Below are positions 1 to 64,000 of a stretch of 64,000 nt of DNA, in pieces. A program made the translations under genes and the position numbers. The stretch comes from a virus, in the IMG/VR virus record IMGVR_UViG_3300037296_000055, positions 18,505 to 82,504 of that record; one strand, 5' to 3'. The notes beneath the pieces are model-generated. The model saw only the letters and a program-made list of their open reading frames with translations, had not been told where the DNA came from and did not search any database. The first letter of the stretch is position 1; each line of letters starts with the position of its first letter.

Positions 1-4
1 GGCA

Positions 5-265
5 TCACAACAACCCCTGATGTTTGAGTTCCGCGTACCACGCAGGCTCTTGATAGCGCAGCTTATAGCGCCACATGATGCCGAACGAGGGCCGCTGAAG
101 GAACCACCAATCAGAGTGGTCGTCGTACACCGACATCGCGTTACCGATGGCGGCGATGGGAGAGGAGGTTATTGGCGACCCCTCCCAAAAGCCCGAAAGG
201 ATAAGACCGGGTCCTGAGTTCAAAGCCAGGAACCGATAGTTATCGATCCAGATCTGTGCCATCAC
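5..265 (-). CDS. hypothetical protein
   Basis: 86-aa ORF; overlaps the upstream gene by ATGA; part of the tightly packed minus-strand run. Confidence 0.55.
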   Translation of the reverse strand: MMAQIWIDNYRFLALNSGPGLILSGFWEGSPITSSPIAAIGNAMSVYDDHSDWWFLQRPSFGIMWRYKLRYQEPAWYAELKHQGLL

Positions 266-660
266 TCGATACCAAGCAACAGTTTCTTCAGGACCATCAG
301 GTCGCCATGAGCAACCTCAGAGTCCAGATCCGACACACGGTCAACGAGCTCGGCATGCTCCTTGGCCCAGGCCGTTTCAACAAAGTAGATGTCACCACCC
401 TCGTTGGTTGTTCCGACGAAGAAATAGATGTAAGTCCCATCCTTCGTGGCACCGCAGTTGTCCAGGACCCACTCATGCGAGTAGTCCGAGTAGAGCGCCT
501 CGTCCAGCGCTTCCCAGTCTTCAGGACCGTCCAGGATGCACAAGTCGCCCCCCATTGCTGCAGGTAGATCTTCGTTCTGGCCCAGGTCCTCGAAGTAGCT
601 GGCGACCAGAGCACGGATTGCGAACTCGGGGACTTGCTCAAGTTTGGTGTAACGCTGCAT
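262..660 (-). CDS. hypothetical acidic protein
   Basis: 132-aa ORF abutting neighbours on the minus strand. Confidence 0.7.
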   Translation of the reverse strand: MQRYTKLEQVPEFAIRALVASYFEDLGQNEDLPAAMGGDLCILDGPEDWEALDEALYSDYSHEWVLDNCGATKDGTYIYFFVGTTNEGGDIYFVETAWAKEHAELVDRVSDLDSEVAHGDLMVLKKLLLGIE

Positions 661-662
661 GA

Positions 663-869
663 TCAGGACTCGACTTTCTGGAAGAACAGGACGTTGGTCT
701 GGAAGAACTCCAGCGATTGGGTCGTGATGACATAGTTAGTGCCAGGATTGAAGATCTCATCCAGTCGGTCAGAGTCCAGGCGAACCTGGGTCATGCGGTG
801 GTACGGTGTGACCAGGTCTCCGATAGCGAGCTTGGAGTCTTGGTTCAGTGGTGTCGTCGATCCCATCAT
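663..869 (-). CDS. hypothetical protein
   Basis: 68 aa; AAGGAG RBS upstream; coupled to neighbours. Confidence 0.6.
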   Translation of the reverse strand: MMGSTTPLNQDSKLAIGDLVTPYHRMTQVRLDSDRLDEIFNPGTNYVITTQSLEFFQTNVLFFQKVES

Positions 870-1006
870 AGGGCTCCTTCGTTATTGTTGTTGTTGGCTT
901 CTTCGGCCAGGATTGCTTCCCAACGGCATTTCTTTGTGAACCAGTGGGAGGTATACATCGCTCCTGCCAGGACAAGGACGATGATCGATACGGTAAGATA
1001 AGTCAT
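866..1006 (-). CDS. small single-pass membrane protein (46 aa, not in ORF track)
   Basis: Translated by hand: MTYLTVSIIVLVLAGAMYTSHWF...; TAAGGAA RBS; ATGA overlap with the downstream gene. Confidence 0.55.
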   Translation of the reverse strand: MTYLTVSIIVLVLAGAMYTSHWFTKKCRWEAILAEEANNNNNEGAL

Positions 1007-1020
1007 TGGGAAGTTCCTTA

Positions 1021-1254
1021 TTAGGGGTTAGCGAGCCGCAGCTCGTGAGGGTAGCGGTTGAACAGTTCTTGGCTCCAGCTGGTGGAGTACTGTCCGACCT
1101 TGTTGCCTTTGTTGGAGCCAGACATCAGGCAGACGCCATGGCGACGTTCGTGGAACAAAACCACTAAACCATTCTCCGGAATGTAGCCCAGCCACGGGTA
1201 CTTGATAGGTTCTGGTAGAGGCGGGTCTCGCAGGATACGGGTGATCATGATCAT
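1021..1254 (-). CDS. small beta-rich phage protein (YP-x-L...G-x-V family)
   Basis: YPWL..GLVVLF..GVCL..G..F..Y..LRLAN pattern shared with other ORFs in the window; AAGGAGG RBS. Confidence 0.65.
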   Translation of the reverse strand: MIMITRILRDPPLPEPIKYPWLGYIPENGLVVLFHERRHGVCLMSGSNKGNKVGQYSTSWSQELFNRYPHELRLANP

Positions 1255-1276
1255 ACGCCTGCCTCCTTCAATTGTA

Positions 1277-1316
1277 GCTGATGTCCTTGTGGCATCGGCA
1301 TCTCCTTTTTTTTTTT
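1277..1316 (+). terminator. intrinsic terminator-like hairpin, antisense to the local genes
   Basis: GCTGATGTC-cttgt-GGCATCGGC 9-bp stem (G:U pairs form on the + strand), then atctcc and T11. Confidence 0.5.
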
Positions 1317-1325
1317 CCTTTAGAG

Positions 1326-1568
1326 TTACGTACGAACGTTGCTCATGGTCACAACGTCATCGGTCAGGTCCCAGTACTGGTGCTGGAGAGTCTTGATCAC
1401 CGTCCCTACCTCCTGGCAGGTAGCGCTGACACCTTGGGCCACAACAACATACTCGCCGTTGTTGGTGGCCATGACCACAGTCTCATGCTTACGATGCCGC
1501 ATCAGATACGGACGCTTTGGGACCTTGCCTGTGGGGGCGGGGGGTAGGCTTGTGCTCACTATAGGCAT
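1326..1568 (-). CDS. small beta-rich phage protein
   Basis: Start MPIVST; RPYLM..TVVM..VVV..G..W..VVTMSN pattern. Confidence 0.6.
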   Translation of the reverse strand: MPIVSTSLPPAPTGKVPKRPYLMRHRKHETVVMATNNGEYVVVAQGVSATCQEVGTVIKTLQHQYWDLTDDVVTMSNVRT

Positions 1569-1569
1569 C

Positions 1570-1905
1570 TCAGATCCCCACATTCACGATCACACGGACA
1601 CACTGCTCAGGGTTGCCCTCGAACAGACGATCGATCAGTGTGGCCTCACCGGTCCAGCAGAGGTTCTGCCAGAACTGAAGTGGTTCCTTCGTCCCTTTCG
1701 GGGTGAAGACGAGACCCAGCATGAACTCTTCAGGCTCAACACACTCGATCGTGTGCGTGGTGCTGGTGAACGGAACAAAGTCATCACAGCTCAGGGGGGC
1801 CGGGGCCTCAAAGTTTGAGAAGGACACCTCAGGGACAGTACCAGCGTCAAGACCTGGAAGTACGGTCATCACGAACATGATAGTGCTAAGTGTTGTGGAC
1901 ATCAT
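1570..1905 (-). CDS. hypothetical protein
   Basis: AAGGAGG RBS before ATG 1905; 111 aa. Confidence 0.6.
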   Translation of the reverse strand: MMSTTLSTIMFVMTVLPGLDAGTVPEVSFSNFEAPAPLSCDDFVPFTSTTHTIECVEPEEFMLGLVFTPKGTKEPLQFWQNLCWTGEATLIDRLFEGNPEQCVRVIVNVGI

Positions 1906-2188
1906 AGTCCTCCTTGAATTTGGCCCTGTCTTTGTAAGGGCCATTGATGGGTATGGAACCGGTGAACTTGAGCATCAACGGGAAGTTGTACTCAGAGTGC
2001 AGCCAGCAGTGATGCTTCTCCGACCAGGTTCCGTAGAACGTGTGGCCGTGGAAGTCGAGGTGCATTGGGCCCCAGTGACGTGGGATCCAAGCATTTTCAT
2101 AGTTGTACTCAGCGAGTTTTTTCTCGGAGACAACGTGGTGGAAGAGCCAAGCTTTACGCTTGACCCAGGACCAGAGTGAACCGGTCAT
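1886..2188 (-). CDS. hypothetical protein (Trp/His-rich)
   Basis: 100 aa; ATGA overlap with the upstream gene. Confidence 0.6.
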   Translation of the reverse strand: MTGSLWSWVKRKAWLFHHVVSEKKLAEYNYENAWIPRHWGPMHLDFHGHTFYGTWSEKHHCWLHSEYNFPLMLKFTGSIPINGPYKDRAKFKEDYDVHNT

Positions 2189-2790
2189 CCAGCCATCGAT
2201 CCTAACAGGAGCGTGGTATCCTCAGCCTTGACCCTTGCCTCAAGGACCTGAGGGTCTTCTGCCTTCCGTACCAGCACACACCAGTCTTCCGGCGCGTGGA
2301 GCAGGATGGTCTTGCTCGCGTCTTCACGATAGAGACCTGCCTTCTCATCCCAGCTTGCGCTGATCGAGCGACCGTCAGGCATTTCCACCATGATCTCCGG
2401 GAACTTGTGCTTGCAGAAGCGATCCCAGGAGCCCTGGATATCAAGGCCAAGATCATCGTCCACACCCAGCAGCCGTTCATCCCGGACACTTGGCTTTGCG
2501 GAGATGTCGACCCAGCGGTTAGGGACTAGGCCAACAAGGTGGTGAGGGTGGTTTGCGAAGCGATACGCATTCCAGGTGTTGTCCCACTCAAGCACGTGGG
2601 GCTCGCCACTCCCTGGGAACTGAACAACCACACGACGACACTTCCTTCCACAGAAGTTCATCCAGGCCAGGTCAGTGTCCACAGCGTCTTCAGCGAGCTG
2701 AGCTTCAGCAAGCTTCTGCAGGGTCTTACGACCGAACACGACAGACAGTAGCAAGAGGGAGAATAGTAGGGGGAAGAAACCATTGTTCAT
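2185..2790 (-). CDS. membrane-anchored protein with two W-x-x-F-C repeats
   Basis: AAGGAG RBS before ATG 2790; N-terminal TM segment; repeats WMNFCGRK.. and WDRFCKHKFP.. Confidence 0.7.
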   Translation of the reverse strand: MNNGFFPLLFSLLLLSVVFGRKTLQKLAEAQLAEDAVDTDLAWMNFCGRKCRRVVVQFPGSGEPHVLEWDNTWNAYRFANHPHHLVGLVPNRWVDISAKPSVRDERLLGVDDDLGLDIQGSWDRFCKHKFPEIMVEMPDGRSISASWDEKAGLYREDASKTILLHAPEDWCVLVRKAEDPQVLEARVKAEDTTLLLGSMAG

Positions 2791-2824
2791 CACAGAACTC
2801 CTTATGGTAGGTTGGGTTGGGTTG

Positions 2825-3145
2825 TTATACGTTAGCCGCAGCTTCACCGATCAGGTGGTAGGTCAGGTTAGCGGCACCGGGATAAGCCTCACGGGCCAGC
2901 TCTTCTGACGTGTAGAGGACCGTGCTGTAGACGTTGCTGCCCCGCATGATGATCCAGCTCTCCTTGACCTCGGTGTCGCTGACGGAAGTCGCCACTGCTA
3001 GAGAACGGAACTCGCCAGGAGTTCGCTCAGACTCCTTGACCAACCGGCCAGAGGTCTGAGAAATCATGATCCGGCGACCACTGTTCATGGTGTGGATCAC
3101 GTCGAAATTGGCGATGTAGCCGCCGGTGCTTCTGAGCTTAACCAT
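2825..3145 (-). CDS. hypothetical protein
   Basis: Start MVKLRS overlaps the stop of the lipoprotein gene. Confidence 0.55.
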   Translation of the reverse strand: MVKLRSTGGYIANFDVIHTMNSGRRIMISQTSGRLVKESERTPGEFRSLAVATSVSDTEVKESWIIMRGSNVYSTVLYTSEELAREAYPGAANLTYHLIGEAAANV

Positions 3146-3554
3146 TGTCAGACACCGGAACATCAGTGGTGGAGCCCTTGAAGTCGACATCAGGGATGAC
3201 CGACTGCGGACGGAACACGACCTTGTAGTGGTACTCGGACACGTCGATAGCATCGATCTGTTCGGCAAAGTAGGTCACGTTGTCAGAGAGACCCAGGTAG
3301 TGTTTCTTGTACTCGTCAGGGCCGACCTTGCAGGTGACCTTCAGGCTGGTGCCGATGTCCAGAGAGCACTTACCCTCGACCACCAGGATGTACGAGTCGG
3401 TGATACCGTTGTAGAACACGATACGCCGTTCAACACCGAAGTTCGATGCGGACTGCGACAGGTTGCGTGAGGCCACTGAGGCAGCATCATCACAGGCGAC
3501 CAGAGCGGCCAGAGCGAGCAGGGCAATGCCTGCGTTACGAAGGATCTTCTTCAT
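3138..3554 (-). CDS. conserved phage lipoprotein
   Basis: Lipobox LVAC; ASRNLS..NF..RRIVFYNGITD..EGKC and HYLGLSDNVTYF..Q motifs of a widespread phage lipoprotein family. Confidence 0.8.
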   Translation of the reverse strand: MKKILRNAGIALLALAALVACDDAASVASRNLSQSASNFGVERRIVFYNGITDSYILVVEGKCSLDIGTSLKVTCKVGPDEYKKHYLGLSDNVTYFAEQIDAIDVSEYHYKVVFRPQSVIPDVDFKGSTTDVPVSDNG

Positions 3555-3928
3555 TTGTAGGACTCTTTCTTTTCCAGTAGAGCATTGAGCTCTTGTTGAT
3601 TTTTAGAAGGTGGTCTCGACACGATATCAAACCCCGATGGGATCTGAACTGCTTCAAAGCGGTATGGAGCCTTCGAGAGGTACCTATGACTGTAGGAGTC
3701 ATAACCGTCTAGGCGAGGGACCCACATCCACAGGACAGGGTCACAGGTCTTTGTTTCCCACACAAGCACCAGGGGGTGTTTGCGGGTCTGGAACTTTGCC
3801 CACACTTCTTTACGTGTGCGGTATTCCTCGGCCTTCTTCATCTCCAAGAGTTTATACTTGAAGATCTGCTGTCGGATCCAGAGGAAGACGTACAGGATGA
3901 TCAGCAGTGTCCACAGAGCAGCTTCCAT
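3551..3928 (-). CDS. membrane-anchored W-x-x-F family protein
   Basis: GGAGGT RBS; TM segment then WAKFQTRKHP..W..Y..L..PYRF. Confidence 0.7.
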   Translation of the reverse strand: MEAALWTLLIILYVFLWIRQQIFKYKLLEMKKAEEYRTRKEVWAKFQTRKHPLVLVWETKTCDPVLWMWVPRLDGYDSYSHRYLSKAPYRFEAVQIPSGFDIVSRPPSKNQQELNALLEKKESYK

Positions 3929-3929
3929 C

Positions 3930-4280
3930 TTACAGGTTACCTCCACGGATGTTGAGCCAGCTCGGAAGTGGGATGTGCTCCCAACGGTAGGGCACCCGTG
4001 TTAGGGCATGGCCGTCGTAGTCCTGGTAGTTGCCGATGGCCACGTTCCAGTAGTAGTGCTCGGGATCAGAAGCCCCGTAGAGCCTGATCTCGATGATCGG
4101 ATGACGGTGCTTACAAAACGTCTTCCAGTTGGCAGCACGTTCTTCGTCCCTCCGTACCTCCGCCCGACGCTCTTCAGCCTCGGACAGTCGGTGTAGTGTG
4201 AGGATGATCCAGAACAACACTGCAAAGAACAGCAGCATCATGGAACCTACCACAAGGTTTATCAGGGTAAGGTCTGTCAT
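3930..4280 (-). CDS. membrane-anchored W-x-x-F-C family protein
   Basis: TM segment then WKTFCKHRHP..W..Y..L..PYRW. Confidence 0.7.
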   Translation of the reverse strand: MTDLTLINLVVGSMMLLFFAVLFWIILTLHRLSEAEERRAEVRRDEERAANWKTFCKHRHPIIEIRLYGASDPEHYYWNVAIGNYQDYDGHALTRVPYRWEHIPLPSWLNIRGGNL

Positions 4281-4325
4281 CTCACGTTCCTTGTATCAAG
4301 ACTGGTGATGGCGAGTCGCTGGGGC

Positions 4326-4688
4326 TCATGACCCCTTCCCCTCTTTGATGTACCATCCCTCTGTCTGGGACAGTTTGAGGCCAGGGATCCGAATACCGGC
4401 AATCTCCAACGCGGCAAACTGCTCAGCCCGGAACCGGTTGAACTCCATCCGCTTCTGCAGACGGGGTATCCAGTCAGGAACCAACATCATGGAGAAGAGG
4501 ACATCCCCGAACTCCTCGATGATCCGAGCAGTGCCCTCCTGGTTGTCGATTGACTCTCCGAGCTCTCCCAGTTCCTCATCAAGCTTACGACGAGCGTAGC
4601 CTGCCTTACCCAGCCGAGCCTTGCGCTCCTCCTGGGCCTTGCTGAAAGTATAGAGATCCTTGAGGAACTCTTTGTTGAAAGTGTCCAT
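4326..4688 (-). CDS. MazG-like nucleotide pyrophosphohydrolase
   Basis: KLDEELGEL...IIEEFGDVLF, the EExxE...ExxD MazG motif. Confidence 0.75.
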   Translation of the reverse strand: MDTFNKEFLKDLYTFSKAQEERKARLGKAGYARRKLDEELGELGESIDNQEGTARIIEEFGDVLFSMMLVPDWIPRLQKRMEFNRFRAEQFAALEIAGIRIPGLKLSQTEGWYIKEGKGS

Positions 4689-4797
4689 AGTGGGTTGTAC
4701 TCCATCAAAGGTGTGTGTGTGTTAGGTAGTGTGGGGTGAGGGCTTTAGCCTCGTTGTCATCGTGTAACCTCATGGGGTTAGAGTTCTTTGTTGGGTT

Positions 4798-4842
4798 AGA
4801 AGATCATTCTTCTATTATAGATACACCCTTTTCCTCACTTTT
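4798..4842 (-). promoter_or_regulatory. class A promoter-like repeat, copy 1
   Basis: 41/45 nt identical to 5809-5853; minus strand reads AAAAGTGAGGAA-N4-GTGTATCTATAATAGAAGAATGATCTTCT; intergenic, upstream of the MazG-like gene. Confidence 0.7.
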
Positions 4843-4847
4843 CTGGG

Positions 4848-5084
4848 CTATTTCCGGGAGTTCCGCAGGACCACCTTGCCGAAGTAGTTCCGCCAGTGTG
4901 GGCCCTCAGCATCCTCCCGCTTGTAGTGGTTGAAGACCTTAGGGAGCGTCAGAGCCTCCGCAGGGGACACCCAGAGCACGAGTCCTGACAGCTTGTTGAA
5001 CATGTGCAAGATGCTACCGTCCGGGGTCACCTTGAGGCAGGGGTAAGGTGTTAGGCTGACCTTCAGCTTGACCTTGACGCTCAT
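4848..5084 (-). CDS. small beta-rich phage protein
   Basis: YPCL..GSILHM..GLVL..YFGKVVLRN pattern. Confidence 0.65.
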   Translation of the reverse strand: MSVKVKLKVSLTPYPCLKVTPDGSILHMFNKLSGLVLWVSPAEALTLPKVFNHYKREDAEGPHWRNYFGKVVLRNSRK

Positions 5085-5428
5085 CCCAGGAACCTCCCCA
5101 GAATGGTCACATGACGGAGTTCGATCTTTTCGATCGTGTGGACCCCCTCTTGCCCGTGAGGTACTAGGTCGGAGAAGATGTCCAACTCCTCCTCGGTCAG
5201 GGTGGGATACACACTCTCACGGGTCTCACCACCACGGAAGTGGCCCCAGTTGTACAGGTGTGGTTGGTTTACGGAACGCTCCCGGATCAGGTCTGAGACC
5301 TTTTGCACGAGGGCAAGAGTCTCCAGTCCCTCCTTGTTGTCCGGTATCACGGTCTCCTGGGTCACGTAGTCCGCATCGTTCTCGTCGGCTTTCACCAGAA
5401 GGAAAGTCTGTGTTGTCTTGTCGCTCAT
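5081..5428 (-). CDS. hypothetical protein
   Basis: Start MSDKTT by ATGA overlap with the upstream gene. Confidence 0.65.
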   Translation of the reverse strand: MSDKTTQTFLLVKADENDADYVTQETVIPDNKEGLETLALVQKVSDLIRERSVNQPHLYNWGHFRGGETRESVYPTLTEEELDIFSDLVPHGQEGVHTIEKIELRHVTILGRFLG

Positions 5429-5766
5429 GTTGTGGGGTTCTCCGTGGTTGTGGGGGTGGGGGTGGACCTGGCGCCGGTGCTGTACCAGGCCCAGGCCGTA
5501 GCAGCGTCCTCGAAAGAAATGGCCGACTCCGGACACTGCCGTAGCCCGTGGGCCTTCTTGAACAGGAGCAGGAGGTAGGCCAACTGTTGGAACTGCTGGA
5601 GGGTATTGACCTCACCGTGCAGGAACAGGTTGATGTGGTTCTCAGGATCGCCCTCGGCAGGTACGAGGGGCTCGCGGGTGTAGGCGTAGTAGCCTCCCCC
5701 GAACAGACCGCCCTGGTCGAAGTAGAGGAACAAACGTCGTGGTGTGTCTTGGCTGATGCTGGTCAT
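5425..5766 (-). CDS. hypothetical protein, first gene after class A promoter
   Basis: 113 aa; GGAG RBS inside a 17-nt repeated leader. Confidence 0.7.
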   Translation of the reverse strand: MTSISQDTPRRLFLYFDQGGLFGGGYYAYTREPLVPAEGDPENHINLFLHGEVNTLQQFQQLAYLLLLFKKAHGLRQCPESAISFEDAATAWAWYSTGARSTPTPTTTENPTT

Positions 5767-5808
5767 GGTGTAGGTTACTCCATCAAAGGTGTTGTTGTTG
5801 TTGTGGTC

Positions 5809-5853
5809 AGAAGATCATTCTTCTATTATAGATACACTAAATTCCTCACTTTT
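5809..5853 (-). promoter_or_regulatory. class A promoter-like repeat, copy 2
   Basis: Near-identical to 4798-4842; heads the minus-strand gene block. Confidence 0.7.
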
Positions 5854-5864
5854 TACCACGTTTC

Positions 5865-5886
5865 TACCAGGGGACGTTATATGATA
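5865..5886 (+). promoter_or_regulatory. class B phage-RNAP promoter-like repeat, copy 1
   Basis: TACCAGGGGACGTTATATGATA, identical at 5911 and 23300. Confidence 0.75.
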
Positions 5887-5910
5887 TAGGAGTCCCAAAA
5901 CCGGTAGTTT

Positions 5911-5932
5911 TACCAGGGGACGTTATATGATA
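5911..5932 (+). promoter_or_regulatory. class B phage-RNAP promoter-like repeat, copy 2
   Basis: Identical 22-mer 46 bp after copy 1, followed by AGGG. Confidence 0.75.
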
Positions 5933-5986
5933 AGGGTGCCTCGGTTCCCTCATCGGTGGTCCTGACCATCAAGATAAATCAGGCTC

Positions 5987-6196
5987 TGTGACCAGACTCT
6001 TAGGGTAAGGTATCAGAAGAAGTATCTAAGCTCCACGGGGCGAGGGTCTGCCGAGGGTCACCTGAATGACAACTTGGTAAGGCGGGATGACTCAGCAGAG
6101 AGTTGTCCGAGGGAAGTAATGTCAGGTCTACTGTTACCCCGGTCCCCCTCCTTTATGATACTTCTTCTGATGCTTTACCCAGTAGAGAGGGTCATA
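5987..6196 (+). ncRNA. putative structured RNA (long closing stem, multibranch core)
   Basis: 24-bp stem 6003-6026/6157-6180 with two G:U pairs, enclosing four hairpins; no supported ORF; lies directly after the tandem promoters. Confidence 0.55.
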
Positions 6197-6305
6197 TAGG
6201 ATGTCCGAGGCTTATGAAGTAACCTCCTCATTCATCCTTCATCATCCATTCCTATACTACATCCTTCATCATACATCATCACCACACATAAGGTAATACA
6301 CCCAC

Positions 6306-6458
6306 ATGACTTACTCCACATACTTCGCCGGTGCCAACTCTGCTCCAACAGCCAGCGTTGCACCTGATGAACAACAACAACCCAACACCACAACTAAACA
6401 ACCTATCACCAGCTACTCCGAGTACTTCGGTGAAGCGGTGAAAACCATGCTGAAATAA
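6306..6458 (+). CDS. small hypothetical protein (50 aa, not in ORF track)
   Basis: TAAGGT RBS; MTYSTYFAGANS...SYSEYFGEAVKTMLK. Confidence 0.5.
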   Translation: MTYSTYFAGANSAPTASVAPDEQQQPNTTTKQPITSYSEYFGEAVKTMLK

Positions 6459-6470
6459 GGAAACCTGATC

Positions 6471-6878
6471 ATGGCACGAGGACTCGACGAAAAAGACATC
6501 GCTAAGGTGACGAAGCAAGAGAAGGGTAAACGGCTCGGAGGTCGTCCCAAAGGGGGCAAGAACCGGTTTAACTGGAACGCTGTACGCCAGATGGAAGATG
6601 CCGGGTTCGACCCCATTGAGAAGATGATGGAGCTCTATCTGATCCTCCATGAAGAGATCGTGGCAGTCCGTGAGCGGGAGGGTAAACTTACCTACACCAG
6701 CTCCAGTCTTGTCACCTCAGCACGACAGATCCTTGAGACTCTGGCCCAGTATGGCTACCTCAAACGTCGTCCTGATATCGAAGATCCTGAAGCGATGGAT
6801 CCCCTGTCGATCAAGCTTGTGCTGGTCCAGGAACAACCACGGGTGAAGGCTGAGCCTGACCCTAGCACTGAGGAATAA
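6471..6878 (+). CDS. terS: putative terminase small subunit
   Basis: GGRPKGGKNR basic motif then GFDPIEKM helical region; upstream of TerL. Confidence 0.6.
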   Translation: MARGLDEKDIAKVTKQEKGKRLGGRPKGGKNRFNWNAVRQMEDAGFDPIEKMMELYLILHEEIVAVREREGKLTYTSSSLVTSARQILETLAQYGYLKRRPDIEDPEAMDPLSIKLVLVQEQPRVKAEPDPSTEE

Positions 6879-6886
6879 TAAGCATA

Positions 6887-7195
6887 ATGACCATCCGCCT
6901 GATGATACGCCAACCTGACTGGGACGAGCAGACGTTCGTTCCCTTCGACTATGATATTGGTGATGAGGACACGGAGACGAAAGCTCTGGAGCTGTTCCAA
7001 CAACGTAAGCCAGGACCGCTGGACCGTCGTGTACAGAAAGACTTTTCGAAGCTGTTCCCTGAGGGTCTCTGGGTGGTCAGTGGCATGATCATGGAGTTTG
7101 ATGATGACGGTTATCCGTTGTTTGACCATGACGAAGATACGGGTGAGCGGATTATCCCTGACCCTGTAGAAATTCATAAAGGATACTTTCACTGA
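6887..7195 (+). CDS. hypothetical protein
   Basis: 102-aa acidic ORF with GAGG RBS. Confidence 0.65.
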   Translation: MTIRLMIRQPDWDEQTFVPFDYDIGDEDTETKALELFQQRKPGPLDRRVQKDFSKLFPEGLWVVSGMIMEFDDDGYPLFDHDEDTGERIIPDPVEIHKGYFH

Positions 7196-7347
7196 TGAGT
7201 AGTAGTAATACAACTGTAAATAAATCAGGCACCTACGCCGCTCTTGCTGCGGGCTTCGTGTTCTGTGTGGGCTATGTTGTGGGCAAAATTGCTCAGGGCA
7301 TGATCCTTGGCATCGGGGTGGCTATTACCCTGCACCTACTGGGCTAG
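7195..7347 (+). CDS. small membrane protein (50 aa, not in ORF track)
   Basis: TGATG overlap; hydrophobic YAALAAGFVFCVGYVVG..MILGIGVAITLHLLG. Confidence 0.5.
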   Translation: MSSSNTTVNKSGTYAALAAGFVFCVGYVVGKIAQGMILGIGVAITLHLLG

Positions 7348-7602
7348 AGCGCCAACCTCTGACACCAGAGGATAGTACCTCCCCCACCACCATCACTCCC
7401 CCCATCCTCAAGGAGACTTCTACTGCTATGGCACACTCTCATGCACCATTGTACAGTGAAAGCGAGGTGATCCGGTATCTCCAAGTACGTCTCTAAAGGA
7501 CACTACTTGGTCAAGGTGCCGAGCCGTTCCTCTAACGTTGATCCGGCACACCCCCACTCGTCTCTACCCCCATCATAACAACCCCCTTGAAAGAACCACA
7601 TC

Positions 7603-7776
7603 ATGTTTAAAGATAACACACCTGTAGAAGAAGTCGTAGTCGCCAAGACCGCCGCTGTTGCACCCAAGCGCTCCAAGGAAGTCCTTGACGCTGTTGATGT
7701 TGTGACGCGTGAGCTGTCTGACATTCCTGGTGGGGATAACATCTCCAACCACATCCGAGCCTTGCTGGAAGTGTAA
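7603..7776 (+). CDS. small hypothetical protein (57 aa, not in ORF track)
   Basis: MFKDNTPVEEVVVAK...; ends 6 nt before TerL. Confidence 0.55.
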   Translation: MFKDNTPVEEVVVAKTAAVAPKRSKEVLDAVDVVTRELSDIPGGDNISNHIRALLEV

Positions 7777-7782
7777 CACACC

Positions 7783-9138
7783 ATGCCCACCGTAGAACTT
7801 CACCGAGCTCAGTCAGAGATTGTCTATGACATGTTCGGACCCAATCCTGAGTGGACCCTCCGCTACGGCGTTGTTGTTGGCTCACGAGGGTTGGGGAAGT
7901 CCTACGTTGCGGCAACCTCAGCTGTCATGGCCATCGCAGAGCTGGAAACCCTCCCCTCTTCTGTTCCCAATAAAAACATCAGCTTGATTTGTGGGTCAAA
8001 CCAACAGGTTGCTGACGTTTATCTTCCTCTTTTCAACTTCGTCTACGGACTAGACCACCCACGACGCTGTGTCAAGCACACGACAGCCCTTGGCCAGGTC
8101 CGCTGGACTTTCAAGAACGGCACCACGCTCTCCCTACGCTCGGCAGAAGTCGCTGAACGGATGCGGGGCACAGGCCAGTACATGGTGATCCTTGACGAGA
8201 TGCCCACCTGGGAACTCAAAGGCTCTAACCACGAGACGGTCTGGGAGTCGATCATCAACCCCACAATCACCACCCGTTGGTCCCCTGAACAAGCCACCGC
8301 TGTTGGAGCTCCTAGCCCCGGTCGCGCTCTGTTCATCGCCTCGCCCCTCGGCAAGGACTACTTCTACGAGCTCTCCATGAACACTATCGTGGATCCTCGC
8401 TGGAAGACCCGTCAGTATACCTATCGCGACTCTCCTCTGCTGTCCCAGAAGACTATCGAGGAAGAGAAGAAATCCATGGACCCCATGCGGTTCGCCCGAG
8501 AGTACGAGGCCTCCTTCGAAGAGTCTGGTGCTCGTGTCTACCATTCGTTCGATCGTGTTATGCATGTTGAGAAAGACTTGGCCCCCTTCGGAGAGACCGA
8601 GACTGTCCATGCCGCTATCGACTTCAACGTTCTGAAGAACTGCACAAGCTTCCATGCCATCCGTGGTGGCCAAATTCACACACTGGAAGAGTCCATTGGT
8701 ACAGCAAATACTCAAGAGCTTGCGGAGCTTATCCGTCGTCGCTTTCCTAAGAACAAGATCATCTGTTACCCTGACCCCTCAGGAGTTGCAAGAAAGACTT
8801 CCGCTGTGGTTGGAGTCACCGACTTTAGTATCCTACGACAGGCAGGCTTCGAAGTTCTAGCAAAGTCTAAGGCCCCTGGTATTACCGACTCTGCCAACGC
8901 TGTGAACAGGATGTTCCTGAACGCTGCTGGAGAGACCAACTGGTATGTCGCTCCTGTCTGCACCCACTTCATCAAGTCTCTGGAACGTACTGTGTGGCTA
9001 GAGAGCCGCCCTGACTCGGCCATCATTGACAAGTCTCTGGACGTGGAACACTTCGGCGACGGTGCTCGCTACTTCGCTGAGTACATGTTCCCCGTAAACT
9101 CCTATCGTACAGCAACCAAGAGAGGCTTTGTGTTCTGA
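7783..9138 (+). CDS. terL: terminase large subunit
   Basis: Walker A GSRGLGKS, Walker B VILDE, FAREYEASF, nuclease AIDFN, YPDPSG, HFGDGARY. Confidence 0.95.
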   Translation: MPTVELHRAQSEIVYDMFGPNPEWTLRYGVVVGSRGLGKSYVAATSAVMAIAELETLPSSVPNKNISLICGSNQQVADVYLPLFNFVYGLDHPRRCVKHTTALGQVRWTFKNGTTLSLRSAEVAERMRGTGQYMVILDEMPTWELKGSNHETVWESIINPTITTRWSPEQATAVGAPSPGRALFIASPLGKDYFYELSMNTIVDPRWKTRQYTYRDSPLLSQKTIEEEKKSMDPMRFAREYEASFEESGARVYHSFDRVMHVEKDLAPFGETETVHAAIDFNVLKNCTSFHAIRGGQIHTLEESIGTANTQELAELIRRRFPKNKIICYPDPSGVARKTSAVVGVTDFSILRQAGFEVLAKSKAPGITDSANAVNRMFLNAAGETNWYVAPVCTHFIKSLERTVWLESRPDSAIIDKSLDVEHFGDGARYFAEYMFPVNSYRTATKRGFVF

Positions 9139-10016
9139 TGTCTATTTCCACCTATATGTTCTCGGCTCTGGCCGTCTCCGACCGCGCCTATATCGACGGT
9201 AAGGATCCTAACGAGTCCTTCAACAGTAACCAGGAGTTCACGGTCCTGCCCAACGTCCGCGCCTTTGACGAGATCAAGTCAGCGGCAAGGAATGCAGGGG
9301 CGCTGCCCGTGTTCGGTCGTAGGGTCATGAAGCCTTACTCCACACAGCCTGAGCCCAGCATCGTCACCGTGACCATCAACCTTGACTCCTCACAGTGGCG
9401 CTACAACTCTGCCTTCGCAGGCCTCTGGACAGGAACCAACAGAGAGCGAGTATTCAAACTTGCCCTGTCTGATGTTCCGTTCGCCGATATCTCATCAGAG
9501 CTCTATGACGGTGATTACATCCTCTTCCGGGGTGTGCCTTCGGGCCACTCCATGCAGCTCTCCACCGCCGATGCTGCGACCGTAAAGCTTGAGATTGTTC
9601 TTACAGAAGAGCTGAGCCCTATCATCCGTAACCGGGTGGCTGAGGCTAACTCCGCTCTGTTCTCCCCCTTGGACATCAACTGGTTCTCCGGAGCCACACC
9701 CGTCAACTGGACCTCCAACGGCACTCCTGTCCTCTGGTCCACAGGTATCGCCCTGTCAGGTACTCCGAGTATCGACTCCGATGGACGTTATCGCTTCACC
9801 GTACAGAACGTTCCGAGCACTGTGGCAGGTCGAACTGTTATTGCCAGGACCGGTGACTATATCCGTGTCTTCACAGGAGACGACCCCTCCGTCGGTATCA
9901 CAACCCGTGTGAACCAGAACGCAATCTTCTATGGTGGAAGTAACGCTGTGATCTTCGTGGATGACTATATCCCTAAAGCTGGCAACGTCTTCATAGGTTT
10001 CAACAGGAGCTACTAA
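9138..10016 (+). CDS. tail-tube-like structural protein with C-terminal extension
   Basis: N-terminal ~160 aa colinear with the major tail protein at 26526 (FSAL, FT..N/D.R, P.FG, R.F...L, I.F.G blocks). Confidence 0.7.
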   Translation: MSISTYMFSALAVSDRAYIDGKDPNESFNSNQEFTVLPNVRAFDEIKSAARNAGALPVFGRRVMKPYSTQPEPSIVTVTINLDSSQWRYNSAFAGLWTGTNRERVFKLALSDVPFADISSELYDGDYILFRGVPSGHSMQLSTADAATVKLEIVLTEELSPIIRNRVAEANSALFSPLDINWFSGATPVNWTSNGTPVLWSTGIALSGTPSIDSDGRYRFTVQNVPSTVAGRTVIARTGDYIRVFTGDDPSVGITTRVNQNAIFYGGSNAVIFVDDYIPKAGNVFIGFNRSY

Positions 10017-10017
10017 C

Positions 10018-12471
10018 ATGCCAGCACCTATCTTTACGGACCCAAGCTACGCTTCTGGTAGCAACCTTGTCATGGGCTTGGGTTCCTTCAACACGGCTCT
10101 GAACAACACCCTGGAGAAAGTCTGGAAAGACATTCTTACCAAGGGTGTTCAGCACATCGAAAATACCAGCGGTAACACCTCCGGTTCGGCCTACACAGGT
10201 ACCACCGTTGAGACTGCCAACAACAACACTAACGGCGCTTTCTTCACCTGGACCTGTCCCGTAACAAGCGCCGGTGCAACCTCCATCACCATCAACGGTA
10301 ACTCTACCCGTAACCTCCGTTACTATGATGCAGGTAGCGGCTCCTCCAACACCAAGGCAGGCAGCCTCCTTGCAGGTCGCACTTACCTACTGCAGGTTCG
10401 GGGTAGCAGCAACTACTGGATCGTCTCTGAGAGCCTTTCTCTGAGCGAGTTCATGGAGAACCTCACCTACCGTCTTGTTGATGAGGGTGGTACGGCCTCC
10501 GCCTACACCGCCAACACAACCACCTCCACCAACACTGCAGGCTTTGTTCTTACCAACTACAGCACCTTCACCTGGGTCCCCACGCTCGACTGTCTGGCCA
10601 ACGCCACCTTGAGCATCAACGGTACCACAGCCCTACCCCTGAACCGTGGCAACAACACCACCGTACAGGCAGGGGACCTCAAAGCAGGTCGTACCTACGT
10701 GCTGCAGAAGCGTACTAACAACTACACTGTCATGAACTCCGGTCTCAACCAGGGTGACCTCGACATTATCACTGCTGCTGCAAACACTGCCTCCACAGCT
10801 GCTGCTGCTGCTTCTGCCAAGGTTGACACTCTGCTGGTGCCTGGTACTTCCATGGGTGGCTTCTCTCTGCTGGAAGACGCTGCAGGAAACACTCTGCTTC
10901 GTAAGGACCCTGATGGTCTGAACTTCATTCCTAGCCAGCCCATGTCTGACCGGGTCGGTGTGAAGATAGGCACCTCGGACAAGACCCTCTCTGGCTTCCC
11001 CATGTTCACTGATGGTAACGGCAACATGCTGATGGTCAAGGACCCCACAGGTCTAGACTTCGTGCCTAGCGATACACTCCTGGGCCGTCTGGGCGCTGTG
11101 AGCTCTGCTGCTCCTGCCGGGGCCGCCTACTCTCGCACTGTCGGCAGCCTGTTCGTCTACGCCATCCGTAACGCCAAGAACCAACTGGAAGAGTTTGTCT
11201 CTAACGGTAACTACACCTTCTTCCGTAACGACACCTCCGAGGGTGAGACCCCCACGCCTGTCCTTGACATGATCACCGTACAGGGCCAGTCTCTGTCGGT
11301 CGGTGCTACCTGGACAAACACTGCTACTCCTGACACTATCGACATCGGTAACGAAGATGCCTACATTCTTGTGGGTCTGAAACGTGCGGATTCTCAGAAC
11401 GTTGTTATTGACGTCCGTGGTGCCCTGTCCCAGCCTCTGCTCAAGACTGCTGATGCTACTGACATCGGACCTCTGGACTTCTCCGGTAACGGTGCTAACA
11501 CCATCTCCTCCGTTGCGGCTCCTATGGCCGGATCCCTGAACCGTCACCGTAAGACTGCAGGGGCTCCTCGCAGCTCTGTCCTTACGATCTCTCATGGCTA
11601 CTCAGGTGTTGCCTGGGACCTGATTGACTCGGATCCTGCAACGGGCCCCAGCTCTGACACTACCATCTGGGATAACACTGTGTACTGGACTCAGCAGGCC
11701 AAACGTATGGCCGGTATCCAATCCGCAAGCCTTGCCTGTCCTGCCCACGTCATGGTCCACGGTACCTCAGCAAAGAGCGTTTCCAGCCCGATCTACTACA
11801 ACTTCCTCACCAACTACATGACCGACTACCGGAACATGCTGCTCTCTGAGGGCATCCCTGGTGCTGCTCACCTCTACCTGACGCAGTCTTCTGGTGATGC
11901 TAATACGGCTAACGATACTAACTGGGATGTTACCCAAGACCAGCTACGGTTCTGCCAGGAAAACAAGGCCACTCTGGCCACTCCTCTGTATCCGTATCCT
12001 ATCTGGGACAACAACGTTCACCCTGATGGTGAGACCACCTTACGGTTCTCCGAAGCCATTGCTAAGGCGATCGCTGAAGAAGCTGCTGGTCGTAAGTGGA
12101 CAACTTTGGGCCCTCTGGGCTGGACCGTCCATGGTAACTCTGTGACCATCCAACTGGATCGTCGTCTTGATGAGAACCTGGTGGCTCACGCCTCAAGCAA
12201 GTACGCTGGCGCTGGCATCAGCAACATCGGCTTCGAAGCGACCGGTGCTACCATCTCCTCTGTGGACGTGTTCACTGACCGTGTCCGCCTGAACTGCTCG
12301 GCTGTGCCAACAACCATCAGCTATGCCATGCAGGTACAGGACATGACAGGTGTTTCCGGAAACCAGTACACCGCTCACCGTGGTCTGCTCCGCTCCAGCT
12401 ACTCATGGAAATCCCTCTATGATGGCAACCTGATCTACCGTTGGGTTCCAAGCTTCAAAATCACCCTGTAA
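10018..12471 (+). CDS. tail fibre/spike with SGNH (sialate O-acetylesterase-like) domain
   Basis: Duplicated N-terminal AG.L.AGRTY modules; GQSL, HGTS and DNNVHP SGNH-like blocks. Confidence 0.75.
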   Translation: MPAPIFTDPSYASGSNLVMGLGSFNTALNNTLEKVWKDILTKGVQHIENTSGNTSGSAYTGTTVETANNNTNGAFFTWTCPVTSAGATSITINGNSTRNLRYYDAGSGSSNTKAGSLLAGRTYLLQVRGSSNYWIVSESLSLSEFMENLTYRLVDEGGTASAYTANTTTSTNTAGFVLTNYSTFTWVPTLDCLANATLSINGTTALPLNRGNNTTVQAGDLKAGRTYVLQKRTNNYTVMNSGLNQGDLDIITAAANTASTAAAAASAKVDTLLVPGTSMGGFSLLEDAAGNTLLRKDPDGLNFIPSQPMSDRVGVKIGTSDKTLSGFPMFTDGNGNMLMVKDPTGLDFVPSDTLLGRLGAVSSAAPAGAAYSRTVGSLFVYAIRNAKNQLEEFVSNGNYTFFRNDTSEGETPTPVLDMITVQGQSLSVGATWTNTATPDTIDIGNEDAYILVGLKRADSQNVVIDVRGALSQPLLKTADATDIGPLDFSGNGANTISSVAAPMAGSLNRHRKTAGAPRSSVLTISHGYSGVAWDLIDSDPATGPSSDTTIWDNTVYWTQQAKRMAGIQSASLACPAHVMVHGTSAKSVSSPIYYNFLTNYMTDYRNMLLSEGIPGAAHLYLTQSSGDANTANDTNWDVTQDQLRFCQENKATLATPLYPYPIWDNNVHPDGETTLRFSEAIAKAIAEEAAGRKWTTLGPLGWTVHGNSVTIQLDRRLDENLVAHASSKYAGAGISNIGFEATGATISSVDVFTDRVRLNCSAVPTTISYAMQVQDMTGVSGNQYTAHRGLLRSSYSWKSLYDGNLIYRWVPSFKITL

Positions 12472-12482
12472 GGAACTACAAC

Positions 12483-13190
12483 ATGCCTCTTAAATTCCAA
12501 TTTGCTGAGAACTCTGGGCTGGGCAACCTCGGCCCGAGCACCTCCATCAAGACGACCCTTGCCGGTCTCACTGGCTTCCAAAGCTTCTTCGTTGTCGGGG
12601 AGGGCGAGACCCTCAGTGGTAGCGCCGTTTCCTCCTGGGTAGCTGCTGAAGGTACAGGGGCCTTTGCGGCTCCTAGCACAGTACGTCGCCCTATCAAGGC
12701 TGCACGGGACGGTCTCTCCACCCACCGCTATGACGGTACCATGGTGCAGTCGCTGTCCGGAGTCACTCTGGGAACCAAGACCAACTACACTGTTGGCATG
12801 CGGTTCTACTCCAACGAGTATACCGAAGACGTTCAGATCATCTGTGGTCAGGACACCGCGGCCCCGAACACCCGCATCTTGAGCCGCTTTGCTAACGGTG
12901 CTCACCGCTTCGAGTCTGATACGGCTCAGGTGCCTGTGGACAACCGTAACGGCTGGCGCACTATGCTATGGTGTATTTCCGGTGGTACTGCGAAGCTGAG
13001 CATCGATGGCTCTCCCTTCGCCACCCAGGCCGTTGCAAGCTTCAACTTCCCTGACTTCCATATCGGTAACGCCCGCCTCTCCGCAGGTGATGCCAAGATC
13101 GACATCCGCTCTGTTCTCCTGATGAACTCTGACGTGTCGTTGGTCCCCGCAAACCTTGCCATCGCCAAGCGCGCTCTTGACGTTGCATAA
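12483..13190 (+). CDS. LamG/ConA-like virion protein
   Basis: AAGGAA RBS before ATG 12483; beta-rich W....W...G....IDG pattern; follows the fibre gene. Confidence 0.6.
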   Translation: MPLKFQFAENSGLGNLGPSTSIKTTLAGLTGFQSFFVVGEGETLSGSAVSSWVAAEGTGAFAAPSTVRRPIKAARDGLSTHRYDGTMVQSLSGVTLGTKTNYTVGMRFYSNEYTEDVQIICGQDTAAPNTRILSRFANGAHRFESDTAQVPVDNRNGWRTMLWCISGGTAKLSIDGSPFATQAVASFNFPDFHIGNARLSAGDAKIDIRSVLLMNSDVSLVPANLAIAKRALDVA

Positions 13191-13207
13191 CCCTAAGGAC
13201 TATTCTC

Positions 13208-13471
13208 ATGTCTCTACCATCAGACTACTACTCCTCAGGGGGCATCAGTGCTCCCGCCTCCACAGTACTGGCCGTAACGCCCTCTGACACTGTCTCATTC
13301 GAGAACGTTGCTGTTACCCTGTACATCACAGGTGGTGGGGCTCTACACTTCATCACTCTGTCCGGCTCTGAGGCCACCGTCACCGTCCCTGACAATTGTT
13401 TCTGGCCCGTTCGGGTCTCGCAGGTCCTGGCCACTGGCACAACCGCAACCGGCATCTTTGCCCTAGTCTAA
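13208..13471 (+). CDS. head spike base protein (RcGTA Rcc01079-like)
   Basis: ISAPA..AVTPSD..LYITGGG..PVRVSQVLATGTTATGIFAL matches the family pattern. Confidence 0.85.
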   Translation: MSLPSDYYSSGGISAPASTVLAVTPSDTVSFENVAVTLYITGGGALHFITLSGSEATVTVPDNCFWPVRVSQVLATGTTATGIFALV

Positions 13472-13481
13472 GGAGAGCGAC

Positions 13482-14783
13482 ATGAAACTCGGATTAGGCC
13501 TAGCCCTCACGGCTCAACGTCTGAACCTACGGCGGCTTGTCCCTGTCGATGTCCCTCCCGCCGAGGCACCTGCCGTTGTTACTCCTCTGAGCACCAGCTC
13601 TAGCTCTGCTCTGGTAGGCCAGACCCTTACCGTCACTACTGGGGAGTACAGCGGCGAGCCCGCACCTGGCTTCCGCACTTACCAGTGGTACCGTGATGGG
13701 GTCACTCCTATCGACAATACCGACAGTACGACCTACACCGTTATCGAAGCGGACAATGGCCATGGTATCAGTGTTACGGAGACGGCCTCTAACCCCTCAG
13801 GTGCTGTAACTTCAAGTCTTGCCTACTGGACCGGTGGTGTTGCCCAAGGGCTCACTGCCATGTCCCCTCCTACTATTGTAGGGACTCCCTCTGTCACCCT
13901 CTCAGGTACCACAGCGACGCTCAGTGCGGTCTCGACAACCGGCTGGCCAAAGCCTCGCTTGTCCTATGTCTGGAAGAAAGACGGAGTGTCCATTGATGGT
14001 GAGTTCGGCACGACCCTTACTACCACGGGGGCCGGAGTCTACACAGTAGTCGTCACAGCTCTTTCCCTCGGAACCTCTGTGAACAAGACCTCTAACTCTG
14101 TGACCTACGTTGCTGCTCCTGCCTATCAGATCCTTGAGTTCAACCCCACAACATCCAACACCTTCACTGATGATGCGGGTACCGTGGCCGCCTCCACAGG
14201 CGCTGCCATTGCTGTTGCCAAGGGCGACGGTGGTAAGACTTTCCGCCAGACCCTCGCGTCACGCCGACCTACGCTCTCCGGAACCAACGCTATCAAGTTC
14301 CAGAACAGCACTTCTCAGCTGCTGGAGTCTACGGACCCGGCAATCCTGGGTCTCCATGGCAGCTTCACCAAACCTTTCGAGGTTGAGCTGGTCATCAACT
14401 TCCAGGCCATCAATCTGAACACTGCAATGATCAACTGGGGACTATCGAGCTCTAACACACCGTGGTTCAACTTTACGCTGAACTCGTCTAACGCTCTTGT
14501 GACCTCCGTCCGCAACGACGCGTCTTCTTCCACCACGCTGTCCGCAGGCCTCTTTGAGCCTACCCTGAACACGGACTATAACGTGCGCTCTCGTTGGGTA
14601 AGTGGTGTCTGGACAACCTGGATCAACGGCAACATGCTGAACTCTCCTGTGGACTCCTCATCTCTGATTGCTCCCACGACAACCGACCGGTTCAACATCA
14701 ACGGTCGCTATCTCGGATCTAGCAACCTGTCACAGCAAGGTAACTTCACGCTGAAGTCCTTGATCCTCCGTGATCTATCGTAA
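13482..14783 (+). CDS. head fibre (Rcc01080-like N-terminus) with Ig-like and lectin-like domains
   Basis: MKLGLGLAL N-terminus; Ig-like YQWYRDG and YVWKKDG repeats; follows the spike base gene. Confidence 0.75.
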   Translation: MKLGLGLALTAQRLNLRRLVPVDVPPAEAPAVVTPLSTSSSSALVGQTLTVTTGEYSGEPAPGFRTYQWYRDGVTPIDNTDSTTYTVIEADNGHGISVTETASNPSGAVTSSLAYWTGGVAQGLTAMSPPTIVGTPSVTLSGTTATLSAVSTTGWPKPRLSYVWKKDGVSIDGEFGTTLTTTGAGVYTVVVTALSLGTSVNKTSNSVTYVAAPAYQILEFNPTTSNTFTDDAGTVAASTGAAIAVAKGDGGKTFRQTLASRRPTLSGTNAIKFQNSTSQLLESTDPAILGLHGSFTKPFEVELVINFQAINLNTAMINWGLSSSNTPWFNFTLNSSNALVTSVRNDASSSTTLSAGLFEPTLNTDYNVRSRWVSGVWTTWINGNMLNSPVDSSSLIAPTTTDRFNINGRYLGSSNLSQQGNFTLKSLILRDLS

Positions 14784-14793
14784 GGAACCTATC

Positions 14794-15405
14794 ATGCAAT
14801 ACGATCTTGATCTGGAAGAAACACATCGCCACACACCTGACGTAGGGCCACCACCGGTCCCTTCGGTGATCACGACTATTGTATCAGTGGACGAGGGGCT
14901 CTCTATAGAAGAGGGCTCCCAGCCACCTATCATACGGGTCCATAGCGGCCACCCTCACCAAGTCCACCACAACCCTATCGTCCTCAACCTACTTGAGCAA
15001 GGACGTGGCCTAGAATGGCTCACCTCGTTCGTTCTTCTATGGTTTGCTATTAGCCTCTGGGTTCCTGGTAATACCTTCGACTCTGTCAACTATAGTACCT
15101 TCCAATCGATGGGTATTCACGAGACCATCATGGCCATACCCCTCGCAGCTGTTGCGTTCATGCGGATGGTCGGATTACACATCAATGGGCGCTGGAAGCG
15201 TTCCCCTATGCTACGGATGATAGGTGCTATCGCTGGTGCTGGTGCCTTTGCCATGCTTGGTTCCGCCTTCCTTGGACCCTACGTTGCCGGTCTCAGTCCA
15301 CTATCCACAGGCCCTGGGGTTTACTTCCTACTCGCGCTCTCTGATACACTTGCAGCTTACAGGAGCGGAACCGATGTTCGAATGGCTAAGTCAGGCCACG
15401 AGTGA
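14794..15405 (+). CDS. multi-pass membrane protein (lysis cassette)
   Basis: About 4 TM segments, ING.W..SP.LR..GA motif; upstream of the endolysin. Confidence 0.7.
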   Translation: MQYDLDLEETHRHTPDVGPPPVPSVITTIVSVDEGLSIEEGSQPPIIRVHSGHPHQVHHNPIVLNLLEQGRGLEWLTSFVLLWFAISLWVPGNTFDSVNYSTFQSMGIHETIMAIPLAAVAFMRMVGLHINGRWKRSPMLRMIGAIAGAGAFAMLGSAFLGPYVAGLSPLSTGPGVYFLLALSDTLAAYRSGTDVRMAKSGHE

Positions 15406-15643
15406 AGATTGGGTTATCCTTGGTAGTTTTATTGGTACTGTTCTTGCTGCGGCCATAGTGGCTGCTCAAGGCATGCTCAAAGGTAAGGCTCCCCAGAAAG
15501 CAGTTCTACAGACTACGGTTGACAACTACTGCGGTGCGGATAAACTGGTCGCTCTCATTCGTGAGGACCTGAAAGAAATCAAACAAGATCTCGACAGGCT
15601 AGATGAACGCGTCATCAGGCTGGACGAGAGGACAAGGAAATAA
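15374..15643 (+). CDS. single-TM plus coiled-coil protein (holin/antiholin candidate)
   Basis: AGGAG RBS, TM segment, C-terminal heptads LKEIKQDLDRLDERVIRLDER. Confidence 0.65.
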   Translation: MFEWLSQATSEDWVILGSFIGTVLAAAIVAAQGMLKGKAPQKAVLQTTVDNYCGADKLVALIREDLKEIKQDLDRLDERVIRLDERTRK

Positions 15644-15644
15644 C

Positions 15645-16289
15645 ATGCAAACTACTTCTGACCGAGGCATCGTTCAACTAGTCGGTCTGGAAGGGATTGT
15701 GCCTGCCCCCTACCTTGACTCCAAGAACATTTGGACTTTCGGTATCGGACACACAGTGAACGCTGGTGGTCTCGATCCTGCCAAGATGCCCCGTGGTAAC
15801 CCCACAGACCTAAGCTATGCCCTGAGCACCGCTATCCAAGTATTTGACACAGATCTCCAGAGCTATGAAGAACGAGTACGCTCTGCCCTGAAGGTCCCCG
15901 TGGCCCAGCATCAGTTCGATGCCCTGGTCAGCTTCGACTTCAACACGGGCGGTATCTTCCGGGCCAACCTTACTAAGCTCCTCAATGCCGGAGCCTCCAC
16001 CGATGCTGTTGCTGATGCCTTCTATGGCTGGCTCGTACCCCCTGAGATCCGTTCCCGGCGGACTGCTGAGGCTGAGCTCTTCCGTACAGGTACCTACCAG
16101 AACCGCACCAACATTCCAGTATACGGCGTCAATACTGCAGGAAAGCTGTTGGGGGCAACCTCCACAGTGAGTGCCACGCAACTCCTTGCTATCCTTCAAA
16201 AAAATAACTCCGTGACCAGTCCCTCCAACTTTACCTCCAAGGAGACTCTCGAATGGTCAAAGATTTTCCCGTGCCTTTTCCCAAGCTAA
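15645..16289 (+). CDS. endolysin, GH24 phage lysozyme
   Basis: EG....YLD....WTFGIGHT, QFDALVSFDFNTG, RRTAEAELF. Confidence 0.92.
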   Translation: MQTTSDRGIVQLVGLEGIVPAPYLDSKNIWTFGIGHTVNAGGLDPAKMPRGNPTDLSYALSTAIQVFDTDLQSYEERVRSALKVPVAQHQFDALVSFDFNTGGIFRANLTKLLNAGASTDAVADAFYGWLVPPEIRSRRTAEAELFRTGTYQNRTNIPVYGVNTAGKLLGATSTVSATQLLAILQKNNSVTSPSNFTSKETLEWSKIFPCLFPS

Positions 16290-16501
16290 AGGGCTGGCGC
16301 ACCCGCATCTTCAACATCACTATCGGTCTCGTCACCGTTGGCGTGTCGGTGGTCGGTGCCCTACAAGACAACATCTCCTACCTAGATCTAACTCCAAATA
16401 CGCGAAACATGCTGCTGATCGGCATTGTCGTCTTTCAGACTATCGGCAACGTAATCCTACGTGAATTCACAGATAGCGCTCCAGGAACAAATGGTAAATA
16501 A
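16253..16501 (+). CDS. putative holin (2 TM)
   Basis: LKGWRT plus two TM helices; AAGGAG RBS; adjacent to the endolysin. Confidence 0.65.
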   Translation: MVKDFPVPFPKLKGWRTRIFNITIGLVTVGVSVVGALQDNISYLDLTPNTRNMLLIGIVVFQTIGNVILREFTDSAPGTNGK

Positions 16502-17135
16502 ACCGTATAGCTACGTCAAGCCAAAGAACCAAACTCAGATCGATCTCGTTGAGTCGTTGAAAACCAATCCCGTAACCGTTGTACGAGGACCTGCCGGTAC
16601 AGGCAAGACCTTCATGTCAATGGCCACTTACGTTGAGATGCTGCTTTCTTCCAATGAGTTCCGTCAACTTGTGTTCTGCCGCCCAAACGAACCTACCGGA
16701 CGAAGCTTAGGCTCCTTCCCAGGCACCCCTGATGAGAAGCTTGAGCTCTGGCTTAAACCTCTCACAGCTAACCTTGTGGAGCTTCTGCCCAGCACAGAGA
16801 TCACGCGTCTTCGTACGCAGGGTCGACTTGCTTACCAACCTCTTGAAACAATCCGTGGTATGAGCTTTGAGTACAGTCTGCTCCTTGTGGACGAAGCCCA
16901 GAACCTTACCAAGCATGAACTTATTGCCATCGTAACCCGTCTGGGTGAAGGCTCCCGTCTCGTCATCCTCGGTGACCCGGATCAGTCCGACCGTCATCAA
17001 TCAGGTTTGGAGTGGTTAGCCGACTTCTGCAAACACCATAACCTGTCCAGTGGAAACATCGAGTTCGGTCTTGATGATATTGTCCGCTCCGACTTTGTTG
17101 GACAATTCCTCCGAGCCCTTGCCAAGAAAGAGTAA
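16491..17135 (+). CDS. phoH: PhoH-like ATPase
   Basis: GPAGTGKT, RGMSF, VDEAQN, GDPDQSD, DIVRS. Confidence 0.93.
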   Translation: MVNKPYSYVKPKNQTQIDLVESLKTNPVTVVRGPAGTGKTFMSMATYVEMLLSSNEFRQLVFCRPNEPTGRSLGSFPGTPDEKLELWLKPLTANLVELLPSTEITRLRTQGRLAYQPLETIRGMSFEYSLLLVDEAQNLTKHELIAIVTRLGEGSRLVILGDPDQSDRHQSGLEWLADFCKHHNLSSGNIEFGLDDIVRSDFVGQFLRALAKKE

Positions 17136-17141
17136 ACCCTC

Positions 17142-18743
17142 ATGGTACAACGCCCTACAAAACCTCTATCCCAATCCCCTGGTGCTGAGAATGCCCAGTA
17201 TGAGTCTTTCCTCCCTCTGTGGAAGCGAGCCAGGGCGGTAATGAACGGAGAGCATGCCGTAAAGGAAGCTGATGCACGTATTGATCGCATAAAGTTTTCT
17301 AACCTCCTGCTCCCCTTCTCCCCAATGATGGACGACCAGCAGTACGCCTTCTACAAGGCCGAAGCTGAGCTCCCCGGTCTTACCTCTCAGTATGGTAAGG
17401 TCATTGCGGGTGGCCTCCTGCGCCGCCAGCCCACCATCGAGCTCCCTGAGTCTGTTCCTGAAGACGCTAAGACCTGGTTCACCGACGACTTCACTGTTGA
17501 TGGTAAGTCCATGGTCTCCTTCCTGGACGAAGCCCTGTGGGAAGAAGTATGTTCCTCCCGTGCCTGGGTCATTATCGATTATCCTAGCGTGGACAATCCT
17601 GAAGAGCTGACCTCTGAGCAACGTGCAAAGATCCGCCCCTACCCTGTCCTCTGGAAGGCCGAAGATGTCATCAACTGGCAGACTCAGCTGAGCCCCTATA
17701 CCGGTCAGGAGGAGCTCTCTCGCCTGGTCATCCGCTACTACGAAGAAGAGTTCGTGGACAAAGACGCCTTCAGCCCTGAGCTGGTCGAGTACGCTATCGA
17801 CTATTCGCTTGACGCAGAAGGTGATTACCGAGTACGGTACTTCAAACATATCGACAATCAGGCCGTCACCATCACCAACGGCAACATGTCCCGACCTAAC
17901 AACCTTGCCGCTAATGGCGTGGGCGAAGACTGGGACCTGGTACGTACTGTCTACCCGGAAATCCGTGGCGAGATGCTGAAGTCTATTCCTGCCTTCCCTC
18001 TGAACGGTTCTCTCCGTCCCCGTGAGCCCATCCTGATGCCGCTGGTTGACCGTGAGGTCTCCCTGTACAACAAGCTTGCTCACCGTAACCACCTGCTCTA
18101 CACAGCCTCCACCTTCACTCCTGTCTTGTTCACCGACATCCAAGACGAAGAGTTCCTGGACATTGTGCAGCAAGGTCTGGGTACCTACATCCGGCTACGC
18201 CCTGATGACAAGGTAGGGGCTCTGAAGGCCCCTGTTGAGGCACTCTCCGGTCTGGAGTCCGCTATCGCAAGCACCATCGACGAGATGGCCCGGATGGGTA
18301 TCCGTCTACTGTCTCCTGACGGTAATCAAGGTGACTCCGGTGTTGCTCTGGAAATCCGTAACTCTGCTCAGACCTCTCAGCTCGCAACGCTGAACGTGAA
18401 GATCTCTCAGACAATGCGTGACATCCTGTCCCTGATGATCGACTGGAAGTATGACCTCCAGATCGAGCCTCATGACATCGACTTCACTCTTAGTGCTGAC
18501 TTCAACCCTACTCCTATCGGCGAAGCTTGGATGACAATGATCACCGGCTGGTACGATACTGGCAAGATCCCTCGCTCCCTGTGGCTCTCCGTGGCCAAGC
18601 AGAACGACATCATCCCACCTGACTACGATGATGATGAAGGTATGCAGGAGATCGGCAGTGACCCCACCCGGATCGCTGAGACTCCCACAACCCTGGATCC
18701 TGACTCCTTCGAGAGGCCAGCTCCCAAACCCGTCGCAACCTAA
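17142..18743 (+). CDS. portal protein (DUF4055-type)
   Basis: 533 aa; Y..YK..AEL, RPYPVLW.AE.VINW, SGVAL..R..Q...L; position before the head genes. Confidence 0.88.
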   Translation: MVQRPTKPLSQSPGAENAQYESFLPLWKRARAVMNGEHAVKEADARIDRIKFSNLLLPFSPMMDDQQYAFYKAEAELPGLTSQYGKVIAGGLLRRQPTIELPESVPEDAKTWFTDDFTVDGKSMVSFLDEALWEEVCSSRAWVIIDYPSVDNPEELTSEQRAKIRPYPVLWKAEDVINWQTQLSPYTGQEELSRLVIRYYEEEFVDKDAFSPELVEYAIDYSLDAEGDYRVRYFKHIDNQAVTITNGNMSRPNNLAANGVGEDWDLVRTVYPEIRGEMLKSIPAFPLNGSLRPREPILMPLVDREVSLYNKLAHRNHLLYTASTFTPVLFTDIQDEEFLDIVQQGLGTYIRLRPDDKVGALKAPVEALSGLESAIASTIDEMARMGIRLLSPDGNQGDSGVALEIRNSAQTSQLATLNVKISQTMRDILSLMIDWKYDLQIEPHDIDFTLSADFNPTPIGEAWMTMITGWYDTGKIPRSLWLSVAKQNDIIPPDYDDDEGMQEIGSDPTRIAETPTTLDPDSFERPAPKPVAT

Positions 18744-18755
18744 CAGTAGGTACTT

Positions 18756-21700
18756 ATGGAAAATCAAGACATCTTCGATCGGCAGGTAGACCACCTGATC
18801 CGCACTCGTATGTTCACCGAAGAGCTTCAGAACAAAGTCTCGTCCATGTCCGAAGGGCATCGTCGTAGTCTCCTGAACATCTTCCGTACTGGACGACCGA
18901 GTGAGATCCGCCTGGAAGTCAACCGCTACGTGGAGGAAATGAAGTCCTCCATCCGTGGTGGTATGACCGACTACCTTGGAGCGGAGATCTCTTTCCAAAA
19001 GTCAACAGCTCAGCGTTCTGTGGGGAGCTTCTATTCCCTGCAGGATGTTGACCGTGGCAAGGTGGCCAACCGGCTGCTGAACCAGCCTATCACCTTCTCG
19101 CAGACTTCCTCTGTAGGGACAGGCATCCTTCCTTCCCTGGATGCCATGGCCCCTGCCCAAACCTCTCGCCTGAACACCGTGATCCAGAAGGGTCTGTTGG
19201 AAGGCAAGTCAAGGGCCGAGATCGAAGCCTCTCTGCTGAAGACCACCAAGCTGACCGAGAACCAGGCCCGCACCCTGGTCACCACCGGTATTACCCATGC
19301 GCAAGAATTGACCACCCAAGAGTTCTGGGACGCTAACCCTGATGTTCTGTCAGGCTTCGTCTACACAGCAATTCTGGATGGTAACACCACTCGCACCTGC
19401 GGCTCCTTGGATGGCACTGTGTTCCCTGCGGATGCTGTCACCCATCGCCCACCCCTACACTGGAACTGTCGTTCTAGTCTGGTGCCTGTCCTGAAGGACT
19501 ACGACGCTCTGGTTGCCACTGACAGCCCACGCGTCACACAAAGCGCCCTTGCTGACATTCCTCCGAGCAGGTTCAATGGCCAACCACCACTCCGCGAGAA
19601 CTTCGAAGAGTGGTTGCGTCGTCAGCCCTTCAAGCGACAACAATCCTTACTCGGCTCCGAAGATGCTGCCACTCTGTTCCAGAACGGTACGCTCCGGATG
19701 AACGAGTTCTTCACTAAGCTGAAACGTCCTATCTCTATCGGCCAACTCCGCACACTGGATGCCAAGTCCACCTTCTCGTATTCAAAAGACTCTCTGGATG
19801 CTAAGGTACGTGTTGCGGCCACCCGTCCTGCAGATCTTGTTCGTAGCCCTGGCTTGGCCAAAGATCTAAAGGCCCTAATTCTGGCGGACGCCCGAGATGC
19901 CTCTCAGTCAATTTCTCTCACTGACTATCGCGGTGTTACCCTTGGAGGTAAGCGCAGCGTACGTCGTGCTACTTACAATGAGTACGATCCTCGCAACCAC
20001 CAGTATGATCCCTACACCGGCGAGGTTAGAAGTTCATACTACTACAACCCCGACTATGTCTTACTTACAGAGCGCCTTGATGTTATCCAACGATCCCAGG
20101 TACTCTCCAAGCCCCAACGAGAATGGATCACGAAGTTCGTAAACTCTCTGGAGGATGACGTCTCCGTGAACCAGCAGTCCGTGATTGCTGAGACACTACG
20201 TCTTACCTTCGAGCGTGCTGCCCGTGACACCTCCATGGGCTGGAGCGACTATGCCGGTGTTTTCCGGGCCGAGTCCAAGTTTGGTGTGACCAACGTCTCC
20301 CGTATCCTTGACCGACGCTCTCGTGCCGGTGACGAGATGTTCACCCGCTTTGCTGATGTTGATGAGCCTGCCGCTATCCAGATCCTGGGTGAGTGGAAGA
20401 CCTTTGAAGACCTCACTTCTAATCGGAACCGGAACCAACAGTTCATTAGGGACTGGGACAAGCAAGAGGGCCGCGCTCTGGCACGGAGGGTATACTACGG
20501 GCGTGCAGTTGACCTTGCGAAGGGTCGTGTAATAGACGCTCCTGGTGCTCCCACACGGGCCTATTTGCTGGGCCTCCGTCCGAAGGTCAAAGGACCTAAC
20601 AAGGACATTGTCAAGTGGGTCGAGGCCAACATCCCTGGCATCAACACTTTCAAGTTCGGAGCTCTGAAGGGCTCTAACACTGTGGCTGGCTGGATCGAGT
20701 CGGTCCCCGGAGTGAAGCAGTGGAACTCGTTCATGAAGGAATGGGCTAAGCCTTACGATCCGATCCTCTACCGTCTGAAGAATGGACTGAGTGCCAAGGT
20801 ACGTAACATCCTTGACCTTGAGTTCCTGAAGATGAGTGACCGACGTGGTCTGGTTGACCGCTTCATAACTTCCCGAGTTCTTGGGGACAACGAAGACATT
20901 CAGGTGCTGCAGAAGGTGATGAAGACCATCGCCGGAGGGACCATGACTGACTATGACGGTCTTGCCATCACCATCGGTAAGGAACTGTACAAGCAGTATC
21001 GCCCTCTCCGTCCCTGGTACAAGCCTACTCTGCAAGACTACCACCGGGATGGTGCGGGTATCCTTGAGTCTCTCCGTGAGAACGGTACGCTCCGAGTGAT
21101 GTCCCGTGGCGTGAACCGTCGTGGAGTTCTTGACCTTGATACAGGTCGTGTAGGACCACCTTTCCGAGACACCGTGTCCCGTGAGGTGACCATCCTTGAT
21201 AAGGACCTGGTTCAGCTCCAGCGAGCTAACCGTGAGATCATCGTTGCTGACCGTGTGGGTATCACAGGTCCCTCCAACGAGTATCACGTTCGTGTGGGTA
21301 AGAAAGAGTACTTCGACGCTTACGGCAACAACACTGGTCGTTCTGTGATCACCAGGTCTGCAGCGCCGTTCTACGATGAGAACCTGATCGATAAAGACTT
21401 CGCTGACATGCTCAATCATACCATGTCTTCCAAATACCAGACCGATAACGACTTCTCCCGGTTCATGCTGGACCTTGCCCGCTTCCGCGATGTTCGTGGT
21501 CGTGTGGACTACTATGACGACCTCAACCTGTTCCGCCACGACATCATCAAGCGAGGAGAGCAAGGCTTTGGGCTTATGGAAACTGTAAAGTTCCACAATG
21601 CTCGACAGAAGCCCTTCTCCGTGATGGCTCGTATCGACGGTCGAGGCCGTGTCTACTACAATGGCTATCTGACCCCCACAGGCGGTGAGATGGTCCGACC

Positions 21701-23276
21701 CTTCCTGAACTCTGCCAAGGCTGTGCCTATGACGCCAGGGGGACTACAACAACTTCGTGCTACCATCGGTGTTCTGACAGGTAGCTCCACTGAAACCCTA
21801 ACAGATGCTGGACGCTACGCCTCCTTCTACAAGAACGAGAAATCAATCTTGGAGATCGGTCGGCTCATGCAAGCAACCACTCAGCGAGATCGTCGTATCC
21901 GTGAGTTCCTCGAACATCCTCTCATCCGCGCAACGGACGGTGAGGAGGTGGCCAAGCTAGGCCGCTTTGCTCTGGAATACGCACGTATCCACGATCACAT
22001 GGGCGGTGACTTCACGGATCTACGCAGGCTCTCGTTGTACGAGACGCGTCTGATGTCCGAGGTCGATGCCAGTGCCAGCGCACTACAAATGATTTCACTT
22101 GCCACAGGTGACCGCCAAGCAGCACTCTTGTCTAACGTTCTTCCCACAACTCGGAAGCAGCGGATCTATGACATTGTTGCTCAGGAAGTTGCCAGTGACC
22201 CTCGGTTCCTGAAGATCATGGAAGAAACCGGACTTGACCTGAACTGGGAAGACCTTCAAAAGGCTGCCAAGTATCACGTCCTTGTTTCCTACTATGGTGC
22301 CGGGAGCACAGGCCAGCGTGCCCGTGTTACTGCCGAACTTGTGAACATCCTGAAGAAACGAAACGTGGGCTACATTACACGTTCTGAACAGCTTGCGGTG
22401 AACCGCGCCCTTACTGACAACATCAAGACAGCAACCGCAATGGGAGCTGAGGAGACTGTTGATGCCCTTACCTCGTTCAAGCGTGAGCTGAATGATCTGG
22501 TCAAATCAGGAGAGCGTCCGTCCACAGCAATGTTCACTGAAGCGGCTGAGATGCATCCAGACGTCTTCAACTTTCTTGATAAGCTGTCCCGTCCAACGGC
22601 AGATCCCTTCGTCGGTCCCGAGACCTTCAAAGATATCGCTGTCCTGTTGTCCGAGAAGCTGGAAGAACAAACCCCGAGGGCTTCCCAGTACATCAAATTC
22701 TGGAAGAAGGCTGCCCAGCGGTTTGCAGAAGAGACCAACACGGTCGACGTCCCCTGGGTTACTTTCGACGGAAAGCAGCTATGGCAGAGGTATCGTCCTA
22801 AGGTCCAAGAGTCAATACGTTTCCGTGATCCTGTGTCGAACCGCTTCGTGCGGAACGTGTATCAGGAGGCAGCGGAGAGCGCCACACTGCTTGGCAAGGG
22901 TTCCATCGGCGATGTTCGCCTAGGGGCTGGAGTCAACGGTACCCACATGAATGACGCCTCGATCGTGAGGATGTTCCACCTGTGGGGTAAGAAGAACGGT
23001 ATCCAGACGGGCACCATTCATGACGCTTTCTTCGTGAACCTAAATCACCTTGACGACTCTGTCCAGACGCTTCTTGAGATCTACGCTAAGGCCTCTCAGG
23101 CCCACCAGATCGAGAACACGATGCTTGCCATGCTTAAGGAAGGCATGACCAAGTCCTCGTACAACGAACTGCTGGCGACCGCGAGAGAACTCGGTTTGAT
23201 AGGTCAAACTCTTGACCCGAACGAGATCTTACGTATCCCGAACGCTAACGAGTCCCGCTACGGTTTCGGCCCCTAA
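18756..23276 (+). CDS. MuF/SPP1-gp7 minor head domain fused to T7-like single-subunit RNA polymerase (candidate virion RNAP)
   Basis: N-terminal YTAILDGNTT..C..LDG..RPPLHWNCRS; C-terminal DGRGRVY, motif A VDASASALQ, motif B K-x7-YG, NGTHMNDA, motif C IHDAF. Confidence 0.9.
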   Translation: MENQDIFDRQVDHLIRTRMFTEELQNKVSSMSEGHRRSLLNIFRTGRPSEIRLEVNRYVEEMKSSIRGGMTDYLGAEISFQKSTAQRSVGSFYSLQDVDRGKVANRLLNQPITFSQTSSVGTGILPSLDAMAPAQTSRLNTVIQKGLLEGKSRAEIEASLLKTTKLTENQARTLVTTGITHAQELTTQEFWDANPDVLSGFVYTAILDGNTTRTCGSLDGTVFPADAVTHRPPLHWNCRSSLVPVLKDYDALVATDSPRVTQSALADIPPSRFNGQPPLRENFEEWLRRQPFKRQQSLLGSEDAATLFQNGTLRMNEFFTKLKRPISIGQLRTLDAKSTFSYSKDSLDAKVRVAATRPADLVRSPGLAKDLKALILADARDASQSISLTDYRGVTLGGKRSVRRATYNEYDPRNHQYDPYTGEVRSSYYYNPDYVLLTERLDVIQRSQVLSKPQREWITKFVNSLEDDVSVNQQSVIAETLRLTFERAARDTSMGWSDYAGVFRAESKFGVTNVSRILDRRSRAGDEMFTRFADVDEPAAIQILGEWKTFEDLTSNRNRNQQFIRDWDKQEGRALARRVYYGRAVDLAKGRVIDAPGAPTRAYLLGLRPKVKGPNKDIVKWVEANIPGINTFKFGALKGSNTVAGWIESVPGVKQWNSFMKEWAKPYDPILYRLKNGLSAKVRNILDLEFLKMSDRRGLVDRFITSRVLGDNEDIQVLQKVMKTIAGGTMTDYDGLAITIGKELYKQYRPLRPWYKPTLQDYHRDGAGILESLRENGTLRVMSRGVNRRGVLDLDTGRVGPPFRDTVSREVTILDKDLVQLQRANREIIVADRVGITGPSNEYHVRVGKKEYFDAYGNNTGRSVITRSAAPFYDENLIDKDFADMLNHTMSSKYQTDNDFSRFMLDLARFRDVRGRVDYYDDLNLFRHDIIKRGEQGFGLMETVKFHNARQKPFSVMARIDGRGRVYYNGYLTPTGGEMVRPFLNSAKAVPMTPGGLQQLRATIGVLTGSSTETLTDAGRYASFYKNEKSILEIGRLMQATTQRDRRIREFLEHPLIRATDGEEVAKLGRFALEYARIHDHMGGDFTDLRRLSLYETRLMSEVDASASALQMISLATGDRQAALLSNVLPTTRKQRIYDIVAQEVASDPRFLKIMEETGLDLNWEDLQKAAKYHVLVSYYGAGSTGQRARVTAELVNILKKRNVGYITRSEQLAVNRALTDNIKTATAMGAEETVDALTSFKRELNDLVKSGERPSTAMFTEAAEMHPDVFNFLDKLSRPTADPFVGPETFKDIAVLLSEKLEEQTPRASQYIKFWKKAAQRFAEETNTVDVPWVTFDGKQLWQRYRPKVQESIRFRDPVSNRFVRNVYQEAAESATLLGKGSIGDVRLGAGVNGTHMNDASIVRMFHLWGKKNGIQTGTIHDAFFVNLNHLDDSVQTLLEIYAKASQAHQIENTMLAMLKEGMTKSSYNELLATARELGLIGQTLDPNEILRIPNANESRYGFGP

Positions 23277-23299
23277 AAGTGATGATTTTATGTCATTTC

Positions 23300-23321
23300 T
23301 ACCAGGGGACGTTATATGATA
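23300..23321 (+). promoter_or_regulatory. class B phage-RNAP promoter-like repeat, copy 3
   Basis: Identical 22-mer followed by GGGG; upstream of scaffold and capsid. Confidence 0.78.
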
Positions 23322-23497
23322 GGGGTGGAGTATTTATGCTCCCCCCTGCCCCCGGTTGATCGATGCTGATGATCGAAACTTCATCATTCATCCTTCATTC
23401 CTCCCCCAAGATTATCTAATGATGATAATCATGAAACCCTTCCTTGGGACTGTGTCCCTAACCTTGTCAATAGCTGTGCTACTGGAGAACTACTACT

Positions 23498-24160
23498 ATG
23501 CCTGACGATATTGAAAACACCGAAACTGATACCGGTAACGAAGAGACTGAGCTGGAGCTTTCCGAAGCCCAACTGGCCATGTTCGATAAGCTTGTCAAAG
23601 CCCGTTCTGAAGAGAACCTGTCTAAGATGAAGACTAACATGGACCGTATGTCTGAAGAGCGTGATCAAGCGATCCGCGAGAAAGCCCGTTTTGAAGAAGC
23701 TGAAACTGTGCGCAAGCAAGAACAGCTCGAGAAGGACGGTAAGATCCAAGAGTCCCTGGAGATGCAGCTGACTGCTCTCAAAGAGAAAAACAAGCTGCTC
23801 AATGACCGTATCTCAACAGAGAGTCGTTCCCGAAACCTTAGCTCTGCCCTACGCAGCGTTGACTTCCGAAATGACCGTGCTGCTGAGCTGGCAGAGATGG
23901 CAATCGTTCCCCAACTGATCCAAGACAAGGACGGTAACTGGGTTCACAAATCGGGTATTTCAATCAGTGAATTCGTCAAGACTTACTTCTCTGACGAAGA
24001 CAATGAATACCTGCTGAAACCAAAACAATCACGTGGCACTGGCGACGTACCCAACCCCGGAACCAAGTCGGACAAAGCTCCCGCTTCTCTCTCCGGTGTT
24101 TCAAGCTCCAAGATGCTTGAGCTCGTTCGAGCAGGTAAAGTCGGTCGTGGTGTCAAGTAA
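23498..24160 (+). CDS. capsid scaffolding protein
   Basis: Acidic N-terminus, long coiled coil, position before the capsid gene. Confidence 0.8.
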   Translation: MPDDIENTETDTGNEETELELSEAQLAMFDKLVKARSEENLSKMKTNMDRMSEERDQAIREKARFEEAETVRKQEQLEKDGKIQESLEMQLTALKEKNKLLNDRISTESRSRNLSSALRSVDFRNDRAAELAEMAIVPQLIQDKDGNWVHKSGISISEFVKTYFSDEDNEYLLKPKQSRGTGDVPNPGTKSDKAPASLSGVSSSKMLELVRAGKVGRGVK

Positions 24161-24184
24161 CACACACACCTAAGGAAATAACAA

Positions 24185-25282
24185 ATGGTTATCACCAACA
24201 CAGCCTTCCAAGACATCGAAGTCGCGATCACCGCGTATTCCGATGAGCAGTACACGGAAGCCCGTAAACTAAACTCCACCGGTCTGGTGTCCAGCTCTGC
24301 TGACATCGACACGACCATGGAGTCGTTCATCGGCCAAATGCGCTGGTACAAGACGATCGACGCGAACTTCAACACTCCGTCGCTCGTAACTCCAACTGAC
24401 GGTACCGTGACTGACGTCTCGACCGAAGTTGCCAAGTACATCAAGTCCATGCAGAGCTTCGGTGCTCGCCAGGTCAACCTGCAGAAGGTTGTTACCCAGG
24501 AAGATGGTCTTGAGAAAGTCGCACGTGACTTCTCCGAACTGCAATCGCAGAACGAAGACGCTGCTGTTAAAGCCGTCCTGACAGGCGTTGCTGGGGCTGA
24601 GACTGGCACTGGTATCACCGGTGGCATCGTCGGCTTCGACACTGAGGCCAACGCAACAACCGGTATGTTCGTGGACATGAACGCTGCTGGCGCTTACGGC
24701 GCTGTGGTTGCTTCTGCCGCTAACGGTCGTCGTTTGTTCGACAGCTCGGTCGCCGGTGCTGCTCGTGGCGAGCGTCTGTTCCGTGCCATCGGCATGGGCT
24801 TTAAAGACTATGAGCCTGATTGGGCTTACATGGTCACGACCCCTGAGACAATGGCTGACCTCCGTGCAGCTAACCTTGTGGACGACACGACCGTCACCGA
24901 CGGTAACCTGGAATTCGCAACCATCTTCGGTGGCAAGTTCCGTCTGATCCAGTCCCGCTGGAACCAGGGTGACTTCTCCTCGGCCAGCTCGCTGAACACC
25001 TACTCCAAGCGCACAACCTTCATCGTGAAGCCCGGTGCGATCGTCTGGAACCCAATCCAGCTGGAGATGCCTACCGAAATCGACCGGAATGCCAAAGCCT
25101 ATCTGGGCGGTGGTACGACCGAGATTTGGTACCGTTGGGGCTACGTCGCACACCCACGCGGCTATAGCTGGTCCGGCGCTGAGAACGTCTTCGCGAACCC
25201 TGCCTCCCTGGCAGCTGGCGCAAGCTGGGAGCGTAAGTACGACCCTCTGAACCTGTCGATCCTGCCAATCTTCCACTCCTAA
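24185..25282 (+). CDS. major capsid protein
   Basis: 365 aa; TEIDRN..GGG.T..WYRWGYVAHP.GYSW..W.R pattern; strong codon bias. Confidence 0.9.
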   Translation: MVITNTAFQDIEVAITAYSDEQYTEARKLNSTGLVSSSADIDTTMESFIGQMRWYKTIDANFNTPSLVTPTDGTVTDVSTEVAKYIKSMQSFGARQVNLQKVVTQEDGLEKVARDFSELQSQNEDAAVKAVLTGVAGAETGTGITGGIVGFDTEANATTGMFVDMNAAGAYGAVVASAANGRRLFDSSVAGAARGERLFRAIGMGFKDYEPDWAYMVTTPETMADLRAANLVDDTTVTDGNLEFATIFGGKFRLIQSRWNQGDFSSASSLNTYSKRTTFIVKPGAIVWNPIQLEMPTEIDRNAKAYLGGGTTEIWYRWGYVAHPRGYSWSGAENVFANPASLAAGASWERKYDPLNLSILPIFHS

Positions 25283-25299
25283 GCTCGAGGTGACCGACC

Positions 25300-25800
25300 A
25301 TGACTATCACACTGTTTGAGAACTCTTACGTGTCGGTCGCTGAAGCGGATGCTTACCTGAGCCCCGTGTCCACTCTCTGGAACTCAGCCACTCTCGAAGA
25401 GCAAGAACGCTTTCTCATTGTGGCTTCCAGGGAACTGGATGCTCTTCCTTGGTTAGGGACTTCTGTCTCTGACACACAGCCGATGGCTTGGCCTCGCCAG
25501 GACGTGGTGTATCATGACCGTAAACTCGGTCGGATCATCATGGTTCCTGACGGGACGCTCCCCCGTCCTGTGAAGGAGGCTCTGTTTAATCAGGTTCAGC
25601 ACTTGATGGCGTATCCTCAGCTGGTGACCATGTCACAACAGCAGGATTTCGAAAGCATCAAGGTTGGGCCGATTGAGATCGTGGACTCAGACTCGAACAC
25701 TGTTCGCTCTGTTCCTCGCATCCCCACCCGCTCCGTACACAGTCTGATCAAGGACTTCTTGTCACAAGGATCCTCTAACGTGTACTGGAGGGCGGGATGA
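25300..25800 (+). CDS. head-tail connector (DnaT-like annotated family)
   Basis: NSYVSVAEADAY, Q.MAWPR, IKVGPIEI. Confidence 0.8.
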   Translation: MTITLFENSYVSVAEADAYLSPVSTLWNSATLEEQERFLIVASRELDALPWLGTSVSDTQPMAWPRQDVVYHDRKLGRIIMVPDGTLPRPVKEALFNQVQHLMAYPQLVTMSQQQDFESIKVGPIEIVDSDSNTVRSVPRIPTRSVHSLIKDFLSQGSSNVYWRAG

Positions 25801-26147
25801 GTCTCTCAATCGCCACGCTTGAAGCTGCCGTGAACTCCGCGTTTGCGGCGGCAGGAGAGTTGGTAAAGACCGCGCAGTTGGTGAACAAAGATCCTTCAGG
25901 CTTCAGCTGGACTCAACAAGAGCTCACTGATGCCCAGGAAACCCCCACCGGTGTCCAGGTCATCCTTTACGAACAGAAGAAGTTAGACGGCTCCGGAGCT
26001 ATGACCTCCGCAATCATCCGTTCCAACCAATACAACCCAAGTGTCTACAGCAAGATCATCATTGATGGTGTTACCTACGGTATCATCGACTATGTTGAGA
26101 GCGTTGTTGTGACCGAGCTGATATTGGAGCGCACGAATGCTGTCTGA
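25797..26147 (+). CDS. head closure protein
   Basis: 116 aa, IIIDGVTY; position in head-tail module. Confidence 0.6.
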   Translation: MSLSIATLEAAVNSAFAAAGELVKTAQLVNKDPSGFSWTQQELTDAQETPTGVQVILYEQKKLDGSGAMTSAIIRSNQYNPSVYSKIIIDGVTYGIIDYVESVVVTELILERTNAV

Positions 26148-26523
26148 AATCTATGAACGTCTAGGCCCATCACTCGACACAATTTCTGCGGTAGCCCCTG
26201 TGCTGCCTGCAGGGTACAACGGTGACCTTCAGTCTCCACCCTTCATCTACTTCAACCTGGTTGCCCCTAAGGGTGAGTTGCAAGGTTATGATGGCTCCGG
26301 CTCTCTTGAAGGTGTACTAACATTCGCGATCTATGCTGACAAGGGAACTCCTCATGGCTTTTTGCCCATTGTGGACGTTCTGGATCAACAGCTCACTAAT
26401 CGTACCTTCGGTCAACTAAAGACTTACATCCCTGGCTTCCAGGAACTAGGTCTGGACTCAGTGAACAAATCACTGCTTCGCTTTGACTGGGTGCTTCCCT
26501 TCAAATTCTTCGGAGAACCATAA
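26137..26523 (+). CDS. tail terminator protein
   Basis: 128 aa, G.LTFAIY..KG; directly before the tail tube gene. Confidence 0.65.
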   Translation: MLSEIYERLGPSLDTISAVAPVLPAGYNGDLQSPPFIYFNLVAPKGELQGYDGSGSLEGVLTFAIYADKGTPHGFLPIVDVLDQQLTNRTFGQLKTYIPGFQELGLDSVNKSLLRFDWVLPFKFFGEP

Positions 26524-26525
26524 TC

Positions 26526-27065
26526 ATGGCACTACAAACTTCCATTGGCGCAGGTACCTTTTCGGCCCTGACGTACGCAAACGTTGTCGTCCCGACGACT
26601 CTTCCCAGCTCGGCCGCTTCCTGGCAAGCGCTGTTCGCCACCATCGGCGACTTTACGGAGATCAAAGACATTCGCGAGATGCCGACTTTCGGTACTCCTG
26701 CGAACATCGTCAAGGTCCCACAGTTCGGCGTGGCTCAGTCCCTGTCGATCGGTGCTCAGTCCGACGCTCCTGACCTGGAGCTGACCCTGAACTACATCCC
26801 AAGCCGTTTCGCAATTGGTCAACAGATCAAGACCGACTTGGACTCGAAAGCCTCGCGTATCTTCCGCTTCTCGCTGCTGTACGCAAAGCCAACCAACCTG
26901 GCCGACGCAACGACCGGTATCGGTACTGTCCAGAACTCCTCGATCTACTTCGTAGGTAAGATGGAGTCGCTGCAGATCATGCCATCGCTGTCTGACTCGA
27001 ACACTGCCACTCTGGCTCTGTCGATCCAGTCCGACTTCTTCGGTCCATACACCGTCGACGCATAA
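26526..27065 (+). CDS. major tail tube protein
   Basis: IREMPTFGTPANIVKVP.FG...I..QSDAP.LELTLNY; position; codon bias. Confidence 0.85.
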   Translation: MALQTSIGAGTFSALTYANVVVPTTLPSSAASWQALFATIGDFTEIKDIREMPTFGTPANIVKVPQFGVAQSLSIGAQSDAPDLELTLNYIPSRFAIGQQIKTDLDSKASRIFRFSLLYAKPTNLADATTGIGTVQNSSIYFVGKMESLQIMPSLSDSNTATLALSIQSDFFGPYTVDA

Positions 27066-27092
27066 TCCCCTCACTGATGAGATAATTCCAAC

Positions 27093-27335
27093 ATGACAAC
27101 CCATATCCCCTTTACGCAGGCGTTCGTACTGGACGTCACGATGAAGAACATGAAGGGGGCGGTTGATCTTTCCATGCGAAAGACTGCCGCTCGCCTGATT
27201 GACTTCGCTGAAGACCAGGATAAGAAGATGGAGATCCTTGCGACGCTATCGTCCTTGGATCGTCTCCATAAGCTTCTTGCCGAAATTGAACAAAATAACC
27301 CCCACCTATTCCAGGATACCCACACACATGCGTAA
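27093..27335 (+). CDS. hypothetical protein (tail module)
   Basis: 80-aa helical ORF between the tube and chaperone genes. Confidence 0.6.
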   Translation: MTTHIPFTQAFVLDVTMKNMKGAVDLSMRKTAARLIDFAEDQDKKMEILATLSSLDRLHKLLAEIEQNNPHLFQDTHTHA

Positions 27336-27672
27336 GCTGCTTGCACAAGACCGTATCACCGTAGAAGTTCCTTTTCAGGGCGACACGCTGCAGGTCAAAG
27401 AACTCTCCGTGGCCGAGATCAAGACGTTCCAGAAGACTGTAAAGACTCTGAACGACGATAAGAAGGCCGACAACGAAGACAAGGCCCTGGGCACCCAGCG
27501 TGAGCTGATCCGCCTGGCCGTGGTCGACGCAAACGACATGACAGATGAAGAGCTGGACACGTTCCCTCTGAAAGCTCTGTCCGCACTGTGTAACCGCATT
27601 CTCGAAATCAACGGTCTGGCCTCAAACATGAATGACGAGCCTGACGCTGACGGAGAGGTGGGAAACGCCTAA
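27328..27672 (+). CDS. tail assembly chaperone (gpG-like)
   Basis: Start MRKLL; acidic; ends just after the slippery heptamer GGGAAAC. Confidence 0.75.
   Translation: MRKLLAQDRITVEVPFQGDTLQVKELSVAEIKTFQKTVKTLNDDKKADNEDKALGTQRELIRLAVVDANDMTDEELDTFPLKALSALCNRILEINGLASNMNDEPDADGEVGNA
27660..27666 (+). other. -1 programmed ribosomal frameshift site G GGA AAC
   Basis: X XXY YYZ heptamer in frame; the -1 frame is open to 27989. Confidence 0.8.
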
Positions 27673-27989
27673 GCAGCGAAGAGCTTGAGCTCTACGAGAT
27701 CGCTTTTGTGCTCAACCGTACAGTCTACGAAATTGAGCACGAAATGTCTAACAGAGAACTCCTCGGTTGGGTCGAATATTTTCGACGTCGACCTCCCGGC
27801 TGGAAGGACGATCAGCGTACCTCGATGATTGTCTCAGCTTTCGGCTCTAAGGCTAAGCCTGAGGAGCTGTTCCCTTCAATAGCTGCTATCAAGAAAGACC
27901 TAGAACGTAGCCAGAAGAAGAAGTCTGTAGCACAAGCGTTCATGGAGAAATTTGGCCATCTATTCCCACAATTGGAGCTGGAAGAATGA
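27660..27989 (+). CDS. tail assembly chaperone gpGT C-terminal part (via -1 frameshift)
   Basis: ELYEIAFVLNRTVYEIE..MS..EL.GW.EYF..RPPG...D.R, a gpT-like pattern. Confidence 0.75.
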   Translation, partial: GKRLSSEELELYEIAFVLNRTVYEIEHEMSNRELLGWVEYFRRRPPGWKDDQRTSMIVSAFGSKAKPEELFPSIAAIKKDLERSQKKKSVAQAFMEKFGHLFPQLELEE

Positions 27990-28315
27990 GTATACTCTCA
28001 GTCCGCTTCCGAGGGGACATCAAAGGCCAAGTCAGCAGAGAGCTCTCCGATAATCAGGAGAAGGAGCTGAAACAAGTTCAAGCAGAGTCCCTGCAATCAA
28101 TGATCGCTGCGACCCCTATTGATACAGGGGAAGCACGATCGAACTGGCGAGTTCAGGACATCGGTCCTGACGGTTTTACGCTGGTGAACGACTCACCCTA
28201 TATCGGTGTCCTCAATGCAGGGCACTCGGGTCAAGCACCCGCACGATTTATTGAAGGCGTTGCCCTACGTTACGGTAGAGCCTTCGGAACAATAGTCAAC
28301 TACTTCCGCTCGTGA
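27986..28315 (+). CDS. HK97 gp10-like neck/tail completion protein
   Basis: TPIDTGEARSNW, NDSPYIGVLNAGHSGQAP..F. Confidence 0.8.
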   Translation: MSILSVRFRGDIKGQVSRELSDNQEKELKQVQAESLQSMIAATPIDTGEARSNWRVQDIGPDGFTLVNDSPYIGVLNAGHSGQAPARFIEGVALRYGRAFGTIVNYFRS

Positions 28316-28321
28316 GATAAC

Positions 28322-28360
28322 AGCCCCGTTATGACGTCTGTGTCACTTCGGGGCTTTTTT
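28322..28360 (+). terminator. intrinsic terminator/attenuator before the tape measure gene
   Basis: AGCCCCG..TGAC..GTCA..CGGGGCT stem followed by a T-tract. Confidence 0.65.
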
Positions 28361-28373
28361 ATGGAGTAAGTCC

Positions 28374-31300
28374 GTGGCAGTCACCATTGAATTCGACGCT
28401 AACGTACTCCCTGCACAGCGGGGAATACGAAACCTTGATCGTTCCATGGACACCCTCATGTCCTCGGCCAATAAAGCAACACGCTCTACTGGCAAGCTGA
28501 ACGACCTTAGTACCCTGAAAGCTCAGCGCTCTCTCGATACTATGAACAAATCTTTGAAGAGCATGGAGAAGCAAGCTTCTTCAACCAAACGTATGATGAT
28601 GGGCATGATTGCCAGCGTCGGTGCCGGTATGTCCGTCACAGCGCTCGCACGTACCGCCGACTCATACAAGAACATGACCAACAAGCTGATGTCCATGGGG
28701 CAATCCACCGGCGAAGCTCGGGATACTCTCCTGGACCTCTCTGACGTGGCAGCTCGTACCCGTACACCTCTGGCTGACATGGCCTCCCTGTATGCCAAGG
28801 CTTCCCTCGCAGCTAACGACCTCGGAGCCTCGCAGGCTGACATCATGCAGTTCACCGAGAACATCGGTAACGCCCTTGGTTCCTCCGGTACTTCCGCAAC
28901 CTCCGCAGCTGGCGCACTCTTGCAGCTGGGTCAGGCTCTGGGCGGTACTCTGGTTCAGGCCGAGGAATTCAACTCGATCCTTGATGGTTCGTTCGCCGTG
29001 GCTCAGGCCGCTGCTGACGGTATCGAAGCAGCTGGTGGCTCCGTTGCCAAGCTGAACCGTATGGTCAAGGACCAAAAAGTCACTCCCCAGATGCTCTATC
29101 AGGGCATCATGTCTCAGTCGGAACAACTTGCTGAGAAGATGGGTAAGACGACTTCCACCATCGGTCAAGCCTTTGAAGTTCTACGCAACCGCTGGACCCT
29201 GTTCATTGGTACTCTGGACCTCACCTATGGCGTGTCCACCGGTGTCTCCAACATCATTCTCAGGATCGCTGACGCGGTCAACTACCTCGCACGGAACATG
29301 GAGCTGATCGAGATCCCGATCAAGACGTTCCTGACCCTGCTCGCTGTCATCCCCCTCATGCTGGGCTTCATGGTCGTTGATCCGATCAAGGCCAAGATCG
29401 CAGAGATGCGGGAAGCCTTCGATAGCTTCCTGGGCGGTAACGGCATCAGCTTCGAGGGGCTGAAGTCTGCCTTCTCTAACCTGAAAGCCTCGTTCCCTGG
29501 CACGATGGACTTTGCCGGAAACCTGTTCAAGCAGCTCTGGGAAACCATCAAGCTCTACGGCGCTGGAATTGGCGACTCTGTCAAGGTACTTGGGGCCTAC
29601 GTCAAGTTCGAGTTCCAACAGCTCTGGGCGTCCTTCGCCCTGAAGTTCCCTGACTTCTCCATCAAGGTCAAGGAGTACGCCACCAAGACGGTCGAGTACG
29701 TCAAGTGGATGGTCGAGATGCTCAAGTCCCTTGCTGTGGGTGTCAAGGACTCCATCGGTGGGTTCTTCGCTGACATCGACTTCGACGCCGCCTTTGGTCT
29801 GGACGAAGGTGTCTTTGACTCCATCACCGGCAAGGTGACTTCCAAGGTCAAGGGTATCCGTGACGCCATCTCCGGTCTGTTCGGTCCTGCGCGTGAAGCG
29901 CCGAGAGGTAACTTCCTGGAAGTAATGGCTCAGCGGATCAAGGAGTCCAAGGAAGACCCTCTACTGCAGAAGTCCAACTTCATCAAGGACACGATCCTGG
30001 ATGCTACTGGCTTTTCCATCGGTGAGATCGAGAACGCTGAAGGTCTGGGCATCCAGATCGACAAAGTCCTTGGTAACGCTGAAGGCCAAACCAAAGTCCT
30101 GGACCTGATCTTTGACCGTAGTGGTGCCAAAGCTCGTCTGAACATGCTGCTGATCCAGAACGCTCTGATCTCGTTCGGTCAAGCCATCATCCACCCTATC
30201 AAGACCATTTCCGAGGGCTTCTCGAAAGCCTTCAACTCGACCGAGCGTGCCTTTGATACTGGCATGTTCGCCATCGGCATCAAGAACTTCGCAGAGTCCC
30301 TGCGTAACTTGTCTATCGCTTCCATCGTCATGACCCACTACAAAGAGTCCCTGCGGGCTCTGACCATGACCTTTGGCTCTTCTATCCGTGGTACCCTGGC
30401 CGTTCTTGGTCTGGTCGTCATGGGCATCATGCAGCTCCCTGGCCTGTTCGGTCACGTTCTGGCAACCCTGAAGGTTGTCGGCGAATACGTGGGCGAGATC
30501 CTGGGCGGTATCTGGGAAGGGTTCGCCCTCACAGACATCGGCGAGGCTGTCAAGGATAGCTTCAAAAGTGTCAAAGACTTCGGTGCTGATCTCCTGGACG
30601 CCATGGGTCTGGAGCGTCTGAAGGACGGCTTCAGGTCTGTCAAAGAAGCCATGGAGAACATCTTCGGTGACTTCTCCGGCACTGTCGGTATCACCAGCCT
30701 TGTTGCTCTGGGTTCTGCCCTGGCAATGGTGGTCTGGCGTACCGGTGCTCTGGGCATTGCCTTCAAGCAAGTCTCCCTGGGTGCTACCGCGCTGATGACC
30801 GGTAACTCTCTGCTGACCCGCTCCCTCCGGGGTGTGGCCAGTGGTTTCTTCCTCTGGATTTCTGTCTTCAACCTCCTACCTGACCTGATGCGCTTTGCCG
30901 CAAAGTTCTTGCCGGAAGAGATGGCAACGATCGTGAAGGACGCGGCTGAGGAACTGTCTGACTTTCCGATCCTGATCAAAGACCTGTTCCTGAAAGGCTT
31001 CAAGAACCTCGAAGATATCGAGTGGGGCGAAGTCGGAACTAACATCGCTGAGCAACTGTCCAAGGCCCTTCAGAAGGGTGCTGAGGCGCAGGGCTGGGTC
31101 GATGACCAAGGTCAGAAGATCTGGGAAAAGCTGATGAACTTTGATGGTCGGTCCGCGCTGGCCAACATCAAGGGCAAGCTGCGTAGCCTGTATCAGGGCA
31201 TCGTGAGCCTTGTCAAAGGTATCTTCTCGGTAATCACGTTCCCCGCAAAGATCTTCCAGTTCGATGCTAACGTTATCCTGGCTGCTGCTTCTGCTCTGGG

Positions 31301-34300
31301 TCTCTTGTTCATCAAGGGCTTCCGGGACGGTCTGCTGCGTGCTGCCAAGGTCACTATCGGTCTGGGCATCCTGCTTCCGATGTTTGACAGTGGCTCCATG
31401 CGTCGAGTGGTTTACGGCTATGCTTCTGGCATCGTCGGTATCCTGTTCGAAGCTCTGGGCAAAGAGTTCGAGTCGGTTGGCTGGGATGAAATGAACTCAC
31501 GGGTGCTTGACAAGATCCTGACTCCTCCGAAAGAGGGAGACACGATGGTTGGGAACTACATCCGTAAAGTCGGCAACATCATGAAGAACATCGGCGCTAC
31601 GCTGATCCTCTCCGTGATGGACAACCTGGGCTTCAGTGAAGAAACTGGCAACTGGGTGGCCGAACAGTTCTCCGGCTCCATCGGTGGTGGTCTTGTTCTG
31701 GGTGCAGCAATGCTCCTGTCCGGCACTGCTCGTGGTGTTATCTTCGGAAGTCTGAAAGCACTCTTCGGTGCCAAGATGATGAAGATGGCCTTCGAACACT
31801 GGGGCGACACTACTGAAGATGGTATGAAGCACTTCGCACGGGGTATCCGTGGTAGTGTGATCCGTCTGATCGGTGTTGCTGGAGGCATGCTAGGTTACGG
31901 TATCGGTCAGCACATCGCTGATCGTATGGACCTTAGCGGCGTCGAACGTATGTTCACTGTGGGTCTGTCCACTCTGTTGGGCTTCATCCTTCCGCAGATG
32001 TTCGGAACTGCTCTCTTCGGCATGATGGCAACCCGCTGGGCCGCTGTCATGGCTCGCTTCGCCACTTTCGGTGCGAGTTCCTTCGGCCAAGTTCTGGGTC
32101 GTATCTTCTCCCTCAAGGGCGCTGCTCTTGCTGGTGGTACGTTCCTGACTCTGGACGGTCTGTTCGGTGGAATGACCGGGCTCTCCGAGCAGATGGAGAA
32201 AGGCCTGTTCGCCGCAATCTCCATCGGTCTCGCAGGTGCTTCCCGCTTCATGCCTGACCTTCTGGGTCGTTGGTGGCGTCAAGTTGGTCTCTACATGTCC
32301 ATCAGCCTCTACGGCATGCTGGCACCTCTGGGAGCCGCTCTGCAACGTCAGCTCACAACCACTCTAGGTCGCGCATTCCTGAATGCGGGTCCTGCTCTAG
32401 GTTCCCTTATCGGTGGCGTGTTCCGAGGCCTAAACCTTGGCTCCGTGATCGGTATGATCATTGGTCAGAACCTCCAAGACGCAAGCATCGGTGACATCAT
32501 CCAACGGGTGCTGTATGCCACTGTTGCGGGTATGGTACTAGGTGCAGGCTGGAAGAAATCTCTGGCCCTGTCCGTGGTCTACGCAATCATCGAAGCGTGG
32601 AACAACCCTGAGATCCAGAACGCCGTTTCAGGTCTGGAAGGTATCCTGCAAGGGTTCCTGAACGAGATGGGCTTCGACGTTGAGCTCTCTGGCTTCACCA
32701 ACAACATCGGCATGACTATCACGGACGCGCTGTCCGAGAACAAGCTGGGTTCCTTCATCCTGAAGAACTGGCAGACCGTCTTGCCCGCAATGTTGAGCAG
32801 TGCAGTCCGTAAGATGTCCTTCCCCGCACTAGGGGCGGCGCTGCTTGACGGCTTGGCAAAGTCCTTCGTTGGTGACTCCAACCTCCCTGCTGAATTGCAG
32901 GCTGAGCTGGATGACGTCTTCTCTGACGCGACCCTTGCTATGGGTGTTGCTGGTACTGTTGGTACGGCTGTCGGTGGTCCATTCGTGGGCATCGGCATGG
33001 GTATTGCTGCTGGTATCATCACTGGCATGATGTCCTACTTCAACTCAGGTCTTCCTGGTTCCATGGTTTCCGACGCGATCGGTAACATGGTTGCCAAGGG
33101 CCTCCGTGGTACTATGGGCGATACTGTTGCGGACGCTATGCTCCGTGCAGGTAACCTGATGAACTCCGGGAAGGACGGTCCCGTCAATGACTATGAGCTG
33201 GCAATCCAGCCCTACATTGACCAAGACTACATCACTCCTGAGATCGAGGCCACCGCTAAGGCTGCGATGGAGGCTCTGCAAGCCACGCTTGACCGTCGCT
33301 CCGATGGCTACGCTGGTCTGGAAGTGTTCGACTCGATGGTCGCCAACCTGGCCACCACTCGTGCCGCGATCGAAGGGTTCACCAACGACATCGGCGCAAT
33401 GAATGCTGCTGCAGACCTTGCTGCTAGCCGGATTGCTGGTCTGGGTGAGAACCTTGCCGCTCGTCCTGCAACCTCAGACCGTCAGAGCGATCGTGCTAAT
33501 GACGTCCTGGGTGAGATCCAGCCTAAGGTTTCTCCGGACGCCTTCGCTGATCTTGTGCAGCAAGCCCTTGACGCTAAGCTGGAGATTGAGCAAGTCTTCA
33601 TCGACGCGTTGGACACGACCTCTATCACTACCGGGCTGGAGACTTCTGTCTCTGTTGCGGACATGACACCTGACACTTCTCCGATCACGAACGCGTTCGG
33701 TCAGATGTTCGGTGACTTGGCAACTCGCTCTATCGCTGAGGGCGCGGGCTTCGCTCGTAACCTTACCGATCCTCTGCCTCCTGCGATGCAGGGCGCGGCT
33801 GACTCTGCCATCAACATGGTCGAGACCTCTCTGAACAGCAACGCTCAGCGTCTTGGTCAGGACTTCGCCAACACCCTCGTGACTGGCATCAAGGGCGTCT
33901 TTGGTTCCACAACCATCGCGGCTCCGACCATCTCGGCCCCCAAGCTGAGCTATGGTGCAACGACCTCGAAGGCCCCTCCCGCAGGTGGTCGTCCGAGTGA
34001 GTTCTCCACAGGTGGTTCCGTCTTCGGCCCTGGCACAGGCACCTCCGACAGCATCCCCGCGCTGTTGTCCAACGGTGAGTTTGTGATCAATGCCAAGGAC
34101 ACTTCCAAGAACCTGGCTCTGCTGAAAGCGATCAACACCGGGAAAGACATCTCTCGGTTCGCTGCTGGAGGTATGGCCGGTCAACGTCGTCAGGTTGTAC
34201 AACGCTTCAAGACGGGCACTGATGAGCCTGCCAAGGCGAAGTACTCCTACACTGAGGACTTTGAAGGTCCGGCTGCTGGCTGGGCTGACTGGATCAGTGA

Positions 34301-35420
34301 CAAGTCGACCAAGGCCGCAGAAGCTCTCCGTCAAACGGTTGAGACTGGTGCTGCCAACCTTCTGCGTATCAACAGAGAGGGTAACGACTCCGCAAGCGAT
34401 ACCCGGAAGAACACCTCCGGTATCACTGACGCTGTCGAGAAGAGCAAGAAGGACGCCGCAAACTCCGGTAAGAAGATCGTTGATGCGATCGAGAAGGAGA
34501 AGGAGCTGAAGCCGCTGAACGCGACGGATGCTGCTGCTGCGGAGATGAAAGAACAGACCGACCTGTTGAAGGGCATCCAAGATGCGCTGCTGCAACAGAC
34601 CGGCTCTGGCCGTATTCGTCTGGCTGACAAGATCGTAACAACGATCGACCAGTATGGCGAAGAGCAGAAGTCTATCGAACCTCAGTACCAGTACACCGGT
34701 ATGATGAACGAGGTTGACTTTGCTCAGGCAGGCGCTGATGGCGCTCAAGAGATGCTGAACGGTTTCAAGACTCAGATGTCTGGTTTCCTGTCAGGTGATC
34801 TGAGCTTCGGAGACGCTATCGATGGCTTCCTTGATCAACTGACCAACGGGATCATCAACTCCTTCGTCAACTCCTTCTCCAACTCCATGTTTGGTCCTGG
34901 TGGTTTGAACCTCAGCTCCATGTTCTCCGGCTTGTTCGGTGGCATGAGCTCTCAGGGTGCAAGCTCCGGTCTCGGCGCTTCGGGCATCATCGGCACTATC
35001 GGTGGTTTCCTGGGCTTCGCAGACGGTGGTCCGATCTCTGGTCAGGGTGGTCCTCGTTCGGATGACATCCCTGCCATGCTGTCCAACGGTGAGTACGTCA
35101 TCAATGCTTCAGCAACCCGCAAGAACCGTGACCTTCTGGACGCGATCAACTCTGGTCGTCGCCCTGCAGGGTTCGCAAACGGGGGACTCGTGGGACCTGC
35201 TGCCTTCAAGGCTGCTGCTGTCGGTACCATGGCCGACATGGCCTCAATGGTCTCAGGTAGCCAAGCCGGTGGTAGCGCTTCCGCCCAACCCGCCTCGCAG
35301 ACTACGGTCAACCTGGGCATCACCGGAGATGTCTCTGACGCAACCCGTCAGCAACTCCGTCGGATGATCCCCGAGCTCGTATCTCAAATGGACTCCTACA
35401 AAAGAAATAGGAACAAGTAA
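28374..35420 (+). CDS. tape measure protein
   Basis: 2348 aa; tape-measure N-terminal domain (QLGQALGG..QAEEFNSI); two C-terminal GG...G.G...SD.IPA.LSNGE.VINA repeats. Confidence 0.95.
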   Translation: MAVTIEFDANVLPAQRGIRNLDRSMDTLMSSANKATRSTGKLNDLSTLKAQRSLDTMNKSLKSMEKQASSTKRMMMGMIASVGAGMSVTALARTADSYKNMTNKLMSMGQSTGEARDTLLDLSDVAARTRTPLADMASLYAKASLAANDLGASQADIMQFTENIGNALGSSGTSATSAAGALLQLGQALGGTLVQAEEFNSILDGSFAVAQAAADGIEAAGGSVAKLNRMVKDQKVTPQMLYQGIMSQSEQLAEKMGKTTSTIGQAFEVLRNRWTLFIGTLDLTYGVSTGVSNIILRIADAVNYLARNMELIEIPIKTFLTLLAVIPLMLGFMVVDPIKAKIAEMREAFDSFLGGNGISFEGLKSAFSNLKASFPGTMDFAGNLFKQLWETIKLYGAGIGDSVKVLGAYVKFEFQQLWASFALKFPDFSIKVKEYATKTVEYVKWMVEMLKSLAVGVKDSIGGFFADIDFDAAFGLDEGVFDSITGKVTSKVKGIRDAISGLFGPAREAPRGNFLEVMAQRIKESKEDPLLQKSNFIKDTILDATGFSIGEIENAEGLGIQIDKVLGNAEGQTKVLDLIFDRSGAKARLNMLLIQNALISFGQAIIHPIKTISEGFSKAFNSTERAFDTGMFAIGIKNFAESLRNLSIASIVMTHYKESLRALTMTFGSSIRGTLAVLGLVVMGIMQLPGLFGHVLATLKVVGEYVGEILGGIWEGFALTDIGEAVKDSFKSVKDFGADLLDAMGLERLKDGFRSVKEAMENIFGDFSGTVGITSLVALGSALAMVVWRTGALGIAFKQVSLGATALMTGNSLLTRSLRGVASGFFLWISVFNLLPDLMRFAAKFLPEEMATIVKDAAEELSDFPILIKDLFLKGFKNLEDIEWGEVGTNIAEQLSKALQKGAEAQGWVDDQGQKIWEKLMNFDGRSALANIKGKLRSLYQGIVSLVKGIFSVITFPAKIFQFDANVILAAASALGLLFIKGFRDGLLRAAKVTIGLGILLPMFDSGSMRRVVYGYASGIVGILFEALGKEFESVGWDEMNSRVLDKILTPPKEGDTMVGNYIRKVGNIMKNIGATLILSVMDNLGFSEETGNWVAEQFSGSIGGGLVLGAAMLLSGTARGVIFGSLKALFGAKMMKMAFEHWGDTTEDGMKHFARGIRGSVIRLIGVAGGMLGYGIGQHIADRMDLSGVERMFTVGLSTLLGFILPQMFGTALFGMMATRWAAVMARFATFGASSFGQVLGRIFSLKGAALAGGTFLTLDGLFGGMTGLSEQMEKGLFAAISIGLAGASRFMPDLLGRWWRQVGLYMSISLYGMLAPLGAALQRQLTTTLGRAFLNAGPALGSLIGGVFRGLNLGSVIGMIIGQNLQDASIGDIIQRVLYATVAGMVLGAGWKKSLALSVVYAIIEAWNNPEIQNAVSGLEGILQGFLNEMGFDVELSGFTNNIGMTITDALSENKLGSFILKNWQTVLPAMLSSAVRKMSFPALGAALLDGLAKSFVGDSNLPAELQAELDDVFSDATLAMGVAGTVGTAVGGPFVGIGMGIAAGIITGMMSYFNSGLPGSMVSDAIGNMVAKGLRGTMGDTVADAMLRAGNLMNSGKDGPVNDYELAIQPYIDQDYITPEIEATAKAAMEALQATLDRRSDGYAGLEVFDSMVANLATTRAAIEGFTNDIGAMNAAADLAASRIAGLGENLAARPATSDRQSDRANDVLGEIQPKVSPDAFADLVQQALDAKLEIEQVFIDALDTTSITTGLETSVSVADMTPDTSPITNAFGQMFGDLATRSIAEGAGFARNLTDPLPPAMQGAADSAINMVETSLNSNAQRLGQDFANTLVTGIKGVFGSTTIAAPTISAPKLSYGATTSKAPPAGGRPSEFSTGGSVFGPGTGTSDSIPALLSNGEFVINAKDTSKNLALLKAINTGKDISRFAAGGMAGQRRQVVQRFKTGTDEPAKAKYSYTEDFEGPAAGWADWISDKSTKAAEALRQTVETGAANLLRINREGNDSASDTRKNTSGITDAVEKSKKDAANSGKKIVDAIEKEKELKPLNATDAAAAEMKEQTDLLKGIQDALLQQTGSGRIRLADKIVTTIDQYGEEQKSIEPQYQYTGMMNEVDFAQAGADGAQEMLNGFKTQMSGFLSGDLSFGDAIDGFLDQLTNGIINSFVNSFSNSMFGPGGLNLSSMFSGLFGGMSSQGASSGLGASGIIGTIGGFLGFADGGPISGQGGPRSDDIPAMLSNGEYVINASATRKNRDLLDAINSGRRPAGFANGGLVGPAAFKAAAVGTMADMASMVSGSQAGGSASAQPASQTTVNLGITGDVSDATRQQLRRMIPELVSQMDSYKRNRNK

Positions 35421-35995
35421 TGGCTGACTACACCTTCCAAGACATGACTATCATAGCCCCAGTCTCTTTCGAGTCGGAACAAAAGATCCTCTCAACCAAA
35501 ACGTGGGGATCTTCCGAGGAACGTGTTGTCATGGATGGACAGCGTTGGAAGGTGACTTTCAACGTTGAGCCACATGAGGGGGCTTCCCTGCTCCCCCATC
35601 TGGTCTCCAGCTTTGGCGATACCTTCGACTTCGAAATGCCTCAAGCAGAGGACCCGACACTGGACCATGAATTCCGGCATGTCTACTCAACCTCCGCAGC
35701 CCTCGCGGGCACCAACGCAATTCAGATCTCTGATGATGATCGGATGCTGGTGGCCAAGGGCCGCTTCATCAAGTTCAACAACCATACCAAGGTCTACATG
35801 ATCATCAACCTTTCAAGCAATACGATGTACATCTATCCTGAGCTACAGTCGGACATCTCGACTGGTCAGTACATCCCTTGTGGGCGCAACGTTACCATGA
35901 AGTGTCGCTACGATACCAACATGGTCCGTGGCATCACTTTCTCCGACGGTCTACTCTCAGACCCCGGCTCAATTACTCTGGTGGAGGCAGTATGA
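35420..35995 (+). CDS. distal tail (Dit-like) protein
   Basis: QRWKVTF, GRFIKFNNHTKVY..IYPEL; directly after the tape measure gene. Confidence 0.7.
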   Translation: MADYTFQDMTIIAPVSFESEQKILSTKTWGSSEERVVMDGQRWKVTFNVEPHEGASLLPHLVSSFGDTFDFEMPQAEDPTLDHEFRHVYSTSAALAGTNAIQISDDDRMLVAKGRFIKFNNHTKVYMIINLSSNTMYIYPELQSDISTGQYIPCGRNVTMKCRYDTNMVRGITFSDGLLSDPGSITLVEAV

Positions 35996-36558
35996 AGGAC
36001 GTACCACAGTTTATCCGTAATCGCCTTGCTGACACCGACGCAAAGATGTTCGCCAAGGTCTACATCGGGGCAACGGGTGGGGGCTACTACGCTTCCACTC
36101 TTCCCTACGACTTCACCCACGCAGGAAAAACCTGGAAGGGCAAGTCAGGCCTCAAAGAGATCGACACCACGACCCAGGATGATCGCGTATCCCGCGACCC
36201 CTACAGCATCTCTATCGTGGACGACGCTAACAGCTCTCTGGAGTTCCGTCTCCAGGTCGGCCAACCCATGACCATCGCGGTAGGGTTCTACGATCCCAAT
36301 CGTAACCAGCCGAACACTGAGGATTTCCTCACTCTCTACAACGGAAGAATTGACTTCTGGAGCCGTTCAATCGGTTCTGACAACCAACGCATACTACAGA
36401 TCCAGGGTGTATCTCCCTCAGGCGTTCTGTCACTAACTCGCGGCGTGTACACAGACATTGTCTACACACGTCAAATCGACTCAACAGACACCTCAATGCA
36501 GACCATCGGGCGAATGCGCTCTGATGATATCGTTCTGGATTGGGGCAAGCCGAGGTAA
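35992..36558 (+). CDS. minor tail/baseplate hub protein
   Basis: ATGA overlap; LYNGRID, D.S......LDWG pattern. Confidence 0.7.
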   Translation: MKDVPQFIRNRLADTDAKMFAKVYIGATGGGYYASTLPYDFTHAGKTWKGKSGLKEIDTTTQDDRVSRDPYSISIVDDANSSLEFRLQVGQPMTIAVGFYDPNRNQPNTEDFLTLYNGRIDFWSRSIGSDNQRILQIQGVSPSGVLSLTRGVYTDIVYTRQIDSTDTSMQTIGRMRSDDIVLDWGKPR

Positions 36559-36562
36559 ACCC

Positions 36563-39040
36563 ATGGGACTATTCACACTAGGCATTTCGATTGCCTACCA
36601 GTGGTATACTGGAAACAAGGCCAAGAAGGCCGCTCAGAAGGAAAAGGACAAGAACACTGGCTTCGAGGTTGAAGCCTACTTCGAGTCTCGCCCTCTCTCC
36701 GTCATCTACGGTCAGCAGTTGGTACCCTCTGTGGTTACATGGGCCCAGGTCTCTGATGACTTTGTCCAGACCAATATCGCGACCGTGGGCAAGATGCTCA
36801 TTGACTACAAGACCCCGGACACCGCAAGGGACGTCTGGGATCTGCTCTACGTGGCAAGGGTGCCTGTGGGTACCTACATCAACTGGTCAGGTCTGCTCTT
36901 CTGCATCGACACGACCATCAGCTCTCGGAGCAACGCCCCCTCTTTATCATCGTACGCCGCGATCGACGACCTCTACAGGAACTCTGACCCCAACAAGACG
37001 TATGACGACAGCGTTCTGAAGCTCCCTCTGGGCGAGATCCCCAGCCGACTCACGGTGAACATCGCCCCTATCCTGGGCGGCGTATCGGACGAGAATGGTA
37101 TCTTCTACACCTTCAACGAGAACACCAGAGATCGCTCTTTGTTCTTCTCCAAGTCAACCACCGCCAATGTTGACTGGATACACTCCACTCAGAACAGGTC
37201 ACATTCTGCCAGGAAAGACGACAGCCCTTTCCTCTACCAGGAGATCGCGATCTGCGCAGGTCCTGTGAACCGTGTGGTAACCGCCATCGTTGATGGTAAG
37301 CCCGTGAACCACGAGGACTTCAACTACGGTCAGCGGCTCCATGTGGGCTACAACAAGACCGCAACCGATCCAATGATCCTGAAGAACTTCCCTGCACGGA
37401 CAGGAAAGAAGTTCTCCAACATGACCTCCGGCTCCTGTGTGTTCAAGCTGAAGCCAGACGACCCCCAGTACGGCAACGGAATGGTTGACGTGGAGTGGTT
37501 GGTCGAGGGCGCTCCTGTGAAGAGGCTCACCTACAACAACACTGACAAGTTCACTCTTACGGACTATACAGGGTACTCCAACAACCCTGCCGAAGTGCTT
37601 GTGGACTACATGACCAACGCGGACTATGGCATGGGACTCCCTGTGTCCAGCCTGGACCTCAAGTCCTTCTACAAGGCCCACGAGGTCTGTGAGATAGACG
37701 TTCCTGCAATCGTTGTTGGAGGTCTGCTCGGGCACTTCTACGGGACTGAGGATGAGGACGACGAGGTCTCCATCCAGACTCAGCTCTACACCTGCAACAT
37801 CTCGCTGGACACTTCCGAGAACTGCTGGGATAACGTGGTCAAGATCCTGGACACGATGAACGACGCAAGCCTTGTCTGGACCCCTGAGGGCTACAAGCTG
37901 CACCTGGACTACCACACTTCCACGGCAGAAGCTGAGGAAGCTGTCGTTGCAGAGCTCACATCTCTGGACATCCTGGACACTGACTGGTCCTTCTCCGTAG
38001 CAAGCCAAGACGACCGTCTGAACCAGGTCACCGTCCGCTTCGACAACCTCTGCCTTGATGGTGGTCAAGACTCCCGCACGTGGCCAGACCGTAGCTCCAA
38101 TCAGTACAAGAACTATCTTGCTGAAGACTCAGGCGTAATCCTTTCCCGTGAGATCACGCTGGACGGGGTAATCGATCCTTACCATGCCACTCACATCGCC
38201 CAGTTCGAAGTGAAGAACTCTCGGGGTTCTCCCACTCTGACCATGTCCGTAAGGCGCCGTTGGCTCATCCTTGAACCAGGGGACATTATTAGGGTGACGA
38301 TTGGTACAGAACGTATCAACGGGTTGTTCCGGGTGCAAGAAGTTGAGATGAGTGACGAGATGACCGTCCAGCTCACCCTGAAGAAGTATGTTGTGGGTCA
38401 TGACTCCTGGCCTGTCCTTGTGGATGATCTGAGCGTGAAGGGTACTCGTATCCTCTTCAACGCTGAGAAACCCTCTAACGTCTACGTGGAAGAGTTCACC
38501 CGGTCTAACGCTGGCATTTCCTACGCCACGGTGAACTGGGACTACAACTACAACAACAAGCCCACCTTCAACATTTGGTTCTCAAGGACCTCCGTGGACA
38601 AGTGGACCAAGGCAGGATCCACCCAAGCGAACAGCTTCGTCATTCCTACCCCTCTGGGGAACGACTCCTACACCTTCGGCGTGAGCACGACTCACCGGGG
38701 AAAGCAGTCTGTGAAGGTTATCGCTCCGTTTGACGCCTCTGTCATCGTGGCCATTCCCGCATCGCGAGAGGCCATCTGGGTCAAGAACACCGCTCTGGTA
38801 CGCTTCAACTGGACAGCCCCACCAGGCTACCCTGAGCCAGACTCCTACCACATCATACGACGGAAGATCGGGTCCGCCAACAACGCTCCCTGGACAGACA
38901 TCACCTACCTGTACAACGGTGCGGCGACCACGTGGGTCTGGGACTACGGTAACTTGAAGCCTGACGAATGGAACTACAAGATTGGCGCAAAGGTCGCTGG
39001 CTCCGGTGGTTACTCTTACACCAAAGCAACCTACGTCTAA
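36563..39040 (+). CDS. central tail tip / host-specificity (J-like) protein
   Basis: VIYG, YSNNPA..LVDY..N..YG.GL, LEPGDII.V; C-terminal FnIII-like segments. Confidence 0.85.
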   Translation: MGLFTLGISIAYQWYTGNKAKKAAQKEKDKNTGFEVEAYFESRPLSVIYGQQLVPSVVTWAQVSDDFVQTNIATVGKMLIDYKTPDTARDVWDLLYVARVPVGTYINWSGLLFCIDTTISSRSNAPSLSSYAAIDDLYRNSDPNKTYDDSVLKLPLGEIPSRLTVNIAPILGGVSDENGIFYTFNENTRDRSLFFSKSTTANVDWIHSTQNRSHSARKDDSPFLYQEIAICAGPVNRVVTAIVDGKPVNHEDFNYGQRLHVGYNKTATDPMILKNFPARTGKKFSNMTSGSCVFKLKPDDPQYGNGMVDVEWLVEGAPVKRLTYNNTDKFTLTDYTGYSNNPAEVLVDYMTNADYGMGLPVSSLDLKSFYKAHEVCEIDVPAIVVGGLLGHFYGTEDEDDEVSIQTQLYTCNISLDTSENCWDNVVKILDTMNDASLVWTPEGYKLHLDYHTSTAEAEEAVVAELTSLDILDTDWSFSVASQDDRLNQVTVRFDNLCLDGGQDSRTWPDRSSNQYKNYLAEDSGVILSREITLDGVIDPYHATHIAQFEVKNSRGSPTLTMSVRRRWLILEPGDIIRVTIGTERINGLFRVQEVEMSDEMTVQLTLKKYVVGHDSWPVLVDDLSVKGTRILFNAEKPSNVYVEEFTRSNAGISYATVNWDYNYNNKPTFNIWFSRTSVDKWTKAGSTQANSFVIPTPLGNDSYTFGVSTTHRGKQSVKVIAPFDASVIVAIPASREAIWVKNTALVRFNWTAPPGYPEPDSYHIIRRKIGSANNAPWTDITYLYNGAATTWVWDYGNLKPDEWNYKIGAKVAGSGGYSYTKATYV

Positions 39041-39041
39041 C

Positions 39042-39088
39042 AAAAAAAAAAAAAGAAGAGAGGACGCCGCCACCCGAAGGTGACGACG
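39042..39088 (-). terminator. terminator for the minus-strand block
   Basis: Minus strand CGTCGTCACC-TTCG-GGTGGCGGCG hairpin, spacer, then T13. Confidence 0.75.
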
Positions 39089-39094
39089 CCCAAA

Positions 39095-39130
39095 CCCTCT
39101 ATCAGCATCGCGCTGGTAGGGGGCTTTTTT
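39095..39130 (+). terminator. terminator for the plus-strand late block
   Basis: CCCTCTATCAGC-atcgc-GCTGGTAGGGGG followed by cTTTTTT. Confidence 0.75.
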
Positions 39131-39146
39131 CGGTTCTTAGACCTGG

Positions 39147-40205
39147 TTACCAGAGTTCCCCTTCAGGAAACTCTTCTTCAGGAGCAGGTGGCGCTTCACC
39201 ACGACGGCCACGTGCCATCGCTTCCACACGTTCTAGCGTAGCACGCCAGTCACGCGTCGCGTTGTCACGTAGCGCCTGGCGACCGCCCTCCGGCATGGGG
39301 GCAGCACCCGCCACCTCCATCTCAGGCTCAGGCGTGATAGCCCCAGGTCGGGCGTCCAGAGCTTCATCAGCAGCGACCCACTCAGCGCGGTCACCAAAGG
39401 CCCGCATGGTGTTGAGGCCGTAGCGAGGCATTGCTCCGGTCGTGGCGTTGTTGCGGCCACCCCCGTACGCTGCCATCATCTGATCCCTCTTCAGGTAACT
39501 TGAGCCCTTCTTCTTAGGAGCAGCTTCCATCGGTGGAGTCCGATCATACAGGAACGGACCCTCCGACTTTGCCAGCTGAGCCAGCCACAGCACCGGAAGC
39601 TCGTGCCGCCTCATGGCCTCCATCCAGTAGTCCACACCCCAAGGCATCTTCATGATGTTCACAGCATCAGTCAGAACGTTCAGGGTGGGGTCAGCCTCTG
39701 TCATGGCAACAGCGCCCTTCAGATCCTCGGCCTTGGCCCAGGGTTGAAGAACATCCTCCAGAAGAAGAGTGCGAGACAGAGCCACAACAAGCTCCTGGCA
39801 CATCACCTCCAGACGGGAATGGACCCGCATGGCGTTGGCCGTACTCATGGTCCACCCGCTGTCACGAGTGAAGTAGTTGTTCAATCGTTCCCAGCCATGC
39901 TGACCGGGGAAACAGCTCGACCAGTGGAGTGAGAAGTTCAGAATACGACCCAGGCTCAGGGAGCCGTGCTGCGCCAGGTCCCGAGCGGAGGAAGTCCGGG
40001 TGGACCGCCGCTGCTCAAAGCTCTCGTAGTACTCCCGCCCGGCATCCCGGACAGAAGCTTCAACAGACTCGGCCACGAAGGCACGAGCAGAGAGGAACTG
40101 ACGACGTAGCTGTGCCGGTGTTCGACCCTGTGACTCAGGTGGGATCTCTTCCAGGATTTCTCCCATAGCTCGGATAACAATGTCTGCGGCTGCGCGAGTA
40201 TCCAT
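39147..40205 (-). CDS. hypothetical protein, last gene of amidoligase block
   Basis: GAAGGAAGG RBS before ATG 40205; 352 aa. Confidence 0.75.
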   Translation of the reverse strand: MDTRAAADIVIRAMGEILEEIPPESQGRTPAQLRRQFLSARAFVAESVEASVRDAGREYYESFEQRRSTRTSSARDLAQHGSLSLGRILNFSLHWSSCFPGQHGWERLNNYFTRDSGWTMSTANAMRVHSRLEVMCQELVVALSRTLLLEDVLQPWAKAEDLKGAVAMTEADPTLNVLTDAVNIMKMPWGVDYWMEAMRRHELPVLWLAQLAKSEGPFLYDRTPPMEAAPKKKGSSYLKRDQMMAAYGGGRNNATTGAMPRYGLNTMRAFGDRAEWVAADEALDARPGAITPEPEMEVAGAAPMPEGGRQALRDNATRDWRATLERVEAMARGRRGEAPPAPEEEFPEGELW

Positions 40206-40224
40206 AGTAGTGGTTCCTTCCTTC

Positions 40225-41061
40225 TTAGTACAATTGCGAGAGGGCCTCGACATAGTCAGTCAGTGTCGAACCCTCCATGCCAGGCGCGGTGTTCACTTCC
40301 AGGATGTACGCCTCTTGACGGCGCTCATTCCAGATAACGTCCACAGCACAGAAGTCCAGACCCGACGCTTCGAAAGCGCGGAGGGCCTGAGCACGGACAT
40401 CTGCGGGGACTTCCACCCCATCGTTACGTGCGAAGATGAAGCCGTTGGCATGGCTCCGGATCTCATAGTTTACAGTGCCCTCAGCCGCCCCGGTCTGGGT
40501 GGCCTTGCGCTGGGTTAGGAACTGGTTCACAGGGTTCCCATCAAGACGCTTGGCAAAGTGCAGACGGAACTCAGTCCGCTTACGAACATACTCCACCAGC
40601 AGAACGCCAGCACGCAGAGCACGGAGCTCCGCAATGTTGGACGCGTCATACCGGACGATACCCTCGCCGGAGTGGCCGTTCAGTTCGGTCCGGGCGAAGA
40701 TCACGTTGCACCGGTCATCACCGTTCTCGATCCAGCCTGCAGCCTCGGTCGGGCTTGTGGTGAAGCGTGGCATCCGAGGACGCTGGGTCTCTTCCACCGC
40801 CGCCATTGCCTGGAAGAACGACAGCTTGTTCGAAGCGGTCTCGACCCGCTCAGGAGCGTTCAGAACCCGGCCCGAGGAAGTCACGGCCTCAGGAAGACGA
40901 CGGCAGCCCCAGTTGATGACCGCGTGGTGCGCCTTACCGGCGAAGTTAGAACCCTCGCGACGGATGCGACGGATGCCTAGGGCCGAAGCCAGAGCTGCTG
41001 CGGAGTTCGAACCTGTGGAGTAAGGGTACAGGTACGCGATTGTTTTCTTAGCGGTTGCCAT
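40225..41061 (-). CDS. ATP-grasp ligase (RimK-like, phage type)
   Basis: INWG, ASNK, GHSGEGI, EFRLH, LDFCAVDV, ILEVNTAPG. Confidence 0.88.
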   Translation of the reverse strand: MATAKKTIAYLYPYSTGSNSAAALASALGIRRIRREGSNFAGKAHHAVINWGCRRLPEAVTSSGRVLNAPERVETASNKLSFFQAMAAVEETQRPRMPRFTTSPTEAAGWIENGDDRCNVIFARTELNGHSGEGIVRYDASNIAELRALRAGVLLVEYVRKRTEFRLHFAKRLDGNPVNQFLTQRKATQTGAAEGTVNYEIRSHANGFIFARNDGVEVPADVRAQALRAFEASGLDFCAVDVIWNERRQEAYILEVNTAPGMEGSTLTDYVEALSQLY

Positions 41062-41998
41062 TTGTGGTGCTCCAGTTTGTGTTGTATGCGAAGGATTGGA
41101 CGAGACGAACGCCACGGAAGACTTTCGACTCGATGTCAGGCGTATTCAGCTGAGCCAGGATGTTGGGCTCATCAGCAAAGATCTGCTGTAGAAGTTGGGT
41201 AGCACCACCACCCGAAATAGCGTTCAAGATCTCCTGTGGGTTCTCATAGCCCATAGCAGTCGTACGAACAGCGTTCAGAGCCCGCATCCAGTCAAGGATA
41301 GGCTGGGCAGCCTGGGGAGTACGCAGAGTACGGAACTCCAGGGTACCATACTTCCCAAGACTTGTCAGGTTCAAACCTGCGTAGCGAAGGTTGGAAGAGT
41401 CACCGACCCCACCCCAGCGACCGTTTCCACGGCGACCGCCTCCATTCAGGTTCCGGAGAGAGTTCTCCAGTTCCATGATAGGGTATTCTGCATCCACAAG
41501 GCGGAGACAGAACATGTTACCTGCACGTTCCTCACCGCACAGAGCATCGACCATCGCCTCTTCCAGGATCCAGAAGAGGAAAGCAAAGTTGACGGTCTCC
41601 AGCAGCGTACGGTCACGCTGGTTGATGTGGACGTGGACGCCAGCCCGCACCGAGTCCTTCACCCGGATGTAGGGGTTACGCTCGTTGACATGGCCGTCCA
41701 TCCAGTCATAGAGAGCTGTGACGTCTGCCAGAGCGCGGTCCATAGGGGTAGGACCTCGGAAGACGAATTCCACAGCATGGCCACGGAGAGAACCGTCAGA
41801 CTCGCTACGCCAGTTGGCGCAGTTTCCTGGACGGGTGCGGATACTTGCCCGATCACCTGCAACCCGCCCACGTGCGGGATCCCAAGTGTCGAATTCCATT
41901 TCCACTTCAACCCCCATCAGGGGATTGTTGACTGTTGCACCTGTTGTCGCCCCAGTGTCCGGAAGCGAAAGCAGTCTATCGATTGATGTTGACAGCAA
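41048..41998 (-). CDS. putative amidoligase (Amidoligase_2-type COOH-NH2 ligase)
   Basis: GVEVEME, DGSL, EFV, GVHVHIN, RYAGLNL, TLEFR; start uncertain (TTG 41998). Confidence 0.88.
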   Translation of the reverse strand: MLSTSIDRLLSLPDTGATTGATVNNPLMGVEVEMEFDTWDPARGRVAGDRASIRTRPGNCANWRSESDGSLRGHAVEFVFRGPTPMDRALADVTALYDWMDGHVNERNPYIRVKDSVRAGVHVHINQRDRTLLETVNFAFLFWILEEAMVDALCGEERAGNMFCLRLVDAEYPIMELENSLRNLNGGGRRGNGRWGGVGDSSNLRYAGLNLTSLGKYGTLEFRTLRTPQAAQPILDWMRALNAVRTTAMGYENPQEILNAISGGGATQLLQQIFADEPNILAQLNTPDIESKVFRGVRLVQSFAYNTNWSTTNGNR

Positions 41999-42590
41999 GG
42001 ATATTTTCCCCCATTTCTTGCAGAAGTTGTTCACGAAGCCAGCCAAAGCGCTCGAATAGCTCGATCGTGTCGTTATGAAGGATGCGACCAACGTGTTGGT
42101 TCCCCCGGTAGTAAACGCCGAACTCAGCATTCACAAAGAAGTTAGGCGAGATCGCCCGGAACGTTGCCCACTCCTCGAGAGCAGCCAGCGTCTGTTGTAG
42201 TGGGTCGTACTGCCCCCGGAGGGAACGGTTGACCTGCGCCCAGTGGTTCCGGATCCAATCCCCGCCGGAATTGAACCCCATCTGCCGGTCCGAAGTGCTC
42301 AGCGTGAACTGAGACGACCGCAGACCCTGACGATAGCCCTGTCCGCGAACGGCCATCCGGGTTGCGTAGAATGCAGAGCCCCGATCCGTGTTGACCGCGT
42401 TGAGACGAGGTGTTGCGAAGGCAAGATCCGCGAACGGAAGGTTTACCGGCATACCATCGAAAGGAGTAACAGAACAACGATCACCGCTGTAGCTGTCGGA
42501 GACATAAACGAGCTCCGCACGCCCAGGCGCAAACACATACGTGCTACGGATGCGCGAGTGCGCGTGATCAAAGTCGCCATCATACCGCAA
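41976..42590 (-). CDS. hypothetical protein of amidoligase cluster
   Basis: A.SRIRSTYV, VN...AFYATR...YRQGL; start TTG 42590 with AAGGGA RBS. Confidence 0.7.
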   Translation of the reverse strand: MRYDGDFDHAHSRIRSTYVFAPGRAELVYVSDSYSGDRCSVTPFDGMPVNLPFADLAFATPRLNAVNTDRGSAFYATRMAVRGQGYRQGLRSSQFTLSTSDRQMGFNSGGDWIRNHWAQVNRSLRGQYDPLQQTLAALEEWATFRAISPNFFVNAEFGVYYRGNQHVGRILHNDTIELFERFGWLREQLLQEMGENILAVNINR

Positions 42591-43455
42591 CGTAGTTCCC
42601 CTTATTGTCCATGGTTTTGGTTGGCATGATGCCAACGTGTTGTTGCACAGCGTACCGTGCTGCGACAGAAGCCCGACGGTTGGTCCGAAGAGCAGTGCTC
42701 ATCGCGCCCCCGTTGGCCAGACGACGTTCGGCCCAGAACTTGCCAGCATGCAAGTCCCGGATAGCTCCCTGAACACCGTCGATAGCGGCCCGGATGAACC
42801 GTTCTTCAGACATCCAGGCAGACGACAGCGACCGATACTCCATCCCGTAGGACTTGGTCCGGAAGGCACCGGGAGCCCCATACAAGGTCCGGCGCATGTC
42901 GTCGTTATCCCACAGAGAAGACAGGGGAAGAATAGTACCGTCCAGCTGCTGTGACAGCAAACGGCATTGCATGAACAGATCAGGATCCGACATGTCAAAC
43001 TCAGAACCCCACCCGATATGGATGTGACCGCCGGAAGTCCGGAAGTAAGGGTTCTGCGGAGCGGGCCGGGGGTTGGCCTCCCCGCTGTAGGCGTTGAAGT
43101 CAGGCTCACAACCCAGGATCAGTTGTTCCGGGGGCTGGGCCTCGATGACCTCACGGTCGAACGTCACGGAAGGCTGGGCCTTCAGAATGTAACGATCGGT
43201 GTCGAAGAGCTGGCGGATACGGCCCATGACCGCATCAATGTTCGCCACGAACTCGTCGGTGGTACGTGCCGGTGGGATGCCGAATTCCAGCGCCATACCG
43301 TCGACCTGAACCATGCCACCTTCGTCGAAGATGTACGGCTCATCTTTGGTTCCGGGAACGATCCCATGAGCGCCGACGAAGCGCTCTGCATGAGTGTCCC
43401 AGATGAACAGCTCGGGGTCACAGCCAAAGACGTATTCGATGTTGTCAAGTTTCAT
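42580..43455 (-). CDS. phiEco32-like COOH-NH2 ligase type 2
   Basis: GCDPELF, DGMALEF, GCEPDFNAY, RTSGGHIHIG, RRTLYGAPG.FR.KSYG.EYRSLS. Confidence 0.92.
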   Translation of the reverse strand: MKLDNIEYVFGCDPELFIWDTHAERFVGAHGIVPGTKDEPYIFDEGGMVQVDGMALEFGIPPARTTDEFVANIDAVMGRIRQLFDTDRYILKAQPSVTFDREVIEAQPPEQLILGCEPDFNAYSGEANPRPAPQNPYFRTSGGHIHIGWGSEFDMSDPDLFMQCRLLSQQLDGTILPLSSLWDNDDMRRTLYGAPGAFRTKSYGMEYRSLSSAWMSEERFIRAAIDGVQGAIRDLHAGKFWAERRLANGGAMSTALRTNRRASVAARYAVQQHVGIMPTKTMDNKGNYVAV

Positions 43456-43460
43456 GTTGG

Positions 43461-44573
43461 TTAGCCTTCAATCGTTGTTTTCAGAACGCAAGCAGTGCAG
43501 ATGGCGGTTTCTTGATTGATCAGGAACCGGAGGCTCCCGCTCTGAAACTCTTCGAAGGAGATGCCGTTGCTGCAGAAAGCACACTGACACCCTGTTTTTT
43601 GGTCGAACTCGCTCTTGCCGGAGAACTTGGGAGCAAACCAAGCATCACGAGACGACTTAGGATTAGGAACCCCCAGAACGGGAGACCGTACCGCCGGGGA
43701 CCCTTTCCCATGACGGTTCTGCGCGTAGTTAGGCCGGTTGTTGCCGTAACCGGTGTTGTTGCCGTACTGCCCACCGGGCCTATACGCCGAAGCACCCGTC
43801 CCATTGTTCCCAACCGTCGAGGTAAAAGGGGGGCGTTTCTCGAAGCTCGACACCTTGGCGGTCTTGAACACCTCAAGGCCCCGCTTGTTGAAGTCGAATT
43901 CCCACTGGGTAAAGGCCTCCACTTCCTTCGGCTCTTCCCAGTTAGCGCCACACTTCATGGCACCGACAGCGGCATAGAGGATCCAGGGCATGGAAGCAAA
44001 CATCAGAGTGGTGTGGCTCTTGTTCCACGTATACCACATCGGACGAGCCGAGTTCCGGCCAATAGTGAAGATCTTTGTCTTCGCGTTGTAGAAGACCAGA
44101 GCCATGTCCAGATCGACTTCTTTCTCGATCCGGGCCATGTCCCAGCCCTCGTTGAGCGCATGCATCACAGCCTGCGAGTCAACTTCATACTCGGCACCCT
44201 TAGGGAGAGCGCGAGGTGTGCCACGGGTTGTACCGTTGTGAACCCCGATCACGTCACCCTCAAGGAAGGGGTGAGCGTTCTTGGAGGTGTTAGCGCCGCG
44301 CGTCTTGGCACGGTTGTGGCCGACCAGGACCCGCAGGTTGTGGGCCTTGAACTCGCCGTCGATGTCCATCAGAGCGCGGGAACCAGGATTGGTCCACAGG
44401 TCCTGCGGGGAGCCAACGCCCTTGATGTAGCTGGCGTTGTTAGTCTGGTCAACCCAGAAGTAGCCGGTGGCGTCAGTACCCCGAGGATAGTCGAAGTATG
44501 ACAACCAGCGAAGAAGATTGCGCTCTTGAATGGAGAGCGAGGTTGTCGTCATGATGCCTACGATGCCACACAT
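43461..44573 (-). CDS. class II (Ntn) glutamine amidotransferase with C-terminal Zn finger
   Basis: MCGIVG, RGTDATG, GHNRAKT, NAHPF, GVHNGT, VDS; C-terminal CAFC..CTAC. Confidence 0.92.
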   Translation of the reverse strand: MCGIVGIMTTTSLSIQERNLLRWLSYFDYPRGTDATGYFWVDQTNNASYIKGVGSPQDLWTNPGSRALMDIDGEFKAHNLRVLVGHNRAKTRGANTSKNAHPFLEGDVIGVHNGTTRGTPRALPKGAEYEVDSQAVMHALNEGWDMARIEKEVDLDMALVFYNAKTKIFTIGRNSARPMWYTWNKSHTTLMFASMPWILYAAVGAMKCGANWEEPKEVEAFTQWEFDFNKRGLEVFKTAKVSSFEKRPPFTSTVGNNGTGASAYRPGGQYGNNTGYGNNRPNYAQNRHGKGSPAVRSPVLGVPNPKSSRDAWFAPKFSGKSEFDQKTGCQCAFCSNGISFEEFQSGSLRFLINQETAICTACVLKTTIEG

Positions 44574-45319
44574 TATTTGGCTTCCTTTTCAGTTACTTCG
44601 GAGGGGGTGGGTGTGGTCGACGCGGGTGTGGTCACCTCTGCCGTCGGTTCTTTGAGGATCTGGAAGTGAGTCAACATCTTCTGGAAGAAGTTGGCCCCCT
44701 CACTGTCCTCATCGAATTGGGTCACGTCAGGCATGGAGCCGAACGCGTTGTAGCGGGAAGAATAAGCCATCTCGACCTGACGAGACAGCCCTGCACAGCG
44801 CGAGTCCTGTTCCCGGATAGCGACCGGAGACCAAGACGGTGCGGTCTGACGACCGGAGATCACCTGCGAGTGTTCGGAGCGGAAGGAGAGTGTCAGGATC
44901 TGTTCCCGGAGCTCCGCTTCCTTCAGGGTGTTAGTGAACGCGTTGTGGTAGCTCGGAACGTTCAGGCGAGCCCGATCCAGGATCGGTACCACCTTCTGCA
45001 GAGAGCCGCCGGTCGCGACGGTCAGAAAGTTGAACCCATAGCCAAAGCCGACCATGGGCAGGTTGCGTAGATAGGCTTGACGGAAGACGGTGAACTGCTG
45101 GAAGTACTCCAACAGGTCCCCTTCGATCCGATCGTCACCTGCAGTCCACGAGGCCGCGACCTGGTGTGTGCTGTCAATGAAGGTGTCCAGGTGGTTCTCA
45201 CCGAACACCACAACATCGATGGTGGGGTCGAGGATCTTGTTGGTCGTGTCGTGTCCCCAGTTCTCGAACATGTCGACAAGCAACGGACGTGTATCGCACT
45301 GATTAATAAAGACTTTCAT
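44573..45319 (-). CDS. degenerate class I glutamine amidotransferase-like protein
   Basis: PMVGFGYGFNFLTVATGGSL aligns to the GxCRGxQxLN...GGS elbow; catalytic Cys and His not evident. Confidence 0.6.
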   Translation of the reverse strand: MKVFINQCDTRPLLVDMFENWGHDTTNKILDPTIDVVVFGENHLDTFIDSTHQVAASWTAGDDRIEGDLLEYFQQFTVFRQAYLRNLPMVGFGYGFNFLTVATGGSLQKVVPILDRARLNVPSYHNAFTNTLKEAELREQILTLSFRSEHSQVISGRQTAPSWSPVAIREQDSRCAGLSRQVEMAYSSRYNAFGSMPDVTQFDEDSEGANFFQKMLTHFQILKEPTAEVTTPASTTPTPSEVTEKEAK

Positions 45320-46328
45320 TGATCAGGACCTCCCAGTTCAGTGATGCTGTTGATGTCTTCCCACGAGAGGAACCACCGGACTTTGGTTTGTCTTGGACGA
45401 GCGCACCCATGCTTATTGCGGGCCAGGGCAGAACACTTTTGTTCTTACCCCCCGGTTCGGGCATGTCGACCACTTCCGCCAGAACTGCTGCCGCTTCTGC
45501 ACGGCTCAACAAGAACGCTTCCGGTGTTGGCAACGGCACCTGAGGAATGAACAGCGTGTCCCCCTCACCGAAGTTCTTCAGTCCATCGTGGCGGGTAGAG
45601 TAGATCCGCGAGATGTCACCGGTGCTGGCGAAGGCGTAGTTGGAGGCCACCATCTTCTCGTGCAGGGTCGCGCCATCGTCAGGAAACACAAAGATGTTGT
45701 GACGGACGTTGTGCATGAGGTCCACAACACGGGCCCCATCCTGGAACGGAAGGTGACCGTTCACAAAGTTCCAGACGCTCTGAGGTCGGAGGAAGCGGTC
45801 CCCGTCCACGCCTGTCTTGGTCCAGGCCAGCAGCATCCAGGCTTCAAGAGGCTCAACCCCTTCAAGCTGTGACAGTGCGTCCCACGCGTAGATGAAGGAC
45901 GACTGAACCTGGAACATCGACCGGAAGATCTGTGCTGCCATGAAGAACTGCGGCCAGGGCATCGTGTTGATGGGACTGATCACCAGCCCGTGCTCCATGA
46001 TGAAGTCGACATCCTTGATGAAGAAGAAGCCCTCGGTCACCGGGTGGGAGACCAAGAACTGAAGGAAGCGACGTGTTGCTGCAGGGTTCAAGTCCGCAGC
46101 GAACCGGAAGCTTGTGGCGACCAGTGTGTCCGACGCAATCCGCGTCGAGATGTTGTACAGTGGACCGTGGCAGATCGAGTTAGTTGCCAGATTGGTGACA
46201 TGGATGCCAACGTCTGGGTTGCTACGGATCAGCTTGAGCATCACTTTGTTACTTGCTGTGAGCGTGGTGTTCACCTGAAAGGTTGTCAGATGGTCTTCCA
46301 CGTATTCACGTACTGCAGTTTCGTCCAT
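45303..46328 (-). CDS. hypothetical protein, first gene of amidoligase block
   Basis: 341 aa; AGGA RBS. Confidence 0.75.
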   Translation of the reverse strand: MDETAVREYVEDHLTTFQVNTTLTASNKVMLKLIRSNPDVGIHVTNLATNSICHGPLYNISTRIASDTLVATSFRFAADLNPAATRRFLQFLVSHPVTEGFFFIKDVDFIMEHGLVISPINTMPWPQFFMAAQIFRSMFQVQSSFIYAWDALSQLEGVEPLEAWMLLAWTKTGVDGDRFLRPQSVWNFVNGHLPFQDGARVVDLMHNVRHNIFVFPDDGATLHEKMVASNYAFASTGDISRIYSTRHDGLKNFGEGDTLFIPQVPLPTPEAFLLSRAEAAAVLAEVVDMPEPGGKNKSVLPWPAISMGALVQDKPKSGGSSRGKTSTASLNWEVLINESLY

Positions 46329-46389
46329 GTGTACCAGTTCCTATTTCCGAAATTTACCCCCAACATCTGTGGGGGCTTCATGATTGTGG

Positions 46390-46632
46390 TTACTTCAGCA
46401 CGGCACGAAGTGCGCCGTAATCATCAATTAGTTCTACGGTCTCGTCATAGCCACCGGAGGCCTCCAGGGTGGCCACTTGGTCAGCGGCCTTGTCCTGGAA
46501 CTCCTTAGTATAGTTCTTGATAGAAACGCTCTGTGGCGTCAGAGAGACGGTCTCAGAAGGACCCGTCCCGCAGCTTGTCAGAAACAGGCCGCTCATCATT
46601 GCGATAAGCAGCATCCCGTTTGAGTGCTTCAT
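46390..46632 (-). CDS. o-spanin (Rz1-like lipoprotein)
   Basis: Lipobox LTSC; Y..E.Q..AA....L...IDDYGALR; overlaps the i-spanin gene. Confidence 0.7.
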   Translation of the reverse strand: MKHSNGMLLIAMMSGLFLTSCGTGPSETVSLTPQSVSIKNYTKEFQDKAADQVATLEASGGYDETVELIDDYGALRAVLK

Positions 46633-46744
46633 CTTGTTTCTCCTCGTCAGCCTTGGCCGACTTGTTTTTGCTGTAGTTGTAGCCCGCATACCCTCCGAGG
46701 AGAGTTGCGAGGAGCCCCAGCAGGCCCACGATAGAGCTGATCAT
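46553..46744 (-). CDS. i-spanin (Rz-like)
   Basis: N-terminal TM, short coiled coil, C-terminal LRDGSF. Confidence 0.65.
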   Translation of the reverse strand: MISSIVGLLGLLATLLGGYAGYNYSKNKSAKADEEKQDEALKRDAAYRNDERPVSDKLRDGSF

Positions 46745-46986
46745 GCCATGTAACGTACGGCAGGCGCGACCACGATAGGGCGCTTCACCGAAGCACTCCC
46801 CACCTGGATGTTAGATCGCGCAGTGATCGTTGTGATGTAGTCGGCAGGAACGTAGTAGACACGCTCCACAGGGCCGTCTTCGTAGACGACCTTGTTATAG
46901 TAGACCCCCAATTCCTTGAGGGTTCCGTTTCCGGCGATGGACTTCAGGCTTACGCAAGCGTCCAGGAAAAGGTCTTGCTGTTTCAT
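46741..46986 (-). CDS. hypothetical protein
   Basis: 81 aa, coupled between nrdF and the i-spanin gene. Confidence 0.55.
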   Translation of the reverse strand: MKQQDLFLDACVSLKSIAGNGTLKELGVYYNKVVYEDGPVERVYYVPADYITTITARSNIQVGSASVKRPIVVAPAVRYMA

Positions 46987-46987
46987 G

Positions 46988-47938
46988 TTAGAACTCCCAA
47001 TCATCGTCCTTTGTTTCAGTCTTAGTACCCATTACGTAGGATGAGCCGGAGCCTGAGAAGAAATCGTGGTTCTCGGAGTCAGGCGCTAAAGAGGCAAGGA
47101 TTGCCGGATTGACCTTGGTCATCTCAGGAGGGAACAGAGGTTCGTAGCCAAGGTTGGCCAGAGCCTTGTTTGCGTTGTAGTGGAGGAATGTCTTGACCTC
47201 GGATGTCATCCCGATGTCGTCATACAGTTCTTCCGTATAGCGAGACTCAATCTCGTAGAGATCTCCCAGAAGGGTGTAGGTGAAAGCTTTTACGCTCTCT
47301 TGCTCTTCCGTAGTAAGAAGGAGCTTACGATACTTCTGGTGTTGGTAGCCGACGTAGTACCCGTGGATTGACTCGTCCCGGATGATCAGTCGGATCAGGT
47401 CAGCCGTGTTGGTCAGGAGACCTCGCGACGACCAGTACATAGGAAGAAAGAAGCCCGAGTAAAAGGAGAAGGACTCCAGGAACACAGACGCTGCCATTGA
47501 CTCCGCCCAGTTACCGTTCTGGTAGATGTCGTTGATACGTGCTGCTTTCTCCTGAAGCCAACGGTTCTTCCCAGCCCACTGAAAGACTTCGTTGATCTCG
47601 TCCGTCGAACACAGCGTTGAGAACACTGAGCTGTAGGACTTCGCATGCACCGACTCCATGAAGCCGATGTTCGTGTAGATCGCCTGAGCGTGGGGAGTAC
47701 TCGGACAGCCCAGCAGCATCTGCAGACCGCCGGTGGCCTGGAGAGTGTCCAGTGCCGTGAGACCTGCGAAGGCCCTGATAGTTGCTTTCTTCTGTACGGG
47801 AGTCATCCGTTCCCAGGATTGCTGGTCAGCAGCGAGTGGGACTTTCTCAGGAAGCCAGAAGTTAGAGGTTAGACGGTTCCAGACTTCAAGATCTTTAGAG
47901 TCCTGAATTTGGTTCCAGTTGATTGGTTGTAGCGTCAT
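46988..47938 (-). CDS. nrdF: ribonucleotide reductase class Ib beta subunit
   Basis: NFWLPEKVPL, LDT, MESVHAKSYS, LESFSFYSGF, RDESIHG, ENHDFFSGSGSSY. Confidence 0.96.
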   Translation of the reverse strand: MTLQPINWNQIQDSKDLEVWNRLTSNFWLPEKVPLAADQQSWERMTPVQKKATIRAFAGLTALDTLQATGGLQMLLGCPSTPHAQAIYTNIGFMESVHAKSYSSVFSTLCSTDEINEVFQWAGKNRWLQEKAARINDIYQNGNWAESMAASVFLESFSFYSGFFLPMYWSSRGLLTNTADLIRLIIRDESIHGYYVGYQHQKYRKLLLTTEEQESVKAFTYTLLGDLYEIESRYTEELYDDIGMTSEVKTFLHYNANKALANLGYEPLFPPEMTKVNPAILASLAPDSENHDFFSGSGSSYVMGTKTETKDDDWEF

Positions 47939-48095
47939 GCCAGGGACAATCCTTGTTTACAGTTGACTGAACGTCATTGAATAGTGGCTTCATCATTGCA
48001 GCGCAGCTATGATGTTCCTTGTAGTGATCGTGATACGGACAGGCCGCACAGCGATGGACCCTATGGGTCAGTAGCCCCCGTTCTACGCGAACCAT
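47895..48095 (-). CDS. small Cys/His-rich hypothetical protein
   Basis: CAAC..HHSC..CPW; fills the gap between the GATase and nrdF genes. Confidence 0.4.
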   Translation of the reverse strand: MVRVERGLLTHRVHRCAACPYHDHYKEHHSCAAMMKPLFNDVQSTVNKDCPWHDATTNQLEPNSGL

Positions 48096-48688
48096 TCGTC
48101 GATCATGCGGAAGTACAGCCGACGGGTCGGAGCCTCCTGCGTGACGAATTCGGGGTGCGGTTGGAAGCAGAGGAATTGTTCCTCAGCGTAGAAGATTGCT
48201 TCCGGGTCTTGTTGTGGCTCATTCTCGACCACACCAACATTCTCGCGCCGGGTGGACAAGCCGTCAGCGAAGGCCAACAGGTCAGCCCCCTCCGACGCAG
48301 GGATCATCATCTGGTGGTGAACCGAGTTGACCCGGTGTACCGAGCCGTCAGGAACATACGTGATGTCGTGGTACCCACGGTGCCCTGAGATGTCCTGCCA
48401 CATGGAGCCGCCCGCAATGATGTTCAGGAGCTGGCCACCACGACATACCCCCAGGAACTTCTTCTTCCGGCGGAAGGCTTTGATCAGGGCCAACTCACGT
48501 GCATCACGCTCGTCAGTCCAGTAGGACGTTGGGTGAGGCTCCAGACCGTAGAGCTTAGGGTTGAGGTCGGAACCCCCTGTCAGCTGGATGTAGTCAGCTT
48601 CCTCCGGACCCCCCACAACAGTCCAGCCCTCCTCCGTGAACATCTCCGGATAGGTAGGACCCGCTGACGCGATGTAAACTGTCTTCAT
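48083..48688 (-). CDS. class I glutamine amidotransferase / peptidase C26 (gamma-glutamyl hydrolase-like)
   Basis: LTGGSDL.P..YG, RD..E, GVCRGGQLLN, VNSVHHQ, FQPHPE. Confidence 0.9.
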   Translation of the reverse strand: MKTVYIASAGPTYPEMFTEEGWTVVGGPEEADYIQLTGGSDLNPKLYGLEPHPTSYWTDERDARELALIKAFRRKKKFLGVCRGGQLLNIIAGGSMWQDISGHRGYHDITYVPDGSVHRVNSVHHQMMIPASEGADLLAFADGLSTRRENVGVVENEPQQDPEAIFYAEEQFLCFQPHPEFVTQEAPTRRLYFRMIDEWFA

Positions 48689-49160
48689 AAATCACCTGTT
48701 TGCTTTGGATGTTTGCGGCTTGCATAAGCTTGGATGAACGTGTCCAACGCTTTCCATAGTGCGCAAACTGGTCCTTCGGGGGCTGAACGTGTACGATACG
48801 CTTCACCCTTGCCTGGATCAGTCGAGCAGTGCACTTGGCGCAGGGGAACCGGGTGATGTACACCGTTGCCCCCTCCACCGAAGTGTTAGCATTCAGCATG
48901 GCGTTCTCTTCCGCGTGGATGACCACATCGTCTTTGAACGACTTGTCGAGGTATAGTTTGGGATCATCAGGGATGCCCCGAGGGAACCCGTTGTAGCCCA
49001 GACTCAGGACTTGGTTCCGATCATTAGTGATCACACAGCCCACCTTACGATGAGGGTCCTTGGACCACTGTGCGACCATAGAGGCCATGGCCAGGAACCG
49101 AAGCTCCCAGCCTGTTGCCACGCCTACACTACGCTGCCGCGTTGTCGACTTCATCAGCAT
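48594..49160 (-). CDS. dCMP deaminase
   Basis: SKDP..KVGCVI, GYNGFPRG, HAEENA, PCAKC. Confidence 0.92.
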   Translation of the reverse strand: MLMKSTTRQRSVGVATGWELRFLAMASMVAQWSKDPHRKVGCVITNDRNQVLSLGYNGFPRGIPDDPKLYLDKSFKDDVVIHAEENAMLNANTSVEGATVYITRFPCAKCTARLIQARVKRIVHVQPPKDQFAHYGKRWTRSSKLMQAANIQSKQVIYEDSLHRVSGSYLSGDVHGGGLDCCGGSGGS

Positions 49161-49827
49161 CTCTTTCTGGATAAGTACGGACCAGCAGGTTCAGGAGCGA
49201 ACCAGTACGGGAGCTCACGACCGCCCCGATCCACTGGAAGCCCAGCGCCTTCACAGCCGCACCCGACTGGTGGTACTGGTGACCGGCAAGCACAATCTCT
49301 TGCATCTCGCCCTCAGCAATCTCCAGTTCCGCCAGAGGGCGGCTGGACCGACGAGCCTGCCGACCGAACGCTTGTTCGACAGTCATGCCCACGCGCTCCG
49401 CATGCACACGCATACGCTCCTGGTTGGCCGCATCGCTCGCTCGCTGTTGCACCATGGCACGCTCAGAAACCCAGCCAATGCCGAAGACCGACATGTTCTC
49501 GTGGCCGGAGTAGGTTAGAGTCCGAGGGCCCATGTTGGTGACGTAGTCCGGCTCCCGGTATGCGGAGATGTCGGGTTCAGCGTGTGAGGGGCTGAGCAGG
49601 AACAGAGTGCCCCCTTGGTGGTTGGGGTACCAGATGGACTTGAAGCCCGGTTCCGTATTGCGCGGTTCGAAGTAGGCCGGGTCATAACGATCCCCGACGT
49701 TGGTGAAGCGACGGATGCGGCCCGACCCTGCGTTGCGATACCGGTAAGGGTACTTCAGCGCGTTCTGGTTGAAGGGCTCAGCACCCTGTTGGTAGCCACA
49801 GCAATAACCGTCATGGTGAGTATACAT
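49129..49827 (-). CDS. H-x-G-x-CCG family protein, copy 4
   Basis: HDGYCCGY ... EIVLAGHQY..LGF..SSRTG.LLNL. Confidence 0.75.
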   Translation of the reverse strand: MYTHHDGYCCGYQQGAEPFNQNALKYPYRYRNAGSGRIRRFTNVGDRYDPAYFEPRNTEPGFKSIWYPNHQGGTLFLLSPSHAEPDISAYREPDYVTNMGPRTLTYSGHENMSVFGIGWVSERAMVQQRASDAANQERMRVHAERVGMTVEQAFGRQARRSSRPLAELEIAEGEMQEIVLAGHQYHQSGAAVKALGFQWIGAVVSSRTGSLLNLLVRTYPERDADEVDNAAA

Positions 49828-49841
49828 AGTATGTCCTTTAT

Positions 49842-50471
49842 TCAGTGGTTCTTGAGGAAGAGGAATAGTGTATTACCGGTCGACGCTGACACGGCAGTAC
49901 TTGCAAGAGACCAGCCAAGCTGGAACATAGTTGCACCGTAGTCATAGACTTGGTGCGATGATAGAACGACCTCAAGTACCTGGTCAGGGGGAAGGAGGTT
50001 GGCCTCAATGAGAGGCCCTTGCGTATAGTCTCCATCAACGTCGTCCTCGCGAACGATGCCATGGAAGCAGATGCCGCTGAACTCCTCGTAGTAGAGCTTC
50101 GGAGTCGGGTGAGCAAGGATATCCTTCTGATACCCCGCCAACCGCTCACCATGCTTAGCCAGCGAGTCCACTTTCGTGTACCAGAGCTGACCACCGTACT
50201 TCGGCGAATAGAGGTTCCAGTATCCCTTAGAAGCCAGGATGGGCTGAAACGCTGCGGCCATCTCAGGAGTGACGTCCTGGATCCGCTGGAGCCACTGGCC
50301 CCCTTCATAACCATCACCGTCCCAGGCGTTGTTGCGCTCGTTACGGCCAAGGGTCAGGACCCGTTTCAGGTCATGGTTGTCCACGACTTTCCACCACTGC
50401 ATGTAACCGCAGCAGTCTCCGTCATGCCCTTTGTAATGGTTGGGCTCTTTACCCTTCACGTACTTCGGCAT
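49842..50471 (-). CDS. H-x-G-x-CCG family protein, copy 3
   Basis: HDGDCCGY ... GGQLWY ... EVVLSSHQ..LGW..SASTGNTLFL. Confidence 0.75.
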   Translation of the reverse strand: MPKYVKGKEPNHYKGHDGDCCGYMQWWKVVDNHDLKRVLTLGRNERNNAWDGDGYEGGQWLQRIQDVTPEMAAAFQPILASKGYWNLYSPKYGGQLWYTKVDSLAKHGERLAGYQKDILAHPTPKLYYEEFSGICFHGIVREDDVDGDYTQGPLIEANLLPPDQVLEVVLSSHQVYDYGATMFQLGWSLASTAVSASTGNTLFLFLKNH

Positions 50472-51069
50472 TGGGACCAATCCCCAGAGTCCAGAGTGCA
50501 AGGTGCTGAGAGCTGGTCCGTGATCGGACGGTGGTCTGGTGTGTCCAGCCCAGCTTCGCCATGGCAGCTCCCATCGTGTATTGTTGGGCGTTGTTCAGGA
50601 TAATCTCCTTCACTTTACCCGCCGGAAGCTGGAACCTACTCAGGCTTCGGGTCCCACCCCGCATGATGCCCTGAAGCGCCAGGCCATTTTCCTCGGAGTA
50701 GGTGAGCTGCTCCGGGCTTCTGATCACCAGCTCCTTGAAGTGACCGGAGTCCTGTACAGCCTCGTCGAAACTGTCGTGGAAGGTTTTCCGACCGAACATG
50801 CTACGACGCTTACGATGGAACCAGATCTGGCCACCGCTCAGCTCCGTATGCAGAGTCCAGAACCGACGCCGGCTCAGTTCTTCCAGCAGCTCGGGGATGT
50901 CCTTCCGGGAGTTGATCGCTGGCATCCGGAACAGGAAGGAGCCCTGGTGCGTGTTGTTGCAAGCGCTTTCGAGGTACGACCAGTCGTGGCTTCCAAGTTG
51001 GAGCACCGAGTTCTGCAACTGCCAGAAGCCACAGCAGCCCCCGTCATGGATCATGCGACGAATGCTCAT
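50449..51069 (-). CDS. H-x-G-x-CCG family protein, copy 2
   Basis: HDGGCCGF ... GGQIWF ... EIILNNAQ..LGW..LALWTLG. Confidence 0.75.
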   Translation of the reverse strand: MSIRRMIHDGGCCGFWQLQNSVLQLGSHDWSYLESACNNTHQGSFLFRMPAINSRKDIPELLEELSRRRFWTLHTELSGGQIWFHRKRRSMFGRKTFHDSFDEAVQDSGHFKELVIRSPEQLTYSEENGLALQGIMRGGTRSLSRFQLPAGKVKEIILNNAQQYTMGAAMAKLGWTHQTTVRSRTSSQHLALWTLGIGPNAEVREG

Positions 51070-51665
51070 TCCTCCACCCCCAAAGTCCAGAGGGTAATGA
51101 ACCGGTTAGAGCTTGGCGACCGGGTAGTGACCTGGTGTTTCCAACCCAGCTCGGTCAGGGGCTTGGCCAGCTTGAGGTACTGACGTTGGTTCAGCACGAT
51201 CTCCCGCACCCCGTCCTTCGGAACCTCGAAGTTGGTCAGCTGCCGTGAGGACGGAGTACCGTACACCTGGTCGTGGATACCCGACAGGCTGATACCACGC
51301 TCAAGCATGAAGCACGGTTGGGCGGCCGGTTTACACTCATCAGGCGAAGCATTCCGCTCAAATTGGTCCAGGCCTGCTTGAGGGGTGTTACCCTTAGGCT
51401 CCAGGCGGATCTTGGCGAACCAGATGAAGCCCCCCTGCTTGGTGGTGGCCTTTGCCCAGTACCCCTCCGCCTTCAAACGGGGCAGGAGGTCGTCAACGTT
51501 TGTCCGCTGGTTCACGTTGTTCAGGCGGGCCAGATAGCTGGTGTGGAGGTAGGTACGGAAGAACCCGTCCAGCTGGCTCCAGTCAGCATCCCGTGTGAGG
51601 GAGCCGCTGAAGGGGAGGAAGCCGCAGCACCCCCCTTCGTGTGGTTTGAGGACTAGATTACTCAT
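51066..51665 (-). CDS. H-x-G-x-CCG family protein, copy 1
   Basis: HEGGCCGF ... GGFIWF ... EIVLNQRQY..LGW..ITLWTLG. Confidence 0.75.
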   Translation of the reverse strand: MSNLVLKPHEGGCCGFLPFSGSLTRDADWSQLDGFFRTYLHTSYLARLNNVNQRTNVDDLLPRLKAEGYWAKATTKQGGFIWFAKIRLEPKGNTPQAGLDQFERNASPDECKPAAQPCFMLERGISLSGIHDQVYGTPSSRQLTNFEVPKDGVREIVLNQRQYLKLAKPLTELGWKHQVTTRSPSSNRFITLWTLGVEE

Positions 51666-51739
51666 GGTGAGTCTCCATATGGTGGTTTCGGTTTGTTAGG
51701 TCGAAGAGTGGCATGGAGGGGCCACTGACATAAGTAGTA

Positions 51740-52018
51740 TCAGACTTGCACGAAGCCCTGATCAAGGAGGCTCTTCAGAACCCCCCGGCAGTAGTTGCTG
51801 TGGACCTCGTTACGGCGGTCCGGCAGCAGGTTATAGGTGGAGCCGCTCAGGGTCTTGACCTGTAGCGAGTCCGGCCCGGTGAACCCTTGCAGCGTTGTGG
51901 AGAACCGGTAGCTCTCGTCAGGCCAGCTGCTGAACAGGTGAAGGTCCTTGGTCACGGGGTTTTCGAGGATGACCCATCCGGCGGGCGTGAGGCCTACTTC
52001 GGGAGCAACACTAAACAT
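51740..52018 (-). CDS. hypothetical phage protein
   Basis: GWVIL..LFSSW....RFS...TLSGSTY; TAAGGA RBS. Confidence 0.7.
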   Translation of the reverse strand: MFSVAPEVGLTPAGWVILENPVTKDLHLFSSWPDESYRFSTTLQGFTGPDSLQVKTLSGSTYNLLPDRRNEVHSNYCRGVLKSLLDQGFVQV

Positions 52019-52035
52019 GTTATTGTTTCCTTAGG

Positions 52036-54153
52036 TTAGAGAGTACAGCTTACGCAGCCTTCCGTCTCGACCCCGTCAAGGATCTGTTGACGCAGACGTA
52101 CGTAGTAGATAGTCTTGAGCCCTGCTTTCCAAGCGTAGATCTGCGCTCGGTTCACGTCGCGGGTTGTTGCTGAGTCCTTGAAGAACAGGGTACAGCTCAG
52201 GCCTTGGTCAACGTGTTCTGTTGCGGCAGCGTACACTCGGATCAGAGCCTCAGGGCCGATCTCGTAAGCATCCTTGTAGAACTCCTGGTTCTCGTTGGTC
52301 AGGTAAGGTGCAGGGTAGTAGATACGACCCAGCCGTCCTTCTTTACGGACTTCGACCTTGGCAACAATAGGATGGATGCTGGAAGTGGAGTTGTTGATGT
52401 AGCTGATCGAGCCTGTCGGTGGAACGGCCTGAAGGTTCTGATTGAACAGACCGTGCTTCATGACCTTAGACTTTAGGTCTTTCCACTCCTCGACTGTTGG
52501 TAGCCCGATACCGAACTTGGAGAAGAGTTCTTGAACCGTTGGAGTTGTCGGTGTCCACTTTCGTTCAGTGTACTTGTTGAAGAACTCACCGGTGGCATAG
52601 GTGCTTCGCTCGAAACCGTCAAACGTCGCGTTACGTTCGCGAGCAAGCCCGCAACTCGCAGCAAGAGCATGGTAAGTAATCGCTGCGAAGTAAGCCGAAG
52701 TAAAGTCCACGGCCTCGGGAGAGTCATAGTGAATTCCTTCTCGTGCAAGGAACCCGTGAAGGTTCATTTGACCCAGGCCAATGGCCCGAGACTTATCGTT
52801 ACCGTTCTCGATGCTAGGTACTGCCCCGATGTGGGACATCTCAGACACGGCTGTCAGAGCTCGGATGGACACGCTCACCGTCTCGCCCAGATCACCATAG
52901 TCCATCGCCTTCGCAATGTTCAGGGAACCCAGGTTACAACTGATGTCCTTACCGACCTCGAGGTAGTTGGCCGCCGCATCGTACGTGGAAGCCTGAGACA
53001 CTTGGAGGATCTCAGAACAAAGGTTAGACATTGAGATACGACCGTCAATCGGGTTGGCCCGGTTCACAGTGTCCTCGAACATGATGTAGGGGTAGCCGGA
53101 CTCAAACTGGAGCTCAGCAAGAGTCTGGAAGAGCTTACGAGCATTCACCTTGGTCTTGGTGATCGACTCGTCCTCAACCATCTCCCAATACTTCTCAGTG
53201 ACGGAGATCTCTGACATGGCCACACCGTACACCCGCTCCACATCGTAGGGCGAGAACAGGTACATGTCCAGGTTGTCACGTGCCAGCTCGAACGCGATGT
53301 CAGGAACAACAACGCCCAGGCTCAGAGTCTTGATCCGTACTTTCTCATCAGCATTCTCCCTCTTGGTATCAAGGAAGCGCAGGATGTCAGGGTGGTTCAT
53401 GTGCAGGTAGACCGCTCCGGCCCCCTGTCGTTGACCCAACTGGTTAGCGTAGGAGAACGCATCCTCCAACATCTTCATCACGGGAAACACCCCCGATGCG
53501 GCCTTCTGTACCTTCTTGATAGGGGCGTTGAACTCCCGAAGGTTTGTCAGACACAGGCCCACACCACCGCCACGCTTGGACAGTTGCAGGGACGAGGTCA
53601 CAGCACGACTGATAGACTCCATGTTGTCCTCAACACGAAGTAGGAAGCAAGAAACCAGCTCACCCCGTTGCATACGCCCTGCATTCAGGAACGTTGGAGT
53701 GGCCGGTTGAAAGGTACCGAGCATGATCTGGTCCACCACAGAGCAAGCAAGCTCCATGTTTCCCTGGCCCAACATCAAGCCCACAGCAACCACACGGTCC
53801 TCAAAACGTTCAAGGAAACGTTCTCCGTCGAAGGTTTTCAGGGTGTAGCTGTTGTAATATTTGTAGGCTCCGAGAAAGGACTCGAAGCGGAACTTGTGAG
53901 CATACGCTTGCTTATACAGGTCTTTAATCTGGTCAGGCGGATACTGGTCAAATACCGAGGGGTCATAGTATCCCTCAGCGATCAGATACTCCAGCTTCTC
54001 CTCGATCGAGTGGAAGAAGACGGTGTTCTGGTTTACGAAGTCCAGGAAGTAGCGACGGGTGGCATCGTGGTCAGCGTCGAGCTGCATCTTACCATCAGCG
54101 TCGTAGAGGTTCAGGAGCGCATTCAGCGCGTGGTAGTCAAGTTGTTCAGTCAA
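52036..54153 (-). CDS. nrdE: ribonucleotide reductase class Ib alpha subunit
   Basis: [45 protein letters not shown]-terminal CVSCTL. Confidence 0.97.
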
Positions 54154-54526
54154 GGGCTTCTATTCTTTCTCTGGTTTTAGTGACGTCGTCGTCGTTACCG
54201 TCCAGCTCCACACAGTGTAGTAGTGGAACGTTACACTTCCGAGCGACCATCTTTGCACCCAGGCAAAAGGTCTCTCCAAAGTTACGATTACCGGTGCCGA
54301 TAACACCGACGATGTCTTCATGATTAGTATTGATGAAGGCTCTTACAGCGCGGGGCAGAGCTCCACGTCCTTCACCATCTGCATAGGTAGGGCATACAAG
54401 AACAAAGGGCTCACCCTTGGTGTGCTCTGCGTGCCTCACGTCTAGTGCCGGGTACCCCAGCTTTTGTACAAACCTTGCGGTGTTTTGTGTTGCCGAAGAG
54501 AAGTAGTAGACTTTTTTCGTATCCAC
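54146..54526 (-). CDS. nrdI: NrdI flavodoxin
   Basis: [33 protein letters not shown]. Confidence 0.93.
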
Positions 54527-54606
54527 AGGCACTTCCTTGTTATGGCGTAGTAGCCTAGCCCGATCCCCAGAAGGGACAGGGCCAGCGGAAATAGTTGTTG
54601 AAGCAT
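54442..54606 (-). CDS. micro membrane protein (54 aa, not in ORF track)
   Basis: MLQQLFPLALSLLGIGLGYY...; TAGATG junction; overlaps nrdI by 85 nt. Confidence 0.35.
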   Translation of the reverse strand: MLQQLFPLALSLLGIGLGYYAITRKCLWIRKKSTTSLRQHKTPQGLYKSWGTRH

Positions 54607-54714
54607 CTAGCCCCGGAGGCAACCTCTCAAGAAGTCAGAGAAGCTTGCAGCGAGCAAGACAAGAAAGGCGATTGCACAAACGACAAACGCCCCGAAGAGT
54701 ATGGTGGCCAACAT
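54607..54714 (-). CDS. micro membrane protein (35 aa, not in ORF track)
   Basis: MLATILFGAFVVCAIAFLVLLAASFSDFLRGCLRG; TGATG junction. Confidence 0.5.
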   Translation of the reverse strand: MLATILFGAFVVCAIAFLVLLAASFSDFLRGCLRG

Positions 54715-54806
54715 CAGTGGTCCCCCCAGTGTGTGAGTGCGAAGACAACGAGCGCTATGAAGCACAAGAGGACCCAGAAGAACGCTACGGTAGGGTCATT
54801 GGCCAT
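54714..54806 (-). CDS. micro membrane protein (30 aa, not in ORF track)
   Basis: MANDPTVAFFWVLLCFIALVVFALTHWGDH. Confidence 0.5.
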   Translation of the reverse strand: MANDPTVAFFWVLLCFIALVVFALTHWGDH

Positions 54807-54903
54807 AGTAGTCGTCATCATCATTCGTCCATTGGTGATAGAGTTCAGTGGCAAGCAGGAACACAATGAACACGATGCAGATCCAGCCAAAGATTTCGAT
54901 CAT
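54796..54903 (-). CDS. micro membrane protein (35 aa, not in ORF track)
   Basis: MIEIFGWICIVFIVFLLATELYHQWTNDDDDYYGQ; TGATG junction and GGAG RBS. Confidence 0.55.
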   Translation of the reverse strand: MIEIFGWICIVFIVFLLATELYHQWTNDDDDYYGQ

Positions 54904-55316
54904 CAGATCTGCTCCCAGAAGGCTGTGTGTTGAGCAGAAGGAAGCAACCGCTCCTGACCTCCCAGCATCATCAGCGTTGAGAAGTCCAGCATAGCGGTAC
55001 TGTACTCCCAGTACCAGTTGTCAACCCGGAGCTCTCCAAAGTTGTAGACCACGTTAGTCCCGACCTGACGATCACCCCGCATAACCGGAGTCATGAGCGT
55101 GAACTCAGGAATGGAAGAATGATCGTAGAAGTCTTCCGGCACCTCGTACACCAGCAGGGAGTAAGCATCACCCCCGACCGGATACGTAAGTGTGTTCAGG
55201 AACATGACCGTTCTGCCAGGAAGGATGACGAAGGCAGTCTCAGCCAGGGAAGACCAGTGAGTCCAGTCCTCCACATTCGCTATGTTAGTCCATACGTCGT
55301 CGTCTCGTAAGTGCAT
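54903..55316 (-). CDS. hypothetical protein
   Basis: 137 aa; AAGGA RBS. Confidence 0.7.
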   Translation of the reverse strand: MHLRDDDVWTNIANVEDWTHWSSLAETAFVILPGRTVMFLNTLTYPVGGDAYSLLVYEVPEDFYDHSSIPEFTLMTPVMRGDRQVGTNVVYNFGELRVDNWYWEYSTAMLDFSTLMMLGGQERLLPSAQHTAFWEQI

Positions 55317-55319
55317 TGG

Positions 55320-55550
55320 TTATCCTTTTCCAAGGACCTCAATCAGGTCCGGGCGAAAGCCTGACCAGGAAGTACCATCCTCCAGCTCAACCACAGGGGC
55401 AGAACGGAAGCCAAGGGACTGGACCCGGCTCATTGCTTCAGCATTCGTGGTCAGGTCAACGGACACGTAGTCCAGACCATGGCGAGTTAGTGCCGCCTTG
55501 GTAGCATCGCATTGCACACAAGAGGGCTTGATGTAGAGGGTGAGTGGCAT
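55320..55550 (-). CDS. nrdH: NrdH glutaredoxin-like protein
   Basis: CVQC active site, APVV, WSGFRPD. Confidence 0.95.
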   Translation of the reverse strand: MPLTLYIKPSCVQCDATKAALTRHGLDYVSVDLTTNAEAMSRVQSLGFRSAPVVELEDGTSWSGFRPDLIEVLGKG

Positions 55551-55662
55551 AGAAGTAGTCCTTAGAGTTGTAGTATGATGGAGGAAGAAGGATGAATGAC
55601 GTGGTTCCACCCTATAACCGGGGGGCGGGCAGGGGGGAGCATCGTCCTCCCTCTTCCTGCTT

Positions 55663-55678
55663 TAACGTCCCCTGGTAG
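55663..55678 (-). promoter_or_regulatory. class B promoter-like repeat, variant copy 4
   Basis: Minus strand CTACCAGGGGACGTTA, 16-nt core identical to copies 1 and 3; upstream of nrdH. Confidence 0.7.
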
Positions 55679-55691
55679 GGGCCCTATGTTT

Positions 55692-55895
55692 TCAAGAGGT
55701 TACGGGTTTGAACTTTGAGCGAGAAAGCTTGATATTGTCCAGGATACCATCAGACCCCCGGACGTACTCCGCCTCATCGTTCTCCTTGTAGATCACAGGG
55801 TAGCGTTGACCCGCCGTGTAGAACTGGGTCGCGGCCGCCGTGCAGACCACCTCAGGAGGCTTGACCACCTTGGTAGATACTTCTGTTCCGGTCAT
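55692..55895 (-). CDS. hypothetical protein
   Basis: 67 aa; TGATG coupling. Confidence 0.6.
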   Translation of the reverse strand: MTGTEVSTKVVKPPEVVCTAAATQFYTAGQRYPVIYKENDEAEYVRGSDGILDNIKLSRSKFKPVTS

Positions 55896-56512
55896 CAGAG
55901 AGCTCCATACGATTTACGGTAAGCATCAGAGAGCGCACGGAAGTCTGCCGTGGCTTTCGTTGTCAGGCGAGAGTATTCCAAGTCAATGACCTGGGACGCA
56001 CAGTCGTCAGCAGCAGCGTGAGCCGTGCCAACCTTGTCCAGCTTGAACGTGTGAGGCTGAACCTCGATAGCAGTACGGACGTCCCGGACTTGCCAGAACT
56101 TCCAGGGTGAGGCCATCTCGTAGTCATCGAACAGAGAACCCAGAATGGTCATGTCGAAGTGAGTACCCCGAGCCCACCACTTCAGGTCCCGAGTGCTGAC
56201 CCGGTTAGACCAGTTCTGCAGAGCCCGCAGAGTGTCAGCGACCTTTGTCTGAGAGGCCTTTGCCTGACCCTCAATGACCTGAGTCCGTGCGGCCAGGTCT
56301 TGTTCCATCCAGAACATAGTAGTGCCCGGAGTCATTGTCCGGCCCACCTTGATTTGTTCCTCAGCATTCACATGGAAGTTGAACTTCCCGATGAACCGTC
56401 GCTCAGAGGACTTCCAAGCAAGAGCGCCGATCTCTGTGACCACCGCATCCGAGCTTGTCCCGAAGGTTTCCAGGTCAAGCATGATTTCGATATCGTCGTT
56501 AGTAGCGGCCAT
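55895..56512 (-). CDS. 3'-5' exonuclease (DEDDh, DUF5051-like)
   Basis: MLDLET, WARG..FD..IL, RDVRT, HAAADDC. Confidence 0.88.
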   Translation of the reverse strand: MAATNDDIEIMLDLETFGTSSDAVVTEIGALAWKSSERRFIGKFNFHVNAEEQIKVGRTMTPGTTMFWMEQDLAARTQVIEGQAKASQTKVADTLRALQNWSNRVSTRDLKWWARGTHFDMTILGSLFDDYEMASPWKFWQVRDVRTAIEVQPHTFKLDKVGTAHAAADDCASQVIDLEYSRLTTKATADFRALSDAYRKSYGAL

Positions 56513-56525
56513 GGGGCCTCCTATG

Positions 56526-56867
56526 TTATAAGTCAGTGTTTCGTCCGTCGTACTGAGTGACCCAGAGGCCAACCTCTCCGACGTCGTAGCCTACAGTCAC
56601 CGTGTCCGGCATGTCATCGATCCAGACGTCAGCGTAGACGCCATGCACCTTGAACAGATAGTCACGCTTAGCGACCCCGTTGGTACCTACGCAATGGTCC
56701 GCACCTATCAGTAGACCGATGCTTTCTTGAGCCTCCACCATGTGGTTCTGGTGTCTGGCAGAGACGCACCACACCTTGTGACCTCGCTGCATCAGGAGCC
56801 GCAGCGCTAGCTCCCAACCCAACGGGTCTCTGGTGTAGGTGTCATCATAGTCGATGCTCAGGATCAA
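56526..56867 (-). CDS. HAD-superfamily phosphatase
   Basis: SIDYDDT, VSAR, K, WIDDMP. Confidence 0.85.
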   Translation of the reverse strand: MILSIDYDDTYTRDPLGWELALRLLMQRGHKVWCVSARHQNHMVEAQESIGLLIGADHCVGTNGVAKRDYLFKVHGVYADVWIDDMPDTVTVGYDVGEVGLWVTQYDGRNTDL

Positions 56868-57160
56868 CCGAGCACCCACCAGTGTTGAAGCCGCATCAAC
56901 AGCAGGGACAGCGCAAGGAAGGCCATCCACCCGTGATGGAAGATGAACCAGTTCTTGGAGGTGTCCACCATGTTGTCAAAGTCGAAGACAGAACCGGGGC
57001 GGCCATGGCAGCGGCGGTGACCGCTGAAGTACTCTCTGATACTGTCACACTTGACCAGCATCTCGTACCACATCCGGAGGTAGCCGTACACCAGCAGCGC
57101 CAACAGGCAGAGACCAGCCAGGACAAGAGAGGTCTCTATAAGGGTCCAAGGGTGGCCCAT
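56864..57160 (-). CDS. two-TM membrane protein
   Basis: Hydrophobic N- and C-terminal segments. Confidence 0.6.
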   Translation of the reverse strand: MGHPWTLIETSLVLAGLCLLALLVYGYLRMWYEMLVKCDSIREYFSGHRRCHGRPGSVFDFDNMVDTSKNWFIFHHGWMAFLALSLLLMRLQHWWVLG

Positions 57161-57161
57161 A

Positions 57162-57752
57162 CTAGTGCCTCACAGTGTTCAGGATAGGAGCCCCCGGAGG
57201 CACGCCCAGCGGGTTAGGAGTGGAGTGAGCCGCGAACCAGCTGCCCAGCTCAGGACCCACAAGACGGAACATCGTCCGGGGCTCGTCCGTCGGGATGGCC
57301 CGATGAGGAACATTGTCCCCGATCCGATAGATGATATTGGGGAACATCTCCGACTCAGGACCCAGATCCTTGATGTGAGAGGCGTCACCCCACACACCGA
57401 TCTCATCATCATCAAGACGACGTTGGAAGAAGATCCCGCAGGATCCCCGCACAGAGTTGGCCAGGTAGATGTGTTCCCGGCCCCACTGGTTTCCGCCCCA
57501 GGCCATCACAGGGCCCTTGTCTTCTGGCCAAGCCCACCGTTCAGTGTGGACCCCGCCCCTGGATTTCTTCTGAGCCCCGCGCTCGGTCTCGCGGATCGTC
57601 AAGTAGCAAACCTGGCCCTGAAGGCTAGGGTGACGGATGCTTTCAATGATAGGAAGGAAGTCATGGAGCTCCTTCGGAATAGAACCTGTCTCGCCCTTGA
57701 TGAAGGGCATCATGTTGACATCACGGTTTTGGCGTGTGGGGAACTCGATCAT
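57162..57752 (-). CDS. putative 2OG-Fe(II) dioxygenase-like protein
   Basis: RGGVHTE (HxE), PHRA (distal His), RTMFRL (Arg strand). Confidence 0.55.
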   Translation of the reverse strand: MIEFPTRQNRDVNMMPFIKGETGSIPKELHDFLPIIESIRHPSLQGQVCYLTIRETERGAQKKSRGGVHTERWAWPEDKGPVMAWGGNQWGREHIYLANSVRGSCGIFFQRRLDDDEIGVWGDASHIKDLGPESEMFPNIIYRIGDNVPHRAIPTDEPRTMFRLVGPELGSWFAAHSTPNPLGVPPGAPILNTVRH

Positions 57753-57761
57753 TATGATCTC

Positions 57762-57941
57762 CTATTTTTTCTGGATAGCGCGTTGTTGCCTATCTAGCTG
57801 GCGGTCTTGGCGATCCATGCGCAGTCGGAAGCGCAGCTGATCATCCTCAAGTCTCTTGACACGCGCCTTCAGGCTGTCGCTCTGTATGATAGACACGATG
57901 AGCAAGACCAGGATGGCAACGTCAAGTATCATTTCGATCAT
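57762..57941 (-). CDS. small TM plus coiled-coil protein (59 aa, not in ORF track)
   Basis: MIEMILDVAILVLLIVSII...; ATGA overlap. Confidence 0.55.
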   Translation of the reverse strand: MIEMILDVAILVLLIVSIIQSDSLKARVKRLEDDQLRFRLRMDRQDRQLDRQQRAIQKK

Positions 57942-58441
57942 GGTATAGGGAGTCCTCTCGTTTGTTCAGAGATGCAGGGGGTAGAGAAGCGTTTGAAGAA
58001 CGCCTTGTTGGAGATGGTCAGGTCGACCAGGACAGTGCCCCCTGTCGCGAAGGCACGTGGGTACTGCTGGATGGTGCCCACGACCAGGTGGAAGCCCGAG
58101 CGTAGGACCAGGCCCCGGACGGTCTCGTCCGAGTTGTAGTTGTTCTCCATCAGCAGGACCGTGGCGTCTAGCGAAGGGTCCCGGATGATGCAGGGCAGGG
58201 ACTTGACCCGACCGGCGCTCTGGTGGTAGTTCAGAGTACCGTGGAAGGGTTTGTATTCCTTCTTGTCCATCTTGTTGTGGATCACCCCGATGCCCTTGGG
58301 ATGCTCCGACCAGATGACGATGCCGGTCTTCGGCCCTGTCTGCAGGACAACAGTGGTACTCCCGTCCTTCTGGACCAGCATTGGCCAGGACGGAGGCGGT
58401 GGAGCAGGGCGGTTACGTTTCCGTGTTACCAGTGTAGACAT
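57938..58441 (-). CDS. tandem-duplicated small beta-rich domain protein
   Basis: WPML..TVVL..GIVI..G..PFHG repeated as LPCII..TVLL..GLVL..G. Confidence 0.7.
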   Translation of the reverse strand: MSTLVTRKRNRPAPPPPSWPMLVQKDGSTTVVLQTGPKTGIVIWSEHPKGIGVIHNKMDKKEYKPFHGTLNYHQSAGRVKSLPCIIRDPSLDATVLLMENNYNSDETVRGLVLRSGFHLVVGTIQQYPRAFATGGTVLVDLTISNKAFFKRFSTPCISEQTRGLPIP

Positions 58442-58450
58442 TGTAGTCTC

Positions 58451-58684
58451 CTATCTCTGGGTGATCAGGTGAGCAAGCATCAGCGAGGTCTTCTCTTCCG
58501 GTGTGGTTCTCCGGTAGAGGTCGCCCACGCCCCCGCAGTTATCGCAGGGACACAGGCCTGTCTTGGTTCGCATGCCACGGACCCGGACATCGCCGGATCC
58601 ATCGCACACTTCGCACTCTCCATCCTTGATCAGATCAAAGTTGGGGAGCGGCCGGGGCTTACGGCTGAAGGGCCACCAGCTCAT
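58451..58684 (-). CDS. DnaJ-type zinc-finger protein
   Basis: CEVCDGSG and CDNCGGVG. Confidence 0.7.
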   Translation of the reverse strand: MSWWPFSRKPRPLPNFDLIKDGECEVCDGSGDVRVRGMRTKTGLCPCDNCGGVGDLYRRTTPEEKTSLMLAHLITQR

Positions 58685-59124
58685 GGCAGATACCGTCGGT
58701 TCGCAAAGCCACGCGGCTCATTCAGGGTCTCGGAGTCCAGGATGACCGGCCAGGGGAACCAGTCGTGGCATGGCAGCTGCTTGAGCTCCCCGATGAAGTG
58801 ATGCTGACCGCCCGTCCGTACGAGGACAGAACGTGTCTGGTTGGGATGCCCGATCCACACACCCCCCCGCCCTGACTCGTGGTAGAGATGGTGCAGGCTG
58901 CGGTTACTGTTTCCCCGGAGGTTCTCTAGGGTGATGACCCCATGATACGGGCGTAAGGCCCCCTCTGCTTCAAGCGACCGCAGACTGCGGAACTGGCCCA
59001 GCACGTTGGGGTAGTCCGGCGAGTGAACCAGTACGGATTGGTAGTCTCCCCCTTCACGTTGGAGGTAGACGTTCCCTGAGCGGATGTCCTGCACAAGGGA
59101 TGCTTGCTCAGAACCTTGCATCAA
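58681..59124 (-). CDS. tandem-duplicated small beta-rich domain protein
   Basis: SVLVHS..LG..PYHGVITLEN and SVLVRT..IG. Confidence 0.65.
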   Translation of the reverse strand: MMQGSEQASLVQDIRSGNVYLQREGGDYQSVLVHSPDYPNVLGQFRSLRSLEAEGALRPYHGVITLENLRGNSNRSLHHLYHESGRGGVWIGHPNQTRSVLVRTGGQHHFIGELKQLPCHDWFPWPVILDSETLNEPRGFANRRYLP

Positions 59125-59302
59125 GCATCTCCTTCAGCTCAGCACGATCGGGCATTTTCTTCGAGAGCATCATGCAGATCAGCTCCTCCTGAGCATTATA
59201 CCACTTGTCCGACTTCTTGCGGAAGTAGTTCAACCGGAGCTGTTGCATGAGGATGATCAGCGCCATCAGCATGACTATGTATACCGTATACTCTATTGGC
59301 AT
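59108..59302 (-). CDS. small membrane protein
   Basis: N-terminal TM; AGGAGG RBS. Confidence 0.6.
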   Translation of the reverse strand: MPIEYTVYIVMLMALIILMQQLRLNYFRKKSDKWYNAQEELICMMLSKKMPDRAELKEMLDARF

Positions 59303-59310
59303 TACGCCTC

Positions 59311-61047
59311 CTATGGTGTTGTGGACTCCTGCAGCACACCATTTACCAACATGAACTCTGTATCAGAGCTTGCCGGAGCCTTCTGCAGTCGTCCGGTGGG
59401 TCGGTGGTAGATCATCTCTCCCGCGTTCCCTGTGAGGCCGGTATGGCGACACTTCAGGACCCGGAAAGAAATGGTATTCTTCTCCCGCTCATCGAAAGCG
59501 ACAGTGTTACGTGCGAAGGCAATGATGTCCATCGCGATCTGTTTGGTGGAGCCAGAACCACGGATGTCGTCCATGGAAGGCATACCACCCTCTTCAAAGG
59601 ACTGTGCCCGTCCGGAAGTCTTCCGAAGGTGCGACACCAGCCCGATCCAGACATTGTAACGCTTGACCAGTCGTAGTAGGTCATTCATCACTTTGTCCTG
59701 AGCTTCAAGACCGTCCTTGCCCTCAACGCCCTCAGAGATCATGATGGTGAGGTGGTCAATGAAGATGTACTTTACGCCTGAGGCGCACATGAACTCAACC
59801 AGGTCAATAACACGACTATCAGTAGCAGCACCCGCGTGATCAAGAACCACAATTCGACCGTCTGCAAACACCTGATCGAAACCAGTTCGAAGCTCTTCGA
59901 GGGGAATAGACTCCTCAGCTGGGTTTCGGTTAAGAGCAAGTCCTGATAGCTTCCTCGTAGTTTCTCCCGGAGACTCCTCAAGCGCGACAATTCCGATCTT
60001 TTCCTCTGTTGCGGTCTTCAGGTTCCAGGCCATCTCTCGAACGATGGAAGACTTACCTGTGCCAGAGCCCGAGGTCAGCAGTGTGATCTCTCCAAGGCGC
60101 ATGCCCTGAAGCTTCTCGTTCAGTCCCTCCATCATGGCCGGATACGGTTGAGACTTTACCTCATCGTACTTGACCAACTCGGCCCACAGGTCCTCACCGG
60201 AAAGCAGACCGGAAGGGTTGTAGGGCTTCGGAGCGAACAGTGCGTCCAGGACCTTGTTCACACCGTCCTTGAGACCGTCCCCTAACATCAGGGTAGCATT
60301 AGCATCCTTCTGTTCTGAGCTCACAAGCTTGACTCGTTCAAAACCAAGGATCTTTGCTGCCTTGGCAACCGCCTTCTGACCTTCCTCGTCGTTGTCCAGC
60401 CATAGTAGGATCTCGTCAAACTTCAGCAGGGTCTCCCGGTCATTCAACAGGAAGTCTGTCTGAGAGCTCGATCCCATCGACACCACGGGGAACGTACGAC
60501 CCCAACGAGTCAGGTTGGCGACCTGGACAGCGATAGTGTCCTCTTCACCTTCCGTGATCACGAGCTTCTTACCGCCTGACCGGAAGTGTTCAAGACCGAA
60601 GATGCCTGAGACACTCCCGACCGAAAACTGTGATGCTTTGTCCTTAGGGTTCTTCGTCTTATACCCGGTGATCTCTGTGGCCGAAGCCTCAACGATCGGG
60701 AAGAAGAACCGATTGATCTCTCCGTCCGCTCCGTAGCGGGCTTTGACACCGTAGAACTCCATTGCTTCCTTTGTAAGACGACGCTGAGCGTTGCCTCGGG
60801 AACCAAGGAGCGCAATCTCCTCCATCGTGATGGTGGGCTTGCCAGTAGTAGTGGTTGGAGCCATGTAGACGCCATCCTCCTCTGCAGTAGTGTGGTCGGA
60901 GTCGGCCCAGCGGAAAGCTTTCCCGCCGCACTTCCCGGAGTTACAGAACCCCGCTCCGCTTTCAAAGTGAGTCGCTGCGTCAGAAGACTTACCGCAAGGG
61001 CAAGGCTGTCCGTAACGCAGGACCCGTGATTTAGTTTTAGTTGTCAT
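59311..61047 (-). CDS. DNA primase-helicase (T7 gp4-like)
   Basis: Zn finger CPC..SSDA..C..C, TOPRIM ITEGEED/DND, Walker A SGSGTGKS, IDHL, VSHLRK, RGSG. Confidence 0.95.
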   Translation of the reverse strand: MTTKTKSRVLRYGQPCPCGKSSDAATHFESGAGFCNSGKCGGKAFRWADSDHTTAEEDGVYMAPTTTTGKPTITMEEIALLGSRGNAQRRLTKEAMEFYGVKARYGADGEINRFFFPIVEASATEITGYKTKNPKDKASQFSVGSVSGIFGLEHFRSGGKKLVITEGEEDTIAVQVANLTRWGRTFPVVSMGSSSQTDFLLNDRETLLKFDEILLWLDNDEEGQKAVAKAAKILGFERVKLVSSEQKDANATLMLGDGLKDGVNKVLDALFAPKPYNPSGLLSGEDLWAELVKYDEVKSQPYPAMMEGLNEKLQGMRLGEITLLTSGSGTGKSSIVREMAWNLKTATEEKIGIVALEESPGETTRKLSGLALNRNPAEESIPLEELRTGFDQVFADGRIVVLDHAGAATDSRVIDLVEFMCASGVKYIFIDHLTIMISEGVEGKDGLEAQDKVMNDLLRLVKRYNVWIGLVSHLRKTSGRAQSFEEGGMPSMDDIRGSGSTKQIAMDIIAFARNTVAFDEREKNTISFRVLKCRHTGLTGNAGEMIYHRPTGRLQKAPASSDTEFMLVNGVLQESTTP

Positions 61048-61065
61048 GTCAGTAGTAGCAACTCC

Positions 61066-61359
61066 TTAGAGGAATTTAGCCAAGAACATCTCCCGCTCGT
61101 AAGCGTCAACGTTATACTTTAGCCCGAGCTCTTGTACAAGCTCAGTGAGGTTCTCCACATCGTCGGGAACCAGAGTTTCAAACCAATCGCCATCCTCAGG
61201 GTCCGAAGCGTCCACAACGGACACTCCGGCACAGAAGCCTTCTTCCCAGACCAGTACAGCATTCTTGCCGACCAGTGTGAGGACCTCTTCTAGAGTCTTC
61301 TCGGAGTTCACGTTGCCGTTGATCCAGGGAAAGACGATAGTTTGTTCAGTAGCAATCAT
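61066..61359 (-). CDS. hypothetical acidic protein
   Basis: 97 aa with TAAGGA RBS. Confidence 0.65.
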   Translation of the reverse strand: MIATEQTIVFPWINGNVNSEKTLEEVLTLVGKNAVLVWEEGFCAGVSVVDASDPEDGDWFETLVPDDVENLTELVQELGLKYNVDAYEREMFLAKFL

Positions 61360-61371
61360 TAGTAGCCGTCC

Positions 61372-61500
61372 TTATTGTTCAGGGGCCGTAATAGTGGTGG
61401 TCGCAGCAGAGTCCGGAGTGTTATCCAAGACGTGCAGCATGGTCAAAGTCACCAGGAACCCTATCAGGGCCGCGATCATGATGCTGTTGCCTTCGTTCAT
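61372..61500 (-). CDS. small membrane protein (42 aa, not in ORF track)
   Basis: MNEGNSIMIAALIGFLVTLTML...; GGAGGAG RBS; ATGA overlap. Confidence 0.5.
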   Translation of the reverse strand: MNEGNSIMIAALIGFLVTLTMLHVLDNTPDSAATTTITAPEQ

Positions 61501-61811
61501 GGAAGCTCCTCCCCAAGGCCATGCTCCCGAATAAGCTCACCGACCCGTTGGGCCCAGCGAGCGTGTTGGAACTGACCGATCCGGACACGGCGTCCGCTCG
61601 GTGTGATGATGGACAGGCCATGGGACGTATCCCAGTGCCCTGCCTGCAGACGACCCTCTTTCTTCAGAGCGTCTTCACGAGCCTCCGCACAGTAGCTCGG
61701 ATGGTATTGTACCGGCTTCAGCTCCTGCTGGGGCTTGTCCGGTGCGGGCACGATGGCCCCTTTGTTGTACGGGGGTTCGGTCACGTGCGGCATCAGCAGT
61801 ACCCCGTGCAA
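61497..61811 (-). CDS. hypothetical protein
   Basis: About 97-104 aa; probable start MPHVTE. Confidence 0.55.
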   Translation of the reverse strand: MHGVLLMPHVTEPPYNKGAIVPAPDKPQQELKPVQYHPSYCAEAREDALKKEGRLQAGHWDTSHGLSIITPSGRRVRIGQFQHARWAQRVGELIREHGLGEELP

Positions 61812-61960
61812 GGAGCTTCGCCGCAGGTCTTGCAGGTGTCTGACTGAGGTGCGTATCCACAGACCTCATAGGAGTTCCCGTTATAGGTATCGGCCCCGCA
61901 CTCTTCGCAGGTCCCGTTAGGTGGGTTAGACCGGCTTTCGCCCTGTGGTTCACAACACAT
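61793..61960 (-). CDS. Cys-rich miniprotein
   Basis: 55 aa with 9 Cys (MCC..CEECG..C..CKTCG..PC...C); TAATG coupling. Confidence 0.65.
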   Translation of the reverse strand: MCCEPQGESRSNPPNGTCEECGADTYNGNSYEVCGYAPQSDTCKTCGEAPCTGYC

Positions 61961-62172
61961 TACTTTGGTTCCTCCAGATAGTACCGGACCATTGCCAGCT
62001 TGAAGCAATCGATAGTCCGCTCTACCCCTTGTGTTTCATCGAACACGATCACGTCGTTTGTGTGAGCGTACTTATCAACGTCAACAACCACCAGGACCCC
62101 CTCAGCACCATCAGCTCGATGATACCGTTGTCCTACTTTGATGTTATAGACGTCAGCCTGAGTGGTTGCCAT
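61960..62172 (-). CDS. hypothetical protein (SH3/KOW-like)
   Basis: IKVGQRY...LVVVDV; AGGAG RBS. Confidence 0.6.
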   Translation of the reverse strand: MATTQADVYNIKVGQRYHRADGAEGVLVVVDVDKYAHTNDVIVFDETQGVERTIDCFKLAMVRYYLEEPK

Positions 62173-62175
62173 ACG

Positions 62176-62463
62176 TCACTCCTGTGTGATGGTGATGGAG
62201 TCCCCTTCAGGAGCCCAGTGTAGCGAGCTCAGGAGCTGCTGGGTCAGAGGGACCACCACCATGGTTTCGAGGTTCAGGGCGACCTTGCCCACGATAGTGT
62301 CAGTCCGGAACCCACCGACCCCGGCGTAAGCAAAGGCCTGAGAAGCCAGGATCAGGTACCGGGTGCTGGTGTACTGGGCCACGTCCGTGTTACGGCGATA
62401 GAACCCCGGCGCACCGTACTCCGGCAGCTCCGGCTCCTTCTTGCTAGTGATCTCATGCTTCAT
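62176..62463 (-). CDS. PG-F-Y family small protein
   Basis: MK..I..PGFY...GDSITITQE. Confidence 0.6.
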   Translation of the reverse strand: MKHEITSKKEPELPEYGAPGFYRRNTDVAQYTSTRYLILASQAFAYAGVGGFRTDTIVGKVALNLETMVVVPLTQQLLSSLHWAPEGDSITITQE

Positions 62464-62707
62464 GATGCTGCTCCAGGCGTACGGACGCGCCAATGTTGAG
62501 AGGGAGAAGACGGTCCAGGGACATGTCAGTGGGGTTGAAGGACTCCAGCGTCTTCAGGTTGGTCAGGATAGCCACAGCCGCCTTATCTTCCGTCCGTGGG
62601 GCGTAGCTCAGCAGGTACAGCGTCTGGGCACTGTCCCAGCCTGTGTAGAGACCGGCCGCCCGCTTGGGCAACTTTGCTGGGGGCGTGTCTATGATTGTTG
62701 CTTTCAT
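62453..62707 (-). CDS. PG-F-Y family small protein
   Basis: MK..I..AGLY...GASVRLEQ. Confidence 0.6.
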   Translation of the reverse strand: MKATIIDTPPAKLPKRAAGLYTGWDSAQTLYLLSYAPRTEDKAAVAILTNLKTLESFNPTDMSLDRLLPLNIGASVRLEQHHEA

Positions 62708-62931
62708 GGTTGCACCAGCTCCACCAGAGTACCGGATTTTACCCGCTTGAACTCACCGCCCAGACGGGCAAGGGCATGGCTGTTCTGCGTTGCCATGCAG
62801 GTGAGGGTCCCATGCCCCTGAAGACCCTCGTGGTTGGTCCAGAGGAAGAGCAAGTGCCCCCGCCCGTCCGTGTAGAAGCCAGGATCCCCGTGGAGACCCT
62901 CCTTCTCGTTTTCCTTGATCTTGAACTTCAT
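62704..62931 (-). CDS. PG-F-Y family small protein
   Basis: MK..I..PGFY...GTLVELVQ. Confidence 0.6.
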   Translation of the reverse strand: MKFKIKENEKEGLHGDPGFYTDGRGHLLFLWTNHEGLQGHGTLTCMATQNSHALARLGGEFKRVKSGTLVELVQP

Positions 62932-62946
62932 CTCATTACTCCTGGG

Positions 62947-63273
62947 TTATGTTGATGTGAACATCAGAAACGCCGTGTCATAGTAGGGCTTGTCCTCTCC
63001 CGTCTTCTCCTCGTAAGGGTTCGGGGTGATGGCGCAAGCGGAATAGATGTTGGCTTCCCAACCGGTGAGACCAAAGTAGTCTGCAGCTTCCCCCATTATG
63101 GAGTTGAGGCTGAGCGCGTCCCAGCCGTCACCACAATAAACTCCGGCCATGCGCGTCCCGTCCTCCGTGTAACCGTCGAACCAACCCGAAGGATGGAACG
63201 TGAAGTTACGTCGGAGGTCGTATACGGCGAACATGTGCTCGAAGGGTTTGTTTACGGGATCTAGATTTGTCAA
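62947..63273 (-). CDS. hypothetical protein
   Basis: 108 aa; TTG start with TAAGGA RBS. Confidence 0.6.
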   Translation of the reverse strand: MTNLDPVNKPFEHMFAVYDLRRNFTFHPSGWFDGYTEDGTRMAGVYCGDGWDALSLNSIMGEAADYFGLTGWEANIYSACAITPNPYEEKTGEDKPYYDTAFLMFTST

Positions 63274-63274
63274 G

Positions 63275-63721
63275 TTAGGTTTCCTTAGGAAAGGGATACT
63301 TCTTCCTGTACTGAGCGAGCCGACGCTTGTGACGGTCTGTCACGGGCTCGGTCACCTTCCAGGAGATCTTGTCAATCAGACGGTTCATGAATTCAGAGTT
63401 GTTGCTAGGAGTCTCACAGAACACCTGACTCCAGACCTCAGCAAACGCCAGCCCTCCGATCGTGGAGTACTGCTCAATGATGATGAAGTCGAAGCGGTCT
63501 TTGCTCTTCTCCATGATCCGCCGATTGATCTCTGTAGAGGACGAAGTGTACTGACGCCAGGCTGACTCAACTCCTTTGTTGAACTTGCCACGACCTCGGA
63601 ACCACTTCCGCCCGATATATTTCTCGTGAGTGTCTTTGTCCACGATCATGTAGATGAACCCGACAGCAATGTCAGGCTCGAAGTTACGCGGGTAGAAGTT
63701 CCAGTGACCGAGTTGCTTCAT
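63275..63721 (-). CDS. GIY-YIG-family endonuclease-like protein
   Basis: GFIYMI......KYIGRK, WRQYTSSS, AEV. Confidence 0.75.
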   Translation of the reverse strand: MKQLGHWNFYPRNFEPDIAVGFIYMIVDKDTHEKYIGRKWFRGRGKFNKGVESAWRQYTSSSTEINRRIMEKSKDRFDFIIIEQYSTIGGLAFAEVWSQVFCETPSNNSEFMNRLIDKISWKVTEPVTDRHKRRLAQYRKKYPFPKET

Positions 63722-64000
63722 CTTTTAGCTCCAGGTAGCGATCGATGCTGAAGCTGTCGCCCCAGTGTCGCCACAGAAAAAGTAGAGTTCCGGAGAAAAG
63801 GAAGCGTGATGTACCCTCCTCCATGCCGTACCGTTCCCGGTAGACATCCAGTGGGTCAACACCCTTCAGGAGGAACGCCTCAGCCTTCTTGGGTCCGATA
63901 CCATCAAGGCCGGGGATCCGGTCCATGTAGTCGCCCAGGAAGAACTGATACTGTAGATAGCGGAATGACTGTGCCACGGTGACATCCTGAAATTCCTGCT
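63684..64000 (-). CDS. 5'-3' exonuclease/flap endonuclease, C-terminal part (truncated by window edge)
   Basis: LGDYMDRIPGLDGIGPKKA helix-3-turn-helix motif. Confidence 0.8.
   Translation of the reverse strand, partial: QEFQDVTVAQSFRYLQYQFFLGDYMDRIPGLDGIGPKKAEAFLLKGVDPLDVYRERYGMEEGTSRFLFSGTLLFLWRHWGDSFSIDRYLELKDEATRSLELLPA

Follow-up and report, generated by a model that had tools for sequence, protein, structure and literature searches.

A 24-bp closing helix in the packaging-operon leader of a phage with a T7-type RNA polymerase, and other long-stem leader RNAs in its relatives

In T7 it is a standard arrangement for an RNase III target to come after a phage promoter. The T7 RNase III sites, about ten per genome, are local hairpins of ~50-60 nt with an internal loop; as reportedly laid out by Dunn and Studier in 1983, R0.3 comes after the tandem early promoters A1-A3, and R1.1 goes with promoters 1.1A/1.1B. 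The locus described here is similar in that putative promoters precede a double helix, two turns long or longer, in the first gene's leader, and in that both phages have a T7-type polymerase. It differs from the T7 sites in that a single long-range helix, the only one in the genome, encloses 130 nt, and in that its cleavage is a prediction. The substrates of E. coli RNase III typically contain two turns of helix, which may also be provided by coaxial stacking (PMC1540722). The helix described here has 24 uninterrupted base pairs, with a further 4 and 7 over small internal loops, and so is long enough for such a substrate. We tentatively read it as a leader helix that would act at the RNA level in cis and would probably be cut by the host RNase III, the explanation that we find most plausible among those weighed below.

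The window, the whole 64,000-nt stretch of DNA that was analyzed, corresponds to bases 18505-82504 of a phage record in IMG/VR that is 82,504 bp long and is rated as complete. A check of the whole record found that its ends overlap by 127 bp, so we take it as a circular assembly whose true physical ends are not fixed by the record. The only sequencing run found to contain the stretch in a run search is a DNA run labelled salt-lake metagenome, possibly the source sample. Contigs from this run cover the phage at even depth, with zero variants and a single contig break, at the class-A repeat; as assembled contigs they are uninformative on termini or microdiversity.

In its left arm the phage has the gene for a stand-alone RNA polymerase of the T7 type, 728 aa long (L008:8746-10932 on the minus strand; match to Pfam RNA_pol with E 2.9e-74), and at 18756-23276 of the window it has one for a MuF-RNA-polymerase fusion (Pfam Phage_Mu_F and RNA_pol). 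Its replication genes include a family-A DNA polymerase (PolA) and a Toprim-DnaB, gp4-like primase-helicase, and it also encodes a portal-like protein. A family search found no RNase III gene in the phage genome, and a search around the element found no tRNA or tmRNA.

The packaging operon begins with the features listed in Table 1. The second ORF had originally been taken as terS, an identity that the protein searches did not bear out: the 135-aa product matched nothing in Pfam (E up to 5) or PHROG and had no Foldseek match in PDB, so that we call it terS-like for its place and synteny only. Its AlphaFold model, of low confidence (pLDDT 62.6), is a helical hairpin with two short strands. The ORF is similar to a 158-aa ORF of the related phage L004 (E 7e-7), and one public protein, on an ENA contig of 1,168 bp, is 66% identical; a protein-pattern search in IMG/VR found none.

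Table 1. Features at the head of the packaging operon (window coordinates)
Feature	Position	Strand	Remarks
Class-B promoter-like 21-mer, copy 1, ACCAGGGGACGTTATATGATA	5866..5886	+	Exact repeat; ACGTTA core
Class-B promoter-like 21-mer, copy 2	5912..5932	+	46 nt downstream of copy 1; followed by AGGG
Promoter-proximal leader	5933..5986	+	Two small hairpins; fold at chance level, z -0.30
Outer 5' strand of closing helix	5987..6002	+	7 bp + 4 bp with small internal loops; pair probabilities 0.5-0.99
5' arm of 24-bp helix	6003..6026	+	The two imperfect pairs are wobbles (G:U) when read on this strand
Enclosed segment	6027..6156	+	130 nt, 56% GC; GAGGGTC twice; no supported ORF
3' arm of 24-bp helix	6157..6180	+	Pairs with 6003-6026
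Outer 3' strand of closing helix	6181..6196	+	Partner of 5987..6002
G-poor spacer	6197..6305	+	9% G, 41% GC; 13-mer tag TCATTCATCCTTC at 6228-6240
First operon ORF, 50 aa	6306..6458	+	N-terminus like that of the L004 first ORF (66 aa) behind a single promoter, pairwise E 0.002
terS-like ORF, 135 aa	6471..6878	+	Named by position and conserved synteny with relatives
Large terminase TerL	7783..9138	+	T4-type; Pfam Terminase_6N, PHROG 2

The closing helix and its leader

The two 24-nt arms form 22 Watson-Crick and two wobble pairs (G7:U and U9:G), and in re-deriving the pairing we recovered what the original prediction had described, including the placement of both imperfections as G:U pairs on the + strand. 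The further claim that the stem reaches 5987/6196 through bulges also held, the outward extension consisting of a 4-bp helix (5997-6000/6184-6187) and then a 7-bp helix (5987-5993/6190-6196). The closing helices have pair probabilities of 0.8-0.99. Folding against shuffled sequence, a check that had been suggested with the prediction, gave for the + strand of 5987-6196 a minimum free energy (MFE) of -96.4 kcal/mol; z was -6.4 in one shuffle run and -5.8 in another, and 0 of 200 shuffles were as stable. The minus strand gave -77.0 kcal/mol (z -3.8), so that the + strand is better by 19 kcal/mol; on the minus strand the helix falls to 15 contiguous pairs. No longer uninterrupted helix occurs on either strand, within a 400-nt span, anywhere in the 82,504-bp genome, the runner-up having 19 bp with 6 G:U, and the chance expectation for such helices is ~2e-5. 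The long helix is thus real, beyond chance. That both wobbles should fall on the + strand by chance has an estimated probability of about 0.03-0.1, which is weak evidence for strand bias.

The enclosed segment behaves differently from its closing helix. Folded alone, 6027-6156 scored z -0.62, and 52 of 200 shuffles were equally stable; with these 130 nt at shuffle level, the entire fold signal comes from the closing helix. The multibranch core that had been drawn inside the stem stands in part: its hairpins are present in the MFE structure, that at 6085-6108 with a pair probability of 0.99, but the fold as a whole is at chance, and the core is not supported by either statistics or comparison. 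The motif GAGGGTC has three copies in ~150 nt, the third being on the outer 3' strand (6187-6193), versus 23 in 165 kb counting both strands. The statement that no ORF is supported here agrees with our count: the only frames that overlap the element are two that start with TTG and code for 41 and 39 aa, and the minus strand has none. A 13-nt local match relating the 5' arm to the class-A promoter (p 0.07) was considered and dropped.

The dominance of the distal helix also bears on whether the element might switch conformation, or impose a pause, so as to act on the phage RNA polymerase or on translation; the 5' strand would then alternate between internal partners and the distal arm and so gate read-through or ribosome access. 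Alternative 6-nt partners for 5988-5993 and 6003-6008 can indeed be read in the enclosed segment (GGUCAC at 6056-6061 and UUACCC at 6134-6139). Pairings this short are expected by chance, the distal helix takes nearly the whole ensemble (p 0.99), no terminator-like site lies downstream, and no Rfam riboswitch was matched; we consider a switch improbable.

The 21-mer upstream of the element occurs in three exact copies in the window, the third at 23301-23321 (+), versus 0 expected, and a whole-genome scan found its first 14 nt again on the minus strand at 55663-55676. The motif stands ahead of three operons; each copy is intergenic and faces a block of genes, and G-rich bases and a small hairpin come after it. 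The hairpin beginning at +1 is likewise found behind the other class-B copies. An exact search of IMG/VR for the 21-mer gave 0 matches; its ACGTTA core is found again in promoter-like motifs of relatives that have the same T7-type RNA polymerase, and relatives whose polymerase is 42-47% identical have ACGTTAAAG-type motifs at equivalent places. From this repetition, position and conservation, the 21-mers probably act as phage promoters, and it is in this sense that the tandem promoters named in the original prediction correspond to the two exact copies upstream of the element. A search of 5600-6600 found no sigma-70-type promoter and no intrinsic terminator.

The element lies inside a leader of ~370 nt, with the 21-mer pair upstream and the terS-like gene downstream. 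The tag TCATTCATCCTTC has exactly three copies in the genome, one per class-B leader and always on the transcribed strand, and it allows the three leaders to be compared: from promoter end to tag there are 296 nt in the packaging leader vs 63 and 57 nt in the other two, which makes the element an extra module of ~235 nt in an otherwise standard leader.

Two exact 21-mers 46 nt apart beside a T7-like replisome (PolA, gp4-like primase-helicase and T7-type RNA polymerase) recall the primary origin of T7, which one published account gives as tandem promoters 1.1A and 1.1B (PMC12796468, citing Romano et al. 1981 and Fuller and Richardson 1985). The T7 origin has an AT-rich stretch besides its promoters; here, too, tandem motifs that would serve the phage polymerase precede DNA of lower GC content, and PolA and a gp4-like primase-helicase are encoded. 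Unlike in T7, a 210-nt self-paired segment intervenes between the motifs and the lower-GC DNA. If this were a T7-type replication origin, transcripts from the tandem promoters would prime leading-strand synthesis by the family-A DNA polymerase, and the helix would shape or release the primer or be incidental. The pair also sits where the two gene arms diverge and the cumulative GC skew turns, and tandem motifs occur likewise here in the roseophages DSS3_PM1 and DSS3_VP1. The skew turn coincides with the switch of gene orientation and so is not independent evidence of an origin. The G-poor spacer and the tag are found as well in the two class-B leaders with a single promoter, which makes them general leader features and argues against an origin. 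Moreover, a self-folded RNA is not well suited to form a persistent RNA-DNA hybrid, and the relatives with an analogous RNA, described below, have a single promoter each. We regard an origin at this place as quite unlikely.

Related phages and their leader RNAs

No known sequence homologue of the element was found, and it is so far the property of a single phage. Searching 5700-6500 by blastn against 50,697 phage records gave no match, nor did the leader match any of 82 related loci by nhmmer and blastn. The Rfam search that had been proposed with the original prediction came back without a family: cmscan of 5000-7500 against Rfam 15, both strands and E up to 10, returned three chance-level snoRNA rows only (15-16 bits, E 2-6). 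An exact search with an 18-mer of the arm found isolated single-arm matches only, 1 in IMG/VR and 28 in 185,579 GTDB species genomes, none of them with the partner arm; ~17 chance matches are estimated for the species genomes, and diverged copies could escape such a search. Searches with TerL in IMG/VR and JGI metagenomes found nothing closer than 59% identity.

The nearest group, at this level of TerL identity (58-59%; e.g., L004), has one ACGTTAAAGA-type motif and a leader of only ~20 nt, followed by the same two genes; it is without any such long-stem RNA. Next are the cultured roseophages DSS3_PM1 and DSS3_VP1 (Naomviridae), whose TerL is 49% and polymerase 42% identical. In these phages a large terminator is followed by two tandem ATAGGGTGCGTTAAAGA motifs, behind which lies a structured leader of another kind, closed by a stem of 14 bp (L009:3162-3255).

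A third group, with TerL identity of 46-50%, has a conserved RNA of 138-216 nt. It is carried by at least 22 of 80 IMG/VR loci, and we built a model for it, R1; by a strict pattern the R1 RNA is present on 39 IMG/VR contigs. It has a 7-bp outer helix, a closing stem of 15-23 bp, a CUACUG-N-CUGAAAG hairpin loop, a CCCCCCG/CGGGGGG helix and a 6-bp pseudoknot, and it matched nothing in Rfam. Among 18 distinct cases, 13 have the RNA directly after an invariant motif, ATACCTGACGTTTAAGA, and 13 have a homologue of the 135-aa ORF 0.2-1.4 kb downstream. The alignment of the 18 distinct sequences has 96.4% of its cells paired, versus 39-51% in slid controls. Both sides have changed in 21 of 36 pairs, and in five of the six pseudoknot pairs; 0 of 500 shuffles reach the observed values. 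Where stem mismatches were read directly, they are G:U on the coding strand. These coding-strand wobbles, together with the compensatory changes in the closing stem, argue for an RNA rather than a DNA site.

The R1 RNA (e.g., L074:3187-3350) and the element described here share their slot, after an ACGTT-type motif and before the 135-aa ORF homologue, 0.9-3.2 kb upstream of terL. They also share a 7-bp outer helix, a small internal loop, a long closing stem, a purine-rich 5' arm and coding-strand wobbles. The element differs in lacking the CUACUG-N-CUGAAAG loop, the CCCCCCG/CGGGGGG helix and the pseudoknot. Nor are the two alike in sequence: with filters off, model R1 aligned to 5700-6500 by its long stem alone (4.7 bits, E 0.5), and the default search gave no match. 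The R1 cores, supported as they are by covariation, score only z -1.3 to -2.7, versus chance level for the core of the element, so the missing signal there is weak evidence against a structured core. The label of structured leader given in the original prediction fits these observations: the element is in a non-coding leader 3' of a promoter-like motif, folds better on the + strand, and has the R1 RNA at the same position in relatives.

Judged by these comparisons, three lineages with a shared polymerase and promoter core keep some predicted long-stem RNA module that is preceded by a late-type promoter and followed by the packaging genes, and one lineage has none; the putative modules of the three lineages are unlike in sequence.

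The relatives are informative on two readings in which the inverted repeat would have no function in RNA. One is that of a selfish or neutral palindrome, a MITE-like insertion or recent inverted duplication without phage function. Such a history would fit the terminal inverted repeats, 24 to ~40 nt long, on either side of a 130-bp core without fold signal, and also the absence of the element from the closest relatives, where the ~20-nt leader is followed by the same two genes. The element is a single copy in its genome, and the exact 18-mer search found no paired-arm copy in IMG/VR or the GTDB species genomes; its flanks are not direct repeats such as a target duplication would leave, and are themselves complementary. 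We rejected a MITE-like element on this evidence. A functional RNA fills the same slot in relatives, which also speaks against a neutral insertion, and we give this reading little credence.

The other is a double-stranded DNA site, consisting of inverted 24-bp sites 154 bp apart from centre to centre, that would be bound by the small terminase, as a pac site, or by a regulator of divergent promoters. The pac site of pac phages such as SPP1 is in the region upstream of the small terminase gene, and the element is directly upstream of the terS-like gene. The core being no better than random, an inverted repeat that served only as DNA would score equally well in folding, and this counts against any reading in RNA; the circular assembly with its 127-bp overlap also leaves room for a pac site, since true ends are not fixed. 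Yet bulged complementarity of ~40 nt per side is not expected of protein half-sites, and all differences between the arms are wobbles on the transcribed strand, here on the + strand and likewise in the analogous stems of the relatives. In those relatives, moreover, the enclosed part contains a covarying pseudoknot, an RNA-only function. A DNA site therefore seems to us very unlikely.

Possible roles in RNA

Several described RNAs have ends that pair, and three had to be compared with the element. It resembles a retron msr-msd, as the original prediction had remarked, in that long inverted repeats (a1/a2 in the retron) surround a non-coding segment. A search for reverse transcriptase (PF00078, E up to 1) found no match in the whole 82.5-kb genome, which is complete, while control genomes were matched, and no Rfam retron family was found; the retron reading was dropped. 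The inverted repeat is there, but with no such enzyme neither an msd-type hairpin nor a branching G is assignable. The element likewise resembles phi29 pRNA, an RNA beside packaging genes whose 5' and 3' ends pair into a helix. A packaging RNA of the phi29 type was not sustained, with no Rfam pRNA match and with a T4-type Terminase_6N TerL and terS-like gene in place of the phi29-type ATPase. A Y RNA or YrlA was also rejected, there being no TROVE (Ro) match, no tRNA-like module and no Rfam match.

More generally, the closing stem might serve to release a stable RNA of ~130-180 nt that acts in trans. Such an RNA might, for example, take part in packaging, as pRNA does, serve against a host defence as a sponge or decoy, or regulate other phage messages. 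The design of the closing stem is like that of excised stable RNAs, and the pseudoknotted core conserved at this place in relatives suggests more than a cleavage signal; the three GAGGGTC copies could be a protein-binding motif. On the other side, the core fold is at chance level, no Rfam family was matched (pRNA and Y RNA included), and the Ro and reverse transcriptase partner genes are absent from the genome. An antisense match of the core to the shared leader tag was not significant (p 0.22 in a crude duplex test), the terS-like gene and T4-type TerL are unlike phi29, and the nearest relatives are without such an RNA. On balance a trans-acting RNA is unlikely.

A leader helix acting in cis at the RNA level thus remains our preferred, if tentative, reading, because of the analogy with the R1 stems and the strand bias of the helix itself. 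That RNase III would be its nuclease is suggested by the length of the helix, which suits the substrate rule, and by the T7 arrangement of a promoter followed by an RNase III target. The phage's T7-type RNA polymerase would start packaging-operon transcripts at the two tandem promoters, giving leaders in which ~35 quasi-continuous base pairs (24 of them uninterrupted) would form as a long-range helix that acts in cis and closes off the 130-nt insert. Host RNase III would cut the double strand, thereby removing both versions of the promoter-proximal leader and freeing the insert. One mRNA 5' end would be left, about 125-150 nt ahead of the first ORF, and the stability and translation of the terS-like/terL message might then be set independently of promoter strength. 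Transcription from the motifs, folding in vivo, cleavage by RNase III and the effect on expression are all inferred steps. Counting against RNase III is that this is the sole helix of its size in the genome, versus the ~ten sites of T7; the tandem promoters, too, suggest high output, which would be odd beside a destabilizing cut.

Control of packaging genes

For the element in the window our claim is modest, as it concerns one phage and no homologue. To our knowledge, late-gene control by RNA processing has been characterized so far mainly in T7-like podophages. If the helix serves in processing or stability, such control would also be present in a very different, long-tailed, polymerase-carrying lineage of salt lakes and the sea, and would offer a starting point for learning how these phages adjust the amount of terminase.

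A broader proposal, which we hold to be doubtful, is that in this clade of tailed phages with their own polymerase the packaging operon opens with a site where end-clamped RNA modules can replace one another, of at least three unrelated types (the present one, the pseudoknotted one and that of the roseophages). The modules would then be more than processing signals and might constitute a new class of RNA device that times or licenses packaging of the DNA; such devices might, for instance, respond to a metabolite or a phage protein, or work together with the small terminase. The by-product of the comparison may matter more than the element itself: dozens of uncultivated phages share an uncatalogued, pseudoknotted and strongly covarying RNA before a small-terminase-like gene.

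A pseudoknotted RNA among the terminase relatives

Upstream of the terS-like gene (named by position), uncultivated phages at the 46-50% TerL (large terminase) level carry an uncatalogued family of pseudoknotted RNA, for which Rfam returned no match. It combines a long closing stem and a CCCCCCG/CGGGGGG helix with a loop that reads CUACUG-N-CUGAAAG, and its 6-bp pseudoknot comes in six different compensatory variants. In the alignment, paired cells amount to 96.4%, and 21 of the 36 pairs covary. A strict pattern for this RNA fits 39 IMG/VR contigs; the loci tabulated are examples, and others exist.

Coordinates of the features discussed (L numbers, related phage loci; L009, DSS3_PM1; L010, DSS3_VP1)
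Feature	Location	Strand
Pseudoknotted RNA	L074:3187-3350	+
Pseudoknotted RNA, further examples	L112:379-539; L119:3425-3585; L110:2436-2598; L118:605-781; L078:2052-2230; L054:2327-2518; L079:185-400; L091:1644-1732; L084:1983-2143	
Very long operon-end hairpins, examples	L009:2946-3012; L010:2148-2214; L110:1949-2014; L078:1578-1647	
Most stable 200-nt fold window of L004	L004:5351-5550	+
Long-range helix	L004:5066-5078 / 5429-5441	
ATAGG(G/T)T(G/A)CGTTAAAGA motifs	L009:3057-3075, 3148-3166, 6513, 7344; L010:2244, 2335	
Interrupted terminase gene	L010:4390-6410	
Phage_VG64 ORF	window 3138-3554	-
Class-A repeat	window 4798-4842; 5809-5853	- (motif)
GAGGGTC	window 6042-6048; 6053-6059; 6187-6193	+
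CCGAGG-type repeats	window 6051; 6107; 6205	
Direct repeat	window 6042-6057 / 6098-6113	
13-mer TCATTCATCCTTC	window 6228-6240; 23384-23396; 55587-55599	+; +; -

Many relatives also end the preceding operon in a very long hairpin (25-33 bp), rich in G:U pairs on the coding strand; in DSS3_PM1, the one inspected in full, a run of more than 20 T comes next. These are unusually large terminator-like structures. In L004, of the closest group, no 200-nt stretch of the locus folds more stably than one within the terL ORF (-77 vs a locus mean of -43 kcal/mol), and a 13-bp long-range helix also lies within the large-terminase coding region.

Roseophages DSS3_PM1 and DSS3_VP1

Both of these phages (Naomviridae) encode a homologue of this phage's T7-type RNA polymerase (42% identity, E 1e-179); the words "RNA polymerase" are absent from the paper describing their family. 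Both have the repeated motif ATAGG(G/T)T(G/A)CGTTAAAGA, in tandem ahead of late genes, each copy being followed from about +1 by a hairpin. The annotation of DSS3_VP1 splits the large terminase in two around an endonuclease VII gene, a homing-endonuclease-type interruption that DSS3_PM1 lacks.

A 138-aa ORF in the window matches the Pfam family Phage_VG64 (Mycobacterium phage VG64 family; E 1.4e-50). Such a connection is surprising in a phage from a salt lake whose nearest cultured kin have roseobacters as hosts.

Repeats around the long stem and the possible leader tag

The 45-nt class-A repeat occurs twice upstream of the long-stem element, and at this repeat the source run's Logan assembly divides into two contigs. 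The repeat's AGAAGAATGATCT part matches the long stem's 5′ arm over 13 nt, a weak likeness (p 0.07). In and around the element, the 7-mer GAGGGTC has 3 copies in about 150 nt vs 23 in 165 kb (both strands counted), and CCGAGG-type repeats are found there as well. GAGGGTC may be a binding motif, or it may be a by-product of internal duplication, as seen in the direct repeat.

The 13-mer TCATTCATCCTTC has exactly three copies genome-wide, each within a G-poor leader, 3′ of the class-B promoter-like motif that heads three operons and 38-102 nt ahead of the start codon. One possible role is that of a leader tag that serves translation, processing or the binding of a protein.

Follow-up and report, generated by a model that had tools for sequence, protein, structure and literature searches.

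Within the window, the stretch of 64,000 nucleotides that was analysed from a long-tailed salt-lake phage, a single open reading frame (ORF) joins the only MuF protein of the phage to a T7-type RNA polymerase (RNAP). The original prediction had placed an uninterrupted 1506-aa ORF between the portal and scaffold genes, with MuF and single-subunit RNAP motifs along its length, and profiles, predicted fold and synteny now fully confirm a MuF domain joined to a T7-type RNAP, encoded where a siphovirus head module normally has its MuF gene, with every predicted motif coordinate reproduced upon rechecking (Table 1). The protein divides into a MuF segment (aa 1-345), a helical linker (aa 346-547), and a T7-like RNAP (aa 548-1506). 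Downstream, the major capsid protein shares 51% identity with the major head protein of roseophage DSS3_VP1, and no prohead protease gene was recognised beside the fusion. The fusion is not an assembly artefact, a concern raised with the original prediction: a Logan contig from a salt-lake metagenome run covers positions 17000-24500 in one piece with 0 differences (this run may be the source sample of the phage; the assembler, however, differs), and the fusion recurs in hundreds of independent contigs. None of the RNA runs searched contains the sequence, and no paper describing a MuF-RNAP fusion was found in the literature. Nor did the literature yield virion proteomics for any relative, the paper on DSS3_VP1 containing no analysis of virion proteins.

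Table 1 Features of the MuF-RNAP locus and related elements, in window positions unless stated otherwise.
Feature	Position	Strand	Remarks
Class 2 candidate promoter, copy 3	genome 17943		outside the window, ~575 bases left of its start
Class 2 candidate promoter, copy 2	4798-4845	-	same early class
Class 2 candidate promoter, copy 1	5809-5856	-	AAAAAGTGAGGAA-N-GTGTATCTATAAT, then hairpin AGAAGA-ATGA-TCTTCT; heads leftward block
Two tandem class 1 candidate promoters	5866-5925	+	core ACCAGGGGACGTTA; back to back with class 2 copy 1; point into structural block with fusion gene
Portal protein	17142-18743	+	phrog_145 at 3.8e-58
MuF-RNAP fusion gene	18756-23276	+	single unbroken ORF, 1506 aa; contiguous in independent contig
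MuF / SPP1 gp7-like minor head domain	18756-19790	+	aa 1-345; PF04233, phrog_241, fold matches
MuF signature YTAILDG..RPPLHWNCRS	19362-19475	+	aa 203-240
Helical linker domain	19791-20396	+	aa 346-547; family-conserved, without known fold or family
Complete T7-like single-subunit RNAP	20397-23273	+	aa 548-1506; structural alignment, Foldseek, profile against PDB
DGRGRVY	from 21636	+	starts at D961
Motif A catalytic Asp D1104 (= T7 D537)	22065-22067	+	invariant; VDASASALQ starts at V1103, nt 22062
Motif B K1172 (= T7 K631), Y1180 (= T7 Y639), G1181	22269-22298	+	all invariant; K-x7-YG
Motif C H1422-D1423 (= T7 H811-D812)	23019-23024	+	invariant; IHDAF starts at I1421, nt 23016
Class 1 candidate promoter	23301-23330	+	24 nt past fusion stop, upstream of scaffold and major capsid protein; then GGGGTGGAG...CTCCCCCC stem
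Scaffold and major capsid protein	23498-25282	+	scaffold 23498-24160, major capsid protein 24185-25282; directly downstream of fusion; phrog_206; synteny
dCMP/dCTP deaminase homologue	48594-49160	-	43% identity to characterised Dcd of DSS3_VP1 (PMC12697855)
Class 1 core	55663-55676	-	in leftward replication block

Profile and structure-based searches recovered both halves of the protein, as Phage_Mu_F and T7-type RNA_pol, respectively. The N-terminal segment belongs to the MuF family by a profile score above the cut-off (Pfam PF04233, aa 139-242, E 3.8e-9, 37.7 bits against a cut-off of 29.6), by the position of the gene directly after the portal, and by a shared fold, and the fusion protein also matches the PHROGs head morphogenesis family (phrog_241) at 1.7e-49. 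Structurally, the domain is built of four long helices and a small alpha/beta unit bearing the invariant LD..T..C...PPLHWNCRS motif, and a model of aa 1-560 matched 104 predicted viral minor capsid or head morphogenesis proteins at E <= 0.001, with the MuF-ART fusion of Xp12 among the closest fold matches of the MuF part. A Foldseek search of the PDB with the N-terminal 560 aa returned neither a solved structure of the MuF family nor a match for the linker fold; the linker, modelled with a pLDDT mostly of 80-95, lies outside the range aligned to T7 RNAP and is present in 80 of 80 IMG/VR loci. The portal is the expected docking partner of the MuF domain, of which there is no other example in the genome.

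The C-terminal segment is a member of the T7-like RNAP family, as established by its profile match, both metal-binding Asp residues, motif B, and a complete fold comprising an N-terminal domain, thumb, palm and fingers, and a specificity-loop hairpin (aa ~1331-1372). Pfam RNA_pol (PF00940) was matched over aa 1093-1443 (E 1.3e-8, 34.6 bits against a cut-off of 22), the PHROGs RNA polymerase family at 1.9e-25, and a profile built from 36 homologues recovered T7 RNAP from the PDB at E 1.3e-17 in five collinear blocks. The AlphaFold model (pLDDT 82.8) aligned with T7 RNAP residues 29-883 in VIA-align at Z 30.6, pairing 610 residues and setting model residues 212-1165 against T7 35-882, with model strands 992-1033 corresponding to the T7 specificity loop region, and Foldseek gave E 5e-20. 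Other RNAPs scored lower in VIA-align (mitochondrial RNAPs, Z 26-28; N4 RNAPII, Z 17.6; N4 mini-vRNAP, Z 17). Among 24-36 homologues, some as little as 18% identical, D1104, K1172, Y1180, G1181, H1422 and D1423 do not vary, nor do H1397/D1400 and the DxRGR motif across the family, and the 8-residue spacing of the motif B Lys and Tyr equals that in T7 (K631 and Y639, the latter the ribose-discriminating Tyr); the fused polymerase is complete and apparently active. We also considered assignment to the N4-like gp50 family and rejected it, the N4 mini-vRNAP giving Z 17 against 30.6 for T7 RNAP, the lone PHROG match to an N4-like RNAP being marginal (1.4e-4), and a peptidase domain being absent in the Pfam search. 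In some relatives, homing-endonuclease or intron-like insertions target the polymerase part, as they do in essential genes.

Across the family, architecture and synteny are kept in >200 protein clusters and in 80 of 80 IMG/VR loci examined, and the fusion stays in one frame in every one of several hundred homologues. A search for homologues with the portal-[MuF-RNAP]-scaffold arrangement, as the original prediction had suggested, found the same order in all loci reaching far enough (portal directly upstream in 63/80). The family includes the cultured roseophages DSS3_VP1 and DSS3_PM1, in which the fusion is annotated only as "head morphogenesis"; these are its only cultured members, and in both dU replaces dT in the DNA (PMC8323127). 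This kinship with the dU-DNA Naomviridae was absent from the original prediction. The phage studied here encodes a homologue of the DSS3_VP1 Dcd (Table 1), lacks thymidylate synthase, and has no detectable dTMP phosphatase homologue.

Outside the window, the 82.5-kb genome carries a further polymerase gene, for a canonical T7-like RNAP of 728 aa, which the original prediction had missed. Such a second polymerase was found in 6/6 genomes, namely that of this phage and the five near-complete relatives checked (DSS3_VP1 and G001-G004). The fused and second RNAPs share only ~23% identity, and thus are not redundant copies. Among 5 genomes, the specificity loop of the fusion exceeds the remainder of the protein in conservation (58.6% versus 51.6%), whereas that of the second RNAP falls below its own remainder (42.6% versus 46.6%), a pattern that fits, weakly, a conserved promoter for the fused enzyme and a drifting one for the second.

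Two classes of candidate promoters exist in the genome, both overlooked in the original prediction. Class 1, the candidate middle/late promoters, lie upstream of structural genes, including the fusion gene, and differ between lineages. Class 2, the candidate early promoter, consists of AAAAAGTGAGAAAA-N-ATCTATAAT, often followed by a hairpin; the pattern occurs in 3 copies in the genome and in 0 copies in shuffled sequences, and is always found upstream of the second RNAP gene in the same orientation. Every copy holds a perfect TATAAT, with no sigma-70 -35 element or TGn at the class 2 sites and 0 sigma-70-type sites between window positions 4500 and 8000. A 35-nt class 2 consensus is common to DSS3_VP1, G001, G004 and many other loci, and 63 of the 80 IMG/VR stretches bearing the pattern come from this family, including every multi-copy one, with positions outside the search pattern conserved in family copies only. 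The AAAAAGTGAGAAAA block and a fixed 12-nt spacing are kept among phages that differ greatly in G+C content and habitat. The downstream hairpin varies, and what is conserved is linear and bipartite. For a start immediately downstream of the TATAAT, the upstream element would fall around -20 to -33; as the footprint of T7 RNAP reaches -17, recognition would need extra contacts. Both classes end TA-rich before a purine start and in this resemble SP6, T3 and T7 promoters, a likeness that we take as a lead only.

We posit that the gene probably encodes a virion RNAP of a new architecture, acting in a polymerase relay like that of N4. The portal targets a few copies of SPP1 gp7 to the procapsid interior, where the protein supports the initiation of infection (PMC6316719), and MuF is a known carrier of C-terminal cargo (PMC5512222). 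By this account, the fusion would be made late, from class 1 promoters, and its MuF domain would dock to the portal, bringing a few copies inside the procapsid as for SPP1 gp7 and MuF-toxin fusions. At infection, the fusion would exit the head by way of the long tail, together with the DNA or before it, and its C-terminal T7-type RNAP would read the 2-3 strictly conserved class 2 promoters heading the early block, starting near the G after AAAAAGTGAGAAAA-N-ATCTATAAT, often into a 5' hairpin. The early block includes the gene of the second RNAP, which in turn would transcribe replication and structural genes, the fusion gene among them, from the class 1 promoters particular to each lineage. We infer packaging, ejection, activity and the pairing of polymerases with promoters, the last purely from gene order and the logic of conservation. 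The idea of MuF as a packaging and ejection tag for an early RNAP, put forward in the original prediction, is now much better supported, on four grounds. The genome contains no other MuF protein, and the catalytic residues of the fusion never vary within the family. Like the N4 and P23-45 relays, the phage has a second RNAP gene, here a canonical one, and the early promoter upstream of it is specific to the family and does not resemble those of sigma-70. Among the counterpoints, host RNAP, alone or with another factor, may use class 2 given its perfect TATAAT; a folded polymerase of ~110 kDa must traverse a long, narrow tail, a feat known only in the N4 and P23-45 architectures; and the upstream element of class 2 would lie beyond the T7 RNAP footprint.

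The first counterpoint leads to the best-surviving alternative, which we nevertheless consider unlikely: the fusion is packaged, class 2 is read by the host sigma-70 polymerase, and the injected RNAP first does something else, for example pulling in the genome or priming replication. In T7, the host enzyme reads three early promoters that precede the RNAP gene, T7 and N4 polymerases pull the genome into the cell by transcription, and T7 and mitochondrial RNAPs prime replication; the TATAAT of each class 2 copy likewise speaks for such a reading, and what SPP1 gp7 influences is how infection begins, not assembly (PMC6316719). However, the class 2 sites offer no -35 element or TGn and the sigma-70 scan was empty, and the conservation of the AAAAAGTGAGAAAA block and its spacing over diverse G+C contents and habitats, together with the near confinement of the pattern, within IMG/VR, to this family, argues for a reader encoded by the family itself over the sigma factors of many different hosts. 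The position of the gene in a late operon behind class 1 promoters would also suit a fusion that remains in the cell that made it and acts there as a late polymerase, perhaps attached to procapsids, or that is cleaved with only MuF packaged, but this is more doubtful still, as the second RNAP already matches the middle and late promoters, the several hundred homologues are all in one frame with no separate MuF gene in the genome, no prohead protease gene was recognised nearby, and the cargo domains of MuF proteins are usually interpreted as effectors that are injected (PMC5512222). A catalytically dead relic, serving only as structural or internal head protein mass, is very improbable: the polymerase part is highly divergent from canonical T7-like RNAPs (phmmer barely detects those) and from the second RNAP of the phage (~23% identity), but both metal-binding Asp, the motif B Lys and Tyr, H1397/D1400 and DxRGR are invariant family-wide, the whole fold including the specificity loop is retained, and insertions settle in it as they do in essential genes.

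Returning to the fusion as an injected virion RNAP, we lean, more guardedly, towards its extension to the whole group, in which a large, global family of long-tailed phages that includes the dU-DNA Naomviridae would inject a MuF-tethered T7-type RNAP that reads a bipartite early promoter, possibly via the linker, before a second RNAP takes over. If true, infection would do without host RNA polymerase from its very start, the first minute included, and this would be the third independently evolved packaging of an RNAP and the first of a T7-type enzyme in a siphovirus.

The virion RNAPs listed in the original prediction, those of N4-like, crAss-like and phiKZ-like phages, need two additions, the tape-measure-fused enzyme of Thermus phage P23-45 (PMC10770324) and the AR9/PBS2 type. 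N4 gp50 (Schitoviridae) resembles the fusion as a single-subunit T7-family RNAP in the capsid, a location we infer for the fusion, and the N4 relay shares about three early promoters, an association with hairpins, and a second T7-like phage RNAP that takes over. Unlike the fusion, gp50, a podovirus protein of 3500 aa, has no MuF but brings its own domains for injection and encapsidation, together with a zincin-like peptidase domain (PMC5512222), and the N4 virion RNAP core is structurally more distant from the fused enzyme (Z 17) than is T7 RNAP (Z 30.6). N4 promoters are hairpins upstream of the start on a single-stranded template, whereas here the element is linear and bipartite with the hairpin downstream, and N4 late genes use the host enzyme, whereas here they apparently use the second phage RNAP. 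In the siphovirus P23-45, an RNAP is delivered by fusion to a virion protein that exits the particle when infection begins, and this RNAP transcribes the gene of a second, non-virion phage RNAP (PMC10770324). The MuF fusion would share both steps, but the P23-45 enzyme is a two-barrel type akin to cellular multisubunit RNAPs and rides on the tail tape measure, rather than a right-hand T7-type enzyme on MuF. MuF-cargo fusions (toxins, ART, PBECR RNases, RelA/SpoT) match in N-terminal signature, gene position and a C-terminal cargo thought to be injected, and RNAP is not among the MuF partners listed (PMC5512222); the ~960-aa RNAP and 200-aa linker far exceed the described cargoes, and this cargo would serve phage gene expression rather than act as a toxin or host modifier. 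T7 RNAP itself shares the full fold of residues 29-883, motifs A, B and C, and the specificity-loop hairpin, but identity is 16-19%, the fusion carries an N-terminal extension, and the T7 enzyme is no virion protein, being made after infection from host-read promoters. Finally, the uracil-DNA phages PBS2 and AR9 carry multisubunit virion RNAPs, and although those of AR9 have an unrelated fold, a phage-borne RNAP starting transcription on unusual DNA would be a parallel solution in the present family, where dU is known in DSS3_VP1 and DSS3_PM1.

The original prediction, that a MuF minor head protein is fused to a T7-like RNA polymerase (RNAP) in a single uninterrupted 1506-aa open reading frame, was confirmed, and the positions it had claimed for the motifs all proved exact to within one codon when checked on the ORF. 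In Pfam searches both halves were found above gathering scores, with Phage_Mu_F at aa 139–242 and RNA_pol (PF00940) at aa 1093–1443, and the PHROGs matches of the protein were to head morphogenesis (1.7e-49) and RNA polymerase (1.9e-25). The gene lies in the expected slot between portal and scaffold, with the major capsid protein (MCP) gene after the scaffold; the genes for the large terminase, an Ig-domain protein resembling head decoration proteins, a lysozyme, and PhoH lie upstream, and no other MuF protein is encoded anywhere in the genome. An assembly artefact was ruled out, as an independently assembled contig from a salt-lake metagenome DNA run, the one listed as carrying the stretch and possibly its source sample, spans positions 17000–24500 in one piece with 0 differences; among the sequencing runs, no RNA run carrying the stretch is listed. 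By every feature checked, the protein belongs to the MuF family as well as to the T7-like RNAP family, and we consider its identity as a MuF-T7-type RNAP fusion virtually certain.

Locations of the features discussed, in window, whole-record (genome), relative-genome, or locus coordinates
Feature	Sequence	Position	Strand	Remark
MuF-RNAP fusion ORF	window	18756-23276	+	1506 aa
MuF signature	window	19362-19475	+	sequence check
DGRGRVY	window	21636	+	sequence check
Motif A	window	22062	+	sequence check
Motif B	window	22269	+	sequence check
Motif C	window	23016	+	sequence check
Portal	window	17142-18743		gene before fusion
Scaffold	window	23498-24160		gene after fusion
MCP	window	24185-25282		after scaffold
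Tape measure-like ORF	window	28374-35420	+	2348 aa
Amidoligase gene cluster	window	41048-44573	-	
Deaminase homologue	window	48594-49160		
C-rich element, first copy	window	23331-23365		after class 1 promoter
C-rich element, second copy	window	55620-55650	-	after class 1 promoter
127-bp repeat	window; genome	63874-64000; 1-127		
Second RNAP	genome (locus L003)	8746-10932 (1423-3609)	-	728 aa; PF00940 E 3e-74
Class 1 core in second RNAP gene	genome	9623	-	
Class 2 copies	genome	24355, 23344, 17943	-	k-mer counting
Class 2 copies	DSS3_VP1	35793 and 36240		before gp096-gp080
Class 2 sub-variant	L060; L067	22406; 13636		
HNH endonuclease gene insert	L002	9198-10118		splits fusion gene
Insert	L061	11506-12612		
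Insert	L064	3203-4309		
Insert	L083	3155-5949		
Insert	L010	10186-12169		

Structurally, the AlphaFold model of aa 340–1506 (36 homologues; pLDDT 82.8, pTM 0.78) bore out the T7-type assignment, and among PDB structures Foldseek ranked T7 RNAP first (E 5e-20). VIA-align placed model residues 209–1166 (ORF aa 548–1505) on T7 residues 29–883 with a Z of 30.6, against 26–28 for mitochondrial RNAPs, 17.6 for N4 RNAPII, and 17 for N4 mini-vRNAP. Since the model covers T7 residues 29–883, the C-terminal 960 aa represent a complete T7-type polymerase rather than a mere palm fragment, with the N-terminal domain and specificity-loop hairpin of that fold included in the model. The family profile also hit T7 RNAP, aligning with it over five collinear blocks (E 1.3e-17), and in 24–36 homologues, down to 18% identity, D1104 (T7 D537), K1172 (K631), Y1180-G1181 (Y639-G640), H1422-D1423 (H811-D812), H1397/D1400, and the DxRGR..PTGGE motif are invariant. 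An inactive polymerase relic is thus rejected, given invariant catalytic residues and a fold kept whole. At the other end, a model of aa 1–560 (pLDDT 84) had over 100 matches among predicted viral minor capsid/MuF proteins, including the MuF-ADP-ribosyltransferase fusion of Xanthomonas phage Xp12; a PDB fold search with these 560 aa returned helical bundles only (best E 0.05) and matched no solved structure. Between the MuF and RNAP domains, aa 346–547 are modeled as a conserved, confidently folded helical linker.

The fusion is widespread in environmental data. A word-indexed search gave 212 clusters, nearly all of 1450–1600 aa with both Pfam domains and on contigs reaching up to 60–90 kb, and these clusters all bear the name ‘SPP1 gp7 family head morphogenesis protein’, the only label that hundreds of database entries give this gene. 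An exhaustive phmmer search over 1.84 billion representatives yielded just 126 proteins and zero canonical T7-like RNAPs, and the polymerase part therefore represents a narrow, divergent clade; in the matches, this part was practically always preceded by ~350–600 residues. The search for homologues with the same synteny succeeded in 80 IMG/VR loci, where linker and RNAP follow MuF without a break, and portal, fusion, scaffold, and MCP come in that order as far as the contig extends. Cultured members in the phage collection searched were only the roseophages DSS3_VP1 and DSS3_PM1 (Naomviridae), with a full-length homologue of 40.5% identity (gp108, annotated ‘head morphogenesis’). ‘EBPR siphovirus 1’ (L002) also has the fusion gene, split by an HNH endonuclease gene, and inserts of 1–2 kb occur within or just past the polymerase part in several relatives; such inserts are probably mobile introns or inteins.

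The window covers positions 18505–82504 of a complete 82,504-bp virus record. The 127-bp ‘direct terminal repeat’ of this record is as long as a k-mer overlap common in assemblers; it was not taken as evidence of true genome ends, and probably reflects an assembly that is circular or circularly permuted instead. The 2348-aa ORF shows partial homology to the tape measure protein of DSS3_VP1, and its length implies a very long tail. Elsewhere, genes for an amidoligase (PF12224), a phiEco32-like COOH-NH2 ligase (PF14395), and a glutamine amidotransferase (PF13522) form a cluster that could be a nucleotide- or peptide-modifying pathway.

Outside the window, the phage encodes a second, canonical T7-like RNAP that is 42% identical to DSS3_VP1 gp080, itself annotated ‘RNA polymerase’, and only ~23% identical, in short stretches, to the fusion polymerase. 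Both polymerases are present in six of six genomes (this phage, DSS3_VP1, and four large relatives). K-mer counting revealed two repeated elements, the presumed middle/late (class 1) and early (class 2) promoters. Class 1 has the core ACCAGGGGACGTTA, then (T/A)A(T/A)..G, in five perfect copies and two with a single mismatch, all running in the direction of the genes: a tandem pair faces the structural block, one copy stands 24 nt past the fusion stop ahead of scaffold and MCP, and the remainder lie in the leftward replication block. A copy of the class 1 core lies within the second RNAP gene. DSS3_VP1 has its own version, TAGGGTGCGTTAAAGAGGGGG, in at least seven copies (two of them in tandem ahead of portal), and the large relative genome G001 has CCAGGGGACGCTAAAGAGAGA. 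After the fusion gene, the class 1 core is missing in most relatives, where other motifs stand, and it is therefore lineage-specific and unusable as a family marker. Within the 100–250 nt that follow the fusion stop, many relatives (loci L012–L068) have TTATTTGTAATAGCC(T/C)AT directly past the stop codon and, just before the scaffold ribosome-binding site, one or two short CTGTG-loop hairpins (e.g., CAAGCTGTGCTTG, GTCTGTGAC, GGCTGTGCC); together they may serve as a lineage-specific promoter and a stem-loop for processing or stabilization. Two class 1 promoters of this phage are followed by one and the same element, ATGCTCCCCCCTGCCC(C/G)CCCC..GGTT, with a complementary G-rich run before it; this resembles a stem-loop conserved in the 5′ leader of class 1 transcripts.

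Class 2 occurs in exactly three copies, all on the minus strand and no further than 6.5 kb into the leftward block, with the sequence AAAAAGTGAG(A/G)AA-N-GTGTATCTATAAT followed by the hairpin AGAAGA-ATGA-TCTTCT; the spaced pattern had two matches in the window versus 0 in 100 shuffles. This element, its spacing unchanged, also stands at the head of the early blocks in DSS3_VP1 (whose copies were missed by a repeat search and found by k-mer counting plus the spaced pattern), G001, and a further large relative, G004, and it is present in many loci. An IMG/VR-wide contig scan placed 63 of the 80 pattern-bearing stretches fetched in this phage family, among them all those with 2–4 copies; many sit in the interval that separates the tape-measure gene from the second RNAP gene. 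The 84 distinct family copies give the consensus aAAAAAGTGAGaAAAataa.GcATCTATAATGa, and positions left unfixed by the search pattern are conserved in family copies only. The other 17 stretches (e.g., L103, L104, L107, L112) are contigs without proteins in common with the family, each with a single match; because their flanking positions are not conserved, most are probably chance matches. A stem of at least five perfect pairs starts at or just past TATAAT in 50% of copies versus 3% in shuffles, with 17 different sequences, which makes the hairpin a common addition of variable form. In a sub-variant (L060, L067, and other loci), GTGAGAAAA...GCATC is replaced by GTGGGG(G)TTTT..(C)ACCC, in which GGGG can pair with CCCC, either a co-varying half-site change or a small upstream hairpin.

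Mechanistically, SPP1 gp7 binds the portal strongly, which brings a few copies into the procapsid, and it supports the initiation of infection (PMC6316719), while gp7-like proteins bear C-terminal cargo proposed to reach the host (PMC5512222). By analogy, the MuF domain would bring a working RNAP into the capsid and out again at infection; the injected polymerase would read the class 2 promoters ahead of the early block containing the second RNAP gene, and the second RNAP would then act on the class 1 promoters of the replication and structural genes, including that of the fusion. This relay follows from the order of the genes: class 2 precedes the block encoding the second RNAP, so its reader must exist at time zero, and class 1 precedes the replication and structural genes, fusion gene included, so it cannot be the first target of an injected enzyme. 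Host RNAP could be that time-zero reader, given the perfect TATAAT of class 2, but a sigma-70 scan gave no site there because the -35 element is lacking, and the element is kept near letter-for-letter, within one family, across phages of very different G+C and habitat. These features favor a reader encoded by the family itself, the injected polymerase, over the sigma-70 of many hosts. Consistent with this reading, the fusion polymerase has a specificity loop that is better conserved than the remainder of the protein (58.6 vs 51.6%), as class 2 is conserved, and the second RNAP has one that is conserved less well than its remainder (42.6 vs 46.6%), in keeping with the drift of class 1 sequences, although these comparisons are weak, with five genomes. 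From sequence and analogy, we posit that the fusion is likely the injected early polymerase of a two-polymerase relay.

In DSS3_VP1 and DSS3_PM1, dT is replaced by dU (PMC8323127), and a dCTP/dCMP deaminase and a dTMP phosphatase have been characterized in these phages (PMC12697855). The present phage encodes a 43% identical deaminase homologue, and a dC-nucleotide deaminase is found in all four of this phage, DSS3_VP1, G001, and G004; none of them has a thymidylate synthase (ThyA/ThyX), though all encode ribonucleotide reductase. This absence is compatible with dU-DNA in the whole family, without proving it. The HD-type dTMP phosphatase was seen, weakly, only in DSS3_VP1 among the four genomes; HD-family searches (PF01966, PF13023) found no homologue in this phage, and a 40%-identical ‘phosphoesterase’ was rejected, being a metallophosphatase and no HD enzyme. 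If the family has dU-DNA, a self-carried polymerase starting on dU templates would parallel the virion RNAPs of PBS2/AR9, which are unrelated to this one.

The few known virion RNAP lineages are those of N4-like podoviruses, crAss-like phages, and phiKZ/AR9-type jumbo phages, and the tape-measure fusion of Thermus phage P23-45. Virion RNAP modules have been stated to occur only in N4-like phages, and the MuF fusions cataloged in the same work do not include one with an RNAP (PMC5512222). Full-text literature outside subscription journals yielded no description of a MuF-RNAP fusion, and papers on DSS3_VP1 make no mention of an RNA polymerase, nor of one in the head module. If the proposed role holds, MuF, a common head protein, carries the phage’s own transcription machinery and not toxins alone, which would explain how gene expression starts in widespread environmental siphoviruses and uracil-DNA roseophages, through a compact cascade of two polymerases and two orthogonal sets of promoters, testable in DSS3_VP1/Ruegeria pomeroyi. 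Such a relay would resemble those of N4 and P23-45 (PMC10770324). Membership in the N4 vRNAP family was rejected, as the fold is nearer T7, a peptidase domain is lacking, and the virion type is different; the P23-45 type differs in being a two-barrel enzyme on the tape measure (PMC10770324), whereas here a T7-type enzyme is carried on MuF.
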